64,000 bases of DNA, taken from Patescibacteria group bacterium (GTDB lineage Bacteria; Patescibacteriota; Microgenomatia; JAMCZE01). The DNA is taken from contig JAMCRP010000001.1 of assembly GCA_023380635.1 (NCBI GenBank), forward strand, positions 469,200 through 533,199. Reading direction: 5' to 3'. The notes below the pieces were generated by a model. The model saw nothing but the letters and a program-made list of their open reading frames with translations. It searched no databases and was not told where the DNA came from. The position numbers and the translations under genes are program-made. This document shows positions 1 through 64,000 of the stretch, piece after piece; positions within the stretch are counted from its first letter, which is position 1, and each line of letters begins with the position of its first letter.

Positions 1-579
1 ACCAGCACCACTAATAGCAGTAATGTGCCTTCGGCCACGACCGTGGGCAGTATTGTGACTAATAATGCCCCTACGGCCACTTTCAGCCTTTCGGAAATTG
101 ACGCTACTAAAGTGAAAGAGGGCCAGAAAGCCACCCTGACTTTGGATGCTTTGCCGGGCACGACCTTTACCGGCACGGTGGTGGGTATCAACCGCAGCGG
201 CGTGGTCTCTTCCAATGTGACGACTTATCCGATGGTTATCCAGTTTGACACTTCGCCCGAGGCGGTTCTGCCCAATATGTCTGTCACCGCCAATATCATT
301 ACCCAAACTAAAGACAACGCCTTGCTAATTCCTACAGCCGCGGTTACGACTCAAAACGGCCAAAGCACAGTCCGGGTGAAAGACGGTAACAATATTCAGA
401 CGGTGCCGGTAACTCTCGGGGTTTCTTCAGACACTCAGACAGAAATCACTTCCGGATTAACTGAAGGGCAAACGGTGATTGTTGGCGGCGGATTAACTAC
501 TCCCGGCAACCAAACTTCTTCGCCCTTCGGTGGCGGTTTTAGAATCGGCGGCGGAGGCGCGTTTAGAAGAGGAGGATAA
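1..579 (+). CDS. Efflux periplasmic adaptor subunit (HlyD/MacA family), C-terminal part; 5' end lies outside the window
   Basis: The reading frame is open from base 1 (the ORF track starts at a GTG at 25). Beta-rich, T/G-rich C-terminal domain typical of membrane-fusion proteins. It is followed, after a 4-nt gap, by a MacB-like ATPase and permease, preceded by a GGAGG RBS. Confidence 0.5.
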   Translation, partial: TSTTNSSNVPSATTVGSIVTNNAPTATFSLSEIDATKVKEGQKATLTLDALPGTTFTGTVVGINRSGVVSSNVTTYPMVIQFDTSPEAVLPNMSVTANIITQTKDNALLIPTAAVTTQNGQSTVRVKDGNNIQTVPVTLGVSSDTQTEITSGLTEGQTVIVGGGLTTPGNQTSSPFGGGFRIGGGGAFRRGG

Positions 580-583
580 ATGA

Positions 584-1291
584 ATGGGGCAACCAATTAT
601 CCAGGCTTCTCATCTGCGTAAAGTGTATGTGAATGACACGGTTGAAACCGTGGCTCTTTCCGATATTTCTTTTGGGGTTGAAAAGGGTGACTTTGTGGCC
701 ATTATGGGCCCGTCGGGTTCCGGCAAGTCCACTTTAATGCACATTATCGGCGCCTTGGACAAACCTACCAGCGGAACCTACGCAATCGACGGGGTAGAGG
801 TTGGCAAATTATCGGAAAATAAACTCTCCCAGCTGCGCAATAAAAAAATCGGTTTTGTCTTTCAGTTTTTTAATTTGCTTCCCCGGACTACCGCCTTAAA
901 AAATGTCATGCTACCCATGGTCTACGGAGGGGTAAGTTCGCAGGAACGGGTGCAAAAAGCCACTGAAGTGCTTCAGTTGGTAGGTTTAGGCGACCGGATG
1001 GACCATACCAGCAGTCAGCTTTCCGGCGGCCAAATGCAGCGGGTGGCTATCGCCCGGGCCCTGGTCATGGATCCGGCCATTATTCTGGCCGATGAACCGA
1101 CCGGAAACATTAGCAGCGTCCAGGCCGAAGAAATTATGCAAATCTTTGAACATCTGCATAAAAAAGGACATACGATTGTCATGATTACCCATGAACCGGA
1201 CATAGCCGCCCACGCCCAGAGAATTATTGAGTTAAAAGACGGCAAAATTGTTAGCGATAAACGAAACGGTCACCGGTATGGACATAAGTGA
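584..1291 (+). CDS. ABC transporter ATP-binding protein (MacB/LolD-like)
   Basis: Walker A GPSGSGKST, ABC signature LSGGQ, Walker B ILADEPTGN. GGAGG RBS 5 nt upstream. Confidence 0.85.
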   Translation: MGQPIIQASHLRKVYVNDTVETVALSDISFGVEKGDFVAIMGPSGSGKSTLMHIIGALDKPTSGTYAIDGVEVGKLSENKLSQLRNKKIGFVFQFFNLLPRTTALKNVMLPMVYGGVSSQERVQKATEVLQLVGLGDRMDHTSSQLSGGQMQRVAIARALVMDPAIILADEPTGNISSVQAEEIMQIFEHLHKKGHTIVMITHEPDIAAHAQRIIELKDGKIVSDKRNGHRYGHK

Positions 1292-2504
1292 ACTTTTTTA
1301 CTCAGCTTTAGAAGCGTTAACTTTAAATAAATTGCGTACCGCCCTGGCGGGTCTGGGTATCGTTATTGGCATTGGAGCAGTTATTGCCCTGATTTCTCTT
1401 GGTGAAGCCAGCCAGCTTGCGGTTCAAAATCAGATCCAGTCTCTGGGATCAAACCTATTGACAGTTATTCCGGGGTCTCAGCGGGCCGGCGGCGGGGTTC
1501 AAAGCGGGTTTGGGGGAGCTACCACCTTAACTTATGACGACGCCAAGGCGATTGCCACTTCACCGCAAATTACGACAGTCGCCCAGGTCTCACCGGAATT
1601 ATCCCGACGGGCTCAGGTAACCACCGGCGCTGCCAACACCAACACTTCAATCATGGGGGCCACCCCGGCTTACGAAACCGTCCACAATCTTACTCTGCAG
1701 TCGGGAAGTTTTATCACTTCTGACCAGGTCGATTCGCTGAGTAAAGTCGCCGTCATCGGCCCTACGACCGCCAGTAATCTCTTTGGTGACGGTACCGACC
1801 CGGTTGGCCAGAATGTCCGGATTAATAAGGTCGCTTTCCGGATCATCGGCGAAACCGCCTCAAAAGGAGGCACGGGTTTCAATAATCAGGACGACATGAT
1901 TATCATTCCCTTAACTACCGCCCAGAAACTGGTTTTCGGCGTCGATTATGTTTCGGATATTTCTCTTCAGGCTAAAAACGCCAATGACATGACCGCCGCC
2001 CAAAATGAAGTCGGTTATTTTCTGCTCTCCCGCCATCATTTTAACGATCCGTCCCAGGCGGATTTTTCTATCTTTTCCCAGGCAGATATTCTGGGAGCCG
2101 CCAGCCAGATTACCGGCACTTTTACTGTCCTTCTTTCCGGCATCGCCGCCATTTCTCTTCTGGTCGGCGGGATCGGAATTATGAACATCATGCTGGTGAC
2201 GGTTATTGAACGCACCCGGGAAATCGGCCTTCGCAAGGCCCTGGGAGCTACCAGCACGGTTATTATTACCCAGTTTTTAATCGAAGCCATTTTTCTGACC
2301 TTTGGCGGGGGAGTCATCGGTGCCGGTTTGGGAATTGGTCTATCTTTCGTAGCTTCGAAGTTAATCAGCTTGCCTTTTACTGTTTCCCTTTCCGCGATTT
2401 TGCTCTCTTTCAGTGTCTCCGCGGCAATTGGTATAATTTTTGGCTGGTACCCGGCCCAAAAAGCCGCCAAGTTGAGCCCGATCGAAGCTCTAAGATATGA
2501 ATAG
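1278..2504 (+). CDS. ABC transporter permease (FtsX/MacB-type)
   Basis: N-terminal TM segment, large periplasmic domain, C-terminal 3-TM FtsX-like domain. The internal ATG at 1278 is the preferred start (the ORF track starts at 1248). Confidence 0.7.
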   Translation: MDISELFYSALEALTLNKLRTALAGLGIVIGIGAVIALISLGEASQLAVQNQIQSLGSNLLTVIPGSQRAGGGVQSGFGGATTLTYDDAKAIATSPQITTVAQVSPELSRRAQVTTGAANTNTSIMGATPAYETVHNLTLQSGSFITSDQVDSLSKVAVIGPTTASNLFGDGTDPVGQNVRINKVAFRIIGETASKGGTGFNNQDDMIIIPLTTAQKLVFGVDYVSDISLQAKNANDMTAAQNEVGYFLLSRHHFNDPSQADFSIFSQADILGAASQITGTFTVLLSGIAAISLLVGGIGIMNIMLVTVIERTREIGLRKALGATSTVIITQFLIEAIFLTFGGGVIGAGLGIGLSFVASKLISLPFTVSLSAILLSFSVSAAIGIIFGWYPAQKAAKLSPIEALRYE

Positions 2505-3291
2505 CATTATTGAGGTTACCAATCTGGTTAAAAAGTTTGGCGATTTTACCGCCGTAAATAATATCTCTTTTAGCGTTGCCGCCGGAGAAGTCTTTGCTTT
2601 TTTGGGTCCTAACGGCGCCGGTAAAACCACCACGATTAAAATGCTGACGACTTTATTGGCCCCCACTTCCGGCAAAATTTTAATTAACGGTCAAAGCCCG
2701 GCAGAAAACCAGGATGCGGTGCGCAAATCCTTTGGCATTGTCTTTCAGGATCCCAGCCTGGATGACGAGCTGACCGCCTACGAAAATCTGCAGTTCCACG
2801 CGGTTTTGTACGGCGTACCGCCGGCGGTGGCTAAAAAAAGAATCGACGAACTCCTCACTATTGTCGAACTGGTCGACCGGCGTAATCACTTAGTTAAAAC
2901 TTTTTCCGGCGGGATGAAACGAAGACTGGAAATTGCCCGCGGCTTACTTCACCACCCCAAAGTCTTTTTTCTGGATGAACCTACCCAGGGCCTGGACCCG
3001 CAAACCCGAAACCGTATCTGGCAATATGTCCTGGATTTAAACAAGCGCGAGGGAATTACTATTTTCTTCACCACTCACTACATGGAAGAGGCTGACCGGG
3101 TAGCTCAAAGAATTGCCATTATTGATCACGGCAAGATTATTAACACTGGCACGCCGGCTCAGCTTAAAAAGCAAACCCAAAGCAAAACCCTGGAAGAAGC
3201 CTTTTTAGAATTAACCGGGCACGAAATCCGCGACGAAGAGGGAACGGCCATTGAAAGAATGCGCATGGGGAGACGGTTATGGCACCGATAA
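2497..3291 (+). CDS. ABC transporter ATP-binding protein (ABC-2/DrrA-like)
   Basis: Walker A GPNGAGKTT, signature FSGGMKRR, Walker B FLDEPTQGLD. Confidence 0.85.
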   Translation: MNSIIEVTNLVKKFGDFTAVNNISFSVAAGEVFAFLGPNGAGKTTTIKMLTTLLAPTSGKILINGQSPAENQDAVRKSFGIVFQDPSLDDELTAYENLQFHAVLYGVPPAVAKKRIDELLTIVELVDRRNHLVKTFSGGMKRRLEIARGLLHHPKVFFLDEPTQGLDPQTRNRIWQYVLDLNKREGITIFFTTHYMEEADRVAQRIAIIDHGKIINTGTPAQLKKQTQSKTLEEAFLELTGHEIRDEEGTAIERMRMGRRLWHR

Positions 3292-3298
3292 ATATTTT

Positions 3299-4045
3299 AT
3301 GAAAGCAATCTACATCCTTTGGCTTAGACAATTGAAACGGTACTTGCGCTCGCGATCAAGAATCGTGGGGTCTTTAGGCCAGCCAATCCTGTTTTTAGTG
3401 GCTTTAGGCTTTGGGCTGGGGCCGACTTTTGCCCGGGCCGGAGAGGGAAGTTACCTTCAGTTTTTAGCCCCGGGGGTCATTGCCATGAGCGTGTTGTTTA
3501 CGGCAATTTTTGCCGGAGTTGAAGTCATTTGGGATAAGCAGTTTGGCTTTCTTAAAGAAACTCTGGTTGCCCCCGTTCCGCGCTGGCAGATTATGACCGG
3601 TCGCACTTTGGGCGGCGCCACCGTTGCGGCCCTCCAAGGTTTAATCGTCTTTGTGATTGCCCTGTTTGCCGGCTTCCGGTTTCCGCCCCTGGTCAATTTG
3701 ATTCCCGCCGCCATTGTGGTCGTTTTGATTGCTTTACTGTTTACCGGATTGGGAACAGCTATCGCTTCAGTTTTGGACGACATGCAGGGTTTTCAGCTGA
3801 TTATGAATTTTTTGGTCATGCCGCTTTTCTTTCTTTCCGGCGCCCTGTTTCCGCTGCGGGGGCTGCCCGAGCCATTGTCCTTGATTACTATCTTAAACCC
3901 CCTGTCATACGGCGTTGACGGTTTGCGGGGGAGTCTGACCGGAATTTCGGCTTTCAGCTTTTCCTCAGATTTATCTGTTTTAATGGTAATTACTCTGATT
4001 ATTATTGCTATCGGCAGCTATTTGTTTAGCAAAATCGAGATATGA
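3299..4045 (+). CDS. ABC-2 type transporter permease
   Basis: Six predicted TM helices and a typical ABC-2 N-terminus starting at the internal ATG at 3299. The ORF-track start at 3251 would overlap the upstream gene. Confidence 0.7.
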   Translation: MKAIYILWLRQLKRYLRSRSRIVGSLGQPILFLVALGFGLGPTFARAGEGSYLQFLAPGVIAMSVLFTAIFAGVEVIWDKQFGFLKETLVAPVPRWQIMTGRTLGGATVAALQGLIVFVIALFAGFRFPPLVNLIPAAIVVVLIALLFTGLGTAIASVLDDMQGFQLIMNFLVMPLFFLSGALFPLRGLPEPLSLITILNPLSYGVDGLRGSLTGISAFSFSSDLSVLMVITLIIIAIGSYLFSKIEI

Positions 4046-4464
4046 CGAATAAAATAATCTACGGTTTAATTACTCTGGCCCTTGCCGGTTTGGCTTTTTA
4101 CGGCGGGATTAAATACCAACAAAAACAGGCTGCCGCCCGAATAAGCAGTTTTTCCCAAAACGGCGGGAATAACGGCCAAATACGCACCCGCTTTGGAAAC
4201 GGCGCCAACGGGGGAGCCGTGCGCGGAGAAGTTCTCTCGGTTGACGCCAATGGACTGACCGTGAAAAATCGGGACGGGAGCAGCAGAATCGTTTTGTTTT
4301 CCGGCAGCACGGTCATTAATAAGGCCGACGTCGCCACTAAGGATGACATTAAAACCGGAAGCACCGTGGCCGTCTTTGGCACTATCAACTCTGACGGCAG
4401 CATTACCGCTCAGAACGTGCAGATAAATCCCGTCCAACCGCCCCCGCCAAACCCCACCCAATAA
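4042..4464 (+). CDS. Hypothetical membrane-anchored or secreted protein (DUF5666-like beta-rich domain)
   Basis: N-terminal TM/signal segment and a Gly/Asn-rich region. Start overlaps the upstream stop (ATGA). Confidence 0.4.
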   Translation: MTNKIIYGLITLALAGLAFYGGIKYQQKQAAARISSFSQNGGNNGQIRTRFGNGANGGAVRGEVLSVDANGLTVKNRDGSSRIVLFSGSTVINKADVATKDDIKTGSTVAVFGTINSDGSITAQNVQINPVQPPPPNPTQ

Positions 4465-4542
4465 GTACCTATAGTTTGAAGTTGTGATATAGTTGGATAT
4501 ATTCGGGTTTTTTCTGGTTAGAACTGCTTAGCACTCTCCTGC

Positions 4543-4567
4543 TCCCCTTGCTAATCGGGGGTTTTTC
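4543..4567 (+). terminator. Weak intrinsic-terminator-like hairpin followed by TTTTT
   Basis: CTCCCC(4542-4547) / GGGGG(4557-4561) stem with a 9-nt loop, then GTTTTT. It lies downstream of the 4042-4464 gene. Confidence 0.3.
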
Positions 4568-4654
4568 GAGCCTGTTCTTGCCCAACTCTTACCCCCTTTT
4601 CAGTTTTAATTTCCAATCAAATTTTAGACTGCGGAACTAAGGAGGTGACAAATA

Positions 4655-4822
4655 ATGGATAACGACCAAAATAACAGCAACGCCGTTAATTTTACTCCGG
4701 ACCAATCCGGTCTAGAAAAGCCTGTCGAAAAGGCCCAGGAAAATGCCAAGACTAAAGGCTCTGAAAAAACACGCCAGAAAGGCGCGGGCCGCAAGTCGCG
4801 GTCTCGCAGCCACCGTAAGTAA
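4655..4822 (+). CDS. Small ORF (55 aa, basic C-terminus) with a strong RBS, overlapping the 5' end of mscL in another frame
   Basis: AGGAGGTG lies 7 nt upstream of the ATG at 4655. Below the 60-aa cutoff of the ORF track. Ends at TAA 4820-4822. Confidence 0.3.
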   Translation: MDNDQNNSNAVNFTPDQSGLEKPVEKAQENAKTKGSEKTRQKGAGRKSRSRSHRK

Positions 4823-5141
4823 TTCCCTGCTCGGCCGTCAAGCACGGGGCTTTGTCCGCTTTATCCGCAAGCAGGGCATTTTTAGCTTGGCGGTGGGTTT
4901 TGTTTTGGGCGGAAAAGTTTCCCAACTGGTGTCCGCCTTGGTTGCGGACATTATTAATCCCCCGCTAGGCGTGGTTTTAGGTAAGGTTAATCTTCGTGAC
5001 GCTGTTTTAACTTTAGGCAGCGTCAAAATTTTATGGGGCGATTTTGTCAGCAACCTGATTGATTTTCTGATTGTGGCGACGGTCGTCTACATCGGCACTG
5101 TCATTATCCAGGCGGAACCAGTTGCAAAAGAAGAAAAGTAG
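4743..5141 (+). CDS. mscL: Large-conductance mechanosensitive channel MscL
   Basis: GFVRFIRKQGIFSLAVGFVLGG...SALVADIINPPLG...FLIVATVVYI matches the MscL S1/TM1/TM2 pattern. The first 30 codons are an unusual basic extension, so the start is uncertain. Confidence 0.75.
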   Translation: MPRLKALKKHARKARAASRGLAATVSNSLLGRQARGFVRFIRKQGIFSLAVGFVLGGKVSQLVSALVADIINPPLGVVLGKVNLRDAVLTLGSVKILWGDFVSNLIDFLIVATVVYIGTVIIQAEPVAKEEK

Positions 5142-5176
5142 GTCTACGATAATTGTATGGTTGCTGAAACCGACAC

Positions 5177-5410
5177 ATGATGTATTCTGCCTTTCCCCGC
5201 TTTTGGCCGATGATGGGCGTTTCTGTTTTTGCTTGGCTTCTGCCTCTGGTGATTTTAGATCTTATCCTAAAAGGAATTGCCTTATGGCGGGCCGCCAGAA
5301 ACAATCAGTCCTACTGGTTTGTCGCTCTGTTAATTTTTAACACTGTTGGGATTCTTCCCTTAGTCTACCTGGCTTTTTTTCAGAAAACCCAAACCAGTAA
5401 AAAGAAATGA
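5177..5410 (+). CDS. PLDc_N-type small membrane protein (N-terminal membrane module of cardiolipin-synthase-like enzymes)
   Basis: 77 aa with two TM helices; W..A..N...YW...LLIFN.VGILPLVYL pattern of PF13396. Confidence 0.5.
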   Translation: MMYSAFPRFWPMMGVSVFAWLLPLVILDLILKGIALWRAARNNQSYWFVALLIFNTVGILPLVYLAFFQKTQTSKKK

Positions 5411-5961
5411 CCCTGAAATCTACCCGGACTCTGGAAGATCTGCGCCCGGTCCTTAAAGACCCTTTTTCTGTTGGCCCGAATGTGGTCTACCGGGTGTTTA
5501 CGAATTTGGAAAATCCCGGATGGAAACAGTGGATAAACATGACCCAAATCGGCCCGGGAATTTTTCAGGATGAATACGCTAAGACCTTTGGTCATTACCA
5601 TAACAACAATAACCCGGAAACCTACTTTGTGGAGGAAGGCAACGGAGTTTTGGAACTGCAAAAAGGGTTTGAGGCTAGTGAAGTGCTGCTTATTAAAGCT
5701 CAAAAGGGTGACCGGGTGGTAATTCCTGTCGGGTATGGCCATGCCTGGATTAACACCGGAAACGCCGACCTGGTTCTCTTGGATGACTGGGCCACCCCCC
5801 ATTCGCCTGAGGATTATAAATGGATAGAAGACCATCACGGCTTGGCCTATTACATTACCGACGGTAATAGCAAAGTTAGGGCCACCCCTAACCCGAACTA
5901 CAAAAACCTTCCGGAACCCAAATGGCTGACGGCTAAAGAGTTTAATGAACAAAAGCTTTAA
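5407..5961 (+). CDS. pgiA: Cupin-type glucose-6-phosphate isomerase (archaeal-type cPGI)
   Basis: Collinear with the Pyrococcus cPGI sequence: TFGHYH vs TKGHFH, EGNGVLELQ vs KGKGGMLLQ, GYGHAWINTGN vs YWAHRTVNIGD; metal ligands His/His/Glu/His are conserved. Confidence 0.75.
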   Translation: MTLKSTRTLEDLRPVLKDPFSVGPNVVYRVFTNLENPGWKQWINMTQIGPGIFQDEYAKTFGHYHNNNNPETYFVEEGNGVLELQKGFEASEVLLIKAQKGDRVVIPVGYGHAWINTGNADLVLLDDWATPHSPEDYKWIEDHHGLAYYITDGNSKVRATPNPNYKNLPEPKWLTAKEFNEQKL

Positions 5962-6910
5962 GGCTTCCTTTTACCTTCTGGTTTTTGCCGCGGTTACTTT
6001 TTACTTCGCCTTTTTTCGGCCGCCACCCAAGACTTCTTATTCCTCCGCCGAGGTTTTGGGCGAAAATACCAATTTAACTTTATTTATCGAGCCGGACGAC
6101 GGCCGGGCGCCTTTATTAAATTACATTAACGCCAGCCAAAACCAAATTCTTACCGAGGTTTACATTCTTTCCGACAAGGAAATCGGTTCGGCTTTGGCTT
6201 CCCGCAGCGCGATTACCAAGATACTTCTCGAAGAGCACCCGTTTGGCGGGGGTAATTTCAACCAAAAAACGAAAGATTGGCTGGGAAATATCGTCCGCTG
6301 GACCAATCCGGATTTTACCCTTACTCACCAAAAATCAATGGTCTTCGACGATGCGGTCGTCTGCATTTTAAACATGAATTTATCCGCCACGGCTTTTAGT
6401 AAAAACCGGGAGTACAACATCTGCAGCGAAAATAAAGAAGATGTCGCCGAGGTAACCAATATTTTTAACGCCGATTGGAACCGAAAGGACTTCTCTCCGG
6501 CTGATCCAAATTTGGTCGTCTCCCCCGTTAACTCCCGGGCCAAATTAACGGCGTTTATTTCCGGAGCCCAAAAATCCCTGGATATCGAGATGGAGGTGGT
6601 GAGCGACGACCAGATGGTTAATCTTTTAACTGATAAAGCTAAAAATATTCCGGTGCAAATCCTGGTTCCCAATCCAAAAGATGTTGCCAATTCTCCCGTT
6701 CCCGGCGCGCAGGTGAAATCTCTGAAAAAACCCTACCCTCATGCCAAATTAATTATCGTTGATGGAGTGCGGGCTTATACCGGCTCAGTCAACTTAACTA
6801 CCCAAAGCCTGGATCAAAACCGCGAGCTGGGCATCCTAGTTTCTCAGACAGATATCTTAGACCGACTTAACCAGACATTTGCAAAAGATTGGAATAATGC
6901 TAATCTATAA
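5945..6910 (+). CDS. Phospholipase D-family protein with two HKD motifs (cardiolipin synthase-like catalytic unit)
   Basis: HQKSMVFDD and HAKLIIVDG...GSVNLT (HxK(x)4D...GSxN) motifs. N-terminal TM/signal segment. Confidence 0.75.
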   Translation: MNKSFKASFYLLVFAAVTFYFAFFRPPPKTSYSSAEVLGENTNLTLFIEPDDGRAPLLNYINASQNQILTEVYILSDKEIGSALASRSAITKILLEEHPFGGGNFNQKTKDWLGNIVRWTNPDFTLTHQKSMVFDDAVVCILNMNLSATAFSKNREYNICSENKEDVAEVTNIFNADWNRKDFSPADPNLVVSPVNSRAKLTAFISGAQKSLDIEMEVVSDDQMVNLLTDKAKNIPVQILVPNPKDVANSPVPGAQVKSLKKPYPHAKLIIVDGVRAYTGSVNLTTQSLDQNRELGILVSQTDILDRLNQTFAKDWNNANL

Positions 6911-6913
6911 AAG

Positions 6914-7480
6914 ATGGACTTTATCAAAAAACATCTTCTCTGGGTCATTGCCGGAGCGGTTGTTTTTCTGCTGGTGGTTACCGCCGGCTATTACAACTCT
7001 TTTGTGGCCGCCAACAACGCCATCGACGGCCAATGGAAACAGGTCGAAGTGCAATATCAAAGGCGCTTTGATTTAATCCCCAATTTGGTTGAAGCTACCA
7101 AGGGAATTATGCAGCAGGAACAGACGGTTTTTGGCAACATCGCCGCCGCCCGGGCTAACTACGCCGGAGCCCAAACCCCTGACCAGAAAGTGGCCGCTGC
7201 CAATCAGGTCGAGTCTGCTCTGGGCAGATTATTGGCTATCGTCGAAAATTATCCTCAGCTTAAATCCGACCAAGCGGTTCTGCGCCTGCAGGATGAACTG
7301 GCGGGAACCGAAAACCGGATTGCCGTGGAAAGGCGACGCTATAACGATCTGGTTCAGCAATATAACACCAACATCAGCACTATTCCGGGCAATATTTTTG
7401 CCGGCATATTTGGTTTCAAGTCCCGGCAGTACTTTAACGCTACTCCCGGATCAGAAAACGCTCCCCAGGTAAAGTTCTAA
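6914..7480 (+). CDS. lemA: LemA family protein
   Basis: N-terminal TM; QWKQVEVQYQRRFDLIPNLVE...NRIAVERRRYNDLVQQYN is the canonical LemA signature. Confidence 0.8.
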   Translation: MDFIKKHLLWVIAGAVVFLLVVTAGYYNSFVAANNAIDGQWKQVEVQYQRRFDLIPNLVEATKGIMQQEQTVFGNIAAARANYAGAQTPDQKVAAANQVESALGRLLAIVENYPQLKSDQAVLRLQDELAGTENRIAVERRRYNDLVQQYNTNISTIPGNIFAGIFGFKSRQYFNATPGSENAPQVKF

Positions 7481-8403
7481 TGAAAAAACTTTTCCTTGTC
7501 TTCTTCTCTACCTTTCTTCTTTTCTTCCTTACTTCCTCCGTTTTTGCCGCTTCTTTTCCCGCTCCCACCGGTTTTGTCAATGACTTTGCGGGAATTTTAA
7601 CCGCTTCGCAAAAAGCCGACTTAGAACAAAATCTCCAAAATTTTCAAAACCAGACCGGCAACGAAATTGCCGTGGTCACGATTAAAGATTTGGGCGGCGA
7701 TACGATTGAAAATATGGCTGTTAAATTGTTTGAACAGTGGAAAATCGGCCAAAAGGGCAAAGATAACGGCGCCCTTCTACTAATTGCCGTAAACGACCGT
7801 AAACTGCATATCGAAGTGGGTTACGGCTTGGAACCGGCGCTGACTGACGCCCGGGCCGGCGACATTATTAGAAACGTCATTACTCCTAAATTTAAACAAA
7901 ACGACTATTACGGCGGGATAAAAGATGGGATTACTATTATGGAAGAGACCATTTCCAACTCCAATAATTCCCCCGCTTCTGGGACCACGACAACTTCTAA
8001 AACTTTAAGTTTCGGTTCGGTTTTTAACGCGGTGGTGTTTGTGGGAATTTTCGGCTGGTTTTTGATTCCATTGGCTATTTACCTGGCCGCCTTTTTCGGT
8101 CGCAGTAAAAGAATCTGGCCGGGAGGTTTGGTTGGGCTCTTGGCCGGTTTGGTAATCGGTGTAGTTTTTAGCTATCTGGCCGCCGCTATCTTGGGTGTCA
8201 TCTTGGGGTTAATAGGTTTGTTTCTTGATTGGGTCTTATCTAAAAATTATGACAGGCTGATAAAACTTGGGAAAAGCACCCGGTGGCACCATACCTGGGG
8301 CGGGTTTTATACCGGCGGCTTCGGGGGTGGTGGCAGTGGGGGCGGTTTTGGAGGGTTTGGCGGAGGCTCTTCCGGCGGCGGCGGTTCTTCCGGCAGCTGG
8401 TAG
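7480..8403 (+). CDS. TPM-domain protein (TLP18.3/Psb32/MOLO-1 family) with TM helices and a Gly-rich tail
   Basis: Signal peptide; FVNDFAGIL...IAVVTI...LLLIAVNDRKLHIEVGYGLE TPM fold signature; poly-Gly C-terminus. Start overlaps the LemA stop. Confidence 0.75.
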   Translation: MKKLFLVFFSTFLLFFLTSSVFAASFPAPTGFVNDFAGILTASQKADLEQNLQNFQNQTGNEIAVVTIKDLGGDTIENMAVKLFEQWKIGQKGKDNGALLLIAVNDRKLHIEVGYGLEPALTDARAGDIIRNVITPKFKQNDYYGGIKDGITIMEETISNSNNSPASGTTTTSKTLSFGSVFNAVVFVGIFGWFLIPLAIYLAAFFGRSKRIWPGGLVGLLAGLVIGVVFSYLAAAILGVILGLIGLFLDWVLSKNYDRLIKLGKSTRWHHTWGGFYTGGFGGGGSGGGFGGFGGGSSGGGGSSGSW

Positions 8404-8416
8404 TGTATACTGAAGT

Positions 8417-8807
8417 TATGAACAATTTTTTCCACAAACTGGCTAATAATATTGCCAATCTTGCCGGTTCTCCCTGGGCTTTTATCCTGGCCGTAGTCTT
8501 TATCCTTGGCTGGGTGGTTACCGGCCCGATTTTCGGTTTCTCCGACACCTGGCAGTTAATTATTAATACTGTCACCAATATCGTGGCCCTTCTTATGGTC
8601 TTTATCATCCAAAATACCCAAAACCGCGACTCCAAAGCGATAAATTTAAAACTCGACGAGCTTCTTAAGGGGGTTAAGGGCGCCCGCACCGGGATGGTGG
8701 ACATTGAAGATGTCACCGACGAGGAGCTGACCAGACTAGAGAAAGAATTTTCTGATATGCACCAGAAATATCGCGACGAACTCTCCCGCCGCCGGGCCAA
8801 AACCTAA
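8417..8807 (+). CDS. Low-affinity iron permease family protein (PF04120-like)
   Basis: FSDTWQLIINTVTNIVALLMVFIIQNTQNRDSKAINLKLDELL matches the family. Start taken at the internal ATG at 8417; the ORF-track N-terminal extension overlaps the TPM gene. Confidence 0.55.
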
Positions 8808-9385
8808 ACCCCCTTTTTCAGCGCCGTGGTCACAAAAATGTCCCGGTGATAGCGGCACGGACCGTATTTTTGTATGGCCGCCAAATGTTTTTTGGTCCCG
8901 TAGCCCTTATTAATTTTCCAGTGGTAGCGGCGAAATTCCTTGTGGAGTTGGCGCATAATTTTATCCCGTTCGACTTTTGCCACTATTCCCGCCAGGATTA
9001 CTTCCGGTATCGTCGCGTCTGCGTCAACGATGCTTTGTATCCTGTCGGTTTTACCCGCTACCCGGCCGATTTTTAGTTTTCCGTCAACAATATATTTATC
9101 AGTCTCTACCTTTTTAATTAACCGGCGAAAGATTTCTTTATTTGCCCAACCAATACCATGATTATTGATACTTCGCGCCGAAATAGTTTCGACAAGTATT
9201 ATTGCTCCAGATTTTCGTAATCGCCGGCATATCTCCTCTCGCTCCAGCGCCGTCAACAATTTTCCGTCTTTTAATTTATCCTTTTGTATCTTGTGTTTTG
9301 TTTCTTGGTTAATTACCACAGCAGCTGCCATGAGCGGACCGGCCAAGGCTCCCCGACCAGCTTCGTCTAATCCACAGATTACCAT
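8804..9385 (-). CDS. rnhB: Ribonuclease HII
   Basis: N-terminal ICGLDEAGRG catalytic-Asp motif; length 193 aa. Confidence 0.85.
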   Translation of the reverse strand: MVICGLDEAGRGALAGPLMAAAVVINQETKHKIQKDKLKDGKLLTALEREEICRRLRKSGAIILVETISARSINNHGIGWANKEIFRRLIKKVETDKYIVDGKLKIGRVAGKTDRIQSIVDADATIPEVILAGIVAKVERDKIMRQLHKEFRRYHWKINKGYGTKKHLAAIQKYGPCRYHRDIFVTTALKKGV

Positions 9386-9400
9386 GTCTTGAATTATAGT

Positions 9401-9431
9401 ATCCGTGATAATCCGTTACTAATCCGTGTTA
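9401..9431. repeat. Three phased direct repeats (ATCCGT, spacing 10-11 bp) in the divergent rnhB / prgI-like promoter region
   Basis: ATCCGTGATA ATCCGTTACTA ATCCGTGTTA at 9401, 9411 and 9422. Confidence 0.4.
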
Positions 9432-9467
9432 ATCAAAAAATGTGGCTCTGTGAAAATCTAAACCCTA

Positions 9468-10826
9468 TTGTTTTTCATATTGGGCTTGCTATTCTGGTTG
9501 ATAATGGAGCAACACGCTGTCCCCCAGGATATCACCGGCTTCAAGTTTAAGCTTGTCGGCGACATGACCCTCAAACAATTTGGCGAGTTGGCCGGTGGGA
9601 CGGTTATTGCCTATCTCTTTTTTGCTTCCAACTGGAACCCGCTTTTAAAATGGCCCGGGGTCCTCTTTTTTGGTTTCCTGGGCTTTGCCCTGGCTTTTTT
9701 GCCGATCGAAGAACGCCCACTGGATATCTGGATCGTGAATTTTTTGAAGGCAATTTACCAGCCAACGCTTTACGTCTGGAAAAAGGGGGCCGTCACCCCG
9801 GCTTTCACTTCTGCTGTCAGTCCTAATCCCGGTCATGTTCCAACCAATCCCCAACCGGCAGTTATGCCTTGGCCGTTCACCGAACCGCAACCCGCAACCA
9901 AACCCGCGGCGCCCACCCCGCCGCCACCGGTAACCCCCGCTTCTCAGCCAGCCGCGCCCATGCCTCAAGTTTCTCCTGGTCCGGTAGCTGCTCCTCCGGC
10001 TCCAAAACCCGAAGCGGCGCCAAGCCCGAAACCGTCCGCCATCCAGCCACAGGCTCCTTTTCCGGCTGCCCAAAACGGGCCCACCATCTCCATTGAGGAC
10101 CTGCAAAAGCTACGCGATCAGAAGATGGCAGAACTTCAGGGCATTACTAAAAGAATGGAAAAGGCCCAGACGGACCTCAAAGCCGATCTTTACAAAGCCC
10201 AAAACGGCCCGCGGGTAGTTACCGTCGACGACCTGGCTCGCCGCCGGGATGAGAAAAAACAGGCCGACGAAACCCAGCTCCAGTCGCTGTTGGAAGAAAA
10301 CACCAAACTGATATCAGAAATCGAAAGCATTAAAACCCGGATTCAGGCTCTCGCCGGCTCGGACACCACCCAGCTCCAAACTCAGTTAAATAATCTTACC
10401 ACTTCGCAGCGGGGTTTAAGCGGACAAATTTCTCTTATTCAAACCCAACTAGAAGGCAAAAAACCGGAAGAAAAGCCCGTTGCTACCCAACCAACCCCCG
10501 ACAACCAGGTTAAGGTTGTCGAAAAACCCGTAGCCCGGGAAGCCAGCATTTCTCTAACTGATGTCCCCAATATTATTAACGGGACAGTAACCAACGAGAC
10601 CGGCGTTCCTCTGGACAGCGCAATTTTGATCATTAAGGATAAAGCCGGCAATTCCATCCGGGCCCTTAAAACGAACCAGATTGGCCAATTTATCGCCAGC
10701 ACCCCGCTCGAAAACGGGACTTACTATTTAGAGTTTGAGCGTCAAGGTTACGTTTTTGATGTCCTGGAAATTACTTTAAACGGGAAAGTTATCCAACCCT
10801 TAGAAATTCATGGCCGACACAGTTAA
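9468..10826 (+). CDS. PrgI/VirB3-like membrane protein with Pro-rich linker, coiled coil and C-terminal CarboxypepD_reg-like beta-sandwich
   Basis: Two N-terminal TM helices as in PrgI-family proteins that precede VirB4/PrgJ. C-terminal GTVTNETGVPLDSAILIIKDKAGN...GTYYLEFERQGY. TTG start. Confidence 0.45.
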   Translation: MFFILGLLFWLIMEQHAVPQDITGFKFKLVGDMTLKQFGELAGGTVIAYLFFASNWNPLLKWPGVLFFGFLGFALAFLPIEERPLDIWIVNFLKAIYQPTLYVWKKGAVTPAFTSAVSPNPGHVPTNPQPAVMPWPFTEPQPATKPAAPTPPPPVTPASQPAAPMPQVSPGPVAAPPAPKPEAAPSPKPSAIQPQAPFPAAQNGPTISIEDLQKLRDQKMAELQGITKRMEKAQTDLKADLYKAQNGPRVVTVDDLARRRDEKKQADETQLQSLLEENTKLISEIESIKTRIQALAGSDTTQLQTQLNNLTTSQRGLSGQISLIQTQLEGKKPEEKPVATQPTPDNQVKVVEKPVAREASISLTDVPNIINGTVTNETGVPLDSAILIIKDKAGNSIRALKTNQIGQFIASTPLENGTYYLEFERQGYVFDVLEITLNGKVIQPLEIHGRHS

Positions 10827-11475
10827 AACCGCCATCCGGGGCACGACCCAGATCTTTTTGGAAATCGCCGATATCCGCGACGATTTAGTTTTGCTGCCCG
10901 ACGGGTCCGTGGCCCTAATCGTTGGCGTTTCTGCCGTTAACTTCGGGCTGTTGTCCGAAAAAGAGCAGGAGGCCATTATTTTTGCTTACGCCGGCTTCCT
11001 TAACTCGCTTAACTTTGCCGTCCAGATTGTCGTCCGCAGCCAGCAAAAAGACATTTCCGCTTATCTGGAAAAATTAACTGCCGAAGAAAAGAAGCAAACC
11101 AACCCTCTTTTAGCCAAACAAATTGCTTCTTACCGGGATTTTATTCTGCAAACAGTTAAAGACAATAATGTTCTGGATAAAAAGTTTTATATCGTCGTTC
11201 CGTTTTCTTCACTGGAACTAGGAGCTGGATCAGCTACCAAAGGCTTAGTAAAAAAACAAAAGAAACTACCACTGCCGCCCGAGACTATTTTAGAAAAGGC
11301 CAAAACTGCCCTTTTTCCCAAGCGTGACCATGTCCTGCGCCAGCTGGGTCGGCTGGGTCTTAAAGCCAAACAACTGACTACTTCGGAGCTTATCGAGCTG
11401 TTTTACGACATTTACAACCCCCATAAGCAGCACCAGGAAAATTCCGGTTCTAAATTTGAAACGCTTACCCAATAA
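10810..11475 (+). CDS. VirB4/TraC/TrbE N-terminal domain protein (split from the following ATPase ORF)
   Basis: IFLEIADIRDDLVLLPDGSVALIVGVSAVNFGLLSEKEQEAIIFAYAGFLNSL..FAVQIVV matches the N-terminal region of Gram-positive VirB4 homologues. It overlaps the next ORF by 20 nt. Confidence 0.5.
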   Translation: MADTVKTAIRGTTQIFLEIADIRDDLVLLPDGSVALIVGVSAVNFGLLSEKEQEAIIFAYAGFLNSLNFAVQIVVRSQQKDISAYLEKLTAEEKKQTNPLLAKQIASYRDFILQTVKDNNVLDKKFYIVVPFSSLELGAGSATKGLVKKQKKLPLPPETILEKAKTALFPKRDHVLRQLGRLGLKAKQLTTSELIELFYDIYNPHKQHQENSGSKFETLTQ

Positions 11476-13441
11476 ACCTATGACTCTGCCCTTTTTTAAA
11501 AAGAAGCCAGTAGCTAATCAGCCCAGCCAGCCGGCACCCGACCGGAAGAGCGTCAGTACCACTCCTATCTCCCAATCACCGATTACTAACCAAGCCGTCA
11601 ACCGCCTCCAGCCAACCTCCCCCTCCTCTTCGGTTTTGGATATCATCGCCCCGGAAAAAATCGAGGTGGATTTTAATTTTGTCAAAATCAGCGAAACCTA
11701 TTTCCGGACTTTTTTTATCGCCAATTACCCCCGATTTGTGTCTGCCAGCTGGCTGTCGCCGATTATCGATTTTGACTCGTCCCAGGATCTGGCCATGTTT
11801 ATTTACCCGGTAGAATCCCGGGATATTCTGTCTAACTTAAAACGCAAAATTGCCGAAATGGAGGCAACTATCGAGTCGGACATTAAACGGGGGCATGTGG
11901 TCGACCCGGCCGTTCAGGTGGCTTTAGATGACGCTTTAGCCTTACAAGAACAGCTGGCCAAAGGGGCCGAACGATTTTTCCAGTTTGGTCTTTATGTCAC
12001 GATTAACGCCCAATCTTTGGACAATTTAGAGAAGGTCAGTAAGCAAGTGGAGTCGACTTTGGCCTCCTTGATGTTGGTTTCCAAAAAGGCCACCTTGCAA
12101 ATGGAAGACGGTTTTCGCACTACCCAACCGCTTTGTGTCGATAAACTGCTCATCACCCGCAATATGGATACCACATCTCTGGCCACGACTTTTCCGTTTA
12201 CTTCCTCAGAATTGACGGCCAACGAAGGAGTGATGTACGGCTTAAACGAGCACAACGGCAGTTTAATTATTTTTGACCGGTTTAGTTTGGAAAACGCCAA
12301 CGAGGTAGTATTAGGAAAAAGCGGCGGCGGAAAATCTTACCTGGTAAAACTGGAGGCTCTGCGTAGTTTAATGTTTGGGGCCAGTGTAATTATTATTGAT
12401 CCAGAGGAAGAATATGAACCCATAACCCGGGCCGTTGGGGGCGATTACCTCTCTTTTTCGTTTAGTAGTCAAACCCACATTAATCCTTTTGATTTAGCCG
12501 GCACCAACGATGACCCGCAGGAAAATGATTTGCAGTATAAAATCGGCTTTTCCTTAACCCGGCTCATTAAACTCATGGTAGGAACGACGACCGCCGAAGA
12601 CGACGCCATTATTCATAACGCCTTAGAGCTGACCTACAAACAAAAAGGCATTACCTACGACCCGACGACCCACAAAAAAGAACCGCCGATTCTGGAAGAT
12701 TTATATAAAGTTCTGGTCGGCATGGAAACGCCGGCGGCGGCCAATCTCGCCTTGCGCCTGGAAAAGTTTGTCAAAGGCAGTTTTGGGGCCATTTTTAACC
12801 AGCGCAGCAATCTCAAACTGGATAACCCGTTTACCGTCTTTTCCTTCAAAAATCTCGAGGACCAGCTTCGCAGTTTGGCAATTTTTATTATTGTGGACTT
12901 TATCTGGAATTCTATTAAACGCGACTTCAAAAAGCGGATCTTGATTGTGGATGAAGCCTGGTATCTTATGAAAGACCCTTCTTCGGCGGAATTTTTGTGG
13001 GGTTTTGCCAAGCGGGCCCGGAAATACTACCTGGGTTTAACTACCATCACTCAGGACATTGAAGATTTCTTAAGTTCCGACCTGGGCAAGACGATTATTA
13101 CCAATAGCAGTATCCAAATTTTAATGAAACAGTCACCGGCGGCGATCGACAAGTTGGGCGAGGTTTTTTACCTGTCTGAAGGCGAAAAAAGCTTGCTTAT
13201 GTCCGCCGGGGTTGGTCAAGGTCTCTTTTTTGCCGGTTCTTCCCATGTGGCTATGCGAACCATCGCTTCTCCCGATGAACATAAACTAATCACTACCAAT
13301 CCGTTGGAAAAGAGTAGTTCCACTACGGCGCAACCCGCCGGCCCAACTCTAGCTCAGCCGGTTACTCCTCCGGTTCCCACCACTCCACCTATTACCCCCG
13401 TATCACCCGCCTCTCCTACCCCTGAACCCGGACCGGCATAA
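11456..13441 (+). CDS. virB4: Type IV secretion VirB4/TrbE/PrgJ-like ATPase (central and C-terminal ATPase domains)
   Basis: Walker A LGKSGGGKSY, Walker B ILIVDEAWYL, QDIEDF/TNSS motifs; Pro/Thr-rich C-terminal tail. TTG start at 11456. Confidence 0.8.
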   Translation: MKRLPNKPMTLPFFKKKPVANQPSQPAPDRKSVSTTPISQSPITNQAVNRLQPTSPSSSVLDIIAPEKIEVDFNFVKISETYFRTFFIANYPRFVSASWLSPIIDFDSSQDLAMFIYPVESRDILSNLKRKIAEMEATIESDIKRGHVVDPAVQVALDDALALQEQLAKGAERFFQFGLYVTINAQSLDNLEKVSKQVESTLASLMLVSKKATLQMEDGFRTTQPLCVDKLLITRNMDTTSLATTFPFTSSELTANEGVMYGLNEHNGSLIIFDRFSLENANEVVLGKSGGGKSYLVKLEALRSLMFGASVIIIDPEEEYEPITRAVGGDYLSFSFSSQTHINPFDLAGTNDDPQENDLQYKIGFSLTRLIKLMVGTTTAEDDAIIHNALELTYKQKGITYDPTTHKKEPPILEDLYKVLVGMETPAAANLALRLEKFVKGSFGAIFNQRSNLKLDNPFTVFSFKNLEDQLRSLAIFIIVDFIWNSIKRDFKKRILIVDEAWYLMKDPSSAEFLWGFAKRARKYYLGLTTITQDIEDFLSSDLGKTIITNSSIQILMKQSPAAIDKLGEVFYLSEGEKSLLMSAGVGQGLFFAGSSHVAMRTIASPDEHKLITTNPLEKSSSTTAQPAGPTLAQPVTPPVPTTPPITPVSPASPTPEPGPA

Positions 13442-14555
13442 TAATGTGGAGAAAATTGTCGTCTTTAGGTAAGCGAAAAACCCCAGCAGTCAAGGGACCA
13501 TTAAAATCGATAATTAGTTCCGTGCTCCCCACTGCGACAAACAAATCCAAAAGGTAACGATAATTAAACGCCACCACAAACTCTTCGTCAGCGCCTTTTT
13601 TCACTGTAATATCAATCTCACTCTCGTTCTCGCCAACCTCCGGCGCGTTTGCGCTGATTTTCAGTTTTCCCTTGTCTATTTTAAGCTTAACAATATTGGC
13701 GCTGTCGCGGGCAAAAATTGAAGCTAACTTAATAGCTTTCGAAAACTCTTCGGTTGCGGCCGTAACCTGAATTGTCGAATTTGCAGGAATAATTTTCTCA
13801 TAGTCAGGAAAATTACCGGCAATTAGGCGGGAATATATTTTTATTTCTCCCAAGTCAAAGGCCACCTGATTGATTTCCGGCAGGTAAATCATGAGAAAAG
13901 CTTTCTCATTCTCCCCTTTTTCTTCTCCTAAAAGCCGGTTAACTTCCGCCAGAGTTTTTGCCGGAATAATAAACTTCGTCTCTTTCTGGCCGCCTTCAGC
14001 CGGAATCTTATTAACCGACAGCCGGAAACCATCGGTTGCCGCCAGGGTTAAACCAACTTCGTCGCTGCTAAACAAAACTCCCGTCAAAACCGCCCGGCTT
14101 TCATCCTGGCCAGCCGCAAAAGCTACTTTACTGACACCTTCCTGGAACGCCTTTTTGTCTATTTTCCACTGGGCTTTAGTCTTTTCTTCCGGTACCAGCT
14201 TAGGAAACTCTGTCGCCGGGGTCCCGGCAATTTTCCCTTTAAATTTACCCCCGGAAAGGGTCAAGACGCCGTCCTTTTGGCTTATGGTAAGTTTCTCTGC
14301 CGGCAAGCCTGCTACCAGCTCTAAAAAGGTCCGTCCCGGCACGGTGTATTCTCCAGCTGCTTCAATTTTAGCCCCAATAGAGGTCATGATTGTGGTTTCC
14401 AGGTTTGAGGCAGTAATCTGCAATTGCCCGGTTTCCGTGCGCAGAAGAATATTAGAAAGAATCGCCACCTGCGGCCGGCTGGCTAAAACCCGGGCAACGG
14501 TGTTTAGTCCCCGGTTAAGATTTTCCTGAAGAACTTCCAGCTCCATCGTCCCCAA
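13416..14555 (-). CDS. dnaN: DNA polymerase III beta sliding clamp
   Basis: Three-domain beta-clamp pattern, about 379 aa, immediately downstream of dnaA; the start could equally be the M4 codon at 14546. Confidence 0.9.
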   Translation of the reverse strand: MGTMELEVLQENLNRGLNTVARVLASRPQVAILSNILLRTETGQLQITASNLETTIMTSIGAKIEAAGEYTVPGRTFLELVAGLPAEKLTISQKDGVLTLSGGKFKGKIAGTPATEFPKLVPEEKTKAQWKIDKKAFQEGVSKVAFAAGQDESRAVLTGVLFSSDEVGLTLAATDGFRLSVNKIPAEGGQKETKFIIPAKTLAEVNRLLGEEKGENEKAFLMIYLPEINQVAFDLGEIKIYSRLIAGNFPDYEKIIPANSTIQVTAATEEFSKAIKLASIFARDSANIVKLKIDKGKLKISANAPEVGENESEIDITVKKGADEEFVVAFNYRYLLDLFVAVGSTELIIDFNGPLTAGVFRLPKDDNFLHIIMPVRVQG

Positions 14556-14692
14556 TATACGATCTTAATAGTTTTTTTGCAACTTTCGTCTTTTTCTATT
14601 TCCAACTAGTAGTAACAGTAGTAGGCATTGTGAGTAAGTGACTAAAAACGGCGGGAACTGTGTATAGATTGTCTGTTACGGATTTTTTTCGT

Positions 14693-14833
14693 TGTGGATA
14701 TCTCTTAGGGGTGATTGTGAATATCTTTGAGGACAAACCTTCGGGGTTTGGGGATAAGTTGATAAGTTTTGGGGTTCTCCACTTATCCACAACTAGTTAA
14801 AAAAATATTCAGGAGTTATCCACAACTAGTTAA
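14693..14833. promoter_or_regulatory. oriC DnaA-box cluster and AT-rich region between dnaA and dnaN
   Basis: Perfect TTATCCACA at 14783-14791 and 14816-14824, each within an 18-bp direct repeat TTATCCACAACTAGTTAA. Degenerate boxes TGTGGATAT (14693), TGTGAATAT (14716) and GGGGATAAG/TTGATAAG (14746-14765). AT-rich stretch at 14570-14640. Confidence 0.6.
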
Positions 14834-16202
14834 CCAGGAGTTGTTGGAGTTGTTCTACTTCACCTCGGATACGCTCGTTGGTTTCTAATAAAGCCGAAAC
14901 TTTGTTAACGCCATGAATGATTGTGGTGTGGTCCCGGCCGCCGAGATAGTCGGCAATTTCTTCATAGGTCATTCCTCCCTTGTGGCGCAGGAGATACATG
15001 AGGATTTGCCGGGGTACGGCAATAGGCTTATCTCGCTTTTCGCCTTTAATAAGCTTTATTGGTAACTCGTAAAAAGCGCACACCCGGTCAACGATCAGCC
15101 GGGCGTCCAGCCTGGTTACCGCCTGAGCGGGAGTTTCTTTAATCTCCAGCACCTTTAGGACCAGTTCCGGAGTAAGTTCCAGTTTGTTTGCTTGAGCAGC
15201 CATAAGAATTTTTTGTAAGGCTCCCTCGAGAGACCGGATATTATCCACATTACTGGCAATAGAAAAGGCCACACTATTGGATAGTTCAATTCCTCGTTTA
15301 CGAGCTTTCTGCATACAGATAGCCGTCTTTAATTCTGAATCCGGTGTGGATATGTCGGCCACCATCCCGCCTTCAAACCGGCTGCGTAAGCGGTCGGCCA
15401 GATCAGCAATATCGGCGGGCTTGCGGTCGGAAGTCATGACAATCTGGCCGCCGTTTTGGGAAATGGCGTTAAAGGTATGGAAAAATTCTTCCTGGGCGGT
15501 ATCTTTACCGGAAAGAAACTGGATATCATCTATTAGTAAGGCGTCAGCCGACCGGTACCTTTCCTTAAATTCGGCCGTGTTTTTCGAGCGGATGCCGGCA
15601 ATAATTTCGTTGGTAAACTGCTCGCCGGGGGCAAAAATAATTTTAGCCCGCGGGTTTTTACGAAGTATCTCGTGGCCTACTGCCTGCATAAGGTGAGTTT
15701 TGCCCACGCCTACCCCGCCCCAAATAAACAGCGGGTTATAGTTTTTGCCGGGGTTTTGAGCCGTGGCCGTCGCGGCGGCAAAAGCCAGCTGATTACTGGT
15801 CGAGACGCAAAATTCTTCAAAGGTAAAATCAGGACGAAGGTGGCAACGCTTGATAGCGTCGAGTAGTTCTTGTTTATCTTCCTTGGGTTGGGCAAATAAC
15901 GGACCAGGTTCAGTTTTAGCTTCCGGTGTAGTTTGTGATTGGAGGCTAGTATCCACGTCAAAAACGAGACTTAATGGAGAAACGGTAGAGATTTTTTGTA
16001 AACTGTTTTGAATTAAGCTGTAATACCGAGAGCTTGTTGATTGGGCAACACCCTTATTCTTAAAACCTAATTTGGCAACACCATTTTCCAGAGAAAGAAG
16101 TGTACTATTTTTTAAATAAATGCCGAAATTATTTTTTCCAAGCTCGACCTCAAGTTCTCCAAGTGTAGCCTTCCATAAATCATGAAGTTGATCGTTGTTC
16201 AT
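14826..16202 (-). CDS. dnaA: Chromosomal replication initiator DnaA
   Basis: AAA+ Walker A GGVGVGKTHL and a C-terminal DnaA-box binding domain. The start is taken at the ATG at 16202 (MNNDQLHDLW...), which matches DnaA N-termini. The ORF-track start at 16244 would place the DnaA boxes inside the CDS. Confidence 0.9.
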   Translation of the reverse strand: MNNDQLHDLWKATLGELEVELGKNNFGIYLKNSTLLSLENGVAKLGFKNKGVAQSTSSRYYSLIQNSLQKISTVSPLSLVFDVDTSLQSQTTPEAKTEPGPLFAQPKEDKQELLDAIKRCHLRPDFTFEEFCVSTSNQLAFAAATATAQNPGKNYNPLFIWGGVGVGKTHLMQAVGHEILRKNPRAKIIFAPGEQFTNEIIAGIRSKNTAEFKERYRSADALLIDDIQFLSGKDTAQEEFFHTFNAISQNGGQIVMTSDRKPADIADLADRLRSRFEGGMVADISTPDSELKTAICMQKARKRGIELSNSVAFSIASNVDNIRSLEGALQKILMAAQANKLELTPELVLKVLEIKETPAQAVTRLDARLIVDRVCAFYELPIKLIKGEKRDKPIAVPRQILMYLLRHKGGMTYEEIADYLGGRDHTTIIHGVNKVSALLETNERIRGEVEQLQQLLVN

Positions 16203-16243
16203 GTGGATAGCGGCAGTATGCCCTATCTTACAAGTTATCCACA
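16203..16243. promoter_or_regulatory. DnaA boxes immediately upstream of dnaA (autoregulatory or oriC upstream cluster)
   Basis: TGTGGATAG at 16203-16211 and a perfect TTATCCACA at 16235-16243. Confidence 0.5.
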
Positions 16244-16305
16244 AAAATTCAAGGTATCTTACTAGGTCATCTTTACTCTAATAAACAGAGAATTAAACTT
16301 ATATC

Positions 16306-16334
16306 TTGACATAATTATCCCTATGGGATAGATT
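16306..16334 (+). promoter_or_regulatory. Sigma70-like promoter (TTGACA-17-TAGATT) with an embedded palindrome TATCCCtatGGGATA
   Basis: TTGACA at 16306-16311 and TAGATT at 16329-16334. The inverted repeat at 16316-16330 overlaps the spacer and -10; the ATG at 16350 lies about 9 nt past the predicted TSS. Confidence 0.4.
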
Positions 16335-16349
16335 CTTTGTATTCTCTTT

Positions 16350-16877
16350 ATGGTCAATAAAAATAATCCTGAAGTAAGACTCTACCGATCAGAAAAAGAC
16401 GTTAGGCGAGGTGATCTCCGGCAACTCATTACCCACTTTAGGGATGTTCTGAAACTGGAGCTTCAGGGAGACGACCTTGATTGGCTAGTTGGTCTTTTTC
16501 AAAACAGCCGTGTAGTGGCTAATAGCCGATTTGAAATAATTTTACCGAATGACACGGTGGTTATGGAAACTCTCCGTCGGGACAGAAAAATAACCCGCTG
16601 TTATTTAGTGCGGGGTATAGATGACCCCAAAAGGATCCATTTACAAGTAAACAGCAGAATTAAAAAAAGAGATATCTATCAAAGGAATGCGGAAGTTGAT
16701 GGTATTTTCCCTTTCCGTATTACAGGTATCAGAGAATCTGGTTCCTCGGACGGCGACCTTCTTACATTTTGTGCTTTAGGAACCCATGGTGGGGTGACGA
16801 TTACAGAAGACGGTAGGGTTGAGTTTCACCAGATGAACAACGAAGAACACAAGACTTTACATAGGCTTCATCTTTAA
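16350..16877 (+). CDS. Hypothetical protein (175 aa) inserted between dnaA and rpmH
   Basis: Clean ORF with its own promoter-like signal; no recognisable motif. Confidence 0.5.
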   Translation: MVNKNNPEVRLYRSEKDVRRGDLRQLITHFRDVLKLELQGDDLDWLVGLFQNSRVVANSRFEIILPNDTVVMETLRRDRKITRCYLVRGIDDPKRIHLQVNSRIKKRDIYQRNAEVDGIFPFRITGIRESGSSDGDLLTFCALGTHGGVTITEDGRVEFHQMNNEEHKTLHRLHL

Positions 16878-16929
16878 AACATCTTTCCCTCTTCCCAATC
16901 TCACTGATTTTTGACATAATCGGACTACT

Positions 16930-17067
16930 ATGCCTAAACGTGTCTGGCAACCAAAAAAAGTAAAACGGGTCCGCAAGCACGGGTTTTTGGAAAGAATGAA
17001 AACCCATGACGGCCGCAAGGTGCTCAAAAGACGGATAGCTAGGGGCCGCAAAAAACTAACGATTTAA
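16930..17067 (+). CDS. rpmH: 50S ribosomal protein L34
   Basis: [45 protein letters not shown] is a 45-aa L34. It is below the ORF-track cutoff and was found by hand. Confidence 0.9.
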
Positions 17068-17414
17068 TGCTTCCGCGCAAAAAGACCGTTAATTTAAAAA
17101 AAGAATTTCCCAAAATCCGGCAAACCGGCAAAAACTACGATTCCCCCTCCTTTGGTCTCTTAGTCTCCTATAATAATAGTAATAAGACGACCCAGGTGGC
17201 CTTTATTATTAGTAAAAAAGTCGATAAAAAATCTGTAGTTCGGCACGAGGTAAAAAGAAAGCTTTCAGACGCTATTGCTTTTTTTCTGCCTCACTTAGCC
17301 AATAATCTGGAGCTCGTTTTCCTTGCTAAGCAAAAAGCAGTACAATCCGACCGTGACCAACTTAAAACCGAAATCGAAACCGTTCTCCGTCGCGCTCGTC
17401 TTATTGCTGATTAA
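17067..17414 (+). CDS. rnpA: Ribonuclease P protein component
   Basis: Basic 115-aa protein directly after rpmH (TAATG overlap), with a KKV..AV.RNR.KR-like RNase P protein pattern. Confidence 0.8.
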   Translation: MLPRKKTVNLKKEFPKIRQTGKNYDSPSFGLLVSYNNSNKTTQVAFIISKKVDKKSVVRHEVKRKLSDAIAFFLPHLANNLELVFLAKQKAVQSDRDQLKTEIETVLRRARLIAD

Positions 17415-17565
17415 TTTTTATCGGCGTTACCTTTGGGCCCTGTTTCCTTCAAAGTGTCGGTATACTCCCACTTGCTCTGAATATACCTACCAACAAGTTC
17501 AAAAACTTGGTACAATAAAAGGATTGTCTTTAGGCTTTAAACGAATATTATCCTGTCATGGGTAA
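17323..17565 (+). CDS. yidD: Membrane protein insertion efficiency factor YidD
   Basis: INFYRRYLWALFPSKCRYTPTCSEY...KRILSCHG matches YidD. The start is uncertain because the long overlap with rnpA is unusual. Confidence 0.7.
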   Translation: MLSKKQYNPTVTNLKPKSKPFSVALVLLLINFYRRYLWALFPSKCRYTPTCSEYTYQQVQKLGTIKGLSLGFKRILSCHG

Positions 17566-18304
17566 CTTTTTCTTACAAATCATCTTGTTTATATATAACA
17601 CCATTGCCTTTCACAACCTCGGCGTGGCCATTATTGAAATCGCCGTTTTAACCCGGGTCATTTTCTACCCGTTTATTAAGCAGCAGACCCACTACAGCAA
17701 AAAAATGGCCGAGCTCCAGCCACACATTAACGCGCTTAAAGAAAAACATAAAGGAAACCAGCAGGCTTTCGCCCAGGCGCAAATGGAGTTGTTTAAGCAA
17801 CACGGAGTCAACCCGGCGGCCGGGTGTTTGCCGTCAATCGTCCAGATTGTAGTTCTGTTTGGTCTCTTGGGAGCACTGAATAATATTTTAAAAATGGACC
17901 ATATAAACTTGGATTTCTGGGTCTGGAATATGGCCAAGCCGGATGCGGTCAAAATTGATGGCCTTCCCTTTTTAGTGCCTGGGATCCTGGTTGTTCTGGC
18001 TGCCCTGACCCAATTTATCCAAACCAAAATGATGTTGCCGGTGGCCCCTAAAATCCGCAAAGAAGATAAACCGGCGGAAAAACAGGAGAAGAGCGATTTC
18101 ATGAGCGAATTTGCCGAGGCCCAAAGTTCCATGATTTGGATGTTTCCCTTAATGTTTTTATTTTTAGGCACCCAGTGGCCCTCGGGTCTGGCCCTTTACT
18201 GGACAATTAGCTCCGTTTTAATGATCATCCAGCAGTACCAAATCGCGGGACTTGGCGGATTGGAACAATATATAGTACAATTAAGAAAGTATGCCAAGAG
18301 CTAA
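17558..18304 (+). CDS. yidC: Membrane protein insertase YidC (short form)
   Basis: YidC/Oxa1 core (...QPHINALKEKHKGNQQAFAQAQMELFKQHGVNP..GCLP...) with multiple TM helices. Confidence 0.8.
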   Translation: MGNFFLQIILFIYNTIAFHNLGVAIIEIAVLTRVIFYPFIKQQTHYSKKMAELQPHINALKEKHKGNQQAFAQAQMELFKQHGVNPAAGCLPSIVQIVVLFGLLGALNNILKMDHINLDFWVWNMAKPDAVKIDGLPFLVPGILVVLAALTQFIQTKMMLPVAPKIRKEDKPAEKQEKSDFMSEFAEAQSSMIWMFPLMFLFLGTQWPSGLALYWTISSVLMIIQQYQIAGLGGLEQYIVQLRKYAKS

Positions 18305-18806
18305 AAAGACCGCCGAACCCCAGTCCAAGGCTGGTCCGCCCCAGGCGGGAAAAACCGAAAACTTTACCGAGGTGGTAAGAAGTACCGCTGAAGAGTTGCT
18401 GTCGCAACTCCAGATTGAAGCGACGGTTAGTGTTTCTGAAGTCGAGGGAATCTACAATATAAATCTGGAAACGCCGGAATCAGGGCTTTTAATTGGCTAT
18501 CACGGCGAAACCCTGTCCTCTTTCCAGCTGATTTTAGGCCTCATGATTTACAAACGTACCGGTTCCTGGGTTAAAGTGGTGGTGGAAGTTGGCGACTACC
18601 GAGCGAAACGGGCCGAACAACTGACGGCCATGGCCGAGTCTTATGCTAATCAGGTGGTTTCTACCGGCCAAGCCATTACTCTGCCACCGTTGCCGCCGGC
18701 CGAACGCCGGGTCATCCACATGGCGCTGCAAAACCGCGGTGATGTCGAAACCGAATCCGTTGGTGAAGGAAATCAAAGAAGAGTGGTTGTAAAACCAAAA
18801 GTATGA
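18291..18806 (+). CDS. jag: Jag/KhpB RNA-binding protein (KH + R3H domains)
   Basis: C-terminal R3H motif (RRVIHMALQN...GEGNQRRVVV) and its position after yidC. Confidence 0.75.
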   Translation: MPRAKKTAEPQSKAGPPQAGKTENFTEVVRSTAEELLSQLQIEATVSVSEVEGIYNINLETPESGLLIGYHGETLSSFQLILGLMIYKRTGSWVKVVVEVGDYRAKRAEQLTAMAESYANQVVSTGQAITLPPLPPAERRVIHMALQNRGDVETESVGEGNQRRVVVKPKV

Positions 18807-19135
18807 GGGGAAGAAATACTCCAGACTCAAGCGTGGGAAACACCATGCAAACCGCGTTGGAAAAGGCTGGCTTTAAAAGGTCTCCAGATCTTCCAGTCTT
18901 AAAAGAAGATAGACAAAAAGTAATTTGGGATCCAGTCCTCTTTCCGGCTCATGCCGCAGCCGCTCAAGGTAAGAGCGTAAATCCAGAATTTTTACAGGTG
19001 GAAGTTGAATTGAGGGACATCATGCAAGAATTCGATGAAAAATACGGACGCATTCCAGGAATGTCGAGACAGGATCGCCGAGCTGAAGCCTTGAACTGGC
19101 TGCAACTTCGCACCCACTTATTGAAGAATTCGTAG
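18803..19135 (+). CDS. Hypothetical protein
   Basis: 110-aa ORF in operon continuity with jag; no motif recognised. Confidence 0.35.
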   Translation: MRGRNTPDSSVGNTMQTALEKAGFKRSPDLPVLKEDRQKVIWDPVLFPAHAAAAQGKSVNPEFLQVEVELRDIMQEFDEKYGRIPGMSRQDRRAEALNWLQLRTHLLKNS

Positions 19136-19147
19136 TACTATTTCTTT

Positions 19148-20203
19148 GTGGCCAAAGCGCAAAAAATTCTTTTTGCCCTTCTGATTATTTTTCTGCCTTC
19201 CCAGCTGGGTTTGCATTTTTGGCCAGCCTGGTCCTATATTAATGGTGTCTGCGTGGATTACTTCTCGCCGACGGTGTACTTCACTGACCTTTTAGTAATC
19301 GCTTTACTTCCACTGTCATTACGAGCGAAGCGAAGTAATCTCCATTTACACAAAAGAGATTGCTTCGTCGCTTTGTTCCTCGCAATGACAATTGGAGTAA
19401 ACATTTATTTTTCTACTCTCCCCTGGTTGTCTTTCTATAAATGGTTAAAAATTGGCGAGATGGCGTTTTTGGCCTGGTTTGTGGCAAAAAATAAAACTTT
19501 CCTGCTTTCCCGCTTACCTATTTTCCTACTGGTTCCTGTTGTATACTCTTGTGTTCTAGCCCTTTGGCAATTTGCCAAACAAGGGTCGGTGGGCGGAATC
19601 TGGTACTGGCTCGGCGAGCGCAGTTTTAATAATAGTACTCCTGGGATTGCTTTAGCTTCGTTTAACGGGCAAATGTTCCTGCGGCCCTACGCCACCTTCC
19701 CCCACCCGAATGTCTTAATGGGCTTTTTGATGGTGGCCGGCCTGTTAATTCTTACACAATTCCCGCATATTTCCCGCAAGATAACCGCAGTGGTTTTGGG
19801 GCTACTATTAATAGTGTTAGTCTTGCTTCCGTCGCGGGGCAATCTGCTAACCGGCTGGGGCCTGCGAATGCAGCTAAACCAGATAGCGATACAACAATGG
19901 TTAAAATCTCCCCTGTTTGGTACCGGTTTGGGCACTTCCCCGCTTTACCCTCGCAATATTGCCAACTTTTCCCTCCTTCACCAGCCTATCCATAATCTCT
20001 ATTTCTTGAGTCTCTCGGAAACAGGGTTAATAGGACTGGGTATATTTGTGATTTTGCTCCTCGCAGCTTTATGGAAGAAAGAAAATATAAGGCATAAGAT
20101 TCCCCTGCTGGCGATCATGGGGCTGGGTCTTTTTGATCATTACTTTCTAACCCTGCAACAGGGACAACTGCTTTTTGCGATTGTTCTTGGTACAATCATC
20201 TGA
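19148..20203 (+). CDS. Polytopic membrane protein, O-antigen ligase (Wzy_C)-like
   Basis: About 10 TM helices with a larger loop; adjacent to a Wzx-type flippase. Confidence 0.45.
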   Translation: MAKAQKILFALLIIFLPSQLGLHFWPAWSYINGVCVDYFSPTVYFTDLLVIALLPLSLRAKRSNLHLHKRDCFVALFLAMTIGVNIYFSTLPWLSFYKWLKIGEMAFLAWFVAKNKTFLLSRLPIFLLVPVVYSCVLALWQFAKQGSVGGIWYWLGERSFNNSTPGIALASFNGQMFLRPYATFPHPNVLMGFLMVAGLLILTQFPHISRKITAVVLGLLLIVLVLLPSRGNLLTGWGLRMQLNQIAIQQWLKSPLFGTGLGTSPLYPRNIANFSLLHQPIHNLYFLSLSETGLIGLGIFVILLLAALWKKENIRHKIPLLAIMGLGLFDHYFLTLQQGQLLFAIVLGTII

Positions 20204-21510
20204 TGGCTTCCCTGTCACGCAAAATTGCCTGGAACACCTTGGTCCAAATGGCGGGTAAAGCGGCTACCACAACCCTGGGTGTTATTATCACCATCCTTTT
20301 AACCCGTTATCTTGGCCCGACCGGCTTTGGGACTTTTACTTTTGTCATGGTTTTTGTCACCCTTTTTGGCAGCGCCGCCGACTGGGGGTTAACTTTGATT
20401 ACCGTGCGCGAAGCCAGCAAAAACGGCGACCAGGCTCATGAAATTATCGGGAATGTGTTAATTATCCGCCTGCTTCTGGCGGCCGCCGCGGCCCTGGCGG
20501 CAATTATTGCTATTAATCTGCTTCCCTATGACCCCCTGACCCGGTTTCTGGTGGCGATTTTTTCCCTGTCGCTTTTGGCCACATCTCTAAAGACTTCGTT
20601 TCAGATTACCTTTAATGTGAAGCTTCAGATGGAAAACACCGCTCTGTCCGATTTTTCTGCCAATGTCATCATTGTGGCCCTGGTGGGTTTAATTATTTAT
20701 TTCCACCTGGGCTTAACCCAGATAATTTTGGCCTATTTGGCCGGGGATATTCTGGCGGCTCTGGTAGCCGGAGCTTTGGGTATCCGGCTGCTGCCGCTGC
20801 GGCTCAAGTTAGTGACCCCGACTACCAAATACCTGTTATTAGAATCTTTGCCGATGGGAGCAATTCTGGTCGTCTTTACGATTTACAACCGCATTGACAC
20901 GGTAGTGCTTTCCTACTTTAAGGGAGAGGAAGCGGTGGGACTTTATGGAGCGGCCTACAAAATCTACGAGGTTTTAACTCTTGGGGCGGCTTATTTTGCC
21001 AACGCCGTGCTGCCGTTAATTTCCACCCTGGCACATCAGGATAAGGCGAAGCTGGCGGAGGTGTACCGGAAATGTTTTGTCGTTTTGATGCTCCTGGGAA
21101 TAACTGTGGCGGCGGTTAACTATCTTCTGGCTCCCTTGGGCATTGCCATTATCGCCGGGCCGAGGTTTGCCGGGGCTGTTCCCGCCCTAAGAATTTTGTC
21201 GTTAGCTTTGGTCGTTGCTTATTTCAACCATTTAAACGGCTACACTTTGATTGCCTTGGGAAAACAGTGGTATTCGTTTGTCATTGCCATCGGAGCCCTA
21301 ATTATTAATGTTGCCCTAAATATTGTCTTTATCCCCCGTTTTAGCTTTGAAGCCGCAGCGTTTATCACCTTTGTGACCGAGGGTTTAATTGTCCTGGCGA
21401 CTTTATTATTTTTGCACCGAACCATTGGTTTGCGGCCGCAAATCCGGGATCTTGTTAGCGTCACTCGGGAAATCATTCAGAAAAGGGGGAAGATTTTTGA
21501 GTATGCTTAA
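20203..21510 (+). CDS. Oligosaccharide flippase family protein (Wzx/MOP superfamily)
   Basis: 12-14 TM helices and a typical polysaccharide-biosynthesis-protein N-terminus. Confidence 0.7.
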   Translation: MASLSRKIAWNTLVQMAGKAATTTLGVIITILLTRYLGPTGFGTFTFVMVFVTLFGSAADWGLTLITVREASKNGDQAHEIIGNVLIIRLLLAAAAALAAIIAINLLPYDPLTRFLVAIFSLSLLATSLKTSFQITFNVKLQMENTALSDFSANVIIVALVGLIIYFHLGLTQIILAYLAGDILAALVAGALGIRLLPLRLKLVTPTTKYLLLESLPMGAILVVFTIYNRIDTVVLSYFKGEEAVGLYGAAYKIYEVLTLGAAYFANAVLPLISTLAHQDKAKLAEVYRKCFVVLMLLGITVAAVNYLLAPLGIAIIAGPRFAGAVPALRILSLALVVAYFNHLNGYTLIALGKQWYSFVIAIGALIINVALNIVFIPRFSFEAAAFITFVTEGLIVLATLLFLHRTIGLRPQIRDLVSVTREIIQKRGKIFEYA

Positions 21511-21910
21511 AGTTTTTACTGATGGTGGAGCTCGTGGTAACCCCGGCCCGGCAGCCTGTGCTTTTGTGGTGTGGGAGGCTGCCGGAAATTTGCGGGAAAA
21601 ACGCGGAAAATTCCTCGGCAATAAGACCAACAACGAGGCGGAATATGCTGGGGTGATTGAAGCCCTAAGTTTCTTAAGGAACTTAAGTGACTTAAGAGAC
21701 TTAAAGATCGACCTTTTCCTGGATTCCCTGTTGGTGGTTAATCAGCTCAATGGGTTATGGAAGGTCAAAGAGGCTCGACTGCGGGAACTAATGCTTCAGG
21801 TTCGGAGCTTAGAAAACGGACTAACCGTCACCTACTCTCATGTTTCCCGTTCACAAAATAAAGAGGCGGATCTTCTGGTCAACGAAACACTCGACGGCCA
21901 AATGCGCTAG
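21503..21910 (+). CDS. rnhA: Ribonuclease HI
   Basis: FTDGGARGNPGPAA...NNEAEY catalytic motifs. Start at the internal ATG at 21503, which overlaps the upstream stop. Confidence 0.8.
   Translation: MLKVFTDGGARGNPGPAACAFVVWEAAGNLREKRGKFLGNKTNNEAEYAGVIEALSFLRNLSDLRDLKIDLFLDSLLVVNQLNGLWKVKEARLRELMLQVRSLENGLTVTYSHVSRSQNKEADLLVNETLDGQMR
21673..21708 (+). repeat. In-frame 9-nt tandem repeat x4 (CTTAAGNNA) inside rnhA
   Basis: cttaaggaa cttaagtga cttaagaga cttaaagat, encoding LRN LSD LRD LKI. Confidence 0.6.
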
Positions 21911-21919
21911 AATGAGTGT

Positions 21920-24406
21920 GTGAGCCCTGCTGCCAAAATTACTGTCGAAACGAACGAAAGCGCGCCCCTGGCAGTCGTTTATAACACTGGCGATTTAAGT
22001 CTGGCGGTGAGGCGGGCGCTCAAAAAACAGCACCTGCGCGTCCTGCACCTGGAAAACGAGGCCACTCCCCTGCCTGTTTTAGAACACCCGGCCTACATTT
22101 TTTTCTTCATTAGTGATCAGGTTCCGCTGGCGAACGCAAAATTGCAGTTTCAGGAAGCAGTCAGCAGCGCCGGCGCCAATGGGGCCAAAGTAGTTTTGAT
22201 TTTAGATAATGTTCAAAACTTTTACGAGAAAGTGCTGGCGTCTCAGGCGGAAAAATTGGGCTGGCCGCTTTCACTAGCCGAAGTTCATGGGGAGATGGAC
22301 GGGCCGGCCGGACCAACTACGGAAGCTGCCGCCGGAAAAATAGTGCGCCTGGCTTTTTCGTCCGGCGCCGGACATCGGCAGATGATCATGGGTAAAAATA
22401 AGGGGACGCCGGTTCAAAGCAACTTTCCCGAAAGGCACTTGTCGGCTCAGGATGTTTTCGACCGCTTAAACAAATTTAATCGCCGCCGCCCTCCGCCGCT
22501 AAAAAAATACGCCACGATTACTCTGGTATTAGCCCTGTTTTTTGGCATTTTGTCCCCCCTGTTTTTAATGGGAGCCGTCTCTTTAAAGGCGGTGTTTGAA
22601 TTAAGCCAGGCCAAGGAAATGCTTATAACCGGCCGCTTTACGCCAGCCGAGAGTTTGGCGACACAGGCAAAACAGGATCTGGTTTATTCCCAAAATATCG
22701 CCCGCTTTTTCGGGCCGCTTCTGATCGGTTTCAGTGGCCCCATGAACCGGTACTATGATCTGCTTTCTGTTGGCGAAACCGGAGCGGATGTGGCCGCCCG
22801 GGCGGCCCGTTTGGGACCCCTGGCAGATCTGGCAGCAAAAAGCTTTCTTAACGGAGGGCAAAACTTAAGCGCCCTGTCCTCGCAAATTCAAGACGAGACA
22901 GGGCCCCTTAATCAGGATCTGGGGTTAATTGAAGCCCAGGTGGGCGGCCTGTCGCCGGCTTCCTTGGGACTGCTTTCTTTTATGGGGGTTCCAGCTGGAA
23001 AAATTAAAACTTACGCCGGGGAAATTCCCCGGGTCCGTCAGCTCTTGACCCAGGCCGATCTGGTGCTTTCCGCCTGGCCTCAGATTGTGCCGGCCGAGGG
23101 TAAAAAGACCTATCTGGTAGTTTTTCAAAACAGTGCCGAGTTGCGGCCTACCGGCGGGTTCATTGGTTCCTACGGACTGGTCCGGTTTAATAACGGGAAG
23201 CTTCTGGATTGGAAAATTTACGATATTTACACGGCCGACGGCAAGCTTGCCGGGACGATTACCCCGCCGGATGAGATCCTGCAGTTCATGGGCCAGCCGG
23301 ACTGGTATATGCGTGACAGTAACTGGGCGGCAGATTTTCCTTTGACAGCTAAACGCTTGGAATGGTTTTTAGAAAAAGAAACCGGCGAAACAGCTGATGG
23401 CGTGATTGCCGTCAATCTGGGAGCAGTTCAAAAGCTTCTGGAGGCTACCGGACCGTTGAATTTGCCCGATTTTGACCAGACGGTTTCAGCCTCAGACTTT
23501 TTTCAGAAGGCGGAATATTCTTCGGAAATTAATTTTTTTGCCGGCTCCAGCCAAAAACAGGATTTTCTGGGGGGTGTGGCCCGGGCAATTTTGTCTAAGT
23601 TGACAACCGATGACGATAAGAATTATCCGGCTATAGCCAATGCTCTGGTAGCTAGCCTTAATGAAAAAAACATCCTTCTCTATTTTAACGGCACCGAAGC
23701 TCAAAAAGCCGTTTTTGGGGCCGGCTGGTCAGGAAGTATTGTTACTCCCGACTGTCAAAAGAAAGGCAGCAATTGCCTGATGCTCGTGGAAGCTAACTTG
23801 GGAGCCAATAAAGCCAATTATTTTGTCAAGCGCTCGCTGCGAGTGGATTCGACGGTCAGTAAAGGCGGCGATATTGAAAATACCGTGACGGTTCTTTACC
23901 GCAACGATTCCCCGTCTGACACTTGGCCGGGCGGTAAATACAAAAACTACCTGCGGTTTCTGGTACCGGCCGGTTCAAAGCTAATTAGTTTCGATCTGGG
24001 TGACGGCCGCAAGCCGGCGGTTTCCCCAACTTTAACCGCCGAGGAACTCTCAAAAGTCGCCCCTGATGAGTTTTTTGTCTTCCAGACGACAGAAAACAAT
24101 TATGCTAGTTTTGGAACCCTGGTGGAAATTCCTATTGAATCCGACCAGACGGTAACTTTCCGTTATCGTCTGCCGGACAAACTCTCGTTTGCCAACACTA
24201 AAACCACTTATGAGTTTCATCTTCTCAAACAGCCGGGAACAAGCGGCGACCTTTTTGATTTTTCCTTAGACTACCCCTCTTTCCTGTCTCCGGTTCAAAA
24301 GAATCTGGCAAGCACGGTTCCTCTTGTCTTTAACCAGAAGCTTATATATAATTCAGATCTAACCCAGGATCGGGATTTTGAGGTTAATTTTGAAACAAAG
24401 CTATGA
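21920..24406 (+). CDS. DUF4012-like large cell-surface protein with an N-terminal TM
   Basis: 828 aa; VVFQNSAELRPTGGFIGSYG motif characteristic of the DUF4012 family. Confidence 0.5.
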   Translation: MSPAAKITVETNESAPLAVVYNTGDLSLAVRRALKKQHLRVLHLENEATPLPVLEHPAYIFFFISDQVPLANAKLQFQEAVSSAGANGAKVVLILDNVQNFYEKVLASQAEKLGWPLSLAEVHGEMDGPAGPTTEAAAGKIVRLAFSSGAGHRQMIMGKNKGTPVQSNFPERHLSAQDVFDRLNKFNRRRPPPLKKYATITLVLALFFGILSPLFLMGAVSLKAVFELSQAKEMLITGRFTPAESLATQAKQDLVYSQNIARFFGPLLIGFSGPMNRYYDLLSVGETGADVAARAARLGPLADLAAKSFLNGGQNLSALSSQIQDETGPLNQDLGLIEAQVGGLSPASLGLLSFMGVPAGKIKTYAGEIPRVRQLLTQADLVLSAWPQIVPAEGKKTYLVVFQNSAELRPTGGFIGSYGLVRFNNGKLLDWKIYDIYTADGKLAGTITPPDEILQFMGQPDWYMRDSNWAADFPLTAKRLEWFLEKETGETADGVIAVNLGAVQKLLEATGPLNLPDFDQTVSASDFFQKAEYSSEINFFAGSSQKQDFLGGVARAILSKLTTDDDKNYPAIANALVASLNEKNILLYFNGTEAQKAVFGAGWSGSIVTPDCQKKGSNCLMLVEANLGANKANYFVKRSLRVDSTVSKGGDIENTVTVLYRNDSPSDTWPGGKYKNYLRFLVPAGSKLISFDLGDGRKPAVSPTLTAEELSKVAPDEFFVFQTTENNYASFGTLVEIPIESDQTVTFRYRLPDKLSFANTKTTYEFHLLKQPGTSGDLFDFSLDYPSFLSPVQKNLASTVPLVFNQKLIYNSDLTQDRDFEVNFETKL

Positions 24407-25098
24407 AAGCAATTCCTTTGGAAGTTCAGGTTCGGAGTTTAATCGGAAAAAAAGTCAAATCCCTTCGCCGAGACGGATTGGTGCCCGCGACGGTTTATGG
24501 GAAAGAAGTTAAATCCCAAAGTCTGGCCGTGCCGGTAAAGGAATTTGCGAAAGTTTTTGCTCAGGCGGGCGAGACCGGATTGGTGGAACTGAAATTTGAC
24601 AAGACTACGCTTCCTACTCTGATTTCCGAGGTCCAAATTCATCCTTTAAACCGCCAACTGCTTCATGTCCAGTTTCATGCGGTTAAGCTGACAGAAAAAA
24701 TTAAGGCCAACGTCCCTCTCGAATTGGTGGGCGAGTCGCCAGCAGTGACCAGCAACATTGGGTTGCTGCTTCAGACCCTAAACGAAATCGAAGTGGAAGC
24801 CTTGCCGACTGATTTGCCGGAAAAGATCGAAGTAGACACCAGGAAACTTTCCGAAGTGGATCAACAGATAACCGTAGCTGATTTGAAAATTCCCGGCGGA
24901 GTAGAAGTGCTCACCGGCAAAGAGGAAGTAGTAGTGAAAGTGGCTCCGGCTGTTTCAGAAGAAGCCAAGAAAGAGGCTGAAGAGGAAGCTGCCAAAGCGG
25001 CAGCGGAAGCTGCAACTGAAGGGGCTGGGGAAGCCGTCGCTCCCGCAGAAGGGGAATCCCCTAAAGCCGAAACTCCGGCTGGAGAGAAAGCTTCTTAA
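24403..25098 (+). CDS. rplY: 50S ribosomal protein L25 / general stress protein Ctc
   Basis: N-terminal R..GK...R.LR..G.VPA.VYG pattern, beta-barrel domain and an acidic Ala/Glu-rich tail. Confidence 0.8.
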   Translation: MKAIPLEVQVRSLIGKKVKSLRRDGLVPATVYGKEVKSQSLAVPVKEFAKVFAQAGETGLVELKFDKTTLPTLISEVQIHPLNRQLLHVQFHAVKLTEKIKANVPLELVGESPAVTSNIGLLLQTLNEIEVEALPTDLPEKIEVDTRKLSEVDQQITVADLKIPGGVEVLTGKEEVVVKVAPAVSEEAKKEAEEEAAKAAAEAATEGAGEAVAPAEGESPKAETPAGEKAS

Positions 25099-25663
25099 GA
25101 ACCTCGTTATTGGGATCAATTTCCGCAGCTTTTTCCAAGAATTTGTACACGTCAAAATTGCGGTAAATCTGCCCGGAAAGAACCGCTAATTTTAAATAGG
25201 CATCCCGGTATCCCGGAAAAGTTTCCGCAAGCTTTTGCCAGAAGACAATATCCTTCTTAATTTGATCTGGCTGATTTTTAATCGCCTGAATTTTCAACAC
25301 TTCAGAGCTATGAGGGTCATTAAAAGCTTTTAGGGTTTCTGTTTCGGCCGGACTAAAATCGTTAGAGTTAAGAAGAAGCTGTCCCAGAAGGCGGTGAGAG
25401 TTGGTGTCGTAGGAATTGACCAGGAGATTATCTTTCAGGGTTTCGAAGGGAGATTTAGGTAAAGTCAGGTTAATAAGCAGGATGACAACAAAGAAAAAAG
25501 CCAGCACAAAAACCAGCTCGCGGGCCAGGCGGCGCAGGTACAAGAGGGGAAGCTTTTTCCATGACATGAACAGCCTCAAGTAAGGGCGAAAATTTTGCAG
25601 TTTTTCGAAAACTTTTCCTAACTTCTTTCGGGGCAACCCCAAACCTTTCATGCGCCCAAGCAT
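25061..25663 (-). CDS. Hypothetical membrane protein
   Basis: 200 aa, one TM, helical repeat-like C-terminus; convergent overlap with rplY. Confidence 0.4.
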   Translation of the reverse strand: MLGRMKGLGLPRKKLGKVFEKLQNFRPYLRLFMSWKKLPLLYLRRLARELVFVLAFFFVVILLINLTLPKSPFETLKDNLLVNSYDTNSHRLLGQLLLNSNDFSPAETETLKAFNDPHSSEVLKIQAIKNQPDQIKKDIVFWQKLAETFPGYRDAYLKLAVLSGQIYRNFDVYKFLEKAAEIDPNNEVLKKLSLQPEFRL

Positions 25664-25683
25664 ACAGTACTATTATACCTTTC

Positions 25684-27660
25684 TTACCGGGGCCAGGGGG
25701 CAATAATGATAGGATTGTTGCTGTGGTCGGGGAGCAGTCCCCAAAGTTCTTCAGTGACAAACGGGATGAAGGGGTGGAGAAGTTTGAGCAGGGTTTCGAA
25801 AGTTTTCAGTAGGGAAGTGTAGGACACAAATCCTTTCTTGTAGTCTTCAAGATACTTATCCGCAAACTCATGCCAGGTAAATTGATAAAGATCTTCCGCC
25901 GCCACTCCCAGTTTAAAGGCGTCTAATTCCCGGGTAACCTTTTTAACCAAAGCAGCCAGCTTTTTCGCTAATTCCTTGTCAAGTTTGCCAGTTTTGTTTT
26001 TCTGTTCAACACCAAGAATGAACCGCCCGATATTCCAGAGTTTGTTAGTGAAATTCCGATAGCCAATAATCTTTTCTTCGAAGAGTCTCTGGTCCTGGCC
26101 GGCGCCAACATTGGCAACCAGGGAAAATCGCAGAGCGTCCGCGCCATATTTACTAACCATATCGAGGGGATTAATGACATTACCTTTGCTTTTACTCATT
26201 TTTTGACCTTCCTTGTCGCGGACCAAGCCATGAAGGTATACTGTTTTGAACGGAACTTTTCCTGTCACATACAGTCCAAGCATAATCATTCGGGCTACCC
26301 AGAAAAACAGAATATCGTAACCGGTTTCCATAACTGTCGTTGGATAGAATTTTTCAAAATCACCGGGTTTTGTGGTCATGAGGGTTGAGAACGGCCACTG
26401 GCCGGAAGAGAACCAAGTGTCAAAAGTGTCGGTTTCTCCCTCGATGGGAACCTTAGCGCCCCAAACAATTTGACGGCTAATGTTCCAATCGCGGATATTT
26501 TCCATCCAGCGAAAGTAAGTCTTCTCAAAAGATTTAGGAAGAATTTTAATTTCCCCATTCTTAACTGCGTCAATAGCCGGTTTTGCCAGAGGCTTAGTTT
26601 TGACAAACCATTGTTTCTGAAGAAGGGGTTCGATAACACCTTTACACTTATAACAAATGCCGACGGAGTGATGCAGGGGCTCTTCTTTAACAAGAAAGCC
26701 ATTTTCCTTCAAATCGGTAACAACGGCCTCTCGGGCTGGTTCGACTTTTAGTCCCCGATATTTTTCGGGGACATTACTGTTCAAGCGGCCGGAAAAATCA
26801 ATAATGGTAATTTGAGGCAGATCGTGGCGATTACCAATTTCAAAATCCAGAGGATCATGAGCGGGGGTAACCTTAAGCGCGCCGGTGCCAAACTTGATAT
26901 CCACCGCTTCGTCGGAAATAATCGGAATCTCCTTGTTGATTAAGGGAATTACGGCCGTTTTACCAATTAGGCTCTTGTAGTGTTTATCTTTAGGATTAAC
27001 GGCAATCGCCGCGTCGGCAAAAATTGTTTCCGGACGGGTGGTGGCAATGTGCAACAGCCCGTAGTTTAGAAAGTATAACTTGTCGTCACGTTCGGTATAG
27101 TCCACCTCCAAATCAGAAAAAGCCGTTCCGCAGCGGGGGCAATAATTAACAATTCTTTCACCCTTATACACCAAGCCTTCTTTTCTCATTTTTTCAAAAG
27201 TTTGGAAAACAATCTTAAGAGTATCAGGATCGAGGGTAAACTTTTCCCGGGACCAGTCAAGAGAAAAACCAAGCTTTTTCAGTTGATCGCGGACTGTTTG
27301 TTTGTTTTTATCAACAAAGTCCCAAATCATTTTATAGAGAGTAGTGTTGTCATAGTCGAAACGGCTTTTGTTTTCTTTTTTAAGCTGTTTTTCGAAAACA
27401 AATTGAGTTTCAAAGCCGGCATGATCTAAGCCCGGCAGCCACAAGGCAGCGAAGCCTTTCATCCGGTGATACCTAATGAGAATGTCTTCAATGGTAAATA
27501 AGGCATGGCCTAAGTGAAGATCGGCGTTGGCGTTTGGCGGGGGAAGAATAATAGTAAAGGGTTTGCCGTCGGGATTAATTTCCGGCTTAAAATAGCCGCC
27601 TTCTTCCCACATGCGGTAAATGTGGTCTTCAACCTTGAGATGGTCGTATTTTGGCTCCAT
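25684..27660 (-). CDS. valS: Valine--tRNA ligase (C-terminally short form)
   Basis: HIGH-region PPPNANADLHLGHA and exact KMSKSKGN. At 658 aa it lacks the usual C-terminal coiled-coil. Confidence 0.75.
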   Translation of the reverse strand: MEPKYDHLKVEDHIYRMWEEGGYFKPEINPDGKPFTIILPPPNANADLHLGHALFTIEDILIRYHRMKGFAALWLPGLDHAGFETQFVFEKQLKKENKSRFDYDNTTLYKMIWDFVDKNKQTVRDQLKKLGFSLDWSREKFTLDPDTLKIVFQTFEKMRKEGLVYKGERIVNYCPRCGTAFSDLEVDYTERDDKLYFLNYGLLHIATTRPETIFADAAIAVNPKDKHYKSLIGKTAVIPLINKEIPIISDEAVDIKFGTGALKVTPAHDPLDFEIGNRHDLPQITIIDFSGRLNSNVPEKYRGLKVEPAREAVVTDLKENGFLVKEEPLHHSVGICYKCKGVIEPLLQKQWFVKTKPLAKPAIDAVKNGEIKILPKSFEKTYFRWMENIRDWNISRQIVWGAKVPIEGETDTFDTWFSSGQWPFSTLMTTKPGDFEKFYPTTVMETGYDILFFWVARMIMLGLYVTGKVPFKTVYLHGLVRDKEGQKMSKSKGNVINPLDMVSKYGADALRFSLVANVGAGQDQRLFEEKIIGYRNFTNKLWNIGRFILGVEQKNKTGKLDKELAKKLAALVKKVTRELDAFKLGVAAEDLYQFTWHEFADKYLEDYKKGFVSYTSLLKTFETLLKLLHPFIPFVTEELWGLLPDHSNNPIIIAPWPR

Positions 27661-27688
27661 AAGGAGATTTTAGCAGAGCAGAAGGAAT

Positions 27689-27916
27689 TTAAGAAGCTTG
27701 GAATAGTCGTTGGAGGGTGACAAAAAGTCTTCGCGCCCTAGAAACCGGGGCCATCTCAGGCATGGTTATCAGGACGGGCTGATTAGAAACAAGGTTAATG
27801 ACGGCACTGTTGACCGGTTGGATAATATGGGGTCTATCCAGGTGGCCGCCGCCGGGCCTGGTATTAATTATTAATCTTCCCATTTTGTATTCGAGAGTCT
27901 TGATTACTTCTGCCAT
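27689..27916 (-). CDS. Hypothetical small protein (75 aa)
   Basis: ORF only; located upstream of valS. Confidence 0.3.
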   Translation of the reverse strand: MAEVIKTLEYKMGRLIINTRPGGGHLDRPHIIQPVNSAVINLVSNQPVLITMPEMAPVSRARRLFVTLQRLFQAS

Positions 27917-27938
27917 GCAATTATTTTAATTATCCTTC

Positions 27939-27967
27939 TTGACAAAGTCTACCGTGTTCCATAATAT
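27939..27967 (+). promoter_or_regulatory. Consensus sigma70-like promoter TTGACA-17-TAATAT driving a leaderless transcript
   Basis: TTGACA at 27939-27944 and TAATAT at 27962-27967; the ATG at 27975 is 7 nt downstream. Confidence 0.45.
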
Positions 27968-27974
27968 CGCCTAA

Positions 27975-29156
27975 ATGTGCAAGGCAGTTGCTATTTTTCT
28001 CTGCGGCTTCGTTGTTTTTCTTCTTTTTGCGCCAAAACCGGCCTTGGCCCAAGGCTACGAATTGCTACCGGCAGGGCAGAGTATTGATTCTGATTATTTC
28101 CGCACCGGCCAAACAGTACAGATTGACGGGGATATTCATGGAGACGCCTTTCTGGCCGGCGGGGTGGTGACGGTAAACGGCAAAATCGACGGGGACTTGT
28201 TTGTTCTTGGAGGCAAAGTTAATGTAAATGGGGAAGTGGGTAACAGCATTCGTGTAGTTGGCGGGGATGTCACTATTAATGCCCCGGTCAGCCGGAACAC
28301 CTTGTTAATTTGTGGAAATTGTAGTGTCACTAAACAGTCAACTATCGGTGGTAGTTTATTAGTAACTGCAGCTAATCTGGAACTATCCGCTGCGCAAATT
28401 GGTCGTGGCTTCCGTTTTTTTGGCAGCCGACTTTATTTAAACTCGCCGATTAATAATGAAGCGTATGTGGTTGCCAATCGGGAATTTTTGCTCGGCCCCC
28501 AGGCTTCCATTTCCAGCAGCTTAAAATACACCGGAAACTCCGAAGCCGTTCTGGAACCAGGAGCCACGATCGCCGGAAATATTTCTTATCAGAAAGAAAA
28601 CCCGGATACCAATTACCCGCGCTTTTTCGGAGCCCGGACCTTGTTGTCGTCTTATCAGAGAATTAAGCCGATTACGGAAGTTTTGGGTTTTGTGGTTTCT
28701 GCTTTAATCGGCTTTTTGCTTCTGGGGCTTTTTCCCCGGATTTTTGAAAAAACAGTCATGGCTATGGAAAACCGGCCGGCCGCTTCTTTTGGCTGGGGAA
28801 TAATTATCGCTTTAATGGCGCCGCTGGTTGTGGTTTTGTTTGCCATTACAATTGTAGGAATTCCAGTATCGCTGGTGCTTCTTCTGGTCGGTTCGCTGGC
28901 CTGGGTCGGGGCTCAATATTTAACGGCTTTCTTTATTGGCCGGAAGATAATGCTACCGCGGTTTGGCGAAAGACGGGGTTGGGCTTTGCTTTTGGGGTTG
29001 TTTTTGATCGCGCTTTTGGGATTAATTCCCATTGCCGGAGCCTTAGTTAAGATGCTTCTGGTGGTTTTTGCTCTGGGAGCAGCCGTTTTGGCCTACAAGC
29101 AACCGGTGATTATTGAACCCCGGCTGTTGGGGCACCGGCGAAAGTCAAGGTCTTAA
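27975..29156 (+). CDS. Bactofilin/CcmA-like beta-helix repeat protein with signal peptide and C-terminal multi-TM domain
   Basis: Repeated G.V.VNG.IDGD.F..GG.V.VNG beta-helix units; four C-terminal TM helices. Confidence 0.5.
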   Translation: MCKAVAIFLCGFVVFLLFAPKPALAQGYELLPAGQSIDSDYFRTGQTVQIDGDIHGDAFLAGGVVTVNGKIDGDLFVLGGKVNVNGEVGNSIRVVGGDVTINAPVSRNTLLICGNCSVTKQSTIGGSLLVTAANLELSAAQIGRGFRFFGSRLYLNSPINNEAYVVANREFLLGPQASISSSLKYTGNSEAVLEPGATIAGNISYQKENPDTNYPRFFGARTLLSSYQRIKPITEVLGFVVSALIGFLLLGLFPRIFEKTVMAMENRPAASFGWGIIIALMAPLVVVLFAITIVGIPVSLVLLLVGSLAWVGAQYLTAFFIGRKIMLPRFGERRGWALLLGLFLIALLGLIPIAGALVKMLLVVFALGAAVLAYKQPVIIEPRLLGHRRKSRS

Positions 29157-29739
29157 GGTTAACGGTTAAACCGTTATTGGTCTTCACTAAAACTCTCAGG
29201 ACGAATCCGGCCGGGTTTGTGTCGTAAACACAAGCGGTGCCGGAACAGGTACCAAGGGGGATGGCCTTGCGGGTGAAAGGCGCCGAAAAGCTGCCTTTAA
29301 CCAGGCGGGGGATATTGGGGTCGGCAGTATAGCTTAGGGAATAATCCATTCCGGTTACCAAATTTAAATCTGCTCCAGCAAAATCCACATACAAATTTTT
29401 CAGATCAAAACTAAAAGTTGGAGTAATGTCCACGTTTCCAGTGCCGGTTACCGTCCAGCCGGTGCTGGTAGTGGTTGAGGCCGGAGTGGCCGCCGGAGTG
29501 GCCGCCGGTGCCGGGCGGTTAGTTAGAGTAGTCGGGGCTGCGCTGGGAGTACTGGTTTTTGCCGGAGCCCCAGGCGGAGCCAGTTTGACGACGGTTGTCG
29601 GCGGAGTGGGTTCAGACTCGCTGGCTTTAGACAAAATAGAACGGGTGACGGCTACGCCGGTAGCAATAACCCCTCCGGCAGCTACGATGATGACGACGAT
29701 TAAAATTATTTTCCTGGCTTGCGGCGTAATTTCCACCAC
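29110..29739 (-). CDS. Hypothetical secreted Pro/Thr/Ala-rich protein
   Basis: N-terminal TM/signal segment, a PT-rich linker and a beta-rich C-terminal domain. Confidence 0.4.
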   Translation of the reverse strand: MVEITPQARKIILIVVIIVAAGGVIATGVAVTRSILSKASESEPTPPTTVVKLAPPGAPAKTSTPSAAPTTLTNRPAPAATPAATPASTTTSTGWTVTGTGNVDITPTFSFDLKNLYVDFAGADLNLVTGMDYSLSYTADPNIPRLVKGSFSAPFTRKAIPLGTCSGTACVYDTNPAGFVLRVLVKTNNGLTVNLKTLTFAGAPTAGVQ

Positions 29740-29743
29740 CTCT

Positions 29744-30724
29744 TTAGATTAAATCAAGGGCAGGGTTGGCGTCAACTTGTTGCCACGGAGCTGTCTTTTG
29801 GTTGAAGTAGGCAGCCGACGCAATGTAAGCGGCGTTATCAGTACAAAGTTGTATTGGCGGTACATGAAGAGTAACCGTAGTCGGTAGTCTGTAGACAGTA
29901 GATTGTAACTTTTCTCGTAGTCGTTTATTGGCGGCCACGCCGCCGGCCAGGAGAACACTTTTTACCTGATATTTTTCCGCTGCTTGCAAGGTTTTTCTAA
30001 CCAGAACATCGGTAACGGCTTCCTGAAGTTCGTAAGCAATTTCTTTAGAGTTTGGTGTCAAGCGGGAAGCGTAAAGAGAAGAAACCGCGGTTTTTAAGCC
30101 GCTAAAGCTAAAATCTAAATTTTTCTCGTTAATCATTGGCCTGGGTAACTTGACGCTTAACGCTTGACGCTTAACGCTTTCGGCTGCTTTTTCAACGGCT
30201 GGTCCGCCGGGATAACCGAGGTCAAGCAGTCTGGCACACTTATCAAAACATTCTCCGGCAGCGTCATCCCGGGTGCCCCCAAGATATTTAATGTTGCTGT
30301 GATCTCGCATAAGGATTAATTCGCTGTGCCCTCCGCTAACCAGTAACACCATTGCGGGTAAAACCGGGGGAGTCCCCGTCAGCCAATTAGCGTAAATGTG
30401 GCCAATAAGATGGTTGACAGGAATAAGGGGCTTTTTCCAGGCCAGAGCCAAGGCCTTAGCGGTTTCCACACCAACAAGTAGACTGCCAATCAGTCCGGGA
30501 CCAATAGTTACTGCGATCGCATCAAAATCAGTAATCATGGCTTCTTTTAAAACAGGAATCATTGAAGCCAATTGTTCCCGGGCTGCTTGTTCCGGAATAA
30601 TCCCGCCAAACTTAGCATGCATGGCCTGAGAACTGGCTACCACATTAGAAACTATCTTGGTTCCATCTTCAACAATAGCTGCCGCCGTTTCGTCACAGGA
30701 AGTTTCAATCCCTAATATGCGCAT
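29744..30724 (-). CDS. tsaD: tRNA N6-adenosine threonylcarbamoyltransferase TsaD
   Basis: MRILGIETSCDETAAAIV N-terminus, FSFSGLKT and HxxH-family pattern. Confidence 0.9.
   Translation of the reverse strand: MRILGIETSCDETAAAIVEDGTKIVSNVVASSQAMHAKFGGIIPEQAAREQLASMIPVLKEAMITDFDAIAVTIGPGLIGSLLVGVETAKALALAWKKPLIPVNHLIGHIYANWLTGTPPVLPAMVLLVSGGHSELILMRDHSNIKYLGGTRDDAAGECFDKCARLLDLGYPGGPAVEKAAESVKRQALSVKLPRPMINEKNLDFSFSGLKTAVSSLYASRLTPNSKEIAYELQEAVTDVLVRKTLQAAEKYQVKSVLLAGGVAANKRLREKLQSTVYRLPTTVTLHVPPIQLCTDNAAYIASAAYFNQKTAPWQQVDANPALDLI
30149..30180 (-). repeat. 7-nt tandem repeat x4 (ACGCTTN) inside tsaD
   Basis: acgctta acgcttg acgctta acgcttt on the plus strand; it encodes the SVKRQALSVK duplication in a TsaD loop. 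Confidence 0.55.
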
Positions 30725-30971
30725 AACATTGCTATAATATCAGATGTGGTTAATGAAAAGGCAAGGGAACTGGTAAACAAGGCTGATGATCTTGCTAATG
30801 ACAGCGCTTTGCGCATTGCTCGTGGATTGGCAGCCAGAAAGATATTTTTTAACGAAAATGTTGAGGAAAGAATAGAAGAATTAGAAAGACTAGCTGGCCA
30901 AGAACACGATGGCATAGCGTCTAAAATTCTAATATCTTACAAAAATATAGTAGAAGACCTTAAACCTAAAA

Positions 30972-32435
30972 CTAATTAGTTTTCGTACCCCGCAAGTATC
31001 TAGCAGGCCAAGGAACATAATCTGACCAAACTGTTTCGTTAATTAGAGTTTGCCCGCTGCGGGTGACCAGTCTTTTAAAGTAAACTTTTGCCCCATAGTG
31101 GGCTGTGTCAACCTGAGTAACAACGCCTACCGGCTTAGTTGGGTCGTCTTCATAAATCGGCGCCGGCGGGGGAGCGGTCGAAACAATCACTGGGCCGGTA
31201 ATATTTACTACTCGGTTATCCGAGGTCCCGAAAAGATCAAAAGTTAATTTTTTATTGGCTTCATCAAAGGTAGTTTGAATTAAAATCCAACCGTTAGTAT
31301 CGTTTTTAAACCTAAAGTCTGGATCGGGAGGGTAAACCGTTGCATCCAGGCCGGGCAAAAAGCCGCCCTGTTCATAATAGCCGACCCGGTATGAATGGGC
31401 GGTGCGGGCGATCACTGGTAACCCTGCGTTTAAAACCGCCCGGTATAAAGTCGTCGACACTTGGCAAACGCCACCGCCGTCATCCAAAACGGTTTTTCCC
31501 TCTTTAATGGAGTAGGCCTTCGCAAAGCCAAAAACGGCTGAAACCGTGCCAATCGCCTGATCAAATGAAAAAGTTTCCCCGGGGGCTACCAAGCTGCCGT
31601 TAATTTTACTGGCGCCCAGAGAAATGTTATAAACGCGGCCGGGGATGGAATCATAAAAATAGGATTCGCCCCGTCCCAAGAGGGTTTTAATGCCCAGACT
31701 ATCGGCTGTCGAGGAATTGACTGAAGGGTAGATTACCTGGGTCGGCAGAATATAAGTAGCTGTAGTCGGCTGCCTGTAGTCAGCAGACTTCTTGGCGGCG
31801 GCCAAAATGGTTTCCTTAATTTTTTCCCGGTCGATACTTAGCCCGTTTTCGGAAGGGCGGAAAGCGGTGACGCGGCCCCGGCGGTCCGGTCCGCTATTGG
31901 GCACAAACTGATAAACCGCGTCGACGGCCACTTTTTCGATCTTGGGCGCTACCGTGTCAATTTTTTGGTCGAGAGGTTTTTCGTCGAAATTAACTTCAAA
32001 GGGTAAATTAATCTGGTTTTGCCAGGCGGCGACAATCTGCAGGAAATTGTAATAAGGGTTGGGGGTTTGCCGGCCGATAGAAAAAGCCCGTCTGGCCATA
32101 AGGCCGGTGTCGGGACGAAGGTTTAATTCTTTACCGGTAGCCGACACGGTTGCTTTGGGGTCAGAAAAAACAAAACTCAAGCTGTTTAAAGAGTTCGCGT
32201 ATCTTAAGCTTAATTCTTTCTCCAGTTCCGGTTCGGATTTGCCGGATACTTCCACTCCGGCCACTCTGACACCGGGATAAACTTTGTTTTTAAAAGTGGC
32301 GGCAAAGACCAAATATAAAGCGGCGCTTATGCTTAAAGCGGTTACCGTGGCGCCCAGCAGAAAAAAGAAGGTTGTCTTTAAAAAAGCGCGCGTCCGGTGC
32401 ATAATGATGGTAATCATTGTAGCAAAGATGGACAC
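30972..32435 (-). CDS. VanW family protein
   Basis: N-terminal TM, middle PG-binding-like region and C-terminal VanW pattern (GYYEQGGFLPGLDATVY). Confidence 0.6.
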   Translation of the reverse strand: MSIFATMITIIMHRTRAFLKTTFFFLLGATVTALSISAALYLVFAATFKNKVYPGVRVAGVEVSGKSEPELEKELSLRYANSLNSLSFVFSDPKATVSATGKELNLRPDTGLMARRAFSIGRQTPNPYYNFLQIVAAWQNQINLPFEVNFDEKPLDQKIDTVAPKIEKVAVDAVYQFVPNSGPDRRGRVTAFRPSENGLSIDREKIKETILAAAKKSADYRQPTTATYILPTQVIYPSVNSSTADSLGIKTLLGRGESYFYDSIPGRVYNISLGASKINGSLVAPGETFSFDQAIGTVSAVFGFAKAYSIKEGKTVLDDGGGVCQVSTTLYRAVLNAGLPVIARTAHSYRVGYYEQGGFLPGLDATVYPPDPDFRFKNDTNGWILIQTTFDEANKKLTFDLFGTSDNRVVNITGPVIVSTAPPPAPIYEDDPTKPVGVVTQVDTAHYGAKVYFKRLVTRSGQTLINETVWSDYVPWPARYLRGTKTN

Positions 32436-33687
32436 TAAAAAAATCCTGCTTTTAGCCGGAGGAGTTTTGGCCGTTCTAATCGTCGCCCTGGTAGTGTTTC
32501 TCCTGACTTTCGTGCGCCGGGTCGGCCCGGTAACTTTAACCTACTGGGGTTTGTGGGAGCCGGAGGAGGTTTTTCAGGGAATAATTGCCGATTACGAGCG
32601 TCTCCATCCCAATGTCACCATTAAATATATTAAGCAATCACCGTTAAATTACCGCGACCGGGTGGTGACGGCTTTATCCGGTACCAACGGTCCGGATATT
32701 GTCCGGATTCACGATAGCTGGGTGCTTACTCTGGCTTCGGGCTTATCTCCAATGCCGGCCAATGTTTATTCCCAGGCTTCTTTTAAACAAACTTTTTATC
32801 CAGCGGCCGCTACTCTTTATCCTTACGCGATCCCCCTGGAAATTGACGATTTGGCCATGTATGTTAACGATGATATTTTGCGGGCCGGGGGGGTCAGTGT
32901 CCCAACCATTTGGGACGGCGACCAGGGGTTTATGGCGACAGCCAGGAAACTAACGGTCCGGGACAGCAGCGGCCGGATTAAAACTGCCGGAGCGGCTATG
33001 GGGACAGCTTCCAATGTTGACCAGTGGCAGGATATTGTGGGTTTAATGATGGCTCAGGCAGGCGATAACTTTAACGCTGAGGCTCTGAATTACTATGTGG
33101 CTTTTGCCACTTCCGAACATATGTGGGACGAAACCCTGGATAATTCCACTCTGGCTTTTGCCAACGGCCAGGTGGCGATGTATTTTGGCCCGTCATGGCG
33201 CTATTTTGACATTAAACAAATCAACCCGAACTTAAATTTCCATCTGGCCCCGGTACCCCAGTTGGCCGGGGGAGCGGCCGCTAATTATGCTTCCTTTTGG
33301 ACCGAAGCCGTTTCCAAGCGCAGTTCTCATCAAAAAGAAGCCTGGGACTTTCTCAAATACCTTTCCAGCAGAGAAGTCTTAACGAAGTTATATGCGGCTG
33401 AAACTAATGTCCGGGGTTTCGGGGAGCCTTATGCGCGAACCGATATGGCCGATCTGCTCTCTGCTGATCCCAATGTTGGCCCGTTTATCGCGGCTGCGCC
33501 GACAGCCAAGACCTGGTATCTCGCATCTAACACCGGCGACGGGGACACCGGCATCAACACCCGGATCGGCAAATACTATGCTGATGCCATAAACTCTATG
33601 CTCCAGGGCAATAACGCCTCTTCCGTCCTGCAGACAGTGCAGCAAGGGGTAACTCAGGTACTTTCACAATATGGTCTTACAAAATAA
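32428..33687 (+). CDS. ABC transporter extracellular solute-binding protein (family 1, sugar-type)
   Basis: TM/signal anchor then LTYWGLWEPEE...; about 420 aa periplasmic binding fold. Start at the internal ATG at 32428. Confidence 0.65.
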   Translation: MDTKKILLLAGGVLAVLIVALVVFLLTFVRRVGPVTLTYWGLWEPEEVFQGIIADYERLHPNVTIKYIKQSPLNYRDRVVTALSGTNGPDIVRIHDSWVLTLASGLSPMPANVYSQASFKQTFYPAAATLYPYAIPLEIDDLAMYVNDDILRAGGVSVPTIWDGDQGFMATARKLTVRDSSGRIKTAGAAMGTASNVDQWQDIVGLMMAQAGDNFNAEALNYYVAFATSEHMWDETLDNSTLAFANGQVAMYFGPSWRYFDIKQINPNLNFHLAPVPQLAGGAAANYASFWTEAVSKRSSHQKEAWDFLKYLSSREVLTKLYAAETNVRGFGEPYARTDMADLLSADPNVGPFIAAAPTAKTWYLASNTGDGDTGINTRIGKYYADAINSMLQGNNASSVLQTVQQGVTQVLSQYGLTK

Positions 33688-33807
33688 ATTCCAAACCACA
33701 AATTCCAAACAAACTCCAATTTTTAAAAATTCAAAACCCGTAGCTTGAGGACTTTGGAGTTTAGAACCTAAGACTTGTTTGGAGCTTGTGTTTGGAACCT
33801 GGAATTT
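33686..33807. repeat. Long imperfect hairpin built from AAATTCCAAAC-family repeats between convergent genes (probable bidirectional terminator)
   Basis: Arms AAATTCCA(33687-33694)/TGGAATTT(33800-33807), TTCCAAAC(33703-33710)/GTTTGGAA(33790-33797) and CTCCAA(33714-33719)/TTGGAG(33779-33784). Confidence 0.5.
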
Positions 33808-34799
33808 TATCGATCTGCTTCTTCTTTCCAATATTTTAGTAAATCCTTCCCGATAATGGCCAGAGCTGAGGTTACCGGAATGGCAAAAATAGCGCCCCAG
33901 ACGCCGGCCAGTTTGTAGCCGATTAAAAACGAAAGCAGGACAATAATCGGATGAATTTTCAAGGCTGTGCCCATGAGTTTTGGAGCCACAAGGTTGTAAA
34001 CCAGCTGGGCGGCCAAAATGACCACGATTACGGCAATAATCATTTTCTGAACCGAGACTGTCAGCCCGGCCAAAATTATCGGAATGACAAAGATTACTGA
34101 TCCCACGACCGGAATCATGGCCAAAATGCCGGAAAGAAGAGCAGTAGACAGGGCAAAGTTAATGTTGAGAATAACCAGAGTGAGTAGAGTAATTAGTCCC
34201 AGCAGCAAGCCCAAAACAACCTGAATCTGAATAAAGGAAGCAAAGGTCTGGTTTAGAGTTTTTTCTAGGAACAGGTAATCCTCTTCATATTCGTCGGGAA
34301 TAATATCCAGGAAAAACTTGGAAATTTCCTTGCGGGAGATCAAAAAGTAAAACGAGAGAATCAGAATCAAAAGTAAATTAGTCGCCGTGGTAGCGACTCC
34401 TGATGCCAGAACCAGAGAATTATTGGCGGTCGTGCTTAAGAAACTTTCGACCCGGGCAGACAAGAAAGAATTATCCGGCAGGTAAGCCGGAACCAGGGTG
34501 GCCAGCTGGGAAAACTGAGTGACCATTGTTGGTAACACAACAAGAACCAACAAAACCACACCGGCCGCTAAGGCCAGATAAGTAATAATAGCCGCGGCTA
34601 TTCGCGGTATCCCGCCGGAAGAAATTTTAACGACCAGTGGTTCAAGAATGAAAGCCAGAACCCAGGATAAAATTAGAAGGATAAACAAATCAGCAAAAAG
34701 GCCCAGGAAAGAGCTAAACAGACCCAACAAATGCCAGCCGAGAGTTATAATGCCAAGGATGGCCAAAATCCGCAGCTCTGGAAAGTCTTTAAACTTCAT
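33807..34799 (-). CDS. AI-2E family transporter (UPF0118/PerM-like)
   Basis: 330 aa with about 8 TM helices and the family-typical topology. Confidence 0.6.
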   Translation of the reverse strand: MKFKDFPELRILAILGIITLGWHLLGLFSSFLGLFADLFILLILSWVLAFILEPLVVKISSGGIPRIAAAIITYLALAAGVVLLVLVVLPTMVTQFSQLATLVPAYLPDNSFLSARVESFLSTTANNSLVLASGVATTATNLLLILILSFYFLISRKEISKFFLDIIPDEYEEDYLFLEKTLNQTFASFIQIQVVLGLLLGLITLLTLVILNINFALSTALLSGILAMIPVVGSVIFVIPIILAGLTVSVQKMIIAVIVVILAAQLVYNLVAPKLMGTALKIHPIIVLLSFLIGYKLAGVWGAIFAIPVTSALAIIGKDLLKYWKEEADR

Positions 34800-35607
34800 T
34801 AATTCTCATTATAGCCAACCCCGATCCGTTTTCAATCGGGGCCGGCTCGCTGCCGTTGTCTACGCTGACCTCTTTGGCTATCCGCTGACGGTTAAAGAAG
34901 CCAAACTTTGGGACATCCGCCAGGTCAGGGCAAAATATTCTTCGCAAAAAGAAAAAGAAGCGCTAAAAGTTACGGGGCTGCTAAAAAAAATCCCGACAGT
35001 GGCGGCAGTCTTTTTAACGGGGTCGGTGGCCGCGCAGAATGCCACTTCTAGGGCTGATATTGATTTAATGATCGTCACCCAGCCTAATACTTTATGGCTG
35101 ACGCGATTATTGGTATTTCCCTGGCTAAAACGGCGGTTTTGTCCCAACATTTTTCTCGATTTAAACCATTTGGAAATTAAGGATCAGAATTTGTTCACTG
35201 CCCATGAAATATTACAAGCAAAATGTTTATATGACCGGGACAAGGTAGAACGACGGTGGTTGAAGGTTAATTTGTGGACAAAGGAATACTTACCAGAGGC
35301 CTACAAAAATTCCAAATCCCGAATTCCAAATCCCAAACATGCTTTAAATTCAAAATCGCAAACCCCGAAATTTTGGAATTTTCCCAATTGGACATTGAAA
35401 TTTATTTGGAATTTGGTGCTTAGCGCCTGGAATTTATTTTTACTTATCCCGGAATTTTTTGCTTTTCTCTTTCAGTATTTGTATATGAAACCAAAAATGA
35501 CTCATGAACGGGTGGGTTGGGGCTTTGCTTTTTTTCACCCTTACAACTTATCAGAAATAGTGGTACAAAAGTTTGAGAAGAAATTGCTAAAATATACCCA
35601 CCTATGA
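34750..35607 (+). CDS. Nucleotidyltransferase-domain protein (Pol-beta superfamily)
   Basis: GS...(x)9..DIDLMIV motif (LTGSVAAQNATSRADIDLMIV). The start is uncertain; the ORF-track start at 34648 overlaps the divergent gene. Confidence 0.45.
   Translation: MPRMAKIRSSGKSLNFINSHYSQPRSVFNRGRLAAVVYADLFGYPLTVKEAKLWDIRQVRAKYSSQKEKEALKVTGLLKKIPTVAAVFLTGSVAAQNATSRADIDLMIVTQPNTLWLTRLLVFPWLKRRFCPNIFLDLNHLEIKDQNLFTAHEILQAKCLYDRDKVERRWLKVNLWTKEYLPEAYKNSKSRIPNPKHALNSKSQTPKFWNFPNWTLKFIWNLVLSAWNLFLLIPEFFAFLFQYLYMKPKMTHERVGWGFAFFHPYNLSEIVVQKFEKKLLKYTHL
34808..34841 (-). promoter_or_regulatory. Promoter-like TTGAAA-16-TATAAT (minus strand) overlapping a CCCCGAT/ATCGGGG hairpin; leaderless start for the AI-2E transporter gene
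   Basis: Reverse complement of 34830-34835 is TTGAAA and of 34808-34813 is TATAAT. Hairpin arms at 34819-34825 and 34835-34841. Confidence 0.35.
35305..35390 (+). repeat. AAATTCCAAA-family repeat with an internal inverted repeat, in frame inside the nucleotidyltransferase CDS
   Basis: AAAAATTCCAAATCCCGAATTCCAAATCCCAAAC ... GAAATTTTGGAATTTTCCCAATTGG; it encodes NSKSRIPNPK...KFWNFPNW. Confidence 0.5.
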
Positions 35608-37334
35608 AGAAGCTTCTTCTGGTAGTAACAATTCTCTTAACACTTTATGCTTTCCGCTCGACGCTGTCTTTTGCTGACGAGTGTAATTCCAGCTGTAATT
35701 CCGACTCCGAATGCAGTGCCAAAATTGCTGAATGTCAAAAACTTCTGGATATGTCCATCGCTGCTACCAAGCCACACGAACAGACGGTGCAGACCCTGGA
35801 AAAGGAGATTGCCGATATTGAAACTAACACCAAAGCGTTGGCAGCCCTAATTGAGAAAAAAAAGGAGCTGATTGACGCTGACGAGATTAAATTTACCAAA
35901 CAACAGCAAAGTCTGGACAGTCAAATTCGTGATTACTACAAGAAAAACTGGACTTCGCCCCTCGAATACTTTCTCGTTATGGCCTTAAGCGGGGACAATG
36001 TCGGTGACACTTTGCATAATCTGGCTTACCGGCAAACCTTGATTAATCAGGAAAAAAACACCATTACCACTTTGGTCATGGAGCTTTCCGATTTAAACTC
36101 CCAAAAACAGAAACTGGAGGACAACCAGACCTGGCTGGCGGCCAAACGGGCGGGCCTGGAAACAACTTTAGCGCCAATTAAAAAACTGGTTGCCGACGCT
36201 AAAGCCTACCAATCTCAGTTAAATCAAACAGTGGGAACTTTAAGCGCCCGTCAGCAGGAATTGTTGGCGGAAAAAACAGGAAACTTTTCCACCAGTGTCG
36301 GCGATGTACCGGACACCCAGGATGACAACTCATCAATTGATGGTTTTCGACGAAACGCCCCCGCGGGCTCTTTTGCCGGCTTTTCCTTCGGGGCACCGCA
36401 CCGCAAGGGAATGAGCCAATACGGTGCCTGGGGTCGGGCTAAATCCGGACAAAGCGCCGAAGATATTCTCCACGCCTACTACGGCGGGATCGAAATTAAA
36501 AAAGATTATTCCACTTCGATTAATATTTCTGTTCAGGGTTACGGAACATACAATATTGAGGACTATGTTAAAAGAATTTATGAGATGCCTTCTTCCTGGA
36601 CAGATAATAACCGGGCAGCCCTAATGGCTCAGGCGGTGGCGGCCCGGTCGTACGCTTTGGCCTACACGAATAACGGCAGCGGGTCAATTTGTGCCACGGA
36701 ATCCTGTCAGGTATTTCAGCCGAATGACAAGGGCGGAGACTGGGATGCGGCGGTGGACGCTACCCGAGGTTGGGTACTGGTGGCCAACGGCCAGCCGTTT
36801 TCCGCTTGGTATGCCGCTTCCGCCGGCGGTTATACTTATTCCTATTCTGCTCAGGGCTACTCAACGCCGGGCGGGTGGGATACCAAGTGCGGCAGTCAAT
36901 CCTGCTGGACCAACGACGCCTACGAAAAAATTGCCAATTCTCCCTGGTTTTATAAAGCCTGGTATAAACCCCGCTATAGCAGTGCCAGCCGTCCCAATGC
37001 CTGGCTCTCCGGCGATGAATTTACCGATATTGCCAATGCCGCGCTGCTTTACGAGAAAGACAGCAGTACTATGTCTCATCTTTCTCAGACGGACAAATCC
37101 AATCCGGATACCTGGTCGAGAGATCAGGTTAAAAATGAACTGCGCAACCGGGGCGTGACCCCTTTTGACAATGTGAGCAGCGTAAGCGTGTCGTATTCCA
37201 CCGGCGGCTATACAAACACAGTGACCATTAACGGTCATAATTTTGACGGTGGTAACTTCCGGCAAATTTTTAACATTCGCGCTCCGGGAGAAATCTGGCT
37301 AGCCAGCGCCCTGTTTAACATAGAACATAAGTAA
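35604..37334 (+). CDS. SpoIID/LytB-domain protein with signal peptide and coiled-coil region
   Basis: RSYALAYTNNGSGSICATESCQVFQP resembles the SpoIID/LytB catalytic motif. Cys-rich N-terminus and a long coiled coil. Confidence 0.55.
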   Translation: MKKLLLVVTILLTLYAFRSTLSFADECNSSCNSDSECSAKIAECQKLLDMSIAATKPHEQTVQTLEKEIADIETNTKALAALIEKKKELIDADEIKFTKQQQSLDSQIRDYYKKNWTSPLEYFLVMALSGDNVGDTLHNLAYRQTLINQEKNTITTLVMELSDLNSQKQKLEDNQTWLAAKRAGLETTLAPIKKLVADAKAYQSQLNQTVGTLSARQQELLAEKTGNFSTSVGDVPDTQDDNSSIDGFRRNAPAGSFAGFSFGAPHRKGMSQYGAWGRAKSGQSAEDILHAYYGGIEIKKDYSTSINISVQGYGTYNIEDYVKRIYEMPSSWTDNNRAALMAQAVAARSYALAYTNNGSGSICATESCQVFQPNDKGGDWDAAVDATRGWVLVANGQPFSAWYAASAGGYTYSYSAQGYSTPGGWDTKCGSQSCWTNDAYEKIANSPWFYKAWYKPRYSSASRPNAWLSGDEFTDIANAALLYEKDSSTMSHLSQTDKSNPDTWSRDQVKNELRNRGVTPFDNVSSVSVSYSTGGYTNTVTINGHNFDGGNFRQIFNIRAPGEIWLASALFNIEHK

Positions 37335-37355
37335 GCTGCCTGATATAATGGCGTA

Positions 37356-38078
37356 ATGCCAAGAATTGCCGTTGATAACTTAGAGCCGGATAGTAAGTCT
37401 GTTCTCACCCAACCGGTTGAAGTAAAACCGGAAAAGACAACGCTGGCTGAGCCGCCCGCGCTGGCCAACAGCCAGATTAAAAACGAAACCGCGGTCGATA
37501 AAGAATTGGAAGAAAAATCAGGAACCTCGCTTTTGGCTGCCTTTAAAGCCTTTCCCCAAAGCATTACTTTTTCCGATAAAGAACCCGACGAGGATATTAT
37601 TCTTCTCTTGCGAGCCCATATCATTACGACTTTACCCTGGATTTTAGCAACCCTGGGGCTAATTGTTTTGCCTTTAATTATTCTGCCCCTGGTGTCAATG
37701 CTCCATTTACCGGTTAACCCGGGCACGGTTTTTGTCTTTTTTCTGCTTTGGTACGCTGGGACTTTTTCCTACGCCTTTATTAATTTTTTGTCTTGGTATT
37801 TTAATGTTTATATCGTCACTTCTGGACGGGTGGTGGATGTTGACTGGTACTCGATTATTTACCGCAAAGTGAGTGCGGCCCAGATCAGTCACATCGAGGA
37901 TGTCAGCTCCAGCGCCATCGGCGTTCTGGCCGGGGTTTTCGATTACGGAAATGTGGCTATCCAGACGGCGGCAGAAGAGGAAAATTTTGAGTTTGAAGCT
38001 GTCCCGCATCCCCAGTTGGTTTCCAAAAAAATTCAGGAATTAATGGAAATCGAAGACCAGGAAAAAGAGGGAAGATAG
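37356..38078 (+). CDS. Membrane protein with bacterial PH domain (bPH_2/YdbT-like)
   Basis: Two TM helices followed by the SGRVVDVDW...NVAIQTAAEE bPH_2 pattern. Extended -10 TGATATAAT at 37338-37346. Confidence 0.45.
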   Translation: MPRIAVDNLEPDSKSVLTQPVEVKPEKTTLAEPPALANSQIKNETAVDKELEEKSGTSLLAAFKAFPQSITFSDKEPDEDIILLLRAHIITTLPWILATLGLIVLPLIILPLVSMLHLPVNPGTVFVFFLLWYAGTFSYAFINFLSWYFNVYIVTSGRVVDVDWYSIIYRKVSAAQISHIEDVSSSAIGVLAGVFDYGNVAIQTAAEEENFEFEAVPHPQLVSKKIQELMEIEDQEKEGR

Positions 38079-38079
38079 T

Positions 38080-38298
38080 ATGGAGCTGCTTAATCTTTTA
38101 CAATTTAGCATTTTTATTAAGCTTTTCTTTGCGGTTCTGATGCTTTTGTACTTTGTTTTTACAGTAGTGGTTTACCGGCAGATTGTCCTTATGACCCAGG
38201 TGCTGAACAGCAAGATCTCTCCGCTGTTTAAGATGATAGCTTTGGGGCAAGTTGTGGCTGTAGGAATTCTTTTCTTTCTAGGGATATTGCTGGTTTAG
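38080..38298 (+). CDS. Small membrane protein (72 aa, 2 TM)
   Basis: Hydrophobic ORF tightly coupled to the upstream gene. Confidence 0.35.
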   Translation: MELLNLLQFSIFIKLFFAVLMLLYFVFTVVVYRQIVLMTQVLNSKISPLFKMIALGQVVAVGILFFLGILLV

Positions 38299-38849
38299 TT
38301 GCAAGCGCTCCATAATCCGCGATCCTGAAATTTAGCTTCTTCAGCGGCGGCATTAAACTGGCTGGCAAAATGCAAATCGGGGGCAAGGGGCAGAGGTCTA
38401 GCATAACCCTGCCGCACAAGATAATCATTCACAAAGATTTCCCGGCCGGAACTGTCAGTGGCGTAGACATAGCGCAGTAATCGGCCGTATTTATCCCGGT
38501 TGGTGGTGTCTTTTTCCAGACGGATAGTTTTACCCGCCAGTAATTTTTCGTTTTCGGCTTTAGCTTCCGGGGCAAAACATTGGGGTTGCTTATTCATGTC
38601 TGCCATTTCCGGAGTATTAATCCCGATGTAGCGCACCCGCCGGCCATCGGTTAAAGCAATGGTGTCACCGTCTATAACTTTAGCCACGGTGGGATTTTCT
38701 ACTGTTTCACTAACTTCAGCCGAGGTTTGCTGGTCGAGGATTAACTGCGCGCCCAGACCGGAGGTAGCCACCCGGGCTAGGATTAAAGCGCAAGCGACCA
38801 GAATAAGGCCACATGAGGAAAGAACAAGAAAACTGTGCTTTTGGTCCAT
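38295..38849 (-). CDS. Thermonuclease family protein (secreted SNase-like nuclease)
   Basis: Signal/TM then DGDTIAL...RVRYIGINTPE...GRLLRYVY staphylococcal-nuclease motifs. Confidence 0.8.
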   Translation of the reverse strand: MDQKHSFLVLSSCGLILVACALILARVATSGLGAQLILDQQTSAEVSETVENPTVAKVIDGDTIALTDGRRVRYIGINTPEMADMNKQPQCFAPEAKAENEKLLAGKTIRLEKDTTNRDKYGRLLRYVYATDSSGREIFVNDYLVRQGYARPLPLAPDLHFASQFNAAAEEAKFQDRGLWSACN

Positions 38850-38915
38850 TAATTAATATTACCAGTTTTTATGGGGCCGTGGTGGTTGGCAGGGGCGAGG
38901 CCACGAGGGTGGTAG

Positions 38916-39617
38916 CTACCGCGGCGCGTTCACGGCAGCGGAAGGTGTTGCTACTGGTGGGGTTGGCTGGGAGAAGTCTTTAACCAGGGTTACTTCGGTA
39001 ATGGTGTTGAGTTTGTTATCCCACATTCCTCGAATCATCACCCGGTGGCCGGCGATAATTGTTGAGGGGTTAATCGTTTTCATCCGGCGGTCGAGATACC
39101 GGGTAGTTTTGCCGGCAGTGACTGTCTGTTGAGGCCGGGCCAGAGGCTGGAAAATAAAGCCGGTGGCGTTTGTACTAACAATTGTTCCTACAAAAGTGCC
39201 CCGGCGTTTTTGGATGGAAATATCGCGGACCAGCCGGGCGTTCACGGCGGTTTGGGTGGTGTTGGTCCATTTGCCGAAAGCTTGCACCTGGTCGCCGACA
39301 CTAAATTCTGAAAAAGCCGATCTGGCCCCGAACTGGCGCAACAAAATTGTTGTCGGCGTTAAGTTTACCGTCACGCCGTTAATGACGAAATTATTGGTGC
39401 CCAGAGAAGAAATCGTTCCGGCGAGTTTGGCAATTGTGCTTCGCGTTTGCGCCTGCGCAGTGATTTTTTCCTGAAGCTGACCGGCACTACTAGCTGCTCT
39501 GACTGAATTGTTGACTATGGGTGGGGTAACCGTAGTGACCACAGCGAAAGCCGTCGAACTGGCTAAAACAGTGGAAGTTAAAAAGACGACGGAACCGGTT
39601 AAAAATTTTCTGGTCAT
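38916..39617 (-). CDS. Hypothetical secreted protein (DUF5666-like beta repeats)
   Basis: Signal peptide plus repeated ..VGD.V...G.. beta units. Confidence 0.4.
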   Translation of the reverse strand: MTRKFLTGSVVFLTSTVLASSTAFAVVTTVTPPIVNNSVRAASSAGQLQEKITAQAQTRSTIAKLAGTISSLGTNNFVINGVTVNLTPTTILLRQFGARSAFSEFSVGDQVQAFGKWTNTTQTAVNARLVRDISIQKRRGTFVGTIVSTNATGFIFQPLARPQQTVTAGKTTRYLDRRMKTINPSTIIAGHRVMIRGMWDNKLNTITEVTLVKDFSQPTPPVATPSAAVNAPR

Positions 39618-40255
39618 GAGCCGGCAGGCTGATAGGTAACGGTTAATTCCCGTTCGGAGGTTTGGCCGTTTTCATCAACGGCGTCAATCACTATGGGATT
39701 ATCGCCTTCAGACAGGGTAAGAGTAGCCGAGAATTTGCCGGTGGCGTCGGCTTTAGTATCAATTTCATTAACGGATACATCAGCCCTGGCGGAAGTGGTT
39801 CCGGTAACTTTGATAGTAGCTGTGGTTACGGTCACATTGTTTACTGGTGTGGCAATCGTTAAAGGAATTTCGTCAATTGGTTGCGGCGAGGCGGGGGGCT
39901 GGGGAGCTGTAGGTGGAGTTTGAGTTGGGGTTTTTGGCACCAGCGGCGGATTAGCGGCTGGAGTCGTTGTTTGAGCTTTATTGCCGGTTAAGCTGCCAAG
40001 CATTTGCGGGTTGGACATGATCAAAAAAGCGCCGGCGCCAACCAAGACAACGACTAAAATGATCCCTGCAATGGCTAAAAAGTTCCATTTGTCGGAAGAA
40101 GCCTCTGCTGCTACCGGTGGAGGATTAACCGAGACTGTTTGTCCAACCGGATTAGCAGACGGGGGAGTAATAGGTGTGGGTGCAGGTGACGGAGCAACAG
40201 GAGCAGCGGGATTGGTTGGTCCTGACTGGGCCGGGGTAGTATTTGCAGAATCCAT
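39614..40255 (-). CDS. Hypothetical Pro-rich membrane-anchored protein with a C-terminal Ig-like domain
   Basis: Pro-rich N-terminus, one TM and a beta-sandwich-like C-terminus. Confidence 0.4.
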   Translation of the reverse strand: MDSANTTPAQSGPTNPAAPVAPSPAPTPITPPSANPVGQTVSVNPPPVAAEASSDKWNFLAIAGIILVVVLVGAGAFLIMSNPQMLGSLTGNKAQTTTPAANPPLVPKTPTQTPPTAPQPPASPQPIDEIPLTIATPVNNVTVTTATIKVTGTTSARADVSVNEIDTKADATGKFSATLTLSEGDNPIVIDAVDENGQTSERELTVTYQPAGS

Positions 40256-40304
40256 GGAATTAGTTTAGCCAAATTGGAAAACAGATGTCAAGTGGCGAGG
40301 AAGT

Positions 40305-41423
40305 TTATGATTTTAAAGAAGCCAGTATCTCTTCTGCCTGTTGTTGGAGGCTTGGCTGGCCAGCCTGAGACATTTCTAAAATAAAATCTTTGAGAGTGTC
40401 GGGGGTTGGAACAATTTTCAATAAATCAAAGTGTAGCTGGTTACGAAGACCGGGGTCGTCGACCTGAAGCCAGGATTTTTGAGCCAGAGCGGTGATGACG
40501 GCGGTTTTGTTGGCGGTTTTAGTGATGTTTTCCAGATAATCCACCATTTCTTTCTGGTAGGCCTGGTACTCCGGGTCCTGACTAAAGCTCCAGTCTGTGG
40601 CTGTTTGCGCGCTCAAATGAATATCCTGGCGGACCAGATTATCCGCCGGCTTAACGACGACTTCGATGTTGGCCGGATCTTTATAAATCCCGCTGGCGAT
40701 AATTTCTGCCAGTAATTTTTTGGCGTCGTTATAAGAAATATCCGTATCGATAGTTTTAAAGCCCAGATATTTAATCGGCTCCGGCAAGGCATTAATCTGG
40801 TCCAGGTGTTGGACTAACATATCTTTGAGAAAATTGGCCTGGTTAAAACTACGCTGGTTGTCGCCGATGGCGTAGTCATGCCGGTCGCGAAGAAACTGTA
40901 AAGTGGGTGATGGAGGTAAACCTAGTAATCTAAATGCCCCCATGGTTTGGGAAAAACCGGTTTTGACAGTGTAGTCGGCGGGGATGCCGGTGATCTTTTC
41001 GATTTCCTTTTTGGCGGTATCAAAACCGTAAATCGAACACACATTGGCAATAATATTTCCATCTTTAGAAATAGTGCCGCGGGGAACGGAAGTGATAATT
41101 ATTTTGCCTTGGCTTGGCAAAAAGCTAACCGTATGAATGGCGTCACAGCGGGCGGACTTGTCGCCCTTGCGCGAATCCAGACCCAAAAGCAAAATACTGG
41201 TATCTTTAAGCGGTTCGGCCATGGTGGCAGTGCCCAAAACGGCGGCAAAATGGCCGGAAGCGGCCGGGATTTTTGCTTGAGCGAGATAAACCGGGACAGA
41301 ATGATTGGAGTTAGCAATAATTTGTTCCTGGTGAACTTGAAAAGCCAAGGAAGCTCCGGTTAGAGAGAAAAATAATAAAAAGAGAAATAGGAAGCTGCCT
41401 TTAAAAAACGACGGCCAGTGCAT
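40305..41423 (-). CDS. LCP family (LytR-CpsA-Psr) cell-envelope phosphotransferase
   Basis: N-terminal TM; LLLGLDSRKGDKSARCDAIHTVSF...IITSVPRGT LCP core motif. Confidence 0.65.
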   Translation of the reverse strand: MHWPSFFKGSFLFLFLLFFSLTGASLAFQVHQEQIIANSNHSVPVYLAQAKIPAASGHFAAVLGTATMAEPLKDTSILLLGLDSRKGDKSARCDAIHTVSFLPSQGKIIITSVPRGTISKDGNIIANVCSIYGFDTAKKEIEKITGIPADYTVKTGFSQTMGAFRLLGLPPSPTLQFLRDRHDYAIGDNQRSFNQANFLKDMLVQHLDQINALPEPIKYLGFKTIDTDISYNDAKKLLAEIIASGIYKDPANIEVVVKPADNLVRQDIHLSAQTATDWSFSQDPEYQAYQKEMVDYLENITKTANKTAVITALAQKSWLQVDDPGLRNQLHFDLLKIVPTPDTLKDFILEMSQAGQPSLQQQAEEILASLKS

Positions 41424-41440
41424 GAAACCATTGTAGCGAT

Positions 41441-42013
41441 TTATTGCTGAATTTGCTCGAGAATATGATAGCTGACAATGGCAGCGGACATAGCCACATT
41501 GTGGGAATTGCCCATCCCTAACATCGGAATTTCCACGACTAAATCCGATTTTTCTAACAGATCATCTTCCACGCCGGTGCGTTCGTGGCCAAAGATTAAA
41601 GCGACGGGTTTTTTATACTTTGCTTCCCGAAAATCGATGCTCTGATCCGTTTGCTCGACGGAGACGCGTTGGTAACCGGACCGGCGTAAATCCGCTATTA
41701 ATCCATGAATATCTTCGGTTTTCTCCCAAGGTACGAAGGGGACCAATTTAATCGCGGTTTTTTCAATTTCCTTTTCGGCGTGGTTAACAATCCGTTCGTC
41801 ACGGGTGTCGTTTTCCAGCCGCGGATAGCCGGTGTAGCCGGTCAAATAAACTTTTTCTGCCCGGATGGCGTCAGCCAATCTAAAGAATAATCCCACGTTT
41901 TGTAACGAGCGGATGTTATGCAAAACAAAAACGATGGGATTTCGTTTCAAATTAGTAAAATCAGCCTCGTTTGGCTTTTGCGCCACTAGCTCATCAGTGG
42001 TATACTTGTGCAT
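41441..42013 (-). CDS. SpoU/TrmH family RNA 2'-O-methyltransferase
   Basis: SPOUT pattern (LHNIRSLQNVGLFFRLADA...IFGHERTG...IPMLG.GNSHNV). Confidence 0.7.
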   Translation of the reverse strand: MHKYTTDELVAQKPNEADFTNLKRNPIVFVLHNIRSLQNVGLFFRLADAIRAEKVYLTGYTGYPRLENDTRDERIVNHAEKEIEKTAIKLVPFVPWEKTEDIHGLIADLRRSGYQRVSVEQTDQSIDFREAKYKKPVALIFGHERTGVEDDLLEKSDLVVEIPMLGMGNSHNVAMSAAIVSYHILEQIQQ

Positions 42014-42074
42014 GAAGCTATTCTACTTCTTGAGGGACAGGCTTACCATCCTCTAGTAAGCCAAAGCTCAAACT

Positions 42075-42569
42075 ATGACCGACCATCATATCGACCAATT
42101 TCGTTCGCCGACCCTGGGGTTAATGGATTTGCCGCGGCTTGTTGACCGGGTGGTAAGTTTTATTGAAAAAGAAAATAATTCCCACTTCAAAATCGTTATT
42201 GGGACGGATTCAGAATTAACCGATCGCCAGACGGCCCATTTTGTGTCCGCGGTTGTGGTCCATCATGTGGGTCACGGTGGGGTCTATTTCTGGGGTCAGG
42301 TGACTAAAAGCGGCATCAAAGACCTCCGGCAACGGATGTATGAAGAGGCGACCTACTCATTAACCCTGGCTCAGCGCCTCTTAGATGAGTTTAAATTAAG
42401 GGAGTTACCTTTGGACAAGCTTCTAGAAATCCATGTGGATATCGGCCAAAACGGGGATACCAAAATGATGATTAACGAAATTGTGGGAATGATCCGCGGC
42501 AGTGGTTTTATCTGTAAAACCAAACCCGACAGTTTTGGAGCTTCTAATGTTGCCGACCGCCACACGTAA
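42075..42569 (+). CDS. DUF458/YkuK-like RNase H-fold protein
   Basis: VIGTDSE motif and length typical of the YkuK family. Confidence 0.4.
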   Translation: MTDHHIDQFRSPTLGLMDLPRLVDRVVSFIEKENNSHFKIVIGTDSELTDRQTAHFVSAVVVHHVGHGGVYFWGQVTKSGIKDLRQRMYEEATYSLTLAQRLLDEFKLRELPLDKLLEIHVDIGQNGDTKMMINEIVGMIRGSGFICKTKPDSFGASNVADRHT

Positions 42570-42590
42570 CTCGTGCCTTTGCTCGCTAAA

Positions 42591-42665
42591 TTGTTTTCGC
42601 GCTCGGCCGCTATGGCGAGGTACCAAGTGCCTGCGCAGCTTACCCTCGCGCTGCAAAAATTTAGC
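42591..42665. terminator. Long imperfect palindrome between convergent genes (bidirectional terminator candidate)
   Basis: GCTAAATT(42591-42598) pairs with AATTTAGC(42658-42665); the inner arms GTTTTCGCGCTCGG / CCTCGCGCTGCAAAA are partially complementary. Confidence 0.3.
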
Positions 42666-42674
42666 TCACCGGCG

Positions 42675-43748
42675 CTACAGTTCTTGCTTCGCTCGAACGA
42701 TAAATGCGTTAATGCTTCCTACTAATTGTGGTCCTTCGTAAATCATACCAGTAATCAGCTGGACTAAATTGGCTCCGGAATCTAGCCTCTCTAAAGCGTC
42801 TTCGGGGGTAAAAATGCCGCCGGTGCTGATAAGGGCGACGCTTTCTCCAAACTTCTGGCGGGTATGCGCCACTAAATTTTTGGCATTGGCGGCGACCGGT
42901 TTGCCGCTAAAACTGCCTTTGTGATTCTGATATTTGGTTACCTCTTCAGAATTAAGAATGGGATTGTCGCGCCTCTTCACTAAATTAGAAAAAATAAAGC
43001 CGCGAATGCCCAACTTAAGGGCAATTTGGACTAATTTATCGCTTTCGACCACAGTAATCTCGTTAGGCATTTTGATAAAGATTGGTTGTCTAATTTTTAG
43101 AGTTTTTACGGCGACTAATAATTTCTGAAAGTTTTTTGGATTAGTAAACGATTCGGACATGGCCGTGTTGGGGCAGCTAATATTGAGTTCAAAATATTTG
43201 ACGTAAGGTTTATTTTTGAAAACATTAAAAGTAAACAGATAATCTTCAATAGCCTTGGGAATCGTATTAATCTCCGGTAAATTGGAGCTGCCAACGCTAA
43301 TTCCCAGGATTTGGCCATCCAGTTTCTTTTTGTCTAGACGCCTAGCTACAACTGCGGCACCACTGGACTTAAAACCTTTGTTAACCAGCAAACTCCCGGA
43401 CTTGGGTAAACGAGCCAGGCGGGGCGGGGGATTGCCGGGATAGGCTTTCGCCGTGACCGTCCCCACGGTGTTAAACCCAAAACCCGTATCGGCAATAACC
43501 TTGGCCAGATGGCCGTCGTAATCGAACCCGGCGGCTAAACCAATAGGATTAGGAAACTCCAGCCCCAGGACTTTTCTTTTTAAAGCGGGGTTTTGGTAAG
43601 CAAAAAGGGTTTGAACCACCGGTCCGGCGTTTTCTAGCAGTTCCCCAAAGTCAGTAAAAAGATTATGGATAAGTTCGGCGTCAAAAAGAAAAAAAACCGG
43701 CTTGGCCAAGTTTTTATAAAGCGCTTTTTCGAGTTGGGGTGTAAGCAT
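42675..43748 (-). CDS. pyrD: Dihydroorotate dehydrogenase, class 2 (quinone-dependent)
   Basis: N-terminal membrane-association helix, NPIGLAAGFDYDGH, GFGFNTVGTVT and FMN-binding C-terminal motifs. Confidence 0.8.
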   Translation of the reverse strand: MLTPQLEKALYKNLAKPVFFLFDAELIHNLFTDFGELLENAGPVVQTLFAYQNPALKRKVLGLEFPNPIGLAAGFDYDGHLAKVIADTGFGFNTVGTVTAKAYPGNPPPRLARLPKSGSLLVNKGFKSSGAAVVARRLDKKKLDGQILGISVGSSNLPEINTIPKAIEDYLFTFNVFKNKPYVKYFELNISCPNTAMSESFTNPKNFQKLLVAVKTLKIRQPIFIKMPNEITVVESDKLVQIALKLGIRGFIFSNLVKRRDNPILNSEEVTKYQNHKGSFSGKPVAANAKNLVAHTRQKFGESVALISTGGIFTPEDALERLDSGANLVQLITGMIYEGPQLVGSINAFIVRAKQEL

Positions 43749-43772
43749 TAGAGTTATTATATCGGTTATAGT

Positions 43773-46211
43773 TTACGGCTGCTTATTATTTTCCGGAGGG
43801 TGCAGGATTTTGTCGACCTCTTCTTTGGTAAAGTTGCACGCGGTTTTAGGTTCAGTGCCCTTGATAAAGTATTCAGTCTTGGTCGGACAATTCTCGCAAG
43901 GCAACAAGCCATTCAGGCTGCAGACCTGGATCGGAATAATATTATCCGGGCGGGCCACGCCTTCATCAGGTTTGCCGGCGAGCAAATATTTCATGATCGG
44001 ATTCCAGACAGCCGCCGCTCCGCTGTTGCCGGATTCGAGAGCCGCTCCCATGGGTGAATTATCGTTGTTACCTACCCAAACAGCAGCCAGTATACTGGGA
44101 GTGTAGCCAATCGTCCAGTTATCCCGTTTGTCTTCCGTTGTACCCGTTTTAACGCTGACCGTCCGGCCGGGGATAACCAGGTTGCTGTTGGGACCAAAAG
44201 TGGGTGTCCGGGCGGAATTATCGGCAAGAATGTCGCTAATGAGAAAGGCGGTTTGTGGCGAAATAACCTGAGTGCTTTGAGGAACGCTATTAAAGCCAAG
44301 ATGATCTTCCAAAACTTTTCCCCGATAGTCCGTAATTTTTTCGATGGGGTTTAAATCCACTCTTTTCCCGCCGGTGGCAAAAGCGCTGTAGGCGGTAGCC
44401 AAATCCATCATTGTCACTTCGCCTCCACCCAGAGTTAATGACAGACCAAACCGGCTGCGGTCGGTCCAGGTGGTAATTCCCATCTTCTGGGCGAAATCAA
44501 TAAAATTGCCCACGCCGTTTTTTTCCAGAACTCTGACCGCCGGGATATTGTAGGAGCTCGCCAGGGCGGTGCGCACCGAAACCCGACCATGGAACCGGTT
44601 GTCGTAATTTTGTGGGGCGTAATCCGGACCGCCGGCACTGCGATAGACTACCGGCGAATCGTCGAGAATGGTTGACGGGGTAATAAAGCCTTTTTCAAAG
44701 GCTAGGGCATAGTTTAGGGGTTTAATCGAGGAACCAGGGGAACGGGCGGCCAGAGTGACATTAACATTGCCGTCATGAGCGCTGTCAAAAAAATTGACCG
44801 AGCCGACCATGGCCAGAATTTCTCCGGTCGCCGGGTTAGTGACCAGAGCTGCTCCGTTACCGACATTTAAACTTTTTTGGGCGACGACGCCGTCAGAAAT
44901 CATCTTGGTCACCTGTTCGTAAATACCATAATCCAAGCTGGTAGTAACTTCCAGTCCACCTTGTTCGACTGTCCGTGCCCCATATTTTTTGGTCAGATAA
45001 TCGCGGACATACATGACAAAATGGGGGGCCTTAATGGCAGTTTCCGGGGGCGTAAAGTTAAGCGGTTGGGCTAAAGCGGCCACCAGCTGGTCGCCGTTAA
45101 TGTAGCCCTGGGAAGCCATGTCTTCAAGGACTTGTCTTTGGCGTTCGCGGGAGAGTTCCGGTCTGGTGCCAAAAGGCGAATAGGTCGTCGGGGCGGAAGT
45201 CAGTCCGGCCAAAAGTGCCGCCTCGCCCAGCGTTAAATCTTTGGCGTGTTTGCCGAAATAGGTTTGGGCGGCGGCATCAATGCCGTAAGCCGCGCCGCCA
45301 TAAGGAATCTGGTTAAGGTACATGGTTAAAATCTGGTCTTTGGAATAAAGCCGCTCTGCCCAGAAAGACAAAATTAATTCTTTAATTTTTCGCGACCAAG
45401 TCTTTTCCGGGGAAAGCAAAGCGGAGCGGATCAGCTGTTGGGTAATGGTGGAACCGCCCTGGACAATTTCTCCCTGGGAATTGGCAAACGCCGCCCGGGT
45501 AATGCCCGCCAGGTCAAAGCCCCAGTGGTGGTAAAAATTTTTGTCTTCAATCGCAATGGCAGCCTCCGGGACATATTTTGGCAAGTCGGAGAGGGCAATC
45601 ATGTTGCGGTTTTCCCCGGAATAAATTTGGTAAAGTAGGACGCCGTTTCGGTCATAAATTTTTGTCGAGACAGGAATGTCCCGGGCTGATAACAACTCTG
45701 GGTTAGGCAACTGGTCCAGTTCAAACTTGGCCCAGACGGGAATGAAAATAAAAAAAACGGCCAGGACCGCTCCAATTCCCAGGTAAGCCATTTTTTGCGG
45801 TAACCTCACGGAGCGGAAGCGAAAATTAATATAGAACCAGTTTGTCAGCCGGCGGATTTTGGTTTTTATCCGAGGTTTTTTGAAGCGGGGCAGGGGCAAT
45901 TTGGGCCAGGAAAATTCCGGCCAGTAAATTTTTGGCAGCGATTTTTGTGGAGGTTCAGGTAGTTCGGGAAACCGGAAATTTTTGGCTAAAGTGACGATCG
46001 GAGACAAAAACCAGAAGAGGGTTTTAATTAAACCTTCAAACAGGAAAACGATTTTCTGGCATAGTTTGATAGTTTCGTTGCCGAGCCAATAGATGGTCCA
46101 AACGAGAATTTTAATGGCGAACAAAACAGGAGTTCCGATGGCACTTAAAGTTTGCCCGGTTATTTTTAATAATTCTAGAAGCCAGTTTTTAGCATAATAA
46201 TGGGAAGACAT
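43773..46211 (-). CDS. Class A penicillin-binding protein (transglycosylase + transpeptidase)
   Basis: GT51 motifs EDKNFYHHWG...GGSTITQQL; transpeptidase SSIKPL, SYN and KTGTT. Confidence 0.85.
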   Translation of the reverse strand: MSSHYYAKNWLLELLKITGQTLSAIGTPVLFAIKILVWTIYWLGNETIKLCQKIVFLFEGLIKTLFWFLSPIVTLAKNFRFPELPEPPQKSLPKIYWPEFSWPKLPLPRFKKPRIKTKIRRLTNWFYINFRFRSVRLPQKMAYLGIGAVLAVFFIFIPVWAKFELDQLPNPELLSARDIPVSTKIYDRNGVLLYQIYSGENRNMIALSDLPKYVPEAAIAIEDKNFYHHWGFDLAGITRAAFANSQGEIVQGGSTITQQLIRSALLSPEKTWSRKIKELILSFWAERLYSKDQILTMYLNQIPYGGAAYGIDAAAQTYFGKHAKDLTLGEAALLAGLTSAPTTYSPFGTRPELSRERQRQVLEDMASQGYINGDQLVAALAQPLNFTPPETAIKAPHFVMYVRDYLTKKYGARTVEQGGLEVTTSLDYGIYEQVTKMISDGVVAQKSLNVGNGAALVTNPATGEILAMVGSVNFFDSAHDGNVNVTLAARSPGSSIKPLNYALAFEKGFITPSTILDDSPVVYRSAGGPDYAPQNYDNRFHGRVSVRTALASSYNIPAVRVLEKNGVGNFIDFAQKMGITTWTDRSRFGLSLTLGGGEVTMMDLATAYSAFATGGKRVDLNPIEKITDYRGKVLEDHLGFNSVPQSTQVISPQTAFLISDILADNSARTPTFGPNSNLVIPGRTVSVKTGTTEDKRDNWTIGYTPSILAAVWVGNNDNSPMGAALESGNSGAAAVWNPIMKYLLAGKPDEGVARPDNIIPIQVCSLNGLLPCENCPTKTEYFIKGTEPKTACNFTKEEVDKILHPPENNKQP

Positions 46212-46313
46212 TCCACACTTAACAAAAACGGATCCCGAAGTTTGCTTCCCAAAGCTAGCCTGATTATTAACAAACTTTTTCCGTTTGGCAATAGGGAAAA
46301 AGTAAGAAGTTTG

Positions 46314-46829
46314 TTAAGTGGTGGGGAGACGGATAGCGTCGAGAATCTGGGGACTGGGGACACAGTAAGCCATGAGTAAAAATGCTTCCTGATACTGGTA
46401 AAGTTTTTCCCGGCCCTTCTCGGCTTCCAGACTTTCGGGGTCCCGATAGGTTAATTCAAAATTATTTCCACGGCCAAAGTGTAAGGGTAACGGTTTAGGG
46501 TTTTCTTTCCAGTCCCGCGGAAGCAAACAAACGGAACAGCGGGTGTTAGGCTGACCGGGATAAGGATCAAAAGAAATATGAATAATTTCGTTCTTAACGA
46601 AAGGCTGCGGACACCGAACTACCTGATAGTTATTCAGCGGACCCTGATTTGTTTTAGCTACCACCAGGGTAGTTTCTTTATTCTGATCAATTTCAAAAAG
46701 TAAAGCGGTCAAGTTAAAACCCGGCCGGGTGATAGTAATTTGGCCCAAAATGTCAGTGCAACTATCTTGCTGGATTGGGTGGAGAGAGGGTGGGGCGACA
46801 CGAGACAGCCCTTGCGTTTCGGTAATCAT
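46314..46829 (-). CDS. Hypothetical protein
   Basis: 171-aa ORF between the two PBP genes; no motif recognised. Confidence 0.35.
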   Translation of the reverse strand: MITETQGLSRVAPPSLHPIQQDSCTDILGQITITRPGFNLTALLFEIDQNKETTLVVAKTNQGPLNNYQVVRCPQPFVKNEIIHISFDPYPGQPNTRCSVCLLPRDWKENPKPLPLHFGRGNNFELTYRDPESLEAEKGREKLYQYQEAFLLMAYCVPSPQILDAIRLPTT

Positions 46830-46878
46830 TGCTATAAAGCCACATTAACAGAAGCTAGCGGTTCTGGCAAGAATTAGA

Positions 46879-49092
46879 TTACATAGCGCAGTCGGCGCAG
46901 TAGTTTTTCTGGAAGGGGTCGGAAATAACCAGGTGATCTTCTTCTGTCAGTTGATCCGGGGTAGGTTTGTCATTTGGTCCCGGGACTTTGTGGCTATCTT
47001 TGTAAACCAGAACTTTCTGTTTTTGGCCCCAGACGGAATCCTTTTGGGTGGGCACAAAAGCCTTAATAAAATATTCGCCGCGCTGGGGACAATCGTGATC
47101 GGGTAGCAAACCGGACAAACTGCAGACCTGGGCAAAGACAATGCCGTCGGGTTTAACCGGCCATTCGGCGGGTTTGCCCTTTAGAACATAGCCGAAAATA
47201 TCATGCCAGATGGGAGCGGCGCCAGTGTCGCCGGATTCGAGATAGGGTGACATCGGCGAATTGTCATTATTGCCGACCCAGACCGCAACTAAGTAACTTG
47301 GAGTATAACCAATGGTCCAATTATCCCGTTTGTCTTCGGTCGTACCCGTTTTAACGGAAACGGTTTCCCCGGGAATATTTAAGATGCTGCCGGCACCGAA
47401 AGTGGTGGCCCGGGCACTGTCATCTAAGAGGATATGAGAAATAAGATAAGTTACTTCCGAAGGTAAAACCCAGTGGCCATGCGGCACCCAGGGAGCGGAA
47501 CCGTCCCAAGAAGGTTGGGTGGTCTCGGTAGTAAAATGAGTGTTGTCTTCCAAAACTCGGCCGGTAGCGTCTTCAACCTTTAAAATTGGAGTTAAATCCT
47601 GTCGCCGTCCGGCGTTAGCAAACACGCCGTAAGCCACGGCCATGTCGACCATTTTTACTTCGCCGCCACCAAGAGTCAGGGAGTAACCATAGCGGCTGGG
47701 GTCATCATTAAAAGTGGTGATTCCCATGGCGGAGGCGGTGGCGATAAAGTCCGGAACAGTATTTAAAGCCAGTTCTTTTACGGCCGGGATATTAAAGGAA
47801 TTGCCCAAAGCAAACCGGGTTTGGACCACACCGTGGAATTTGCCGTCATAATTTCCCGGACAATAACTTTTGCCGTTAAACGGCGGAAAACAAAACGGAG
47901 CGTCGATCCAGGCGGTGGCTGGGGTGGTAGTGCCTTTCAAAAAACCCAGAGCGTAATTTAAGGGTTTAATAGAAGAGCCCGGGGACCGATTAGCCAAAGT
48001 AACATTAACCTTGCCGGAATCGGAGGCGAAATAATCTTTGGAGCCGATCATAGCCAAAATTTCCCCAGTGCTCGGTCTAGTGACCAGAGCTGCCCCGTTG
48101 CCGACATTTAAACTGGCTTGTTTAGCCACATCCGCGGATAAAGAAGCCTGAACGGCGTCTTGAAGATCTAAGTCCAGACTGGTCGTCACTTTTAGTCCGC
48201 CGTTTTCGACCAGGGTTTCGCCGTATTTTTGCACCAGCAGCTCTTTAACATAGGCGACAAAATGCGGGGCTTTAATCCCGGCAGAAACAGAGGCCATGTG
48301 GAGATTTTCATTTTCCGCAGTTTGGAGCTGGGCGTTGGAAATATAACCATCTTCAGCCATGCGCTGCAAAACCTGGTGTTGGCGGACAACACTGCGACTT
48401 GGATCGGTTCCAAAGGGGGAATAATAAGTGGGAGCCTGAGGTAATCCGGCCAAAAGTGCAGCTTGGGCCAGATCCAGATCTTTGGCGTGTTTGTTAAAAT
48501 AAATTTCGGCGGCCTCCTCAATGCCGTAAGCCGTGCCGCCATATGGTACCCGGTTAAGGTACATCGTTAAAATTTGGTCTTTGGTGTAAATTTTTTCTGT
48601 CCAGAAGGCCAAAGCCACCTCTCTAATTTTGCGCGTTATCGTGCGTTCAGGGGTTAATAAACTCATTTTAACCAGTTGTTGGGTGATTGTTGAGCCGCCC
48701 TCCAGTTGACTGCCGGTCAACATGTCTTTAATGGCCCGTAAAATTCCGCCGGCAAAATTAATCCCACCGTGTTTGTAAAAATCCTTGTCTTCAATAGAAA
48801 TTGTAGCTTCCTTAACTACCTGGGGAATATCTGAGGAGGGAATGACTGTTCGGTTCTCAGAGACATAAATGTTGTAAAGCAGTTTGCCGTTACGATCTAA
48901 AATCTTGGTAGTCTGGGGGACCGGCCGGTCGGTTAGGGCTGTAGGTCCGGGAAGGTCTTTGAGGGTTGCCACCAGAGTAATAAGTAGGGCAATTGCCCCG
49001 ACAGAAACCAAAGCCAAAAGATAAGGAATAAAGGAACGAAAGTCTTTCGGAGGAAAATGGAAACGGACAAAAAGTTTCCTGATTTTCTGCAC
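46879..49092 (-). CDS. Class A penicillin-binding protein (second paralogue)
   Basis: IEDKDFYKHGG...GGSTITQQL; SSIKPL, KTGTT. Confidence 0.85.
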   Translation of the reverse strand: MQKIRKLFVRFHFPPKDFRSFIPYLLALVSVGAIALLITLVATLKDLPGPTALTDRPVPQTTKILDRNGKLLYNIYVSENRTVIPSSDIPQVVKEATISIEDKDFYKHGGINFAGGILRAIKDMLTGSQLEGGSTITQQLVKMSLLTPERTITRKIREVALAFWTEKIYTKDQILTMYLNRVPYGGTAYGIEEAAEIYFNKHAKDLDLAQAALLAGLPQAPTYYSPFGTDPSRSVVRQHQVLQRMAEDGYISNAQLQTAENENLHMASVSAGIKAPHFVAYVKELLVQKYGETLVENGGLKVTTSLDLDLQDAVQASLSADVAKQASLNVGNGAALVTRPSTGEILAMIGSKDYFASDSGKVNVTLANRSPGSSIKPLNYALGFLKGTTTPATAWIDAPFCFPPFNGKSYCPGNYDGKFHGVVQTRFALGNSFNIPAVKELALNTVPDFIATASAMGITTFNDDPSRYGYSLTLGGGEVKMVDMAVAYGVFANAGRRQDLTPILKVEDATGRVLEDNTHFTTETTQPSWDGSAPWVPHGHWVLPSEVTYLISHILLDDSARATTFGAGSILNIPGETVSVKTGTTEDKRDNWTIGYTPSYLVAVWVGNNDNSPMSPYLESGDTGAAPIWHDIFGYVLKGKPAEWPVKPDGIVFAQVCSLSGLLPDHDCPQRGEYFIKAFVPTQKDSVWGQKQKVLVYKDSHKVPGPNDKPTPDQLTEEDHLVISDPFQKNYCADCAM

Positions 49093-49099
49093 GGCTTGA

Positions 49100-49690
49100 T
49101 TGTACCACGGACTTTGGGTTATTCTAAATTCAATGAAGATTAATAATATCGCCTTTTTGGGGTTTGCCGAGTGTAAACCGGAAAGTGACGAGTATAAAGA
49201 AGCTTTCGAAACGGCTAAACTTCTGGCGCAGGCGGGTTATACCATTATCGACGGCGGGGGACCGGGGATCATGCGGGCGGCTACCGAAGGGGCCCATGCC
49301 GGCGGGGGAAAAGCCATTGGCATTACTTATTATCCGGAAAGCAAGGAGCCAAACTTTGAAGGCCGGGACCCGGAAAATAAATTTGATGAAGAAATTATTG
49401 CCGACACCTATGTTGAACGGACGCTGCGAATTATGAACATGGCGGATGTCTATCTCATATTTAATGGCGGGACAGGAACGATTTCGGAGTTTGGCATGGC
49501 TTGGGGCTTAGCCCGGATTCATTTCGGCCACCACCGGCCTCTGATTTTGTTTGGCAATTTCTGGCACCAAATTATTGAAGCTTTCGGCAAGGGCATGCAT
49601 CTGCGGCCGGAAGAACTTCAGGTTTACCACATCGTGACCACTCCCGAAGAGGCGTTGATTAAGATTAAAGCGCTGGAAGCCGGCACGTAA
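49100..49690 (+). CDS. LOG family protein (TIGR00730; cytokinin riboside 5'-monophosphate phosphoribohydrolase-like)
   Basis: GGGPGIMRAATEGA ... GGTGTISE motifs. Confidence 0.7.
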   Translation: MYHGLWVILNSMKINNIAFLGFAECKPESDEYKEAFETAKLLAQAGYTIIDGGGPGIMRAATEGAHAGGGKAIGITYYPESKEPNFEGRDPENKFDEEIIADTYVERTLRIMNMADVYLIFNGGTGTISEFGMAWGLARIHFGHHRPLILFGNFWHQIIEAFGKGMHLRPEELQVYHIVTTPEEALIKIKALEAGT

Positions 49691-49695
49691 TTTTT

Positions 49696-49713
49696 AATTT
49701 GAAATTTCAAATT
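49696..49713. promoter_or_regulatory. Perfect 18-bp palindrome AATTTGAAATTTCAAATT at the deoC start
   Basis: Self-complementary; lies between the LOG stop (49690) and deoC. Confidence 0.4.
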
Positions 49714-50382
49714 GTGGATATTGCTAAATATCTCGACTTAGCTAATCATCATCCCAACTCTACTGAGGCGGATATTAAAAACATCTGCGACAAGGTAAAA
49801 GAATACGGCTTTAATTCCGCTTTTGTAAATCCGTTCTATATTCAGTACGCGAAAAGTTTTGGAGTAAAGGTCGGAACGGTAATCTCCTTCCCGTTGGGTC
49901 AGGAAACTCTATCCGTAAAAAGTGGCTGCGCGGAAAGCTACGCCTCGCTGGGGGCTGACGAGCTGGATGTTTCCTTAAATGTTGGGTACATCAAGTCGGG
50001 AAAATATACCGAGAGTTTGGTGGAAATGAAAGCGGTGGTGGAAGCAGCCAGAAGGATTAATCCTAAGATAATCATTAAATTTATTCCGGAAACCGGTTAT
50101 TTAACCCCCGATGAGATTAAGCAGACGGCAGAAATCATGGCCGATTCTGGCGCGGATTTTTTCAAAACCTGTTCGGGGCTGGGGCCGCGGGGAGCTACCG
50201 TCGAAGATATCAAACTAGTTCGCGAAGCCATTGGTAAGAAGCTAAAGATAAAAGTGGCCGGTGGCATTGAAACTTTTACCCAGGCAAAATCCTTTATCGA
50301 TGCCGGAGCGGACCGCATTGGAACTTCTCATGCGGTGGAAATTACGACTAAGTCCGCCGCTACAAAATTCTCCGGAGAGTAG
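49699..50382 (+). CDS. deoC: Deoxyribose-phosphate aldolase
   Basis: DeoC N-terminal pattern (ANHHPNSTEADIKNICDKVKEYGF..AFVNP), Schiff-base region KIKVAGGI. The start is either TTG 49699 or GTG 49714. Confidence 0.75.
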   Translation: MKFQIVDIAKYLDLANHHPNSTEADIKNICDKVKEYGFNSAFVNPFYIQYAKSFGVKVGTVISFPLGQETLSVKSGCAESYASLGADELDVSLNVGYIKSGKYTESLVEMKAVVEAARRINPKIIIKFIPETGYLTPDEIKQTAEIMADSGADFFKTCSGLGPRGATVEDIKLVREAIGKKLKIKVAGGIETFTQAKSFIDAGADRIGTSHAVEITTKSAATKFSGE

Positions 50383-50396
50383 TGTAATATGAATAT

Positions 50397-51314
50397 ATGC
50401 TGCCCGAGTTTGTTTGCGTGGGGGACGCGACCCGCGATTTTTTCATTTTTCCTGAAAGCCTGACCGTAACCAACGGCAAACTGGAGCTGGAATACGGGGC
50501 CAAAATTCCGGTTTCCGACATTGCCTGGTCGCTGGGCGGCAACGCGGCCAATGTTTCCGTGGGACTGTCCCGGCTGGGAATAAACGCTGCCTTGGTAACC
50601 ATCTTTGGCGATGACGACCGGGGAGTCTGGATTAAACGGGAACTAATGAAAAATAATGTCGTTTTAGACTATTCTGTAATTGATCCGGCGCGCCAGTCCA
50701 ATCTATCGACGGTGATCGTGGTCGGCGGCGACCGGACAATTTTAAGCTATCACGCTCCAACAACTCAAAAAATCGCTAAAATCCCTGAAACTAAGTGGCT
50801 GTATCTGACCTCGTCTGCCGGAAAAAGTTCCGACGAAACCTTTGCGGCGATAGAAACTTTCCTGACTGCCCGCGGCCAATCGGGCGGTCTCTGCCCCAAA
50901 ATTGCCTTTAACCCCAATATGCAGGATTTAAAGAAGGGCCGGGAATATCTCCAATCGATTTTAGCAGTGACCGAAGTTTTAATCCTTAATAAGGAAGAGC
51001 TGGAAACTTTAATCGGGGAAGTGACAGAAGAAAAGATGCGGGAACTAGGACCAAAAATAATTGCCGTGACTGACGGACCCAACGGGGCCGGAATTTTTGA
51101 TGGCCAAAAGTATTGGCAAAAACCTTCTGTCGGCGGTAAAGCAGTTGAAGCCACCGGAGCCGGAGATGCCTTTAGCAGCGGCTTTCTGGCCGCGCTGTAT
51201 TACGGTAAAAATCTGGAAGAGGCCCTCGATTGGGGACTGCGAAATTCAGGTTCTGTTATTAAGAGGGTTGGAGCCATAGAAGGTCTCCTGGATAAAAATG
51301 CTATCTCAATTTGA
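50397..51314 (+). CDS. PfkB-family carbohydrate/nucleoside kinase (ribokinase-like)
   Basis: GGNAANVSVGLSRLG and GAGDAF motifs. Confidence 0.7.
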   Translation: MLPEFVCVGDATRDFFIFPESLTVTNGKLELEYGAKIPVSDIAWSLGGNAANVSVGLSRLGINAALVTIFGDDDRGVWIKRELMKNNVVLDYSVIDPARQSNLSTVIVVGGDRTILSYHAPTTQKIAKIPETKWLYLTSSAGKSSDETFAAIETFLTARGQSGGLCPKIAFNPNMQDLKKGREYLQSILAVTEVLILNKEELETLIGEVTEEKMRELGPKIIAVTDGPNGAGIFDGQKYWQKPSVGGKAVEATGAGDAFSSGFLAALYYGKNLEEALDWGLRNSGSVIKRVGAIEGLLDKNAISI

Positions 51315-51362
51315 AATTTGAATTTTTCAATTTGAATTTAATTTCAAATTTTAAATTTCAAA
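51308..51362. repeat. AT-rich block of TTTGAAATT / AATTTCAAA inverted motifs upstream of the aldolase gene
   Basis: AATTTGAAATTTGAATTTTTCAATTTGAATTTAATTTCAAATTTTAAATTTCAAA; related to the deoC palindrome and to the AAATTCCAAA repeat family. Confidence 0.4.
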
Positions 51363-51387
51363 ATGAAAATTGGAGTTGAAAAAGAAA

Positions 51388-52251
51388 ATGGAAAATCAGT
51401 TAAAAGCTTTCCTAGACAAAGCAAATAGGGAAAAGTTTGCTATTGGCGCTTTTAATTTGGATAGCCTAGAGACTTTAAAAGCCCTAGCAGCAGCGGCGAA
51501 AAAAATGCGGGCGCCAGTTTTGGCGGAAGTGTCGCCGGGAGAAGTGGATTATATTGGTATCCGGAATTTAGCAGCTTTAATCGATAATACGAGACGCGAG
51601 TTTGGGATACCGCTTTTTCTCAATCTCGATCATGCGGAAGATACCGACAAGATAGAAGAAGCTTTAAATTTCGGTTTTGACCTGGTTCATTATGACGGCT
51701 CAAAGTTGTCGTTTGAGAAGAATTTGCATAACGCGATTCCGGTAGTCAAAGCCGCCCACGAAAAAGGAATTTTAGTCGAGGGAGAGTTTGATCATTTTCC
51801 CGGGAGTAGTGAACTGCATGAAGAGACTTCTACGGACTCAGAGCAGATTCTCACCGACCCCGAAATGGCCAGAGCCTTTGTAAAAGAAACGAGAATAGAT
51901 ATTTTGGCCGTTTTTGTCGGGAATAAGCACGGGGTCTATACCGACGGCAGCGAGCGGATTAATTTAGAGCATTTAAAAAAACTGCGGGAGATTTTACCTG
52001 ATACCTGGTTTTCGCTGCACGGCGGATCGGGGATACCAGCCGAAGATATCAGGGAAGCGATAAAGTACGGCATCGTTAAGGTGAACATTAATACCGAACT
52101 GCGCCTGGCCTGGCGGGAAAGTTTGGAAGTAACCCTTGGTGATAACCGCCATGAAGCTGCCTGGTACAAACTGACCGAAAAACCAATTGCTGAAGTAGAA
52201 AGGGTCATCGAAGAGAAGATCAAGGTTTTCTCCGGTTCTAGTTCAGATTGA
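51388..52251 (+). CDS. fba: Class II fructose/tagatose-bisphosphate aldolase family protein
   Basis: N-terminal FAIGAFN, metal-binding LDHAED/HGGSG motifs. The ATG at 51388 with a GGAG RBS is preferred to the TTG at 51370. Confidence 0.7.
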   Translation: MENQLKAFLDKANREKFAIGAFNLDSLETLKALAAAAKKMRAPVLAEVSPGEVDYIGIRNLAALIDNTRREFGIPLFLNLDHAEDTDKIEEALNFGFDLVHYDGSKLSFEKNLHNAIPVVKAAHEKGILVEGEFDHFPGSSELHEETSTDSEQILTDPEMARAFVKETRIDILAVFVGNKHGVYTDGSERINLEHLKKLREILPDTWFSLHGGSGIPAEDIREAIKYGIVKVNINTELRLAWRESLEVTLGDNRHEAAWYKLTEKPIAEVERVIEEKIKVFSGSSSD

Positions 52252-52534
52252 TTTCGTGATATATCTGCGGTTGACAGTCACTTCTTTTTTCTAATGGAAC
52301 AAGAAGATTACTACTGGACAGGTCGGCTATAAGTGCCAGGGTGAAGCATTCGCTGAAACTGATTCTGGATTGGATTGCCAGATAGAGCCGTTCGGCCCGA
52401 AGTTTATGTCTTTCGTGGGGTGTTTGGCCCGACCGGCGGCGGAAATTAAAGGATTCGTAAAATTCGTCCATGTTATCCGGATCATACAAAGAAACGAGTT
52501 GAAAAAGAAGCCGGTAAATGACACTATTAATTAG

Positions 52535-53473
52535 ATGAAAGTTGTAATTACTCACCATATTCCCGGACCGGCGGAAGAAATGCTAAAGAAGGCCGGATAC
52601 GAAGTGGCTGTCGGGTCAGACATGACCGGGGCGGACGCGCTCCTGACTTTACTTACCGATAAAATTGACGGGGCAGTGATGGATGCGGTAGGGGAGCAGC
52701 TAAAAATTATTGCCAATTATGCGGTCGGCTACGACAATATTGATCTGGAAGCGGCCACGCAGAGAAATATCTTTGTTACCAACACTCCGGGGGGTTTTGA
52801 AAGATCAGTGGCGGAACATACAATGCTTTTGCTTTTGGCGGTGGCCCGGAAACTTATTCCGGCGGACCGGTTTTTGCGCAATAACGAGTACGAGCGCTGG
52901 GACCCGAATTTATTTTTAGGAGACGAACTGTACGGGAAAACTTTGGGCATAGTCGGGTTGGGTCGAATCGGATCATGTGTTGCCAAAATTGCCGCGGCGG
53001 GGTTCGGAATGAAAATTTTATACCATTGTCACACTCCCAATCCTGACCTGGAAAAAGAGCTGGGGGCGACACATTACCTTAATTTGCTGGAAATGCTGCC
53101 TTTATGCGACGCGGTTTCTTTGCATGTGCCTCTGACTCCGGAAACGAAGCATTGCATCGGGCAAAAAGAGCTGTCCAGTATGAAAAAAACGGCCTATTTA
53201 ATTAATACTGCCCGGGGAGCAGTGGTGGACGAAATGGCTCTGGCAAAAGCCCTACAGGAAAATTGGATCGCCGGGGCGGGGTTGGATGTGTTTGAAGATG
53301 AAACCAAAACTGTCACGGAGTCAGAAAGTATTCTCTATAAACTAGATAATGTCGTCTTAACGCCGCACATCGCCTCAGCGACGATAGCCGCGAGAAACGA
53401 AATGAGCCGAATTGCTGCGGAAAATATTCTTACGGCTTTGTCCGGTCAGACGCCGAAGGATTTGGTGAAGTAG
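52535..53473 (+). CDS. D-isomer-specific 2-hydroxyacid dehydrogenase (glycerate/hydroxypyruvate or phosphoglycerate dehydrogenase-like)
   Basis: NAD-binding GIVGLGRIGSCVAKIA, catalytic R/E/H pattern. Confidence 0.75.
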   Translation: MKVVITHHIPGPAEEMLKKAGYEVAVGSDMTGADALLTLLTDKIDGAVMDAVGEQLKIIANYAVGYDNIDLEAATQRNIFVTNTPGGFERSVAEHTMLLLLAVARKLIPADRFLRNNEYERWDPNLFLGDELYGKTLGIVGLGRIGSCVAKIAAAGFGMKILYHCHTPNPDLEKELGATHYLNLLEMLPLCDAVSLHVPLTPETKHCIGQKELSSMKKTAYLINTARGAVVDEMALAKALQENWIAGAGLDVFEDETKTVTESESILYKLDNVVLTPHIASATIAARNEMSRIAAENILTALSGQTPKDLVK

Positions 53474-53726
53474 TTACTGCTCGTTGTTCGAAAGGACAAT
53501 GGCCCGAGCGGGTACAAACGCAAAACCTCTGGCCGGTTTTGACGAAGCCCCGGGAAAACTGATAGCCGCCTTCTGTAAAAATGGCCACTGAAACTCTCTG
53601 GCCTGCCATTGTCGGGTCCTGACAAGTTGTTTTGTCCGGCAGCCGCTTGTTTTTCCTTTCCGGCATCTGGCTATTTTCCCCCATTTTTCCGGAAAGTCAA
53701 TTTGGCTAATCGTCGAAATAATCGAG

Positions 53727-53954
53727 CTAAGATTTAGGGGCTGGATTAGGGGAGGGAATTTCGTTGATTGAAACCCGGCGAAAGTAGACAAAAGCGGATT
53801 TTTTGCCGTGGTCCGGGCAGACGGCTATTAAATCGTTTTCGGGGGGTAAGCGCCGGGAAGCAGTCACCACCCGGCGAAAATAATGGGGCCCTTCCGGACA
53901 TTCATTAGTAATCACAAATAAGCGTTTTTCGGTCATAGGCAGCTTTCTTGGCAA
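53727..53954 (-). CDS. Hypothetical small Cys/His-containing protein (75 aa)
   Basis: ORF only (NECPEGPH...VCPDHG). Confidence 0.2.
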   Translation of the reverse strand: MPRKLPMTEKRLFVITNECPEGPHYFRRVVTASRRLPPENDLIAVCPDHGKKSAFVYFRRVSINEIPSPNPAPKS

Positions 53955-53967
53955 ATGCTACACTAAA

Positions 53968-54975
53968 TTGATGATGAAACTGTTAACAATTGATCAGGAA
54001 GAAGTGAAGGAGAAGCGGGTGCTGGTAAGGGGAGATATTGACGTTCCGCTTCAAATTCCAAGCTCCAAATCCCAAATTCCAATAATCACTGACGACACAC
54101 GACTGCAAGCGATGAAACCGATGCTGGAATACCTTATTAAAAACGAGGCTTCGGAAATAATTCTTTGCGGACATATAGGCAGGCCGGAAGGGAAAGTGAG
54201 GCCGGAGTTGTCAACTAAACCCGTACAAGAATGGATAAGCGGGAAAGTGGGTAAGCAGGTAAGGGTTTTAGAAAACTTAAGGTTCGACCCGAGAGAAGAG
54301 GCCAATGATGAAAGTTTCGCGCGCGAATTGGCCGCAATGGCGGATATTTATATTAATGAAGCTTTTGCCGCTTGCGAGAGAGAACACGCGTCTATCGTCG
54401 GAGTACCGAAGCTGCTCCCGCATTACGCTGGATTTAGGTTAGCGGAAGAGGTAGAAAAATTAAGCAGGGTAATGGATAACCCGGAGAGACCAATGCTGGT
54501 AATTATCGGCGGAGCGAAGTTGGAAACAAAACTGCCGGTCATTACAAAAATGGTGCAAGCGGCTGATGAGATAGTTGTGGGAGGGAAATTGTTGGGGGAG
54601 ATAAAGGACAAAGGATCCGGAACAAAGATCCACTACCTTGAATTGACTGACGGCGGGAAAGATGTCACACTGGAATCAATCGACGCTAATAAAGAGGCGA
54701 TTGCCGACGCAGCGACCATTGTCTGGAACGGGCCGATGGGAGTAGTGGAGGACTACACCTTTCAAGTTGGCACTAGGAGAATCGCCGAATTGGTCGCCAG
54801 CAATCAAAAGGCGAATAAGATTATCGGTGGCGGGGATACAATTGGATTTGTGAATAAGTTGGGGTTATTAGATAAGTTTCAGTGGGTGAGCACGGGCGGA
54901 GGGAGCATGCTGAAATTTTTAGCCGGGGAAAAACTACCCGGCATTGAAGCACTTTATGATCAGACTGGCAATTAA
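53968..54975 (+). CDS. pgk: Phosphoglycerate kinase
   Basis: KRVLVRGDIDVPL...ITDDTRL, GHIGRPEG, GGGDT motifs; 335 aa. Confidence 0.85.
   Translation: MMMKLLTIDQEEVKEKRVLVRGDIDVPLQIPSSKSQIPIITDDTRLQAMKPMLEYLIKNEASEIILCGHIGRPEGKVRPELSTKPVQEWISGKVGKQVRVLENLRFDPREEANDESFARELAAMADIYINEAFAACEREHASIVGVPKLLPHYAGFRLAEEVEKLSRVMDNPERPMLVIIGGAKLETKLPVITKMVQAADEIVVGGKLLGEIKDKGSGTKIHYLELTDGGKDVTLESIDANKEAIADAATIVWNGPMGVVEDYTFQVGTRRIAELVASNQKANKIIGGGDTIGFVNKLGLLDKFQWVSTGGGSMLKFLAGEKLPGIEALYDQTGN
54049..54087 (+). repeat. AAATTCCAA-family repeat inserted in frame in the pgk N-terminal loop
   Basis: TTCAAATTCCAAGCTCCAAATCCCAAATTCCAATAATC encodes QIPSSKSQIPII, which is absent from canonical Pgk between DVPL and ITDDTR. 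Confidence 0.55.
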
Positions 54976-55996
54976 CGGTTACGGGCGGATTGGCCGGGTG
55001 GCTCATCGGGTGATTTTGGAAAGATTTTCCGACCAGATAGAGATTGCCGCGATTAACGGTGGCGCTTCCACGGATACGGTTGGCTGGGCCTACCTTCTGA
55101 AATATGACACGGCGTACGGGATTTTGAATAATCATCTGGTTGCCGGCGAGCCGGGAAAACTGGTCGTTGACGGAAGAGACATTCCTTTTTTAACGGAAAA
55201 GGATCCGGCCAAATTGCCCTGGAAAGATCTTAATATCGATGTAGTGCTCGAATGCACCGGTCAATTTACTACGGCGGAAAAAATTAAACCCCATCTGGAT
55301 GCCGGAGCCAAAAAAGTAGTTTTGTCCGCGCCGGCTAAAGACAGCACCATTAAAACTTTTGTTCTGGATGTCAATTTGGATCCCGGAGTCAAAACAATGT
55401 CCGGAGCTTCAAACTTACCTGCCGATCAAGTAATTTCTAACGCTTCCTGCACGACCAACTGCATTTCCCCGGTGGCTCAGATTATGGTCGAGAAATTTGG
55501 CGTTAATAAGGCCATGATGACCACCATGCACGCCTACACTTCCGACCAAAGGCTTCAGGATGGGGGCCACAAAGATTACCGCCGGGCGCGGGCAGCCGGC
55601 CAAAACATTATCCCAACCACGACCGGAGCCGCCATTGCCGCCACCGAAACCGTGCCGGAATTAAAAGGTCTGTTTACCGGGGTTGCCATAAGAGTTCCGG
55701 TGATCGTGGGGTCGCTTTCCGATTTTACTTTTCATTTAAAGCGGACTACGACCGTCGAAGAAGTAAACGGTGTTTTGAAAACAGCGGCTGAAAGCCCGCG
55801 GTACAAAAATGTCCTGGAAGTATCCAGCGACCCCCTGGTTTCCTCGGATATCGTCGGCAATCCGCACTCGGCTATAGTCGATTTGTCATTGACTCAGGTT
55901 GCCGGCGGGGATTTAGTTAAGGTTTTTGCCTGGTATGATAACGAATGGGGTTATGCAAACAGATTGGTCGAAGAAGCGATATTAGTCGGGAGCTAA
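54956..55996 (+). CDS. gap: Glyceraldehyde-3-phosphate dehydrogenase, type I
   Basis: INGYGRIGR, catalytic SCTTNC, WYDNEWGY. Start taken at the ATG at 54956. Confidence 0.9.
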   Translation: MIRLAINGYGRIGRVAHRVILERFSDQIEIAAINGGASTDTVGWAYLLKYDTAYGILNNHLVAGEPGKLVVDGRDIPFLTEKDPAKLPWKDLNIDVVLECTGQFTTAEKIKPHLDAGAKKVVLSAPAKDSTIKTFVLDVNLDPGVKTMSGASNLPADQVISNASCTTNCISPVAQIMVEKFGVNKAMMTTMHAYTSDQRLQDGGHKDYRRARAAGQNIIPTTTGAAIAATETVPELKGLFTGVAIRVPVIVGSLSDFTFHLKRTTTVEEVNGVLKTAAESPRYKNVLEVSSDPLVSSDIVGNPHSAIVDLSLTQVAGGDLVKVFAWYDNEWGYANRLVEEAILVGS

Positions 55997-56131
55997 TTAT
56001 TTTTTCTTTTTTTCAACTTTGGCTTCGTCTTCATCGGGGATTTGAGTCAGAATCAGAAATAAAATTATGCCGGCAAAGACCGAGGTTCCAATGATAAAAA
56101 CATTAACTGGAATGGCGTCAATTAACCACAT
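55997..56131 (-). CDS. Possible 44-aa single-TM peptide with KKKK tail
   Basis: MWLIDAIPVNVFIIGTSVFAGIILFLILTQIPDEDEAKVEKKKK; below the ORF-track cutoff and unsupported beyond the ORF. Confidence 0.2.
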   Translation of the reverse strand: MWLIDAIPVNVFIIGTSVFAGIILFLILTQIPDEDEAKVEKKKK

Positions 56132-56179
56132 ATCTACTTGCAATTGTAGGCGGAAAGTCGGAAGATATTCAAGAGGGAG

Positions 56180-56683
56180 ATGAAAAAAGTTAGTCTCTTT
56201 GTTCTGGTTCTATTCTTTCTGAGTCTGTCCTTTTCCAAATCAATTTTGGCGGCCGGAGTGGAGTACAACCTGCCTTACCCGGGGATTTTGCCGGATAGCC
56301 CGCTTTATATTTTCAAAGTAGCCCGGGATAATCTTTTCGAGTTGATTTTGCTGGACCCAAAACAAAAAGCCTTTTATCTGCTTCTTATGGCGGACAAACG
56401 GTTGTCAGCCGGATTTATTCTGATTAATAACGGCAAAACTGATTTGGGAGTGACCACAATTACTCAGGGGCAGCAGGATTACACTCGGGCCGTGGACTTG
56501 GCGGTTAAAAATAAAGACGCAAATCTGCTGTCGAAACTGGCCGTGGCCGGAGCCAAACACGAGGAAGTGATTACTCTTTTACAGCCAAAAGTTACTGATA
56601 ATAAAAGTGCCGAATTGCAAAAAGCTCTCGACGCCGACCAAAATGACAAAAACCGAGTACTGGAGTTATCGATGACGAAGTAA
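56180..56683 (+). CDS. Hypothetical secreted protein
   Basis: Signal peptide; helical 167-aa ORF with a GGAG RBS. Confidence 0.45.
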   Translation: MKKVSLFVLVLFFLSLSFSKSILAAGVEYNLPYPGILPDSPLYIFKVARDNLFELILLDPKQKAFYLLLMADKRLSAGFILINNGKTDLGVTTITQGQQDYTRAVDLAVKNKDANLLSKLAVAGAKHEEVITLLQPKVTDNKSAELQKALDADQNDKNRVLELSMTK

Positions 56684-56819
56684 AATTCCCGCAAAAATTT
56701 TGCGGCTGCCTCAAAAAATAAAATTGATTTCCTCTGATACAAAAGTTAGTAGTTGACTGAACTAACGGCCGGGTTTACCTTGTATGCTGCCACTGTCAAA
56801 AGTGGCGTTTTAATTTCTT

Positions 56820-59312
56820 ATGGCGCAAGTTGATCCGCAAACCAAAATTACCGAACCGATTCCGGCTATTGTCCGGCCGGGGCGCCCACCAAAGGCGGAA
56901 GTTCCAAATTCCAAGCACCAAATTCCAAACACCCAGAACTCTACTAATACCAATATTAGTATTGTGCCGCCGATGCCGGAAGATCTGCCTCAGGGTCACT
57001 GGAGCGAACAGGCGGAAAAAGTCCTGCGGGAAAGATATCTTCTAAAAAACGAAAGCGGCGAGATTCTGGAAACTGCGGATCAGATGTGCTGGCGGGTTGC
57101 CTGGGACATAGCTTGCGCTGAAGCCAATTTCGGCCACAGCTACGAGAGGATTATGGAAGTAGCCCGGCAGTATTATCACCTTCTGGCCACCCACGAATTC
57201 TTGCCCAATTCTCCAACCTTAATGAATGCCGGCAAAAATAACGGCTTGCAGTACAGCGGCTGTTACGTGTTGCCGATTGACGACTCATTAATCGGCATTT
57301 TTGACGGGATCAAATACGCTGCCATTATCCACCAAAGCGGTGGGGGCACGGGTTTTTCTTTTTCGAGATTGCGGCCGGCCGGGTCCCGGGTTGGTTCTTC
57401 ACATGGAGTGGCTTCCGGGCCGGTATCCTTTCTGCAGGTTTACGACAGCGCTACTGAACAAATTAAACAGGGCGGGTCTCGCCGGGGTGCCAACATGGGA
57501 GTGTTACGCATTGACCATCCCGATGTTTTGAAATTCATTCATTGTAAAGAAGACGGCGGGATAACAAACTTCAATATTTCCGTGGCCGTCACCGATAAGT
57601 TTATTCAGGCTGTAAAAGAGGGGACTACTTATGATCTTATTGACCCGCACACCAAAAAAGTGACTGCTCAACTGGATGCCCGTCAGGTGATGGAAGAAAT
57701 TGCTCAGGGGGCCTGGAAAACCGGTGACCCGGGCCTGATTTTTATTGACCGGATAAACGCGGGGTCGGGCAATCCCGTGCCGTCTTTGGGCCCGGTAGAG
57801 ACCACAAACCCCTGCGGCGAGCAACCACTCTATCCGTTTGATGTCTGCAATCTCGGCAGTATCTTCTTAACCTACTTTGTTAAAGATAATAATGGCCAAA
57901 AAGAGGTTGATTGGGAAAAACTGGAAAAAGTGACCAAACTGGCTGTCCGGTTTCTGGATAGCGTCATTGAAAGAAATCCTTACCCGCTTCCCCAGGTGCG
58001 GGAAATGTCCCGCTTGATCCGCCGGATTGGCCTGGGAGTAGGGGGCTGGGCGGACATGCTTGTCCAGTTGGGTATTCCCTATAACAGCGATGAAGCCATT
58101 GTCCTGGCGGAAAAAGTGATGGGCTTTGTCAAGGAAAAGTCGCACGAAGCCTCACAAGAATTAGCACAAGAGCGCGGGACTTTTCCCATGTTTGCCGAAA
58201 GTATTTACCGAGACGGTCCGGCGATGCGTAACGCTACAGTGACGACCATTGCCCCGACCGGTTCCATTGGCGTGATTGCTCACACTTCGACCGGCATTGA
58301 ACCACTGTTTGCCATCGCTTTCAAGCATGTCGTCAAAGATAAATTTCTGGACCGGGAAATGAGTTACTTTAATAATTATTTTGAAAAAGCCGCAATCGGT
58401 CAGTCCTGGTATACCCCGGAAGTCAAAGAAAAAATTGTCACCCAGGGAACTATTGCCCATATTAACGAAATCCCCGAAGAAGTCCGCCGGGTCTTTGCCA
58501 CGGCTCACGAAATTTCTTATGACTGGCATGTCAAAATGCAGGCGGCTTTTCAAAAATACACCGATAACGCCGTGTCTAAAACAATAAATCTTCCTCATGA
58601 CGCCACCGCTGAAGACATTAAAAATGCCTACCTTTTGGCCTACGAGACGGGCTGCATGGGGATCACAGTCTACCGTGACGGCTGCAAAGACATGCAGGTG
58701 TTAAATTTGGGGACCAAAACCAAAGAGGCTAAAGAAGAACCCAAGACTAACGGCCACGCAGTGACGGCGGCCGCGGAAATAATGCCGCGGCCGGTGAAAG
58801 TGGACGGAGCCACTTATAAAATCGAAACGCCTTTAGGCCGGGCTTACATTACCGTTAACCAGGATGCCGAAGGCAATCCCTACGAAGTTTTTATCAGCGT
58901 CGGCAAGGCGGGTTCAGAAGTAGCGGCTATGGCCGAAGCGATCGGAAGACTAATATCCACGACTTTGCGTTTTGGTAATCATCTGCCGGCCCGCGAACGG
59001 GCCAGGGAGATAGTTAACCAATTGCATGGCATTGGCGGTGGCAGTGCCGTCGGCTTTGGACCCAACCGGGTTCGCAGCTTACCCGATGCGGTGGCCAAAG
59101 CGATCAGCATGCATTTTGGGTTAAGCGGCCAAATTGATATTGCCAATTTGAAACTGGACGCGGAAGCGCAAAGAGCCAAAGCCGAAGACCCAACCCTTAG
59201 TCCTAAATATCTTTCCGCCAAGCGTGATCTTTGTCCCTCCTGCGGGGCCGCAGCCTTTGTTTTTGAAGAAGGCTGCTCCAAATGTTACGCCTGTGGCTAT
59301 TCAAAATGCTAA
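56820..59312 (+). CDS. nrdJ: Ribonucleotide reductase class II (adenosylcobalamin-dependent) with a C-terminal Cys4 zinc ribbon
   Basis: Active-site NPCGEQPL, thiyl-radical region, C-terminal CPSCG...CSKCYACGYSKC. Confidence 0.85.
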   Translation: MAQVDPQTKITEPIPAIVRPGRPPKAEVPNSKHQIPNTQNSTNTNISIVPPMPEDLPQGHWSEQAEKVLRERYLLKNESGEILETADQMCWRVAWDIACAEANFGHSYERIMEVARQYYHLLATHEFLPNSPTLMNAGKNNGLQYSGCYVLPIDDSLIGIFDGIKYAAIIHQSGGGTGFSFSRLRPAGSRVGSSHGVASGPVSFLQVYDSATEQIKQGGSRRGANMGVLRIDHPDVLKFIHCKEDGGITNFNISVAVTDKFIQAVKEGTTYDLIDPHTKKVTAQLDARQVMEEIAQGAWKTGDPGLIFIDRINAGSGNPVPSLGPVETTNPCGEQPLYPFDVCNLGSIFLTYFVKDNNGQKEVDWEKLEKVTKLAVRFLDSVIERNPYPLPQVREMSRLIRRIGLGVGGWADMLVQLGIPYNSDEAIVLAEKVMGFVKEKSHEASQELAQERGTFPMFAESIYRDGPAMRNATVTTIAPTGSIGVIAHTSTGIEPLFAIAFKHVVKDKFLDREMSYFNNYFEKAAIGQSWYTPEVKEKIVTQGTIAHINEIPEEVRRVFATAHEISYDWHVKMQAAFQKYTDNAVSKTINLPHDATAEDIKNAYLLAYETGCMGITVYRDGCKDMQVLNLGTKTKEAKEEPKTNGHAVTAAAEIMPRPVKVDGATYKIETPLGRAYITVNQDAEGNPYEVFISVGKAGSEVAAMAEAIGRLISTTLRFGNHLPARERAREIVNQLHGIGGGSAVGFGPNRVRSLPDAVAKAISMHFGLSGQIDIANLKLDAEAQRAKAEDPTLSPKYLSAKRDLCPSCGAAAFVFEEGCSKCYACGYSKC
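56901..56934 (+). repeat. Tandem CAAATTCCAA(G/A)CAC repeat in frame in the nrdJ N-terminus
   Basis: GTTCCAAATTCCAAGCACCAAATTCCAAACACCC encodes VPNSKHQIPNTQ. Confidence 0.55.
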
Positions 59313-59528
59313 GGCCGCCGGATTTTGGCCCGGAAATATTTCTGCAAACAGTTGGCCCGAAAGCGATGGAAAAAGACGCTATCGCTTCTAAGGGACCGAA
59401 TGAAGTTTCGGTAAGAGCAGTAATTCTCCCGTATTCTCTGAGGAAAAGAGCCGAAGTAGCGAAGCTTAGTCTCCCCCGGATCGATTTTAGCCCTTCCCAA
59501 AAGGCCGCTCTCTCTGGCTCGTAGTTAG

Positions 59529-59915
59529 CTAAATCAGCTCGAAGTCGATGATGATGAAGGGGTCGTCGTCGGCAATAGAACGACCCAGATAGGCATAATA
59601 GCCGCTTAAAATTTGCCGCTGGTGTTCTTTGTTTTCCGGCGCTTCGTGGCCAGGATTGGTTAAAGGTAAATCTTTAAAAAAGGTTTTTTTCTTTCCGGTA
59701 ATAACTGCCTTGTAAGAAGGTTCGGGCTTGTTGTTTTCCCGGATAATGATGGTGTCCCCAATATTTAAATAATCATACTTATTGCCGTAGCGATAGGTAG
59801 AAGACTTCTTCTTTGCTTTGACAAATTCAATCAGTTCCGGCGGAAAATAAATTTCCCCCTTCGGATTATTAATTTTAGATGTCCAAACTGTAGTTTTCTT
59901 GGGGGCTTTTAACAT
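59529..59915 (-). CDS. Hypothetical protein (possible ASCH/PUA-like fold)
   Basis: 128-aa ORF; weak resemblance only. Confidence 0.3.
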   Translation of the reverse strand: MLKAPKKTTVWTSKINNPKGEIYFPPELIEFVKAKKKSSTYRYGNKYDYLNIGDTIIIRENNKPEPSYKAVITGKKKTFFKDLPLTNPGHEAPENKEHQRQILSGYYAYLGRSIADDDPFIIIDFELI

Positions 59916-59939
59916 AAAGATATGATACTATAGCTCCAA

Positions 59940-60383
59940 ATGAAGATCTATACTAAAAAGGGAGATAAGGGGGAGACGGGGTTAATCGGTGGTAAACGGG
60001 TGCCCAAAACCGATCCGGTGGTGGAGGCGTTGGGGACAATTGACGAGTTGAACGCCCACCTTGGTAATTTGAATTTGCCTTTGGAAAAAATTCAGCAAGA
60101 CCTGATGGCTCTTGCCTCGGAGGTGGCCGGCGGCAAAAAAGCCAGAGTAAATGAAAAATGGCTGGAAAAAGAGATTGACCGGATGGAAAAAGAGCTGCCG
60201 CCGCTGCACAATTTTATCCTGCCGACGGGGTCAGTGCACCTGGCCCGGGCGGTGTGCCGGCGGACGGAGCGGCGGGTGACGGCAGTGCTTGGTTACTCAA
60301 AGTACCTGAACCGTTTGTCTGACTACTTGTTTGTTTTGGCCCGCTGGGTGACCCGCGAAAAATCTTACCGTGCGCCTTCTTAA
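59940..60383 (+). CDS. pduO: ATP:cob(I)alamin adenosyltransferase, PduO-type
   Basis: MKIYTKKGDKGETGLIGGKRVPKTDPVVEALGTIDELN N-terminal signature and LNRLSDYLFVLAR C-terminal motif. Confidence 0.7.
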   Translation: MKIYTKKGDKGETGLIGGKRVPKTDPVVEALGTIDELNAHLGNLNLPLEKIQQDLMALASEVAGGKKARVNEKWLEKEIDRMEKELPPLHNFILPTGSVHLARAVCRRTERRVTAVLGYSKYLNRLSDYLFVLARWVTREKSYRAPS

Positions 60384-60852
60384 CAAGATAATGGGCCTTG
60401 AGTAACTGGTAAATAAACCACTCGACCAGCCAGCGAAATCCGGAAGAAGTCGGTTTGGTTAAACCGATTCCCAATTGCTCGTCAGTTAAGGCGACTCCCC
60501 GAATCGTAAAATCCGCCACCTGGGCAATAGGAGTATCAATAGTTACAGTCGGCTGGATTCCCATCTCACGGGCGGCCGGTTCCGGCAGTTTGACTTCTCC
60601 GGATTCTACTTTTTCCACGCCTCCCATTTCGGCAATAGCCTTTTCCAGCTCAATTTCCCGAGCGTAACTTTCCCAGTATTGGTCGCCCTCCTCCTTGGCC
60701 ACCTTATCCGCTTCCTGATAGTTGGGTTCCGACTCTTTGGTTGCCGGCGCAGCAGGGGCGGTTTGGGGGATAATCGGTGTTGGGTTTGGCGCCTGCGGAT
60801 CAGGCGTAATGTCTAACGGGATTCCGTTATGGGTCGGGGCAGGATTATCCAT
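60214..60852 (-). CDS. Hypothetical Pro-rich protein divergent from the VirD4-like gene (3' end overlaps pduO antisense)
   Basis: ORF with Pro-rich N-terminus and an amphipathic C-terminal segment; 170-nt antisense overlap makes the 3' extent doubtful. Confidence 0.3.
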   Translation of the reverse strand: MDNPAPTHNGIPLDITPDPQAPNPTPIIPQTAPAAPATKESEPNYQEADKVAKEEGDQYWESYAREIELEKAIAEMGGVEKVESGEVKLPEPAAREMGIQPTVTIDTPIAQVADFTIRGVALTDEQLGIGLTKPTSSGFRWLVEWFIYQLLKAHYLVKKAHGKIFRGSPSGPKQTSSQTNGSGTLSNQALPSPAAPSAGTPPGPGALTPSAG

Positions 60853-60874
60853 GAGAAAATGATATCATAGTCCT

Positions 60875-63238
60875 ATGGATTTGGTGGCCAACTTTTCGAC
60901 CTTTATGGTGGGTTTGGTCTTCGTCTTAATCGGCCTGGGTCTTCTAGCCGGTGTGGGCGCGGTAGCGGGCTATTTTTTTCTCCAATTCTATAAATGGCGG
61001 GGGCGGGAGGACAATGCCTTAACTTTTGTCACTCTCCAGGTGGCCGTGCCCAAAGATAACGAGATCAAAATTGACGCCATGGAGCAGTTTTTTGCTTCCC
61101 TGTACACTCTTTTTAAAAGCAAGAAGATGTTTTTTGATATGCTGGATTTAACCTGGTCAGTGCCCCAGGATCATCTCGCTTTTGAAATTGTCGGCCAGCC
61201 GGGCGATATCCGTTTTTATATTTCCGTCCCTTCAAAGCACCGCGAGTTGATCGAAAAGCAGATTCATGGCACCTATCCGGGAGCGATGGTGACGGAAGTT
61301 GAGGACCCTAACATCTTTACGGAAAACGGGGAAGTGGCTTACGCTTCCCTCAAATTAAAATCTTCCAACTACTATCCCATTAAAGTTTTCCGCGATCTGG
61401 CCGTTGACCCGATGTCTTTAATTACCTCGTCACTGGCGAAGTTAAACCCGGGCGAAGCGGCGGCCATACAATATGTTGTGGCGCCGGCGGACGGGAAGTG
61501 GCGCTCCCAGGGCCGAAGATTTATTTCTAAAACCAAGAAAAACGAAGCCGATCCGGAAAAGGCTCGGTTTAATGTTGACGCCAAAACGCTGGAGGCGATT
61601 GAAAACAAAACCAGTAAGCCAGGTTTTGCAACTTCTATCCGGATTGTGGCCAACGCTCCTACCAAAGAAGAGGCCAAAGTGATCCTGGATAATTTAAAAA
61701 GCTCGTTTACCCAGTTTTCCTCGGACCAGAATAATTTTAAAAACGACAAGATCCGTATCCAGCAGAATTTTATGACGGATTTCATTTACCGCTTCCAGCC
61801 GCTGTTCGCCAAGCCGCCGGTCTTAACTTCCGAAGAACTGGCGACGGTTTTCCATTTTCCCAATAAATCGATCGAAACGCCCAATATTTTCTGGCTCAAC
61901 GCCAAACGGGCGCCGGCCCCGCAGGAGATTCCCGAAAAAGGCGATATTTACCTGGGTAAATCCATTTACCGCGGCCAGGAGCGGCCGGTCAGTCTGCTTA
62001 ATCCGGACCGCCGACGCCATGTCTATATTGTCGGCGCCACCGGAACGGGAAAATCCACACTTTTGGCCCAGATGATTTTGCAGGACATTAGGGCGGGCCG
62101 GGGAGTGTGCTTTATTGATCCCCATGACACCTACGAGCAAGTTATGGAAAGTATTCCGCCGGAAAGAGCCGAAGATGTCATTTATTTCGATGTTTCCGAT
62201 CACGAACGGCCGTTCGGTTGGAACATCATGGAAGCAAAAGATGACTATGAGCGGCATATGACGGTGACCGGCTTTATCGGGTTACTTTACAAGCTTTTTG
62301 ATCCGCACCAGACCGGTATTGTCGGCCCGCGTTTGGAACATTCTGTCCGTAACGCCATGTTAACCGTGATGGAAGCGGAACCGCGGGGAACTATTATCGA
62401 AGTGATGCGCGTCCTGCAGGATCCGGGCGGCCCGTATCTTCAGGAACTCCTGCCTCGGGTAACCGATCCGTTGGTGAAACGCTTCTGGACGGAGCAAATT
62501 GCCGCTACAAGCGAGTTTCATAAGTCGGAAACTTTGGACTACATTGTTTCCAAATTCGGCCGGTTTGTCACCAATAAATTAATGCGCAACATCGTAGGTC
62601 AGTCCCAAAGTTCGTTTAATTTCCGCCAAGCCATGGACGAGGGAAAAATCATTATCGTCAATCTGGCCAAAGGTTTAATCGGGGAAGAGAATAGCTCCTT
62701 TATGGGCACACTTCTGGTCCCCAAAATTCTTTCCGCCGCGACTTCCCGGCAGAATATTCCCGCCGAAGCCCGCCGGGATTTTTATCTTTATGTTGACGAG
62801 TTTCAAAACTTTGCCACCCCGGATTTTGCCACGATTTTGTCTGAGGCCAGAAAGTACGCCCTTAATTTAACTGTCGCGAATCAGTTTATCGCCCAGGTCG
62901 AAGAAGACATTAAAAATGCGATTTTTGGCAATGTCGGCACGAAGATCGCCTTCCGGGTGGGTGTCGCCGACGCCCAGTTTTTGGCCCATGAGTACGCTCC
63001 CACCTTTGGCGAATCGGATTTAATTAAGGTTGAAGCTTTTAACGCCTATGTCAAAACCCTGGTAAATAACGAACCGACTTCGGCCTTCAGTTTGGAAATT
63101 GATCATGATTTTGGCAAAATCAATGCCCAGCGCAACAAAAAAGTGGCGGAAATGATTAAAGAATTGTCTTCCCTTAAATACGGCCGCGATGTTCGGGAAG
63201 TGGAAGCGGAAATCGCTTCCCGAAGCCACCTCTTTTAA
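60875..63238 (+). CDS. Type IV secretion coupling-protein-like ATPase (VirD4/TraG/TraD family, TraG-D_C-like C-terminus)
   Basis: N-terminal TM, Walker A GATGTGKST, Walker B LYVDEFQNF, ARKYALNLTVANQF...NVGTKIAFRV. Confidence 0.6.
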   Translation: MDLVANFSTFMVGLVFVLIGLGLLAGVGAVAGYFFLQFYKWRGREDNALTFVTLQVAVPKDNEIKIDAMEQFFASLYTLFKSKKMFFDMLDLTWSVPQDHLAFEIVGQPGDIRFYISVPSKHRELIEKQIHGTYPGAMVTEVEDPNIFTENGEVAYASLKLKSSNYYPIKVFRDLAVDPMSLITSSLAKLNPGEAAAIQYVVAPADGKWRSQGRRFISKTKKNEADPEKARFNVDAKTLEAIENKTSKPGFATSIRIVANAPTKEEAKVILDNLKSSFTQFSSDQNNFKNDKIRIQQNFMTDFIYRFQPLFAKPPVLTSEELATVFHFPNKSIETPNIFWLNAKRAPAPQEIPEKGDIYLGKSIYRGQERPVSLLNPDRRRHVYIVGATGTGKSTLLAQMILQDIRAGRGVCFIDPHDTYEQVMESIPPERAEDVIYFDVSDHERPFGWNIMEAKDDYERHMTVTGFIGLLYKLFDPHQTGIVGPRLEHSVRNAMLTVMEAEPRGTIIEVMRVLQDPGGPYLQELLPRVTDPLVKRFWTEQIAATSEFHKSETLDYIVSKFGRFVTNKLMRNIVGQSQSSFNFRQAMDEGKIIIVNLAKGLIGEENSSFMGTLLVPKILSAATSRQNIPAEARRDFYLYVDEFQNFATPDFATILSEARKYALNLTVANQFIAQVEEDIKNAIFGNVGTKIAFRVGVADAQFLAHEYAPTFGESDLIKVEAFNAYVKTLVNNEPTSAFSLEIDHDFGKINAQRNKKVAEMIKELSSLKYGRDVREVEAEIASRSHLF

Positions 63239-63262
63239 CATAATCTGCTAGAATACCATTAG

Positions 63263-63336
63263 GGATCCGTAGCTCAATGGTAGAGCAGATGTCTTATACA
63301 CATCATGTTGTAGGTTCGAGTCCTACCGGATCCACC
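63263..63336 (+). tRNA. tRNA-Ile with anticodon UAU (decodes AUA)
   Basis: Hand-folded cloverleaf: acceptor GGATCCG/CGGATCC, D-stem GCTC/GAGC, anticodon stem GATGT/ACATC with loop CTTATAC, 5-nt variable loop, T-stem GTAGG/CCTAC with TTCGAGT loop, discriminator A and CC encoded. Confidence 0.8.
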
Positions 63337-63372
63337 GCAGCCCGAAAACACCTTAGAGAGAAGGTGAGAAAT

Positions 63373-63621
63373 ATGGGCAAGACAGTTGGCACGGTTTCAC
63401 ATTACTTTGACCACATAGGAGTCGCGGTTCTAGATTTAACGGGGCAAATCGCACTAGGCGATTCGATCGATATTGTGGGTAAAACCGGCCCCAAGTTTTC
63501 ACAAACGGTCACTTCGATGCAGGTGGATCACCAACCAGTTAAAACCGCCAAGAAAGGAGACGAAGTGGCAATCAAAGTCGATATGCCGGTCAAAGACGGA
63601 GATACAATCGAGAAAGAGTAA
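63373..63621 (+). CDS. Hypothetical small beta-barrel protein resembling EF-Tu domain 2
   Basis: Start at the ATG at 63373 with an AAGGTGA RBS; the ORF-track N-terminus overlaps the tRNA. GD.I.IVG...Q.V.SMQ.D...V..A..GDEV.I pattern. Confidence 0.4.
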   Translation: MGKTVGTVSHYFDHIGVAVLDLTGQIALGDSIDIVGKTGPKFSQTVTSMQVDHQPVKTAKKGDEVAIKVDMPVKDGDTIEKE

Positions 63622-63674
63622 ATTAGTTCTTTAAAAATCTTCACAAGTGTAAGATACTCCTTTTTGTTGCTTTT

Positions 63675-64000
63675 ATGGCGCTACGAGCTGAACATTTTCG
63701 TTCCAGATTAATAACCCACGAGTTCAAGCAAAACGGGGAAGGTTTGTGTTGGGTGGCTTTAGAAGAAGCGCGACTGCACTCTGTTGAATATCATAATGGC
63801 AACCGTCAGCAATTGCGGCAAAAGTTAATTAAAGAAATGAAAACAACGGTAGCCGGAGGAACGGATAACGATGATGTAGTGGCTTACCTGGAAAAAATTG
63901 GTATCCGTCATCATATTGAGTGGGATTGTCCTTTCGAACGACTGGTAGCGATGGTGGAAAAACTTCCAGTTCATGTCGACATCTTCGCGTCGGTATGGGA
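63675..64000 (+). CDS. Hypothetical protein, 3' end outside the window
   Basis: Open frame from the ATG at 63675 to the window end (at least 108 codons, no stop). Confidence 0.35.
   Translation, partial: MALRAEHFRSRLITHEFKQNGEGLCWVALEEARLHSVEYHNGNRQQLRQKLIKEMKTTVAGGTDNDDVVAYLEKIGIRHHIEWDCPFERLVAMVEKLPVHVDIFASVW

Follow-up and report, generated by a model that had tools for sequence, protein, structure and literature searches.

How does an essential glycolytic enzyme come to carry, between two of its conserved motifs, a short peptide written in repeat DNA? The question is raised by the pgk gene of a Patescibacteria group bacterium, which lies at positions 53968–54975 on the + strand of the window, the whole 64,000-nt stretch of DNA analysed here. 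The open reading frame encodes 335 residues from a TTG start, and 334 from the next ATG in the NCBI annotation. Its product matches the Pfam PGK profile (E 5e-87, profile search) and is 100% identical to NCBI protein P0001, a phosphoglycerate kinase from a Patescibacteria group bacterium (559,045-bp contig). We consider it probable that this lineage gained the repeat DNA in frame, in a surface loop of Pgk that tolerates it, and that the DNA is carried as a passenger and not as an adaptation.

A repeat-encoded segment in Pgk

The segment is encoded by the 33-mer TTCAAATTCCAAGCTCCAAATCCCAAATTCCAA, which has a single exact match in the window, at 54050–54082 on the + strand. A preliminary description of this DNA had placed an extra, repeat-encoded segment between the DVPL and ITDDTR motifs of Pgk, at 54049–54087, and the exact 33-mer indeed falls inside that span. 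Read in frame, it begins with the last two letters of a CTT codon, continues as CAA ATT CCA AGC TCC AAA TCC CAA ATT CCA, and ends on the first letter of an ATA codon; the encoded peptide is (L)QIPSSKSQIP(I), preceded by DIDVPL and followed by ITDDTR. The same letters form an imperfect 7-nt tandem, in which AAATTCC, AAGCTCC, AAATCCC and AAATTCC are followed by a final AA (~4.7 units); TRF reports this tandem at 54048–54082 with period 14, ~2 copies and 82–85% matches. G accounts for 1 of the 33 nucleotides, against 29.6% in the pgk sense strand. This copy is a single C-rich arm with no inverted partner: no hairpin forms there locally, and the local RNA fold is weaker than that of shuffled sequences (z = +1.38). 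Run SRR10278331 was also assembled independently by Logan (L124), and that assembly agrees letter for letter with the window across 13,005 nt, which excludes a single-assembler artefact as the source of the segment.

Comparison with Pgk orthologues

Relative to orthologues, the net gain is 21 nt, or seven codons, or three repeat units, aligned as 54050–54070. HMMER alignments with the Thermotoga maritima (1VPE) and B. stearothermophilus (1PHP) enzymes open a 7-residue gap here (NVPVK-------DGVVQDDTR versus DVPLQIPSSKSQIPIITDDTR), and the peptide QIPSSKSQIP is found in 0 of 119 other Pgk homologues. The modal loop among these homologues is LKDGxIx (7 residues) or LSPF (4 residues), and in CPR Pgks the same loop ranges from 4 to 32 residues. 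The most informative comparison is with a syntenic orthologue, L133, which shares the gene order Transgly, LDcluster4, DeoC, PfkB, FBA, PGK, GAPDH, DUF5667, RNR (ribonucleotide reductase). Its Pgk loop is LKDGVIT, and the DNA alignment with the window contains a single clean 21-nt gap. A second syntenic relative, L134, has the loop LSPF, and no CCAAAT-type motif occurs in ~11 kb of either relative. The closest Pgk relatives are 60–67% identical, with no same-species empty site among them.

Judged by these alignments, the gain is derived and lineage-specific, because the orthologues show gaps, L133 provides an empty site, and neither L133 nor L134 has the CCAAAT-type motif. The alignment of orthologues that the preliminary description had proposed as a check thus places the segment in this Pgk alone among those compared. 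Its author had also reasoned that an ancestral loop would appear as the same segment in unrelated lineages with unrelated nucleotides; instead, distant orthologues carry other segments, with repeat-DNA signatures of their own. As 33 nt resemble the repeat family and the net gain is 21 nt, either the repeat replaced a few codons of the ancestral loop or something other than a simple insertion took place.

Structural position of the loop

An AF2 model of the protein (pLDDT 93.9, pTM 0.90) places short strands at residues 28–29 and 39–40 on either side of a 9-residue loop, 30–38, and the ten-residue blocks around the loop have mean pLDDT values of 95 and 90. Foldseek matches the whole model to solved PGKs with TMq 0.83–0.87, so the fold is predicted to be intact despite the insert. 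The preliminary description had expected a surface loop, and the model places the segment in a loop between two strands of a recognisable PGK fold.

Five alignment columns of Pgk are invariant, D23, D25, R45, H69 and R72, which we take to correspond to human PGK1 D23, N25, R38, H62 and R65, the 3-phosphoglycerate site. After the loop, the offset relative to human PGK1 numbering is +7. (A PDB entry exists for an R38M mutant PGK.) Because the modelled strands flank loop 30–38 between these substrate-binding motifs, the insert is predicted to extend a beta-hairpin at its tip, with the 3-PG-binding DxD(N)VP motif (D23, D25) on one side and DDTR (R45) on the other. The tip of the modelled loop probably points away from the active site. 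A loop pLDDT of ~90 could indicate an ordered, possibly used, structure, and this counts against the passenger reading.

Other copies of the repeat in the window

An 18-nt core of the repeat, allowing up to 3 mismatches, has five matches in the window, compared with 0.23 expected, and none of 100 shuffled sequences reaches five. In a repeat search of the 64-kb window (of a 559 kb contig), four copies cluster as one family (D2) with 65–82% identity, at 33678–33711, 35306–35339, 54052–54085 and 56905–56938. These copies share 7-nt units in varying order and have no colinear consensus. TRF detects a head-to-tail 7-nt tandem in three of them, at 35307–35337, in pgk (54048–54082) and in RNR (56902–56933), where the period is 7 or 14 (2–4.4 copies, 71–100% matches); for the 33.7 kb copy it gives a period of 11. 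A k-mer cluster at 8608–8637 was considered as a fifth family copy and rejected as unrelated, ordinary coding sequence, and no other G-poor stretch in the window belongs to the family. Three of the four copies are coding and in frame: one in the Pgk loop, one in a linker of RNR, and one in a nucleotidyltransferase.

The RNR copy is a second single C-rich arm, AAGTTCCAAATTCCAAGCACCAAATTCCAAACACC, at 56899–56938 on the + strand, in frame within the RNR open reading frame at 56820–59312, where it encodes VPNSKHQIPNTQ. It is 82% identical to the pgk copy. The N-terminal RNR peptide MAQVDPQTKITEPIPAIVRPGRPPK is kept in the syntenic relatives L133 and L134 and is followed by a variable linker and then by SIVPPMP; homology to other RNRs begins at about residue 47–62. 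Part of this N-terminal linker, downstream of the conserved peptide, is encoded by the repeat, so the copy is translated. The possibility that it is a 5' leader and not coding was rejected on the conservation of this upstream peptide in the two syntenic relatives.

A complete hairpin copy occupies 35306–35435 on the + strand, with a C-rich arm at 35306–35339 and a G-rich arm at ~35404–35435. This hairpin is an in-frame part of a nucleotidyltransferase gene (34648–35607), where it encodes NSKSRIPNPKHALNSKSQTPKFWNFPNWTLKFIWNLVLSAWNLFLLI, and the NCBI ORF call runs through it (P0121). An alignment of 23 homologues shows conservation on both sides (WTKEYLPxAYK ... ExxAFxxQYLYMKPKxTNExVGWG), and five homologues have an empty site (YLPLPF-ELLAF). 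The occupants of the syntenic site vary: it is empty in L132 (18 nt), L131 has one A-rich heptamer array there, and L130 has a different, CCAAT/ATTGG-type hairpin of -46 kcal/mol.

The remaining copy is an intergenic hairpin at 33686–33806, which takes up exactly the space separating two convergent genes, a solute-binding protein (32284–33687, +) and an AI-2E transporter (33807–34799, -). Its predicted fold has a free energy of -32.9 kcal/mol (z = -3.8), and none of 200 shuffled sequences folds as well. A consensus terminator scan makes no call at this hairpin in the convergent-gene gap, and the hairpins are left unflagged. It had been proposed that the Pgk repeat belongs to a family seen in intergenic hairpins. 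The family is real and the 33.7 kb copy is intergenic, but the 35.3 kb hairpin is intragenic, in frame in the nucleotidyltransferase.

The same loop in other CPR lineages

Three other CPR Pgks carry repeat DNA at exactly the position of the insert described here, and each carries a different kind. First, the loop of L123 consists of four copies of AAACTCA and encodes ETQNSKLKTQN. Second, the loop of L122 consists of four copies of AGAATTC/AGAGTTC and encodes EFRVQNSEFR. Third, the loop of L121 contains a 75-nt palindrome, GTCATTGCGAGGAG...CTCCTCGCAATGAC. From these comparisons, the Pgk loop appears to be a permissive site that has repeatedly accumulated repeat DNA.

Distribution across bacterial phyla

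The Pgk insert contains a 23-nt core, AAATTCCAAGCNCCAAATYCCAA, that occurs verbatim at at least 120 loci in ~15 phyla, searched with one genome per GTDB species; by our arithmetic, ~0.1 matches would be expected by chance in 596 Gb. Among the matches listed, the GC content of the locus ranges from 31 to 69%, and the motif itself has 35% GC. A verbatim 23-nt core over this GC range is beyond what local slippage explains. The Bacteroidota hosts include isolates and complete genomes (Maribacter halichondriae, Salinimicrobium spp., Pricia antarctica and Chitinophaga japonensis). Further hosts among the matches listed are Planctomycetota, Acidobacteriota, Aminicenantes, Desulfobacterota, Chloroflexota, Verrucomicrobiota, Omnitrophota, Elusimicrobia, WOR-3, several CPR lineages and one Thermoplasmata archaeon MAG. 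Viral contigs yield five motif matches among 2.9 million, and a blastn search with the full hairpin against plasmids and phages returned no match, possibly as a result of low-complexity masking.

The hairpins have a common anatomy. A C/A-rich arm comes first (units CCAAATT, CCAAGCA, CCAAATC and CCAAGCT), followed by a variable loop and a G/T-rich arm; the inner motifs ...AAACAAAT... and ...CAATGACC... are each present in ~10–16% of the copies listed. Polarity is strict among the matches listed, with the G-rich arm downstream in 72 of 134 copies and upstream in 1 of 134. The two arms share units and are often not colinear, and in full hairpins the inversion extends over the entire sequence, not over the ends alone. 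In Flavobacteriaceae (L026, L104) the same units form plain 14-nt tandem arrays, and perfect longer arrays of them occur at Salinimicrobium and Bacteroidales loci. Copies are mostly intergenic among the matches listed, and 61 of the 134 begin between -120 and +100 nt from a same-strand ORF stop (a raw count, with no null model). The full hairpins plausibly act as 3'-end, terminator-like or 3'-stabilising RNA structures. Rfam identifies only tRNA in the window at gathering score, and on six hairpin-bearing loci it returns tRNAs plus three matches with E values of 0.45–0.98, far below gathering scores.

Internal in-frame copies of the core are present in other genomes as well: in GatB_N of a Roizmanbacteria MAG, in the LeuRS editing domain (two copies), in a molybdopterin oxidoreductase of a Planctomycetota MAG, and in two T9SS tail domains of a WOR-3 MAG. 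In all true internal in-frame cases, the C-rich strand is the sense strand. Apparent G-sense cases within ORFs of other genomes were rejected as TTG start calling or read-through upstream of the real starts, for example at a sulfatase signal peptide (L055). All six frames of the four main units are free of stop codons. A C-rich sense strand encodes polar Pro/Ser/Lys/Gln peptides of QIPNSKF-, KSQIPNP- and PSTKHQA-type, and the antisense orientation encodes hydrophobic peptides of FGIWNLEF-type. Both properties bear on how such an insert can persist within a gene.

Relation to known repeat systems

No relevant paper emerged from literature searches, whether these used the literal DNA and peptide strings or the topic of palindromic or heptanucleotide repeats in CPR bacteria. 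The preliminary description had drawn a parallel to RPE-type elements. According to PMC10969869, which summarises Ogata et al. (2000, 2002), RPEs are palindromes of ~100–150 bp with a defined family consensus, confined to Rickettsia. Similar to these RPEs, the repeat DNA described here lies in frame in unrelated housekeeping genes at permissive surface positions, is stop-free and compatible with protein folding, and shows a high coding fraction in a compact genome (here three of four window copies). Unlike them, the Pgk piece consists of one 33-nt arm, built from 7-nt units and not palindromic, although the nucleotidyltransferase copy does form a hairpin; the units are shared and do not follow a consensus, and the core extends across ~15 phyla among the matches listed. 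The host is a member of the Patescibacteria, outside the Rickettsiales range, and the two systems are set apart here by host range and description. The parallel thus stands for behaviour, in-frame placement at a permissive site; it fails for size, consensus and host range, and the Pgk copy is not a palindrome. The Pgk segment is analogous to Rickettsia RPEs and is not one of them.

Heptanucleotide repeats provide a second comparison. PMC4679880, and Mrazek et al. (2007) as cited there, describe cyanobacterial STRRs (e.g. TTGGTCA) and a TAACTGA repeat in Beggiatoaceae, Cyanobacteria and Bacteroidetes. Shared with these are the 7-nt unit, a mostly intergenic location and a sporadic cross-phylum distribution without a known vector, and many hairpins have TTGGTCA-like units within their G-rich arms. 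The TAACTGA unit includes stop codons and forms direct repeats mainly just upstream of start codons; the CCAAAT-type units, in contrast, lack stops in all six frames, typically build hairpins (C-arm first, then G-arm) close to the 3' ends of genes, and occur in frame in genes. The heptamer repeat is formally a heptanucleotide repeat, set apart as stop-free, hairpin-forming and coding-compatible.

Other small repeats differ in further respects. ERIC, BOX, Correia and SPRITE are small hairpin repeats near gene ends with occasional in-frame fusion to an ORF (PMC10969869). MITE- or terminator-like families have terminal inverted repeats, target duplications and a lineage-restricted consensus, and none of these features was found here, the junctions having been examined at Pgk. 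REP/REPIN-RAYT systems consist of 20–40 nt extragenic palindromes with a genome-specific consensus and a RAYT gene, whereas three of the four window copies are intragenic, the core is cross-phylum, and the window has no Y1 gene. Conserved enzymes of Plasmodium also carry low-complexity insertions in surface loops, which arise by in-frame expansion of simple sequence and are apparently near-neutral. These insertions are eukaryotic, however, and consist of codon-level Asn/Lys repeats from AT bias, with no 7-nt unit common to hairpin elements.

Origin of the segment

A lineage-specific gain of repeat DNA could be produced by a series of steps. Repeat DNA would arrive by copying from another copy without a transposase, through template switching or gene conversion on CCAAA microhomology. 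Slippage of units would then adjust the copy, and a gain of 21 nt (three units) would keep the reading frame. Selection would leave only in-frame, C-sense copies in permissive loops; that it filters out all but such placements is suggested by the natural length variability of the loop. Copying without a transposase, together with slippage, is most likely, and a dedicated transposase less so, because the units are shared without a consensus, no target duplication is seen at the Pgk junctions, no Y1 transposase is found in the 64-kb window, and the units behave as simple sequence in Flavobacteriaceae. The insertion itself is probably a near-neutral passenger, and the high coding fraction of the window copies probably reflects the compact CPR genome.

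The alternative of greatest weight, although unlikely, is that the segment derives from a genuine miniature mobile element of the MITE, REPIN or RPE kind, mobilised by a transposase elsewhere in the genome (e.g. of Y1/RAYT type), with the Pgk copy as a truncated half-element left behind by insertion. The long inverted repeats of full copies are what such an element would have, the identity of the 23-nt core in ~15 phyla regardless of host GC fits horizontal spread, and the differing occupants of the same sites could mean repeated insertion. The related CPR locus L134 also has a Y1_Tnp gene with hairpins on its flanks; a tblastn search of the 64-kb window with a CPR Y1_Tnp protein found nothing significant. 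Against an element, a colinear consensus is lacking, the 7-nt units come in different orders, the arms are often not colinear, and the window copies are only 65–82% alike. The Pgk junctions (CCGCT|TCAAATT...TTCCAA|TAATC) have neither a target-site duplication nor terminal inverted repeats. The scarcity of the motif in viral contigs and the lack of a plasmid or phage match to the hairpin also speak against an element, as do the plain tandem arrays of the same units in Flavobacteriaceae, which are simple-sequence-repeat behaviour.

It is improbable that the insertion is functional, whether as a C/A-rich unstructured mRNA tract that aids translation or as a Pro/Ser/Lys loop that serves as an interaction or regulatory site. 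Both single arms (pgk and RNR) start ~80 nt after their start codons, and the local RNA at pgk is less structured than shuffled controls, but two coincident positions are weak statistics, and GatB, LeuRS and the molybdopterin oxidoreductase carry their in-frame copies ~220–280 codons into the gene. The loop is modelled at fairly high confidence, yet the segment is missing from every other orthologue compared, syntenic ones included, and elsewhere the same loop is filled by unrelated sequences.

Two readings have very little probability. Heptamer repeats are slippage-prone according to PMC4679880 (citing Mrazek 2007), and a change of one unit would shift the frame, since 7 is not a multiple of three; a phase-variable contingency repeat that switches pgk on and off is nonetheless hard to reconcile with imperfect units (~2 copies at period 14), with the exact agreement of two assemblies, and with 0 metagenome contigs carrying length variants (3–33 nt between exact Pgk flanks), and switching off a core glycolytic enzyme would be implausible in a fermentative CPR bacterium. 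A protein loop that is ancient or under selection and resembles the repeat by coincidence would suit the length variability of this loop in CPR Pgks, but is effectively refuted by the exact 23-nt match, the excess of window matches, the strong G depletion, and a gain of exactly three units at a site that is empty in the syntenic orthologue.

Implications

Gain of repeat DNA as a passenger at this locus provides a clean case, outside Rickettsia, of repeat DNA remodelling an essential enzyme, with a syntenic empty site, a gain of 3 x 7 nt and a structural location. The setting is the CPR, with tiny genomes and scarce intergenic space. These findings suggest that repeat DNA can lengthen the loops of essential enzymes with the predicted fold kept, and that certain protein loops and linkers may be recurrent landing or expansion sites for unrelated repeats. 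The case bears on the annotation of CPR proteins, in which odd low-complexity inserts are often unexplained, and on how loops grow.

A broader proposal, which we put forward tentatively and with some doubt, is that the CCAAAT-type heptamer hairpins form an undescribed, multi-phylum class of repeats with a single underlying cause. That cause could be an unrecognised propagation mechanism of very broad host range; alternatively, it could be a near-universal single-strand-binding factor with a 7-nt footprint that selects the same units. If the hairpins do form such a class, essential proteins encoded by compact genomes, such as those of CPR bacteria, would have in the single C-rich arms a general supply of new surface loops. 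The cross-phylum 23-nt core may prove more important than the Pgk case itself.

Distribution of the repeat core

The 23-nt core AAATTCCAAGCNCCAAATYCCAA is found verbatim at at least 120 loci spanning ~15 phyla among GTDB species representatives, and one Thermoplasmata MAG also matches it. Host GC content at the core-bearing loci ranges from 31 to 69%, and hairpin polarity is strongly biased, with the C/A-rich arm first and the G/T-rich arm second (72 versus 1). Rfam contains no family for these hairpins, and a literature search returned nothing matching the repeat.

Repeats within coding sequences

A complete hairpin repeat at 35306–35435, which a preliminary description had placed in intergenic DNA, lies within a nucleotidyltransferase gene (34648..35607) and is translated in frame as part of it. 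Because the corresponding site in homologues is either empty or occupied by other hairpins or heptamer arrays, it is an insertion hot spot.

The same loop in the Pgk genes of other CPR bacteria is filled by different repeat DNAs: a 75-nt palindrome, GTCATTGCGAGGAG...CTCCTCGCAATGAC, at one locus (L121, 789–968), (AGAATTC/AGAGTTC)x4 at a second (L122, 3046–3165), and (AAACTCA)x4 at a third (L123, 3046–3165). Other positions in Pgk also carry repeat-like inserts, as seen at L123 3256–3450 (protein P0098) and in proteins P0035 and P0047 of alignment A1. One of these additional inserts is a hairpin-like block, HPEFILQQAQDGELAES...IRQAQDPEFTEGL; another, NPSASSGQAEF / NPSTSSGQADEY, follows DPREEAN.

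Other repeats and gene-level features

Small A/T-rich intergenic palindromes composed of AATTTGA/AATTTCA heptamers are present at 49688–49714 and 51306–51371 (TRF period 7, 8.3 copies; repeat groups D7, I20 and I21) and belong to a different unit family. Direct repeats of 75–84% identity between 44525–45394 and 47769–48635, spaced 3241–3244 nt apart (groups D1, D4 and D13), probably represent two tandem paralogous genes. In the syntenic glycolysis cluster of a related CPR genome (L134), a Y1_Tnp gene of the IS200/RAYT type is inserted at 3159–3605, with short G+C-rich hairpins on both flanks; the 64-kb window contains no counterpart of this gene. The 3’ end of pgk runs ~20–32 nt into the GAPDH gene that follows it (54944–54975), depending on the start called. 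Positions 63263–63336 encode a tRNA-Ile whose anticodon is TAT; reading of AUA by such a tRNA is uncommon in bacteria.

Single C-rich arms

A second single C-rich arm, at 56899–56938 in the ribonucleotide reductase gene (56820..59312), encodes VPNSKHQIPN, part of a variable linker located after a conserved 25-residue N-terminal peptide and before the catalytic core. Both this arm and the one in pgk begin at codons 28–38 of their host genes, ~80 nt downstream of the start codon (53968/54050 in pgk, 56820/56900 in the ribonucleotide reductase gene). This matching offset may be coincidental, or may hint at an effect at the mRNA level.

Follow-up and report, generated by a model that had tools for sequence, protein, structure and literature searches.

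An in-frame heptamer array in the N-terminal tail of a Patescibacteria class II ribonucleotide reductase, a probable fragment of a dispersed repeat family

Near its 5' end, the class II ribonucleotide reductase gene (nrdJ) of this Patescibacteria group bacterium carries a short array of 7-nt units. We consider it rather likely that this array is an arm fragment of a dispersed heptamer-array family, copied within a 75-nt in-frame insertion and most likely functionally neutral.

The nrdJ gene and its heptamer array

The window (the whole 64,000-nt stretch of DNA analysed) contains the following features at the nrdJ locus:

56820..59312, + strand: nrdJ, class II (adenosylcobalamin-dependent) ribonucleotide reductase gene; 830-aa ORF, identified by Pfam and homologues
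56820..56895, + strand: N-terminal extension MAQVDPQTKITEPIPAIVRPGRPPK(A), conserved with orthologue P0001
56896..56970, + strand: lineage-specific in-frame segment of 75 nt (25 codons), gap columns 213-287 of alignment A1 with the closest orthologue
56901..56935, + strand: array of five heptamers, GTTCCAA ATTCCAA GCACCAA ATTCCAA ACACCCA, encoding VPNSKHQIPNTQ
56905..56932, + strand: two tandem 14-mers, CAAATTCCAAGCAC (56905-56918) and CAAATTCCAAACAC (56919-56932), in different codon phases

The 830-aa ORF matched the Pfam families Ribonuc_red_lgN (1.7e-24), Ribonuc_red_lgC (1e-124) and TSCPD (9e-15), and its top homologues are annotated as adenosylcobalamin-dependent ribonucleotide reductases. 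It combines the alpha-helical N domain and the ten-stranded barrel domain of NrdJ with close homology to annotated enzymes. The codons GTT CCA AAT TCC AAG CAC CAA ATT CCA AAC ACC CAG (56901-56936) specify residues 28-39 of NrdJ. As the original prediction had it, the tandem copies at 56905-56932 are real, they encode VPNSKHQIPNTQ, and they represent the same repeat family, read in frame at the N-terminus of a class II enzyme; all three points were correct. The stretch 56901-56935 is better described, however, by five 7-nt units (NNNCCAA) than by two 14-mers. Tandem Repeats Finder reported a period of 14 (2.1 copies, 93% matches) and also a period of 7 (4.0 copies at 56902-56929). The array is genuine and non-random: with at most one mismatch, the 14-mer pattern matched four times in the window against 0.11 expected, the exact core CAAATTCCAA was counted six times (expectation 0.38), and there were six NNNCCAA arrays of at least three units, versus 0.3 (maximum 2) in 30 local shuffles.

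Alignment with NrdJ orthologues, which had been proposed as a check, placed the array inside a segment absent from the closest orthologue (P0001, on contig L001; 68% identical and syntenic). Exactly 75 nt are absent there. The edges of this segment are ambiguous by a few nt, and it consists of the array and approximately 40 nt of unique sequence (NSTNTNISIVPPMP). Since this non-array half had no match anywhere in the compared DNA, the insert is not simply one copy of an element. Its polarity (insertion here versus deletion in L001) is read from one comparator, L001. A metagenome scan for close NrdJ relatives returned 18 loci, of which none covered residues 1-43, and it yielded no other close relative with such an N-terminus. 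At the borders of the segment we observed a direct repeat, CGGAAG(T/A)T, that is weak (14 of 19 positions identical, spacing 81), as well as 5 bp of GGCGG/CCGCC pairing, and examination of the site revealed neither a convincing target-site duplication nor a second arm.

The first 26 codons of nrdJ differ from those of P0001 in an 8/7/19 pattern by codon position, that is, with a third-position excess. The N-terminal peptide common to NrdJ and P0001 lies upstream of the array, and hence the array region should be translated; the comparison shows a predicted translation that begins at 56820 and continues through the array. The same 830-aa product was called on Logan contig L002 (SRR10278331). 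A promoter scan of the DNA preceding nrdJ gave no hit. AlphaFold pLDDT values are below 50 over residues 1-43, the Pfam lgN domain begins at residue 62, and conserved columns start at W61, placing the core from about residue 60 onward. Judging from this predicted disorder and the non-conservation of the tail, its peptide is most likely neutral.

Reading frame and the recurring peptide

The peptide motif that recurs among genes carrying the repeat is the arithmetic of the heptamer period, and we found no evidence for frame selection. A (CCAAATT)n sequence is translated into the identical cyclic heptapeptide, PNSKFQI, in every frame of one strand. In the NrdJ array, all three + frames give such peptides and are stop-free, and all six frames are open. 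Copies of the heptamer rotate through the codon phases because the unit is 7 nt long (14 nt being two units), and unrelated genes show the same motif because a 7-nt period gives a cyclic P-N-S-K-x-Q-I in every frame of the C-rich strand. The original prediction had proposed that all coding copies share one frame, as a result of selection on the frame of insertion. Instead, the two NrdJ 14-mers start at codon positions 2 and 1, the heptamers sit in codon phases 0, 1, 2 and 0, and the motif arises in any frame. All three frames are also used in 16 Pfam-verified genes of other genomes, where ATTCCAA falls in phases 0/1/2 at 8/11/6 and the CAAATTCCAA 10-mers at 7/8/6, with NSKFQIPNSK encoded nonetheless; this is the outcome that the original prediction had named as its refutation. 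When nrdJ and pgk are aligned for the best nucleotide match, CAAATTCCAAGC yields (P)NSK in the former and QIPS in the latter. The parallels that had been drawn with the peptides of pgk and of the 34759-35607 nucleotidyltransferase gene are real, but only approximate (SKSQIPI in pgk, SKSRIPN in the nucleotidyltransferase).

It is very improbable that PNSKxQIPN is a functional module kept by selection (a linear motif for interaction or localisation, for example) and recruited into several proteins, with its frame truly under selection. The motif is present in three proteins of the window and several elsewhere, and in-gene arrays are more often sense than antisense (16 vs 5, p = 0.027 in a crude test), but simple avoidance of NLEFGIW, the hydrophobic antisense peptide, would produce this strand bias equally well. 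Besides emerging in any frame, the motif is missing from the closest orthologues of nrdJ, pgk and the nucleotidyltransferase, its sites are predicted to be disordered or loops, and its host proteins are functionally unrelated. Most family arrays in the sampled loci, among the matches listed, also lie outside ORF interiors. Any selection that is acting would bear on the net change in length (kept to a multiple of 3), on the choice of loops or tails as sites, and possibly also on strand.

Copies in the window and in other genomes

Beyond nrdJ, we located the following arrays in the window:

54048..54082, + strand: five-unit array in pgk encoding QIPSSKSQIPI; net gain of three units (21 nt, 7 aa) in the loop joining VPL to xDDTR
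35305..35451, + strand: whole palindromic element of 147 nt in the nucleotidyltransferase gene 34759-35607, read through in frame as 49 aa
33685..33809, no strand assigned: intergenic full-length copy, a long imperfect hairpin exactly occupying the interval that separates the stop codons of two convergent genes
51308..51371, no strand assigned: second type of heptamer-array palindrome, with AATTTGA units, between the pfkB-like and fba genes

Compared with the T. maritima enzyme (1vpe), the pgk product shows a 7-residue gap at the array, in a surface loop. The element in the nucleotidyltransferase gene has its left arm at about 35306-35340 and its right arm at about 35400-35438, and approximately ten orthologues run from EYLPLPF straight into ELLAF without the insert. 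A 17-mer (AAGCACCAAATTCCAAA) is common to the right arm of this element and the NrdJ array. The full copies at 33685-33809 and 35305-35451 do fold into hairpins, the former with a dG of -32.9 on the + strand (z -3.3) and -37.8 on the - strand (z -3.65). The NrdJ array has no inverted partner and folds as shuffled sequences do (z about 0), and the same is true of the pgk array; a hairpin role was thus ruled out for these coding copies. A search of the window against Rfam at the gathering threshold gave tRNA alone and no match to the repeat, and six element-rich loci searched at an E-value threshold gave only chance-level miRNA matches.

The units of the family are of the form NNNCCAA (ATTCCAA, GCACCAA, ATCCCAA and similar), or TTGGAAT/TTGGGAT on the reverse strand. 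A contig scan with the query AATTCCAA-N6-AATTCCAA returned at least 120 loci, with the source genome not among the matches listed; the sample over-represents ATTCCAA units and AT-rich Flavobacterium, and its counts are indicative only. Among the matches listed in this pattern-biased sample, 139 of 174 arrays lay outside the interiors of long ORFs, and in-gene arrays accounted for 8 of 14 in Patescibacteria versus 15 of 160 elsewhere. Genes of other Patescibacteria with such arrays include those for MetRS, LeuRS, TrmD, glycosyltransferases, a Mur ligase and an integrase. Three-unit matches in trigger factor, M28 peptidase and TraG look like chance and were not counted as family members.

Positions 56902-56931 match a Bacteroidales MAG (L011) at 100% identity over 30 nt and a Planctomycetota MAG (L038) over 29 identical nt; these matches and the 17-mer noted above support the assignment of the NrdJ array to the family. 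The order of the NrdJ units, ATT-GCA-ATT-ACA, is the consensus order of the family and not a run of identical units. The same order, with identical words of 24-30 nt, was found in Patescibacteria, Bacteroidota, Planctomycetota, Aminicenantes, Desulfobacterales and a few viral contigs. A tentative and rather doubtful extension of these observations is that the NrdJ array is a fragment of an undescribed, coherent cross-phylum element whose arms are ordered CCAA-core heptamers; the arm order would be [T]AAATTCCAAATYCC-AAGCACC-AAATYCC-AAAYAAAT-TCCAAT-GACCAAAAC. If true, it would mean either a tiny mobile element spread horizontally or a shared machinery that generates or recognises the sequence. 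It would also mean that in Patescibacteria copies are unusually often fixed in essential genes and are a general source of protein insertions there. The viral contigs carrying 22-mers (2-3) are too few to argue for phages as the vector. Full-text searches of the literature found no paper with the literal DNA or peptide strings of the repeat, and a search on CPR with MITEs or in-frame insertions found nothing relevant.

Origin of the NrdJ array and relation to known repeats

In the origin that we favour, the family would normally form hairpins just past stop codons, here and in many genomes. A copy of the conserved arm (..AAATTCCAAGCACCAAATTCCAAACA..), along with about 40 nt of other sequence, would have produced the 75-nt in-frame insertion in the disordered, non-conserved tail of NrdJ, where the array would be translated as a hydrophilic, stop-free, low-complexity peptide. 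Another copy may have supplied the DNA through recombination or template switching; a MITE-like insertion that later decayed is the other candidate route. After that, purifying selection would retain only changes that are multiples of 3 in length, stop-free, and situated in loops or tails. The same process is represented twice more in the window, by the 7 aa gained in pgk and the 49 aa in the nucleotidyltransferase, and again in the genes of other Patescibacteria listed above.

Of the alternatives to this copying, replication slippage of a chance heptamer seed in place, through a heptamer-specific polymerase bias, deserves the most weight, and we still judge it unlikely. Heptameric SSRs are over-represented in many bacteria, and slippage has been put forward to explain this (Mrazek, 2007, as cited in PMC4679880 and PMC4692102), and the net gain in pgk is exactly 21 nt, or three units. 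However, the NrdJ units differ from each other (GTT/ATT/GCA/ATT/ACA) while reproducing the consensus order of other genomes over 29-30 nt, and therefore copying is favoured over local slippage. The nrdJ insert also includes 40 nt that are not repeat, and 75 is not a multiple of 7. A lower probability still, although a little above that of a selected peptide, attaches to an array that is not translated because NrdJ starts at ATG 56973 (Met52, PPMPEDL), leaving the array in a 5' leader. This in-frame ATG lies just past the insert, neither it nor ATG 56820 is preceded by an obvious Shine-Dalgarno sequence, and some orthologues (P0018, P0019) begin directly at the core. Nevertheless, the 26 codons upstream are kept as protein with P0001, which has the same ATG, with differences mostly at third positions, the ORF is open across the insert, and gene callers picked 56820 on two assemblies.

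We regard as highly improbable a contingency (phase-variation) switch, in which gain or loss of 7 or 14 nt would switch the N-terminal extension, or the enzyme itself, on and off. A period of 7 is no multiple of 3, the array is near the 5' end, and the downstream ATG could allow re-initiation, but the units are imperfect and heterogeneous, with just two near-identical 14-mers and no perfect tract. Furthermore, the two assemblies contain no length variants, the protein of the Logan contig is identical, and the gene encodes an essential housekeeping enzyme. Least probable of all is an assembly artefact. Mis-joining could occur on a dispersed repeat in a metagenome-assembled genome such as this one, yet the separately generated Logan contig encodes the identical 830-aa protein, and the insert is exactly in frame with flanks collinear with the orthologue.

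The family joins kinds of repeat that are already known, being of the GGAAT-core heptamer type and similar inside genes to the Rickettsia palindromic elements (RPE; Ogata et al., 2000). As outlined in PMC10969869, RPEs are dispersed palindromes found in intergenic regions and in frame in unrelated housekeeping genes, where the added peptide segments fall at sites that the structure tolerates and leave the protein intact. The in-frame copies here behave likewise in nrdJ (+25 codons, a disordered tail), pgk (+7, a surface loop) and the nucleotidyltransferase (+49). In contrast to RPEs, the host is a member of the Patescibacteria, and the family would not be expected to have any sequence relationship to them. 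Moreover, the arms are made of 7-nt tandem units, so that the encoded peptide is frame-independent, and the copies in NrdJ and pgk each amount to a piece of one arm (35 nt) that forms no hairpin of RPE size, versus whole elements of approximately 100-150 bp.

The repeats of Xanthomonas (GGGAATC) and Nostoc (GGGGA(T/C)T) and the cyanobacterial STRR likewise have a 7-nt unit (Rehm et al., 2015, PMC4692102). They share with the present family a GGAAT/GGGAT core (TGGAATT/TGGGATT on the reverse strand here) and four units as the commonest length (ascertainment-biased here, among the matches listed). Both are mostly intergenic, often at or over stop codons, sometimes form inverted repeats and are under-represented in ORFs, although they do occur in them. 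The NrdJ array has the three to four or more head-to-tail 7-nt units of an SSR or STRR, and the family is mostly intergenic near stop codons in our pattern-biased sample, the copy at 33685-33809 adjoining both stop codons. Its units are not identical to STRR1-3, GGGAATC or GGGGAYT, with which they have the core alone in common. They are AT-rich, with G2 and not G3-4 runs, and form heterogeneous arrays in which different units follow a conserved order; most arrays pair up to form hairpins. Their host here belongs to the CPR, where arrays often lie inside genes. The G-quadruplex explanation of SSR families fits poorly here because the G-strand has mostly GG runs, and such a role, by analogy with the GGGAATC repeats, was judged weak.

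The TAACTGA direct repeats of marine Beggiatoaceae, Cyanobacteria and Bacteroidetes (MacGregor, 2015, PMC4679880) are also heptamer arrays, scattered patchily across phyla and not known to have a carrier, and the translation of a heptamer array into one repeating 7-residue peptide was already remarked there. TAACTGA sits just upstream of start codons and is excluded from coding sequence by stops in its forward orientation, whereas the CCAA-core units are stop-free in six frames and located past stop codons or in genes. MITEs (ERIC, BOX, Anabaena MITEs; PMC10969869) are small non-autonomous inverted-repeat elements that can form in-frame fusions with host ORFs, and the full copies here similarly have inverted-array arms, but no convincing target-site duplication or defined terminal inverted repeats were identified.

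These results remove a false signal, as a motif recurring in unrelated proteins is here the signature of a translated heptamer array and not of frame selection. Annotation and homology searches can be misled by low-complexity segments such as "NSKFQIPN" and "LEFGIWN". The cross-phylum unit order, if upheld, would merit study for its own sake. In-frame pieces of an intergenic hairpin repeat are present in three housekeeping genes within 64 kb, and also in genes for aminoacyl-tRNA synthetases, TrmD and others in further Patescibacteria; by analogy with RPEs in Rickettsia this suggests that such pieces may be a simple source for many lineage-specific loop insertions in CPR proteins.

The heptamer array in the tail of NrdJ

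The open reading frame 56820..59312 codes for a class II ribonucleotide reductase (NrdJ) of 830 amino acids, with Pfam matches to Ribonuc_red_lgN (residues 62-142), Ribonuc_red_lgC and TSCPD. Among its homologues, the best are Patescibacteria proteins (Microgenomates, Woesebacteria) with the annotation adenosylcobalamin-dependent ribonucleotide reductase. The original prediction placed an in-frame repeat at its N-terminus, which was borne out: positions 56901-56936 (GTT CCA AAT TCC AAG CAC CAA ATT CCA AAC ACC CAG) translate to VPNSKHQIPNTQ, residues 28-39. The two tandem 14-mers of that prediction were both located, but the true unit is 7 nt. Tandem Repeats Finder reported period 14 (2.1 copies, 93% matches) and period 7 (four copies) at this site, and the repeat is best described as 7-nt units with a CCAA core. 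In the window, the 14-mer pattern had four matches with at most one mismatch (0.11 expected), the exact core CAAATTCCAA had six (0.38 expected), and six arrays of at least three CCAA-core units were found, where local shuffles gave 0.3 (maximum 2).

Heptamer arrays and related features in the window
33685-33809: intergenic hairpin of two inverted arrays, between the stop codons of convergent genes for a solute-binding protein and an AI-2E transporter
about 35305-35451: complete palindrome, read through in frame in a Polbeta-type nucleotidyltransferase gene
51308-51371: second heptamer palindrome (AATTTGA/TCAAATT units) between a pfkB-like gene and fba; TRF period 7, 8.3 copies
54048-54082: single-arm array in pgk
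56901-56935: NrdJ array, GTTCCAA ATTCCAA GCACCAA ATTCCAA ACACCCA
56905-56918 and 56919-56932: tandem 14-mers in nrdJ

The alignment of most NrdJ orthologues begins only at about residue 48, and some orthologues begin at the core itself (P0019, MDITAPEWS). The closest orthologue, P0001 (68% identical), is encoded on a Hainich groundwater contig (L001), where a DUF5667 gene lies upstream of nrdJ as in the window. The N-termini read MAQVAPTTIIDEPIPALARRGRPVKT in P0001 and MAQVDPQTKITEPIPAIVRPGRPPKA in the window, P0001 passing from the common part directly into DDLPQGQWSEQA. At the DNA level, the window gene has exactly 75 nt more than L001 (alignment columns 213-287, about 56896-56970), and the array lies inside this apparently lineage-specific segment of 25 codons. 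The 26 codons common to both genes differ at 8, 7 and 19 sites in codon positions 1, 2 and 3, the pattern expected of translated sequence, and two gene callers place the start at ATG 56820; judged from these sequence data, the array is therefore very probably translated. The repeat family accounts for no more than the first 30-35 nt of the segment, and the other 40 nt had no match in any fetched DNA. Because a metagenome scan for NrdJ relatives gave no other with this N-terminus, the polarity of the indel is based on one comparator. In an AlphaFold model (67-sequence input), residues 1-43 lacked secondary structure and had pLDDT below 50, while most blocks from residue 51 on exceeded 88 (mean 81). 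The NrdJ repeat is an in-frame, probably neutral fragment of a heptamer-array repeat in a disordered N-terminal tail, a finding that is real, yet ordinary in kind.

A terminator-like hairpin, TGCCACTGTCAAAAGTGGCG then TTTTAATTTC (56788-56817), ends about 3 nt upstream of the nrdJ ATG; 14 nt of it are absent from L001. It could be an attenuator, or may merely terminate the DUF5667 gene that lies upstream. Upstream of it, GTAGTTGAC (56749-56757), common to the window and L001, resembles a -35 box.

Other copies in the window

Judged against their homologues, the pgk and nucleotidyltransferase copies appear to be insertions as well. Compared with the Thermotoga maritima enzyme (1vpe), the window PGK is longer by exactly seven residues between VPL and xDDTR, equal to 21 nt or three heptamer units, and its nearest homologue (P0241, 55% identical) is without them. 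In other CPR PGKs this surface loop contains K/Q/N-rich inserts of different sequence, such as KQETRNKKQETK with its own 7-residue period, which suggests one permissive site with independent heptamer-array insertions. Differing inserts at this loop (window 54046-54090) were seen in P0246, P0248, P0276, P0284 and P0298, some with a 7-residue period (KQETRNK KQETK). The window PGK (53968-54975), at 333-335 aa, is shorter than solved bacterial PGKs (about 390-400 aa). Its matches to the Pfam model and to PDB sequences fall into three separate stretches, implying deletions elsewhere in the protein besides the 7-residue gain.

The window nucleotidyltransferase and an NCBI Patescibacteria protein (P0121, on a 559-kb contig) have the same sequence. 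In about ten orthologues, EYLPLPF is joined straight to ELLAFxxQY; the window protein has 49 residues at this junction (KNSKSRIPNPKH...FIWNLVLSAWNLF), the left arm being read in sense and the right arm as its complement. Inserts at this point in other orthologues are of low complexity and unrelated, and the W(T)KEYLP / ExxAFxxQYLYMKPK junction is an insertion hot spot of the family (P0122-P0170; window 35305-35451). Its inserts range from zero to about 55 residues and often look like translated palindromes (for example, KIKNCK...ENWKLK).

The hairpin at 33685-33809 occupies the gap between two convergent stop codons exactly; its fold has a dG of -32.9 kcal/mol and z -3.3 for the + strand, and -37.8 and -3.65 for the - strand. 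TAA 33685-33687 forms the first three bases of TAAATTCC, with TTA 33807-33809 its mirror on the opposite arm; a TAAAT start also occurs in many family copies of other phyla. These features suggest that the element supplies or abuts stop codons, and it may act as a bidirectional terminator. The palindrome at 51308-51371 folds modestly (dG -16.4, z -1.6). For the pgk and nrdJ arrays, no inverted partner was found and folding was no better than in shuffles. The sole tRNA of the window (63263-63336) is a tRNA-Ile with anticodon TAT (UAU), an uncommon bacterial route to AUA decoding, the alternative being lysidine-modified CAU.

Reading frame of the coding copies

Because 7 is not divisible by 3, three consecutive heptamers cover all three codon phases. 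(CCAAATT)n encodes the same cyclic heptapeptide, PNSKFQI, in every frame and NLEFGIW on the complementary strand, and the common units are free of stop codons in all six frames. The same arithmetic point was made for TAACTGA repeats (MacGregor, 2015; PMC4679880). The proposal that all coding copies share one frame fails within the window itself: the NrdJ units lie in phases 0, 1, 2 and 0, the two 14-mers begin at codon positions 2 and 1, and CAAATTCCAAGC is read QIPS in pgk and (P)NSK in NrdJ. Translated in its three + frames, the NrdJ array yields VPNSKHQIPNTQ, KFQIPSTKFQTP and SSKFQAPNSKHP. In 16 Pfam-verified genes with sense arrays from other genomes, ATTCCAA units fall in phases 0/1/2 as 8/11/6 and CAAATTCCAA 10-mers as 7/8/6, the peptides staying NSKFQIPNSK-like whatever the phase. 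The original prediction had itself named such an outcome as its refutation, and selection on insertion frame is thereby refuted. What can plausibly filter coding arrays is net length in multiples of 3 (+21, +75 and +147 nt) and site (tail, loop or linker). Strand is perhaps a third filter, with 16 sense against 5 antisense among verified genes by a crude count (binomial p = 0.027).

The family in other genomes

A pattern scan of GTDB genomes, a pattern-biased sample, listed at least 120 loci. These came from Bacteroidota, Planctomycetota, Verrucomicrobiota, Acidobacteriota/Aminicenantes, Omnitrophota, Desulfobacterota, Calditrichota, Ignavibacteria and nine Patescibacteria MAGs. Among the loci listed there were at least 174 arrays, most commonly of four units; in this pattern-biased set, 71 of 174 were accompanied by an array on the opposite strand no more than 300 nt away, and only 35 of 174 were interior to an ORF of 150 aa or more. 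The unit vocabulary was that of the window (ATTCCAA 280, GCACCAA 41, ATCCCAA 25, GCTCCAA 20, GTTCCAA 18).

Unit order, beyond mere period, appears conserved across phyla (L011, L013, L017, L038, L068, L077, L091, L141). Over 30 nt the NrdJ array matches intergenic DNA of a Bacteroidales MAG (L011 4832-4861) with 100% identity, and over 29 nt that of a Planctomycetota MAG (L038 3269-3297). The shared sequence words were also present in a few viral contigs. The 24-mer AAGCACCAAATYCCAAAYAAAT was found in Planctomycetota, Aminicenantes, Desulfobacterales, Bacteroidales, a viral contig and the window. The 11-mer AAGCACCAAAT was counted 43 times in about 1 Mb of listed loci, against about 0.5 expected by our own calculation, and is usually set as AAATTCCAAATYCC-AAGCACC-AAATYCC-AAAYAAAT-TCCAA. 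No Rfam family matched the repeat in searches of the window and of six element-rich loci.

Heptameric simple sequence repeats are over-represented in bacteria, with polymerase slippage a suggested cause (Mrazek, 2007, as cited in PMC4679880 and PMC4692102). In Xanthomonas and Nostoc, Rehm et al. (PMC4692102) reported repeats of GGGAATC and GGGGA(T/C)T, respectively, preferably of four units, within 50 bp of stop codons, sometimes inverted, and under-represented in ORFs yet present there. Although their unit sequences differ from ours, they have the GGAAT/GGGAT core in common with the reverse strand of the window family (TGGAATT/TGGGATT), which is therefore an AT-rich relative of this kind. Rickettsia palindromic elements parallel the family in their behaviour inside genes, but they are palindromic and the NrdJ copy is not, and nothing suggests that the two are homologous. 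The repeat may or may not be a MITE; no target-site duplication and no parent IS came to light.

In Patescibacteria, 8 of 14 arrays lay within Pfam-verified genes; for all other phyla the ratio was 15 of 160 (Fisher p = 5e-5; loci listed, a small and pattern-biased set). The listed host genes code for MetRS and LeuRS (L012, 5974-6001 and 480-514), two TrmD (L105, L111), two GT2, a Mur ligase and an integrase; L054, L085, L089 and L121 belong to the same set of loci. The L111 TrmD holds both arms (PKLQIPNKSKN and LEFGIWSLEF). The unit order kept across phyla and the frequent coding copies in Patescibacteria are worth further attention.
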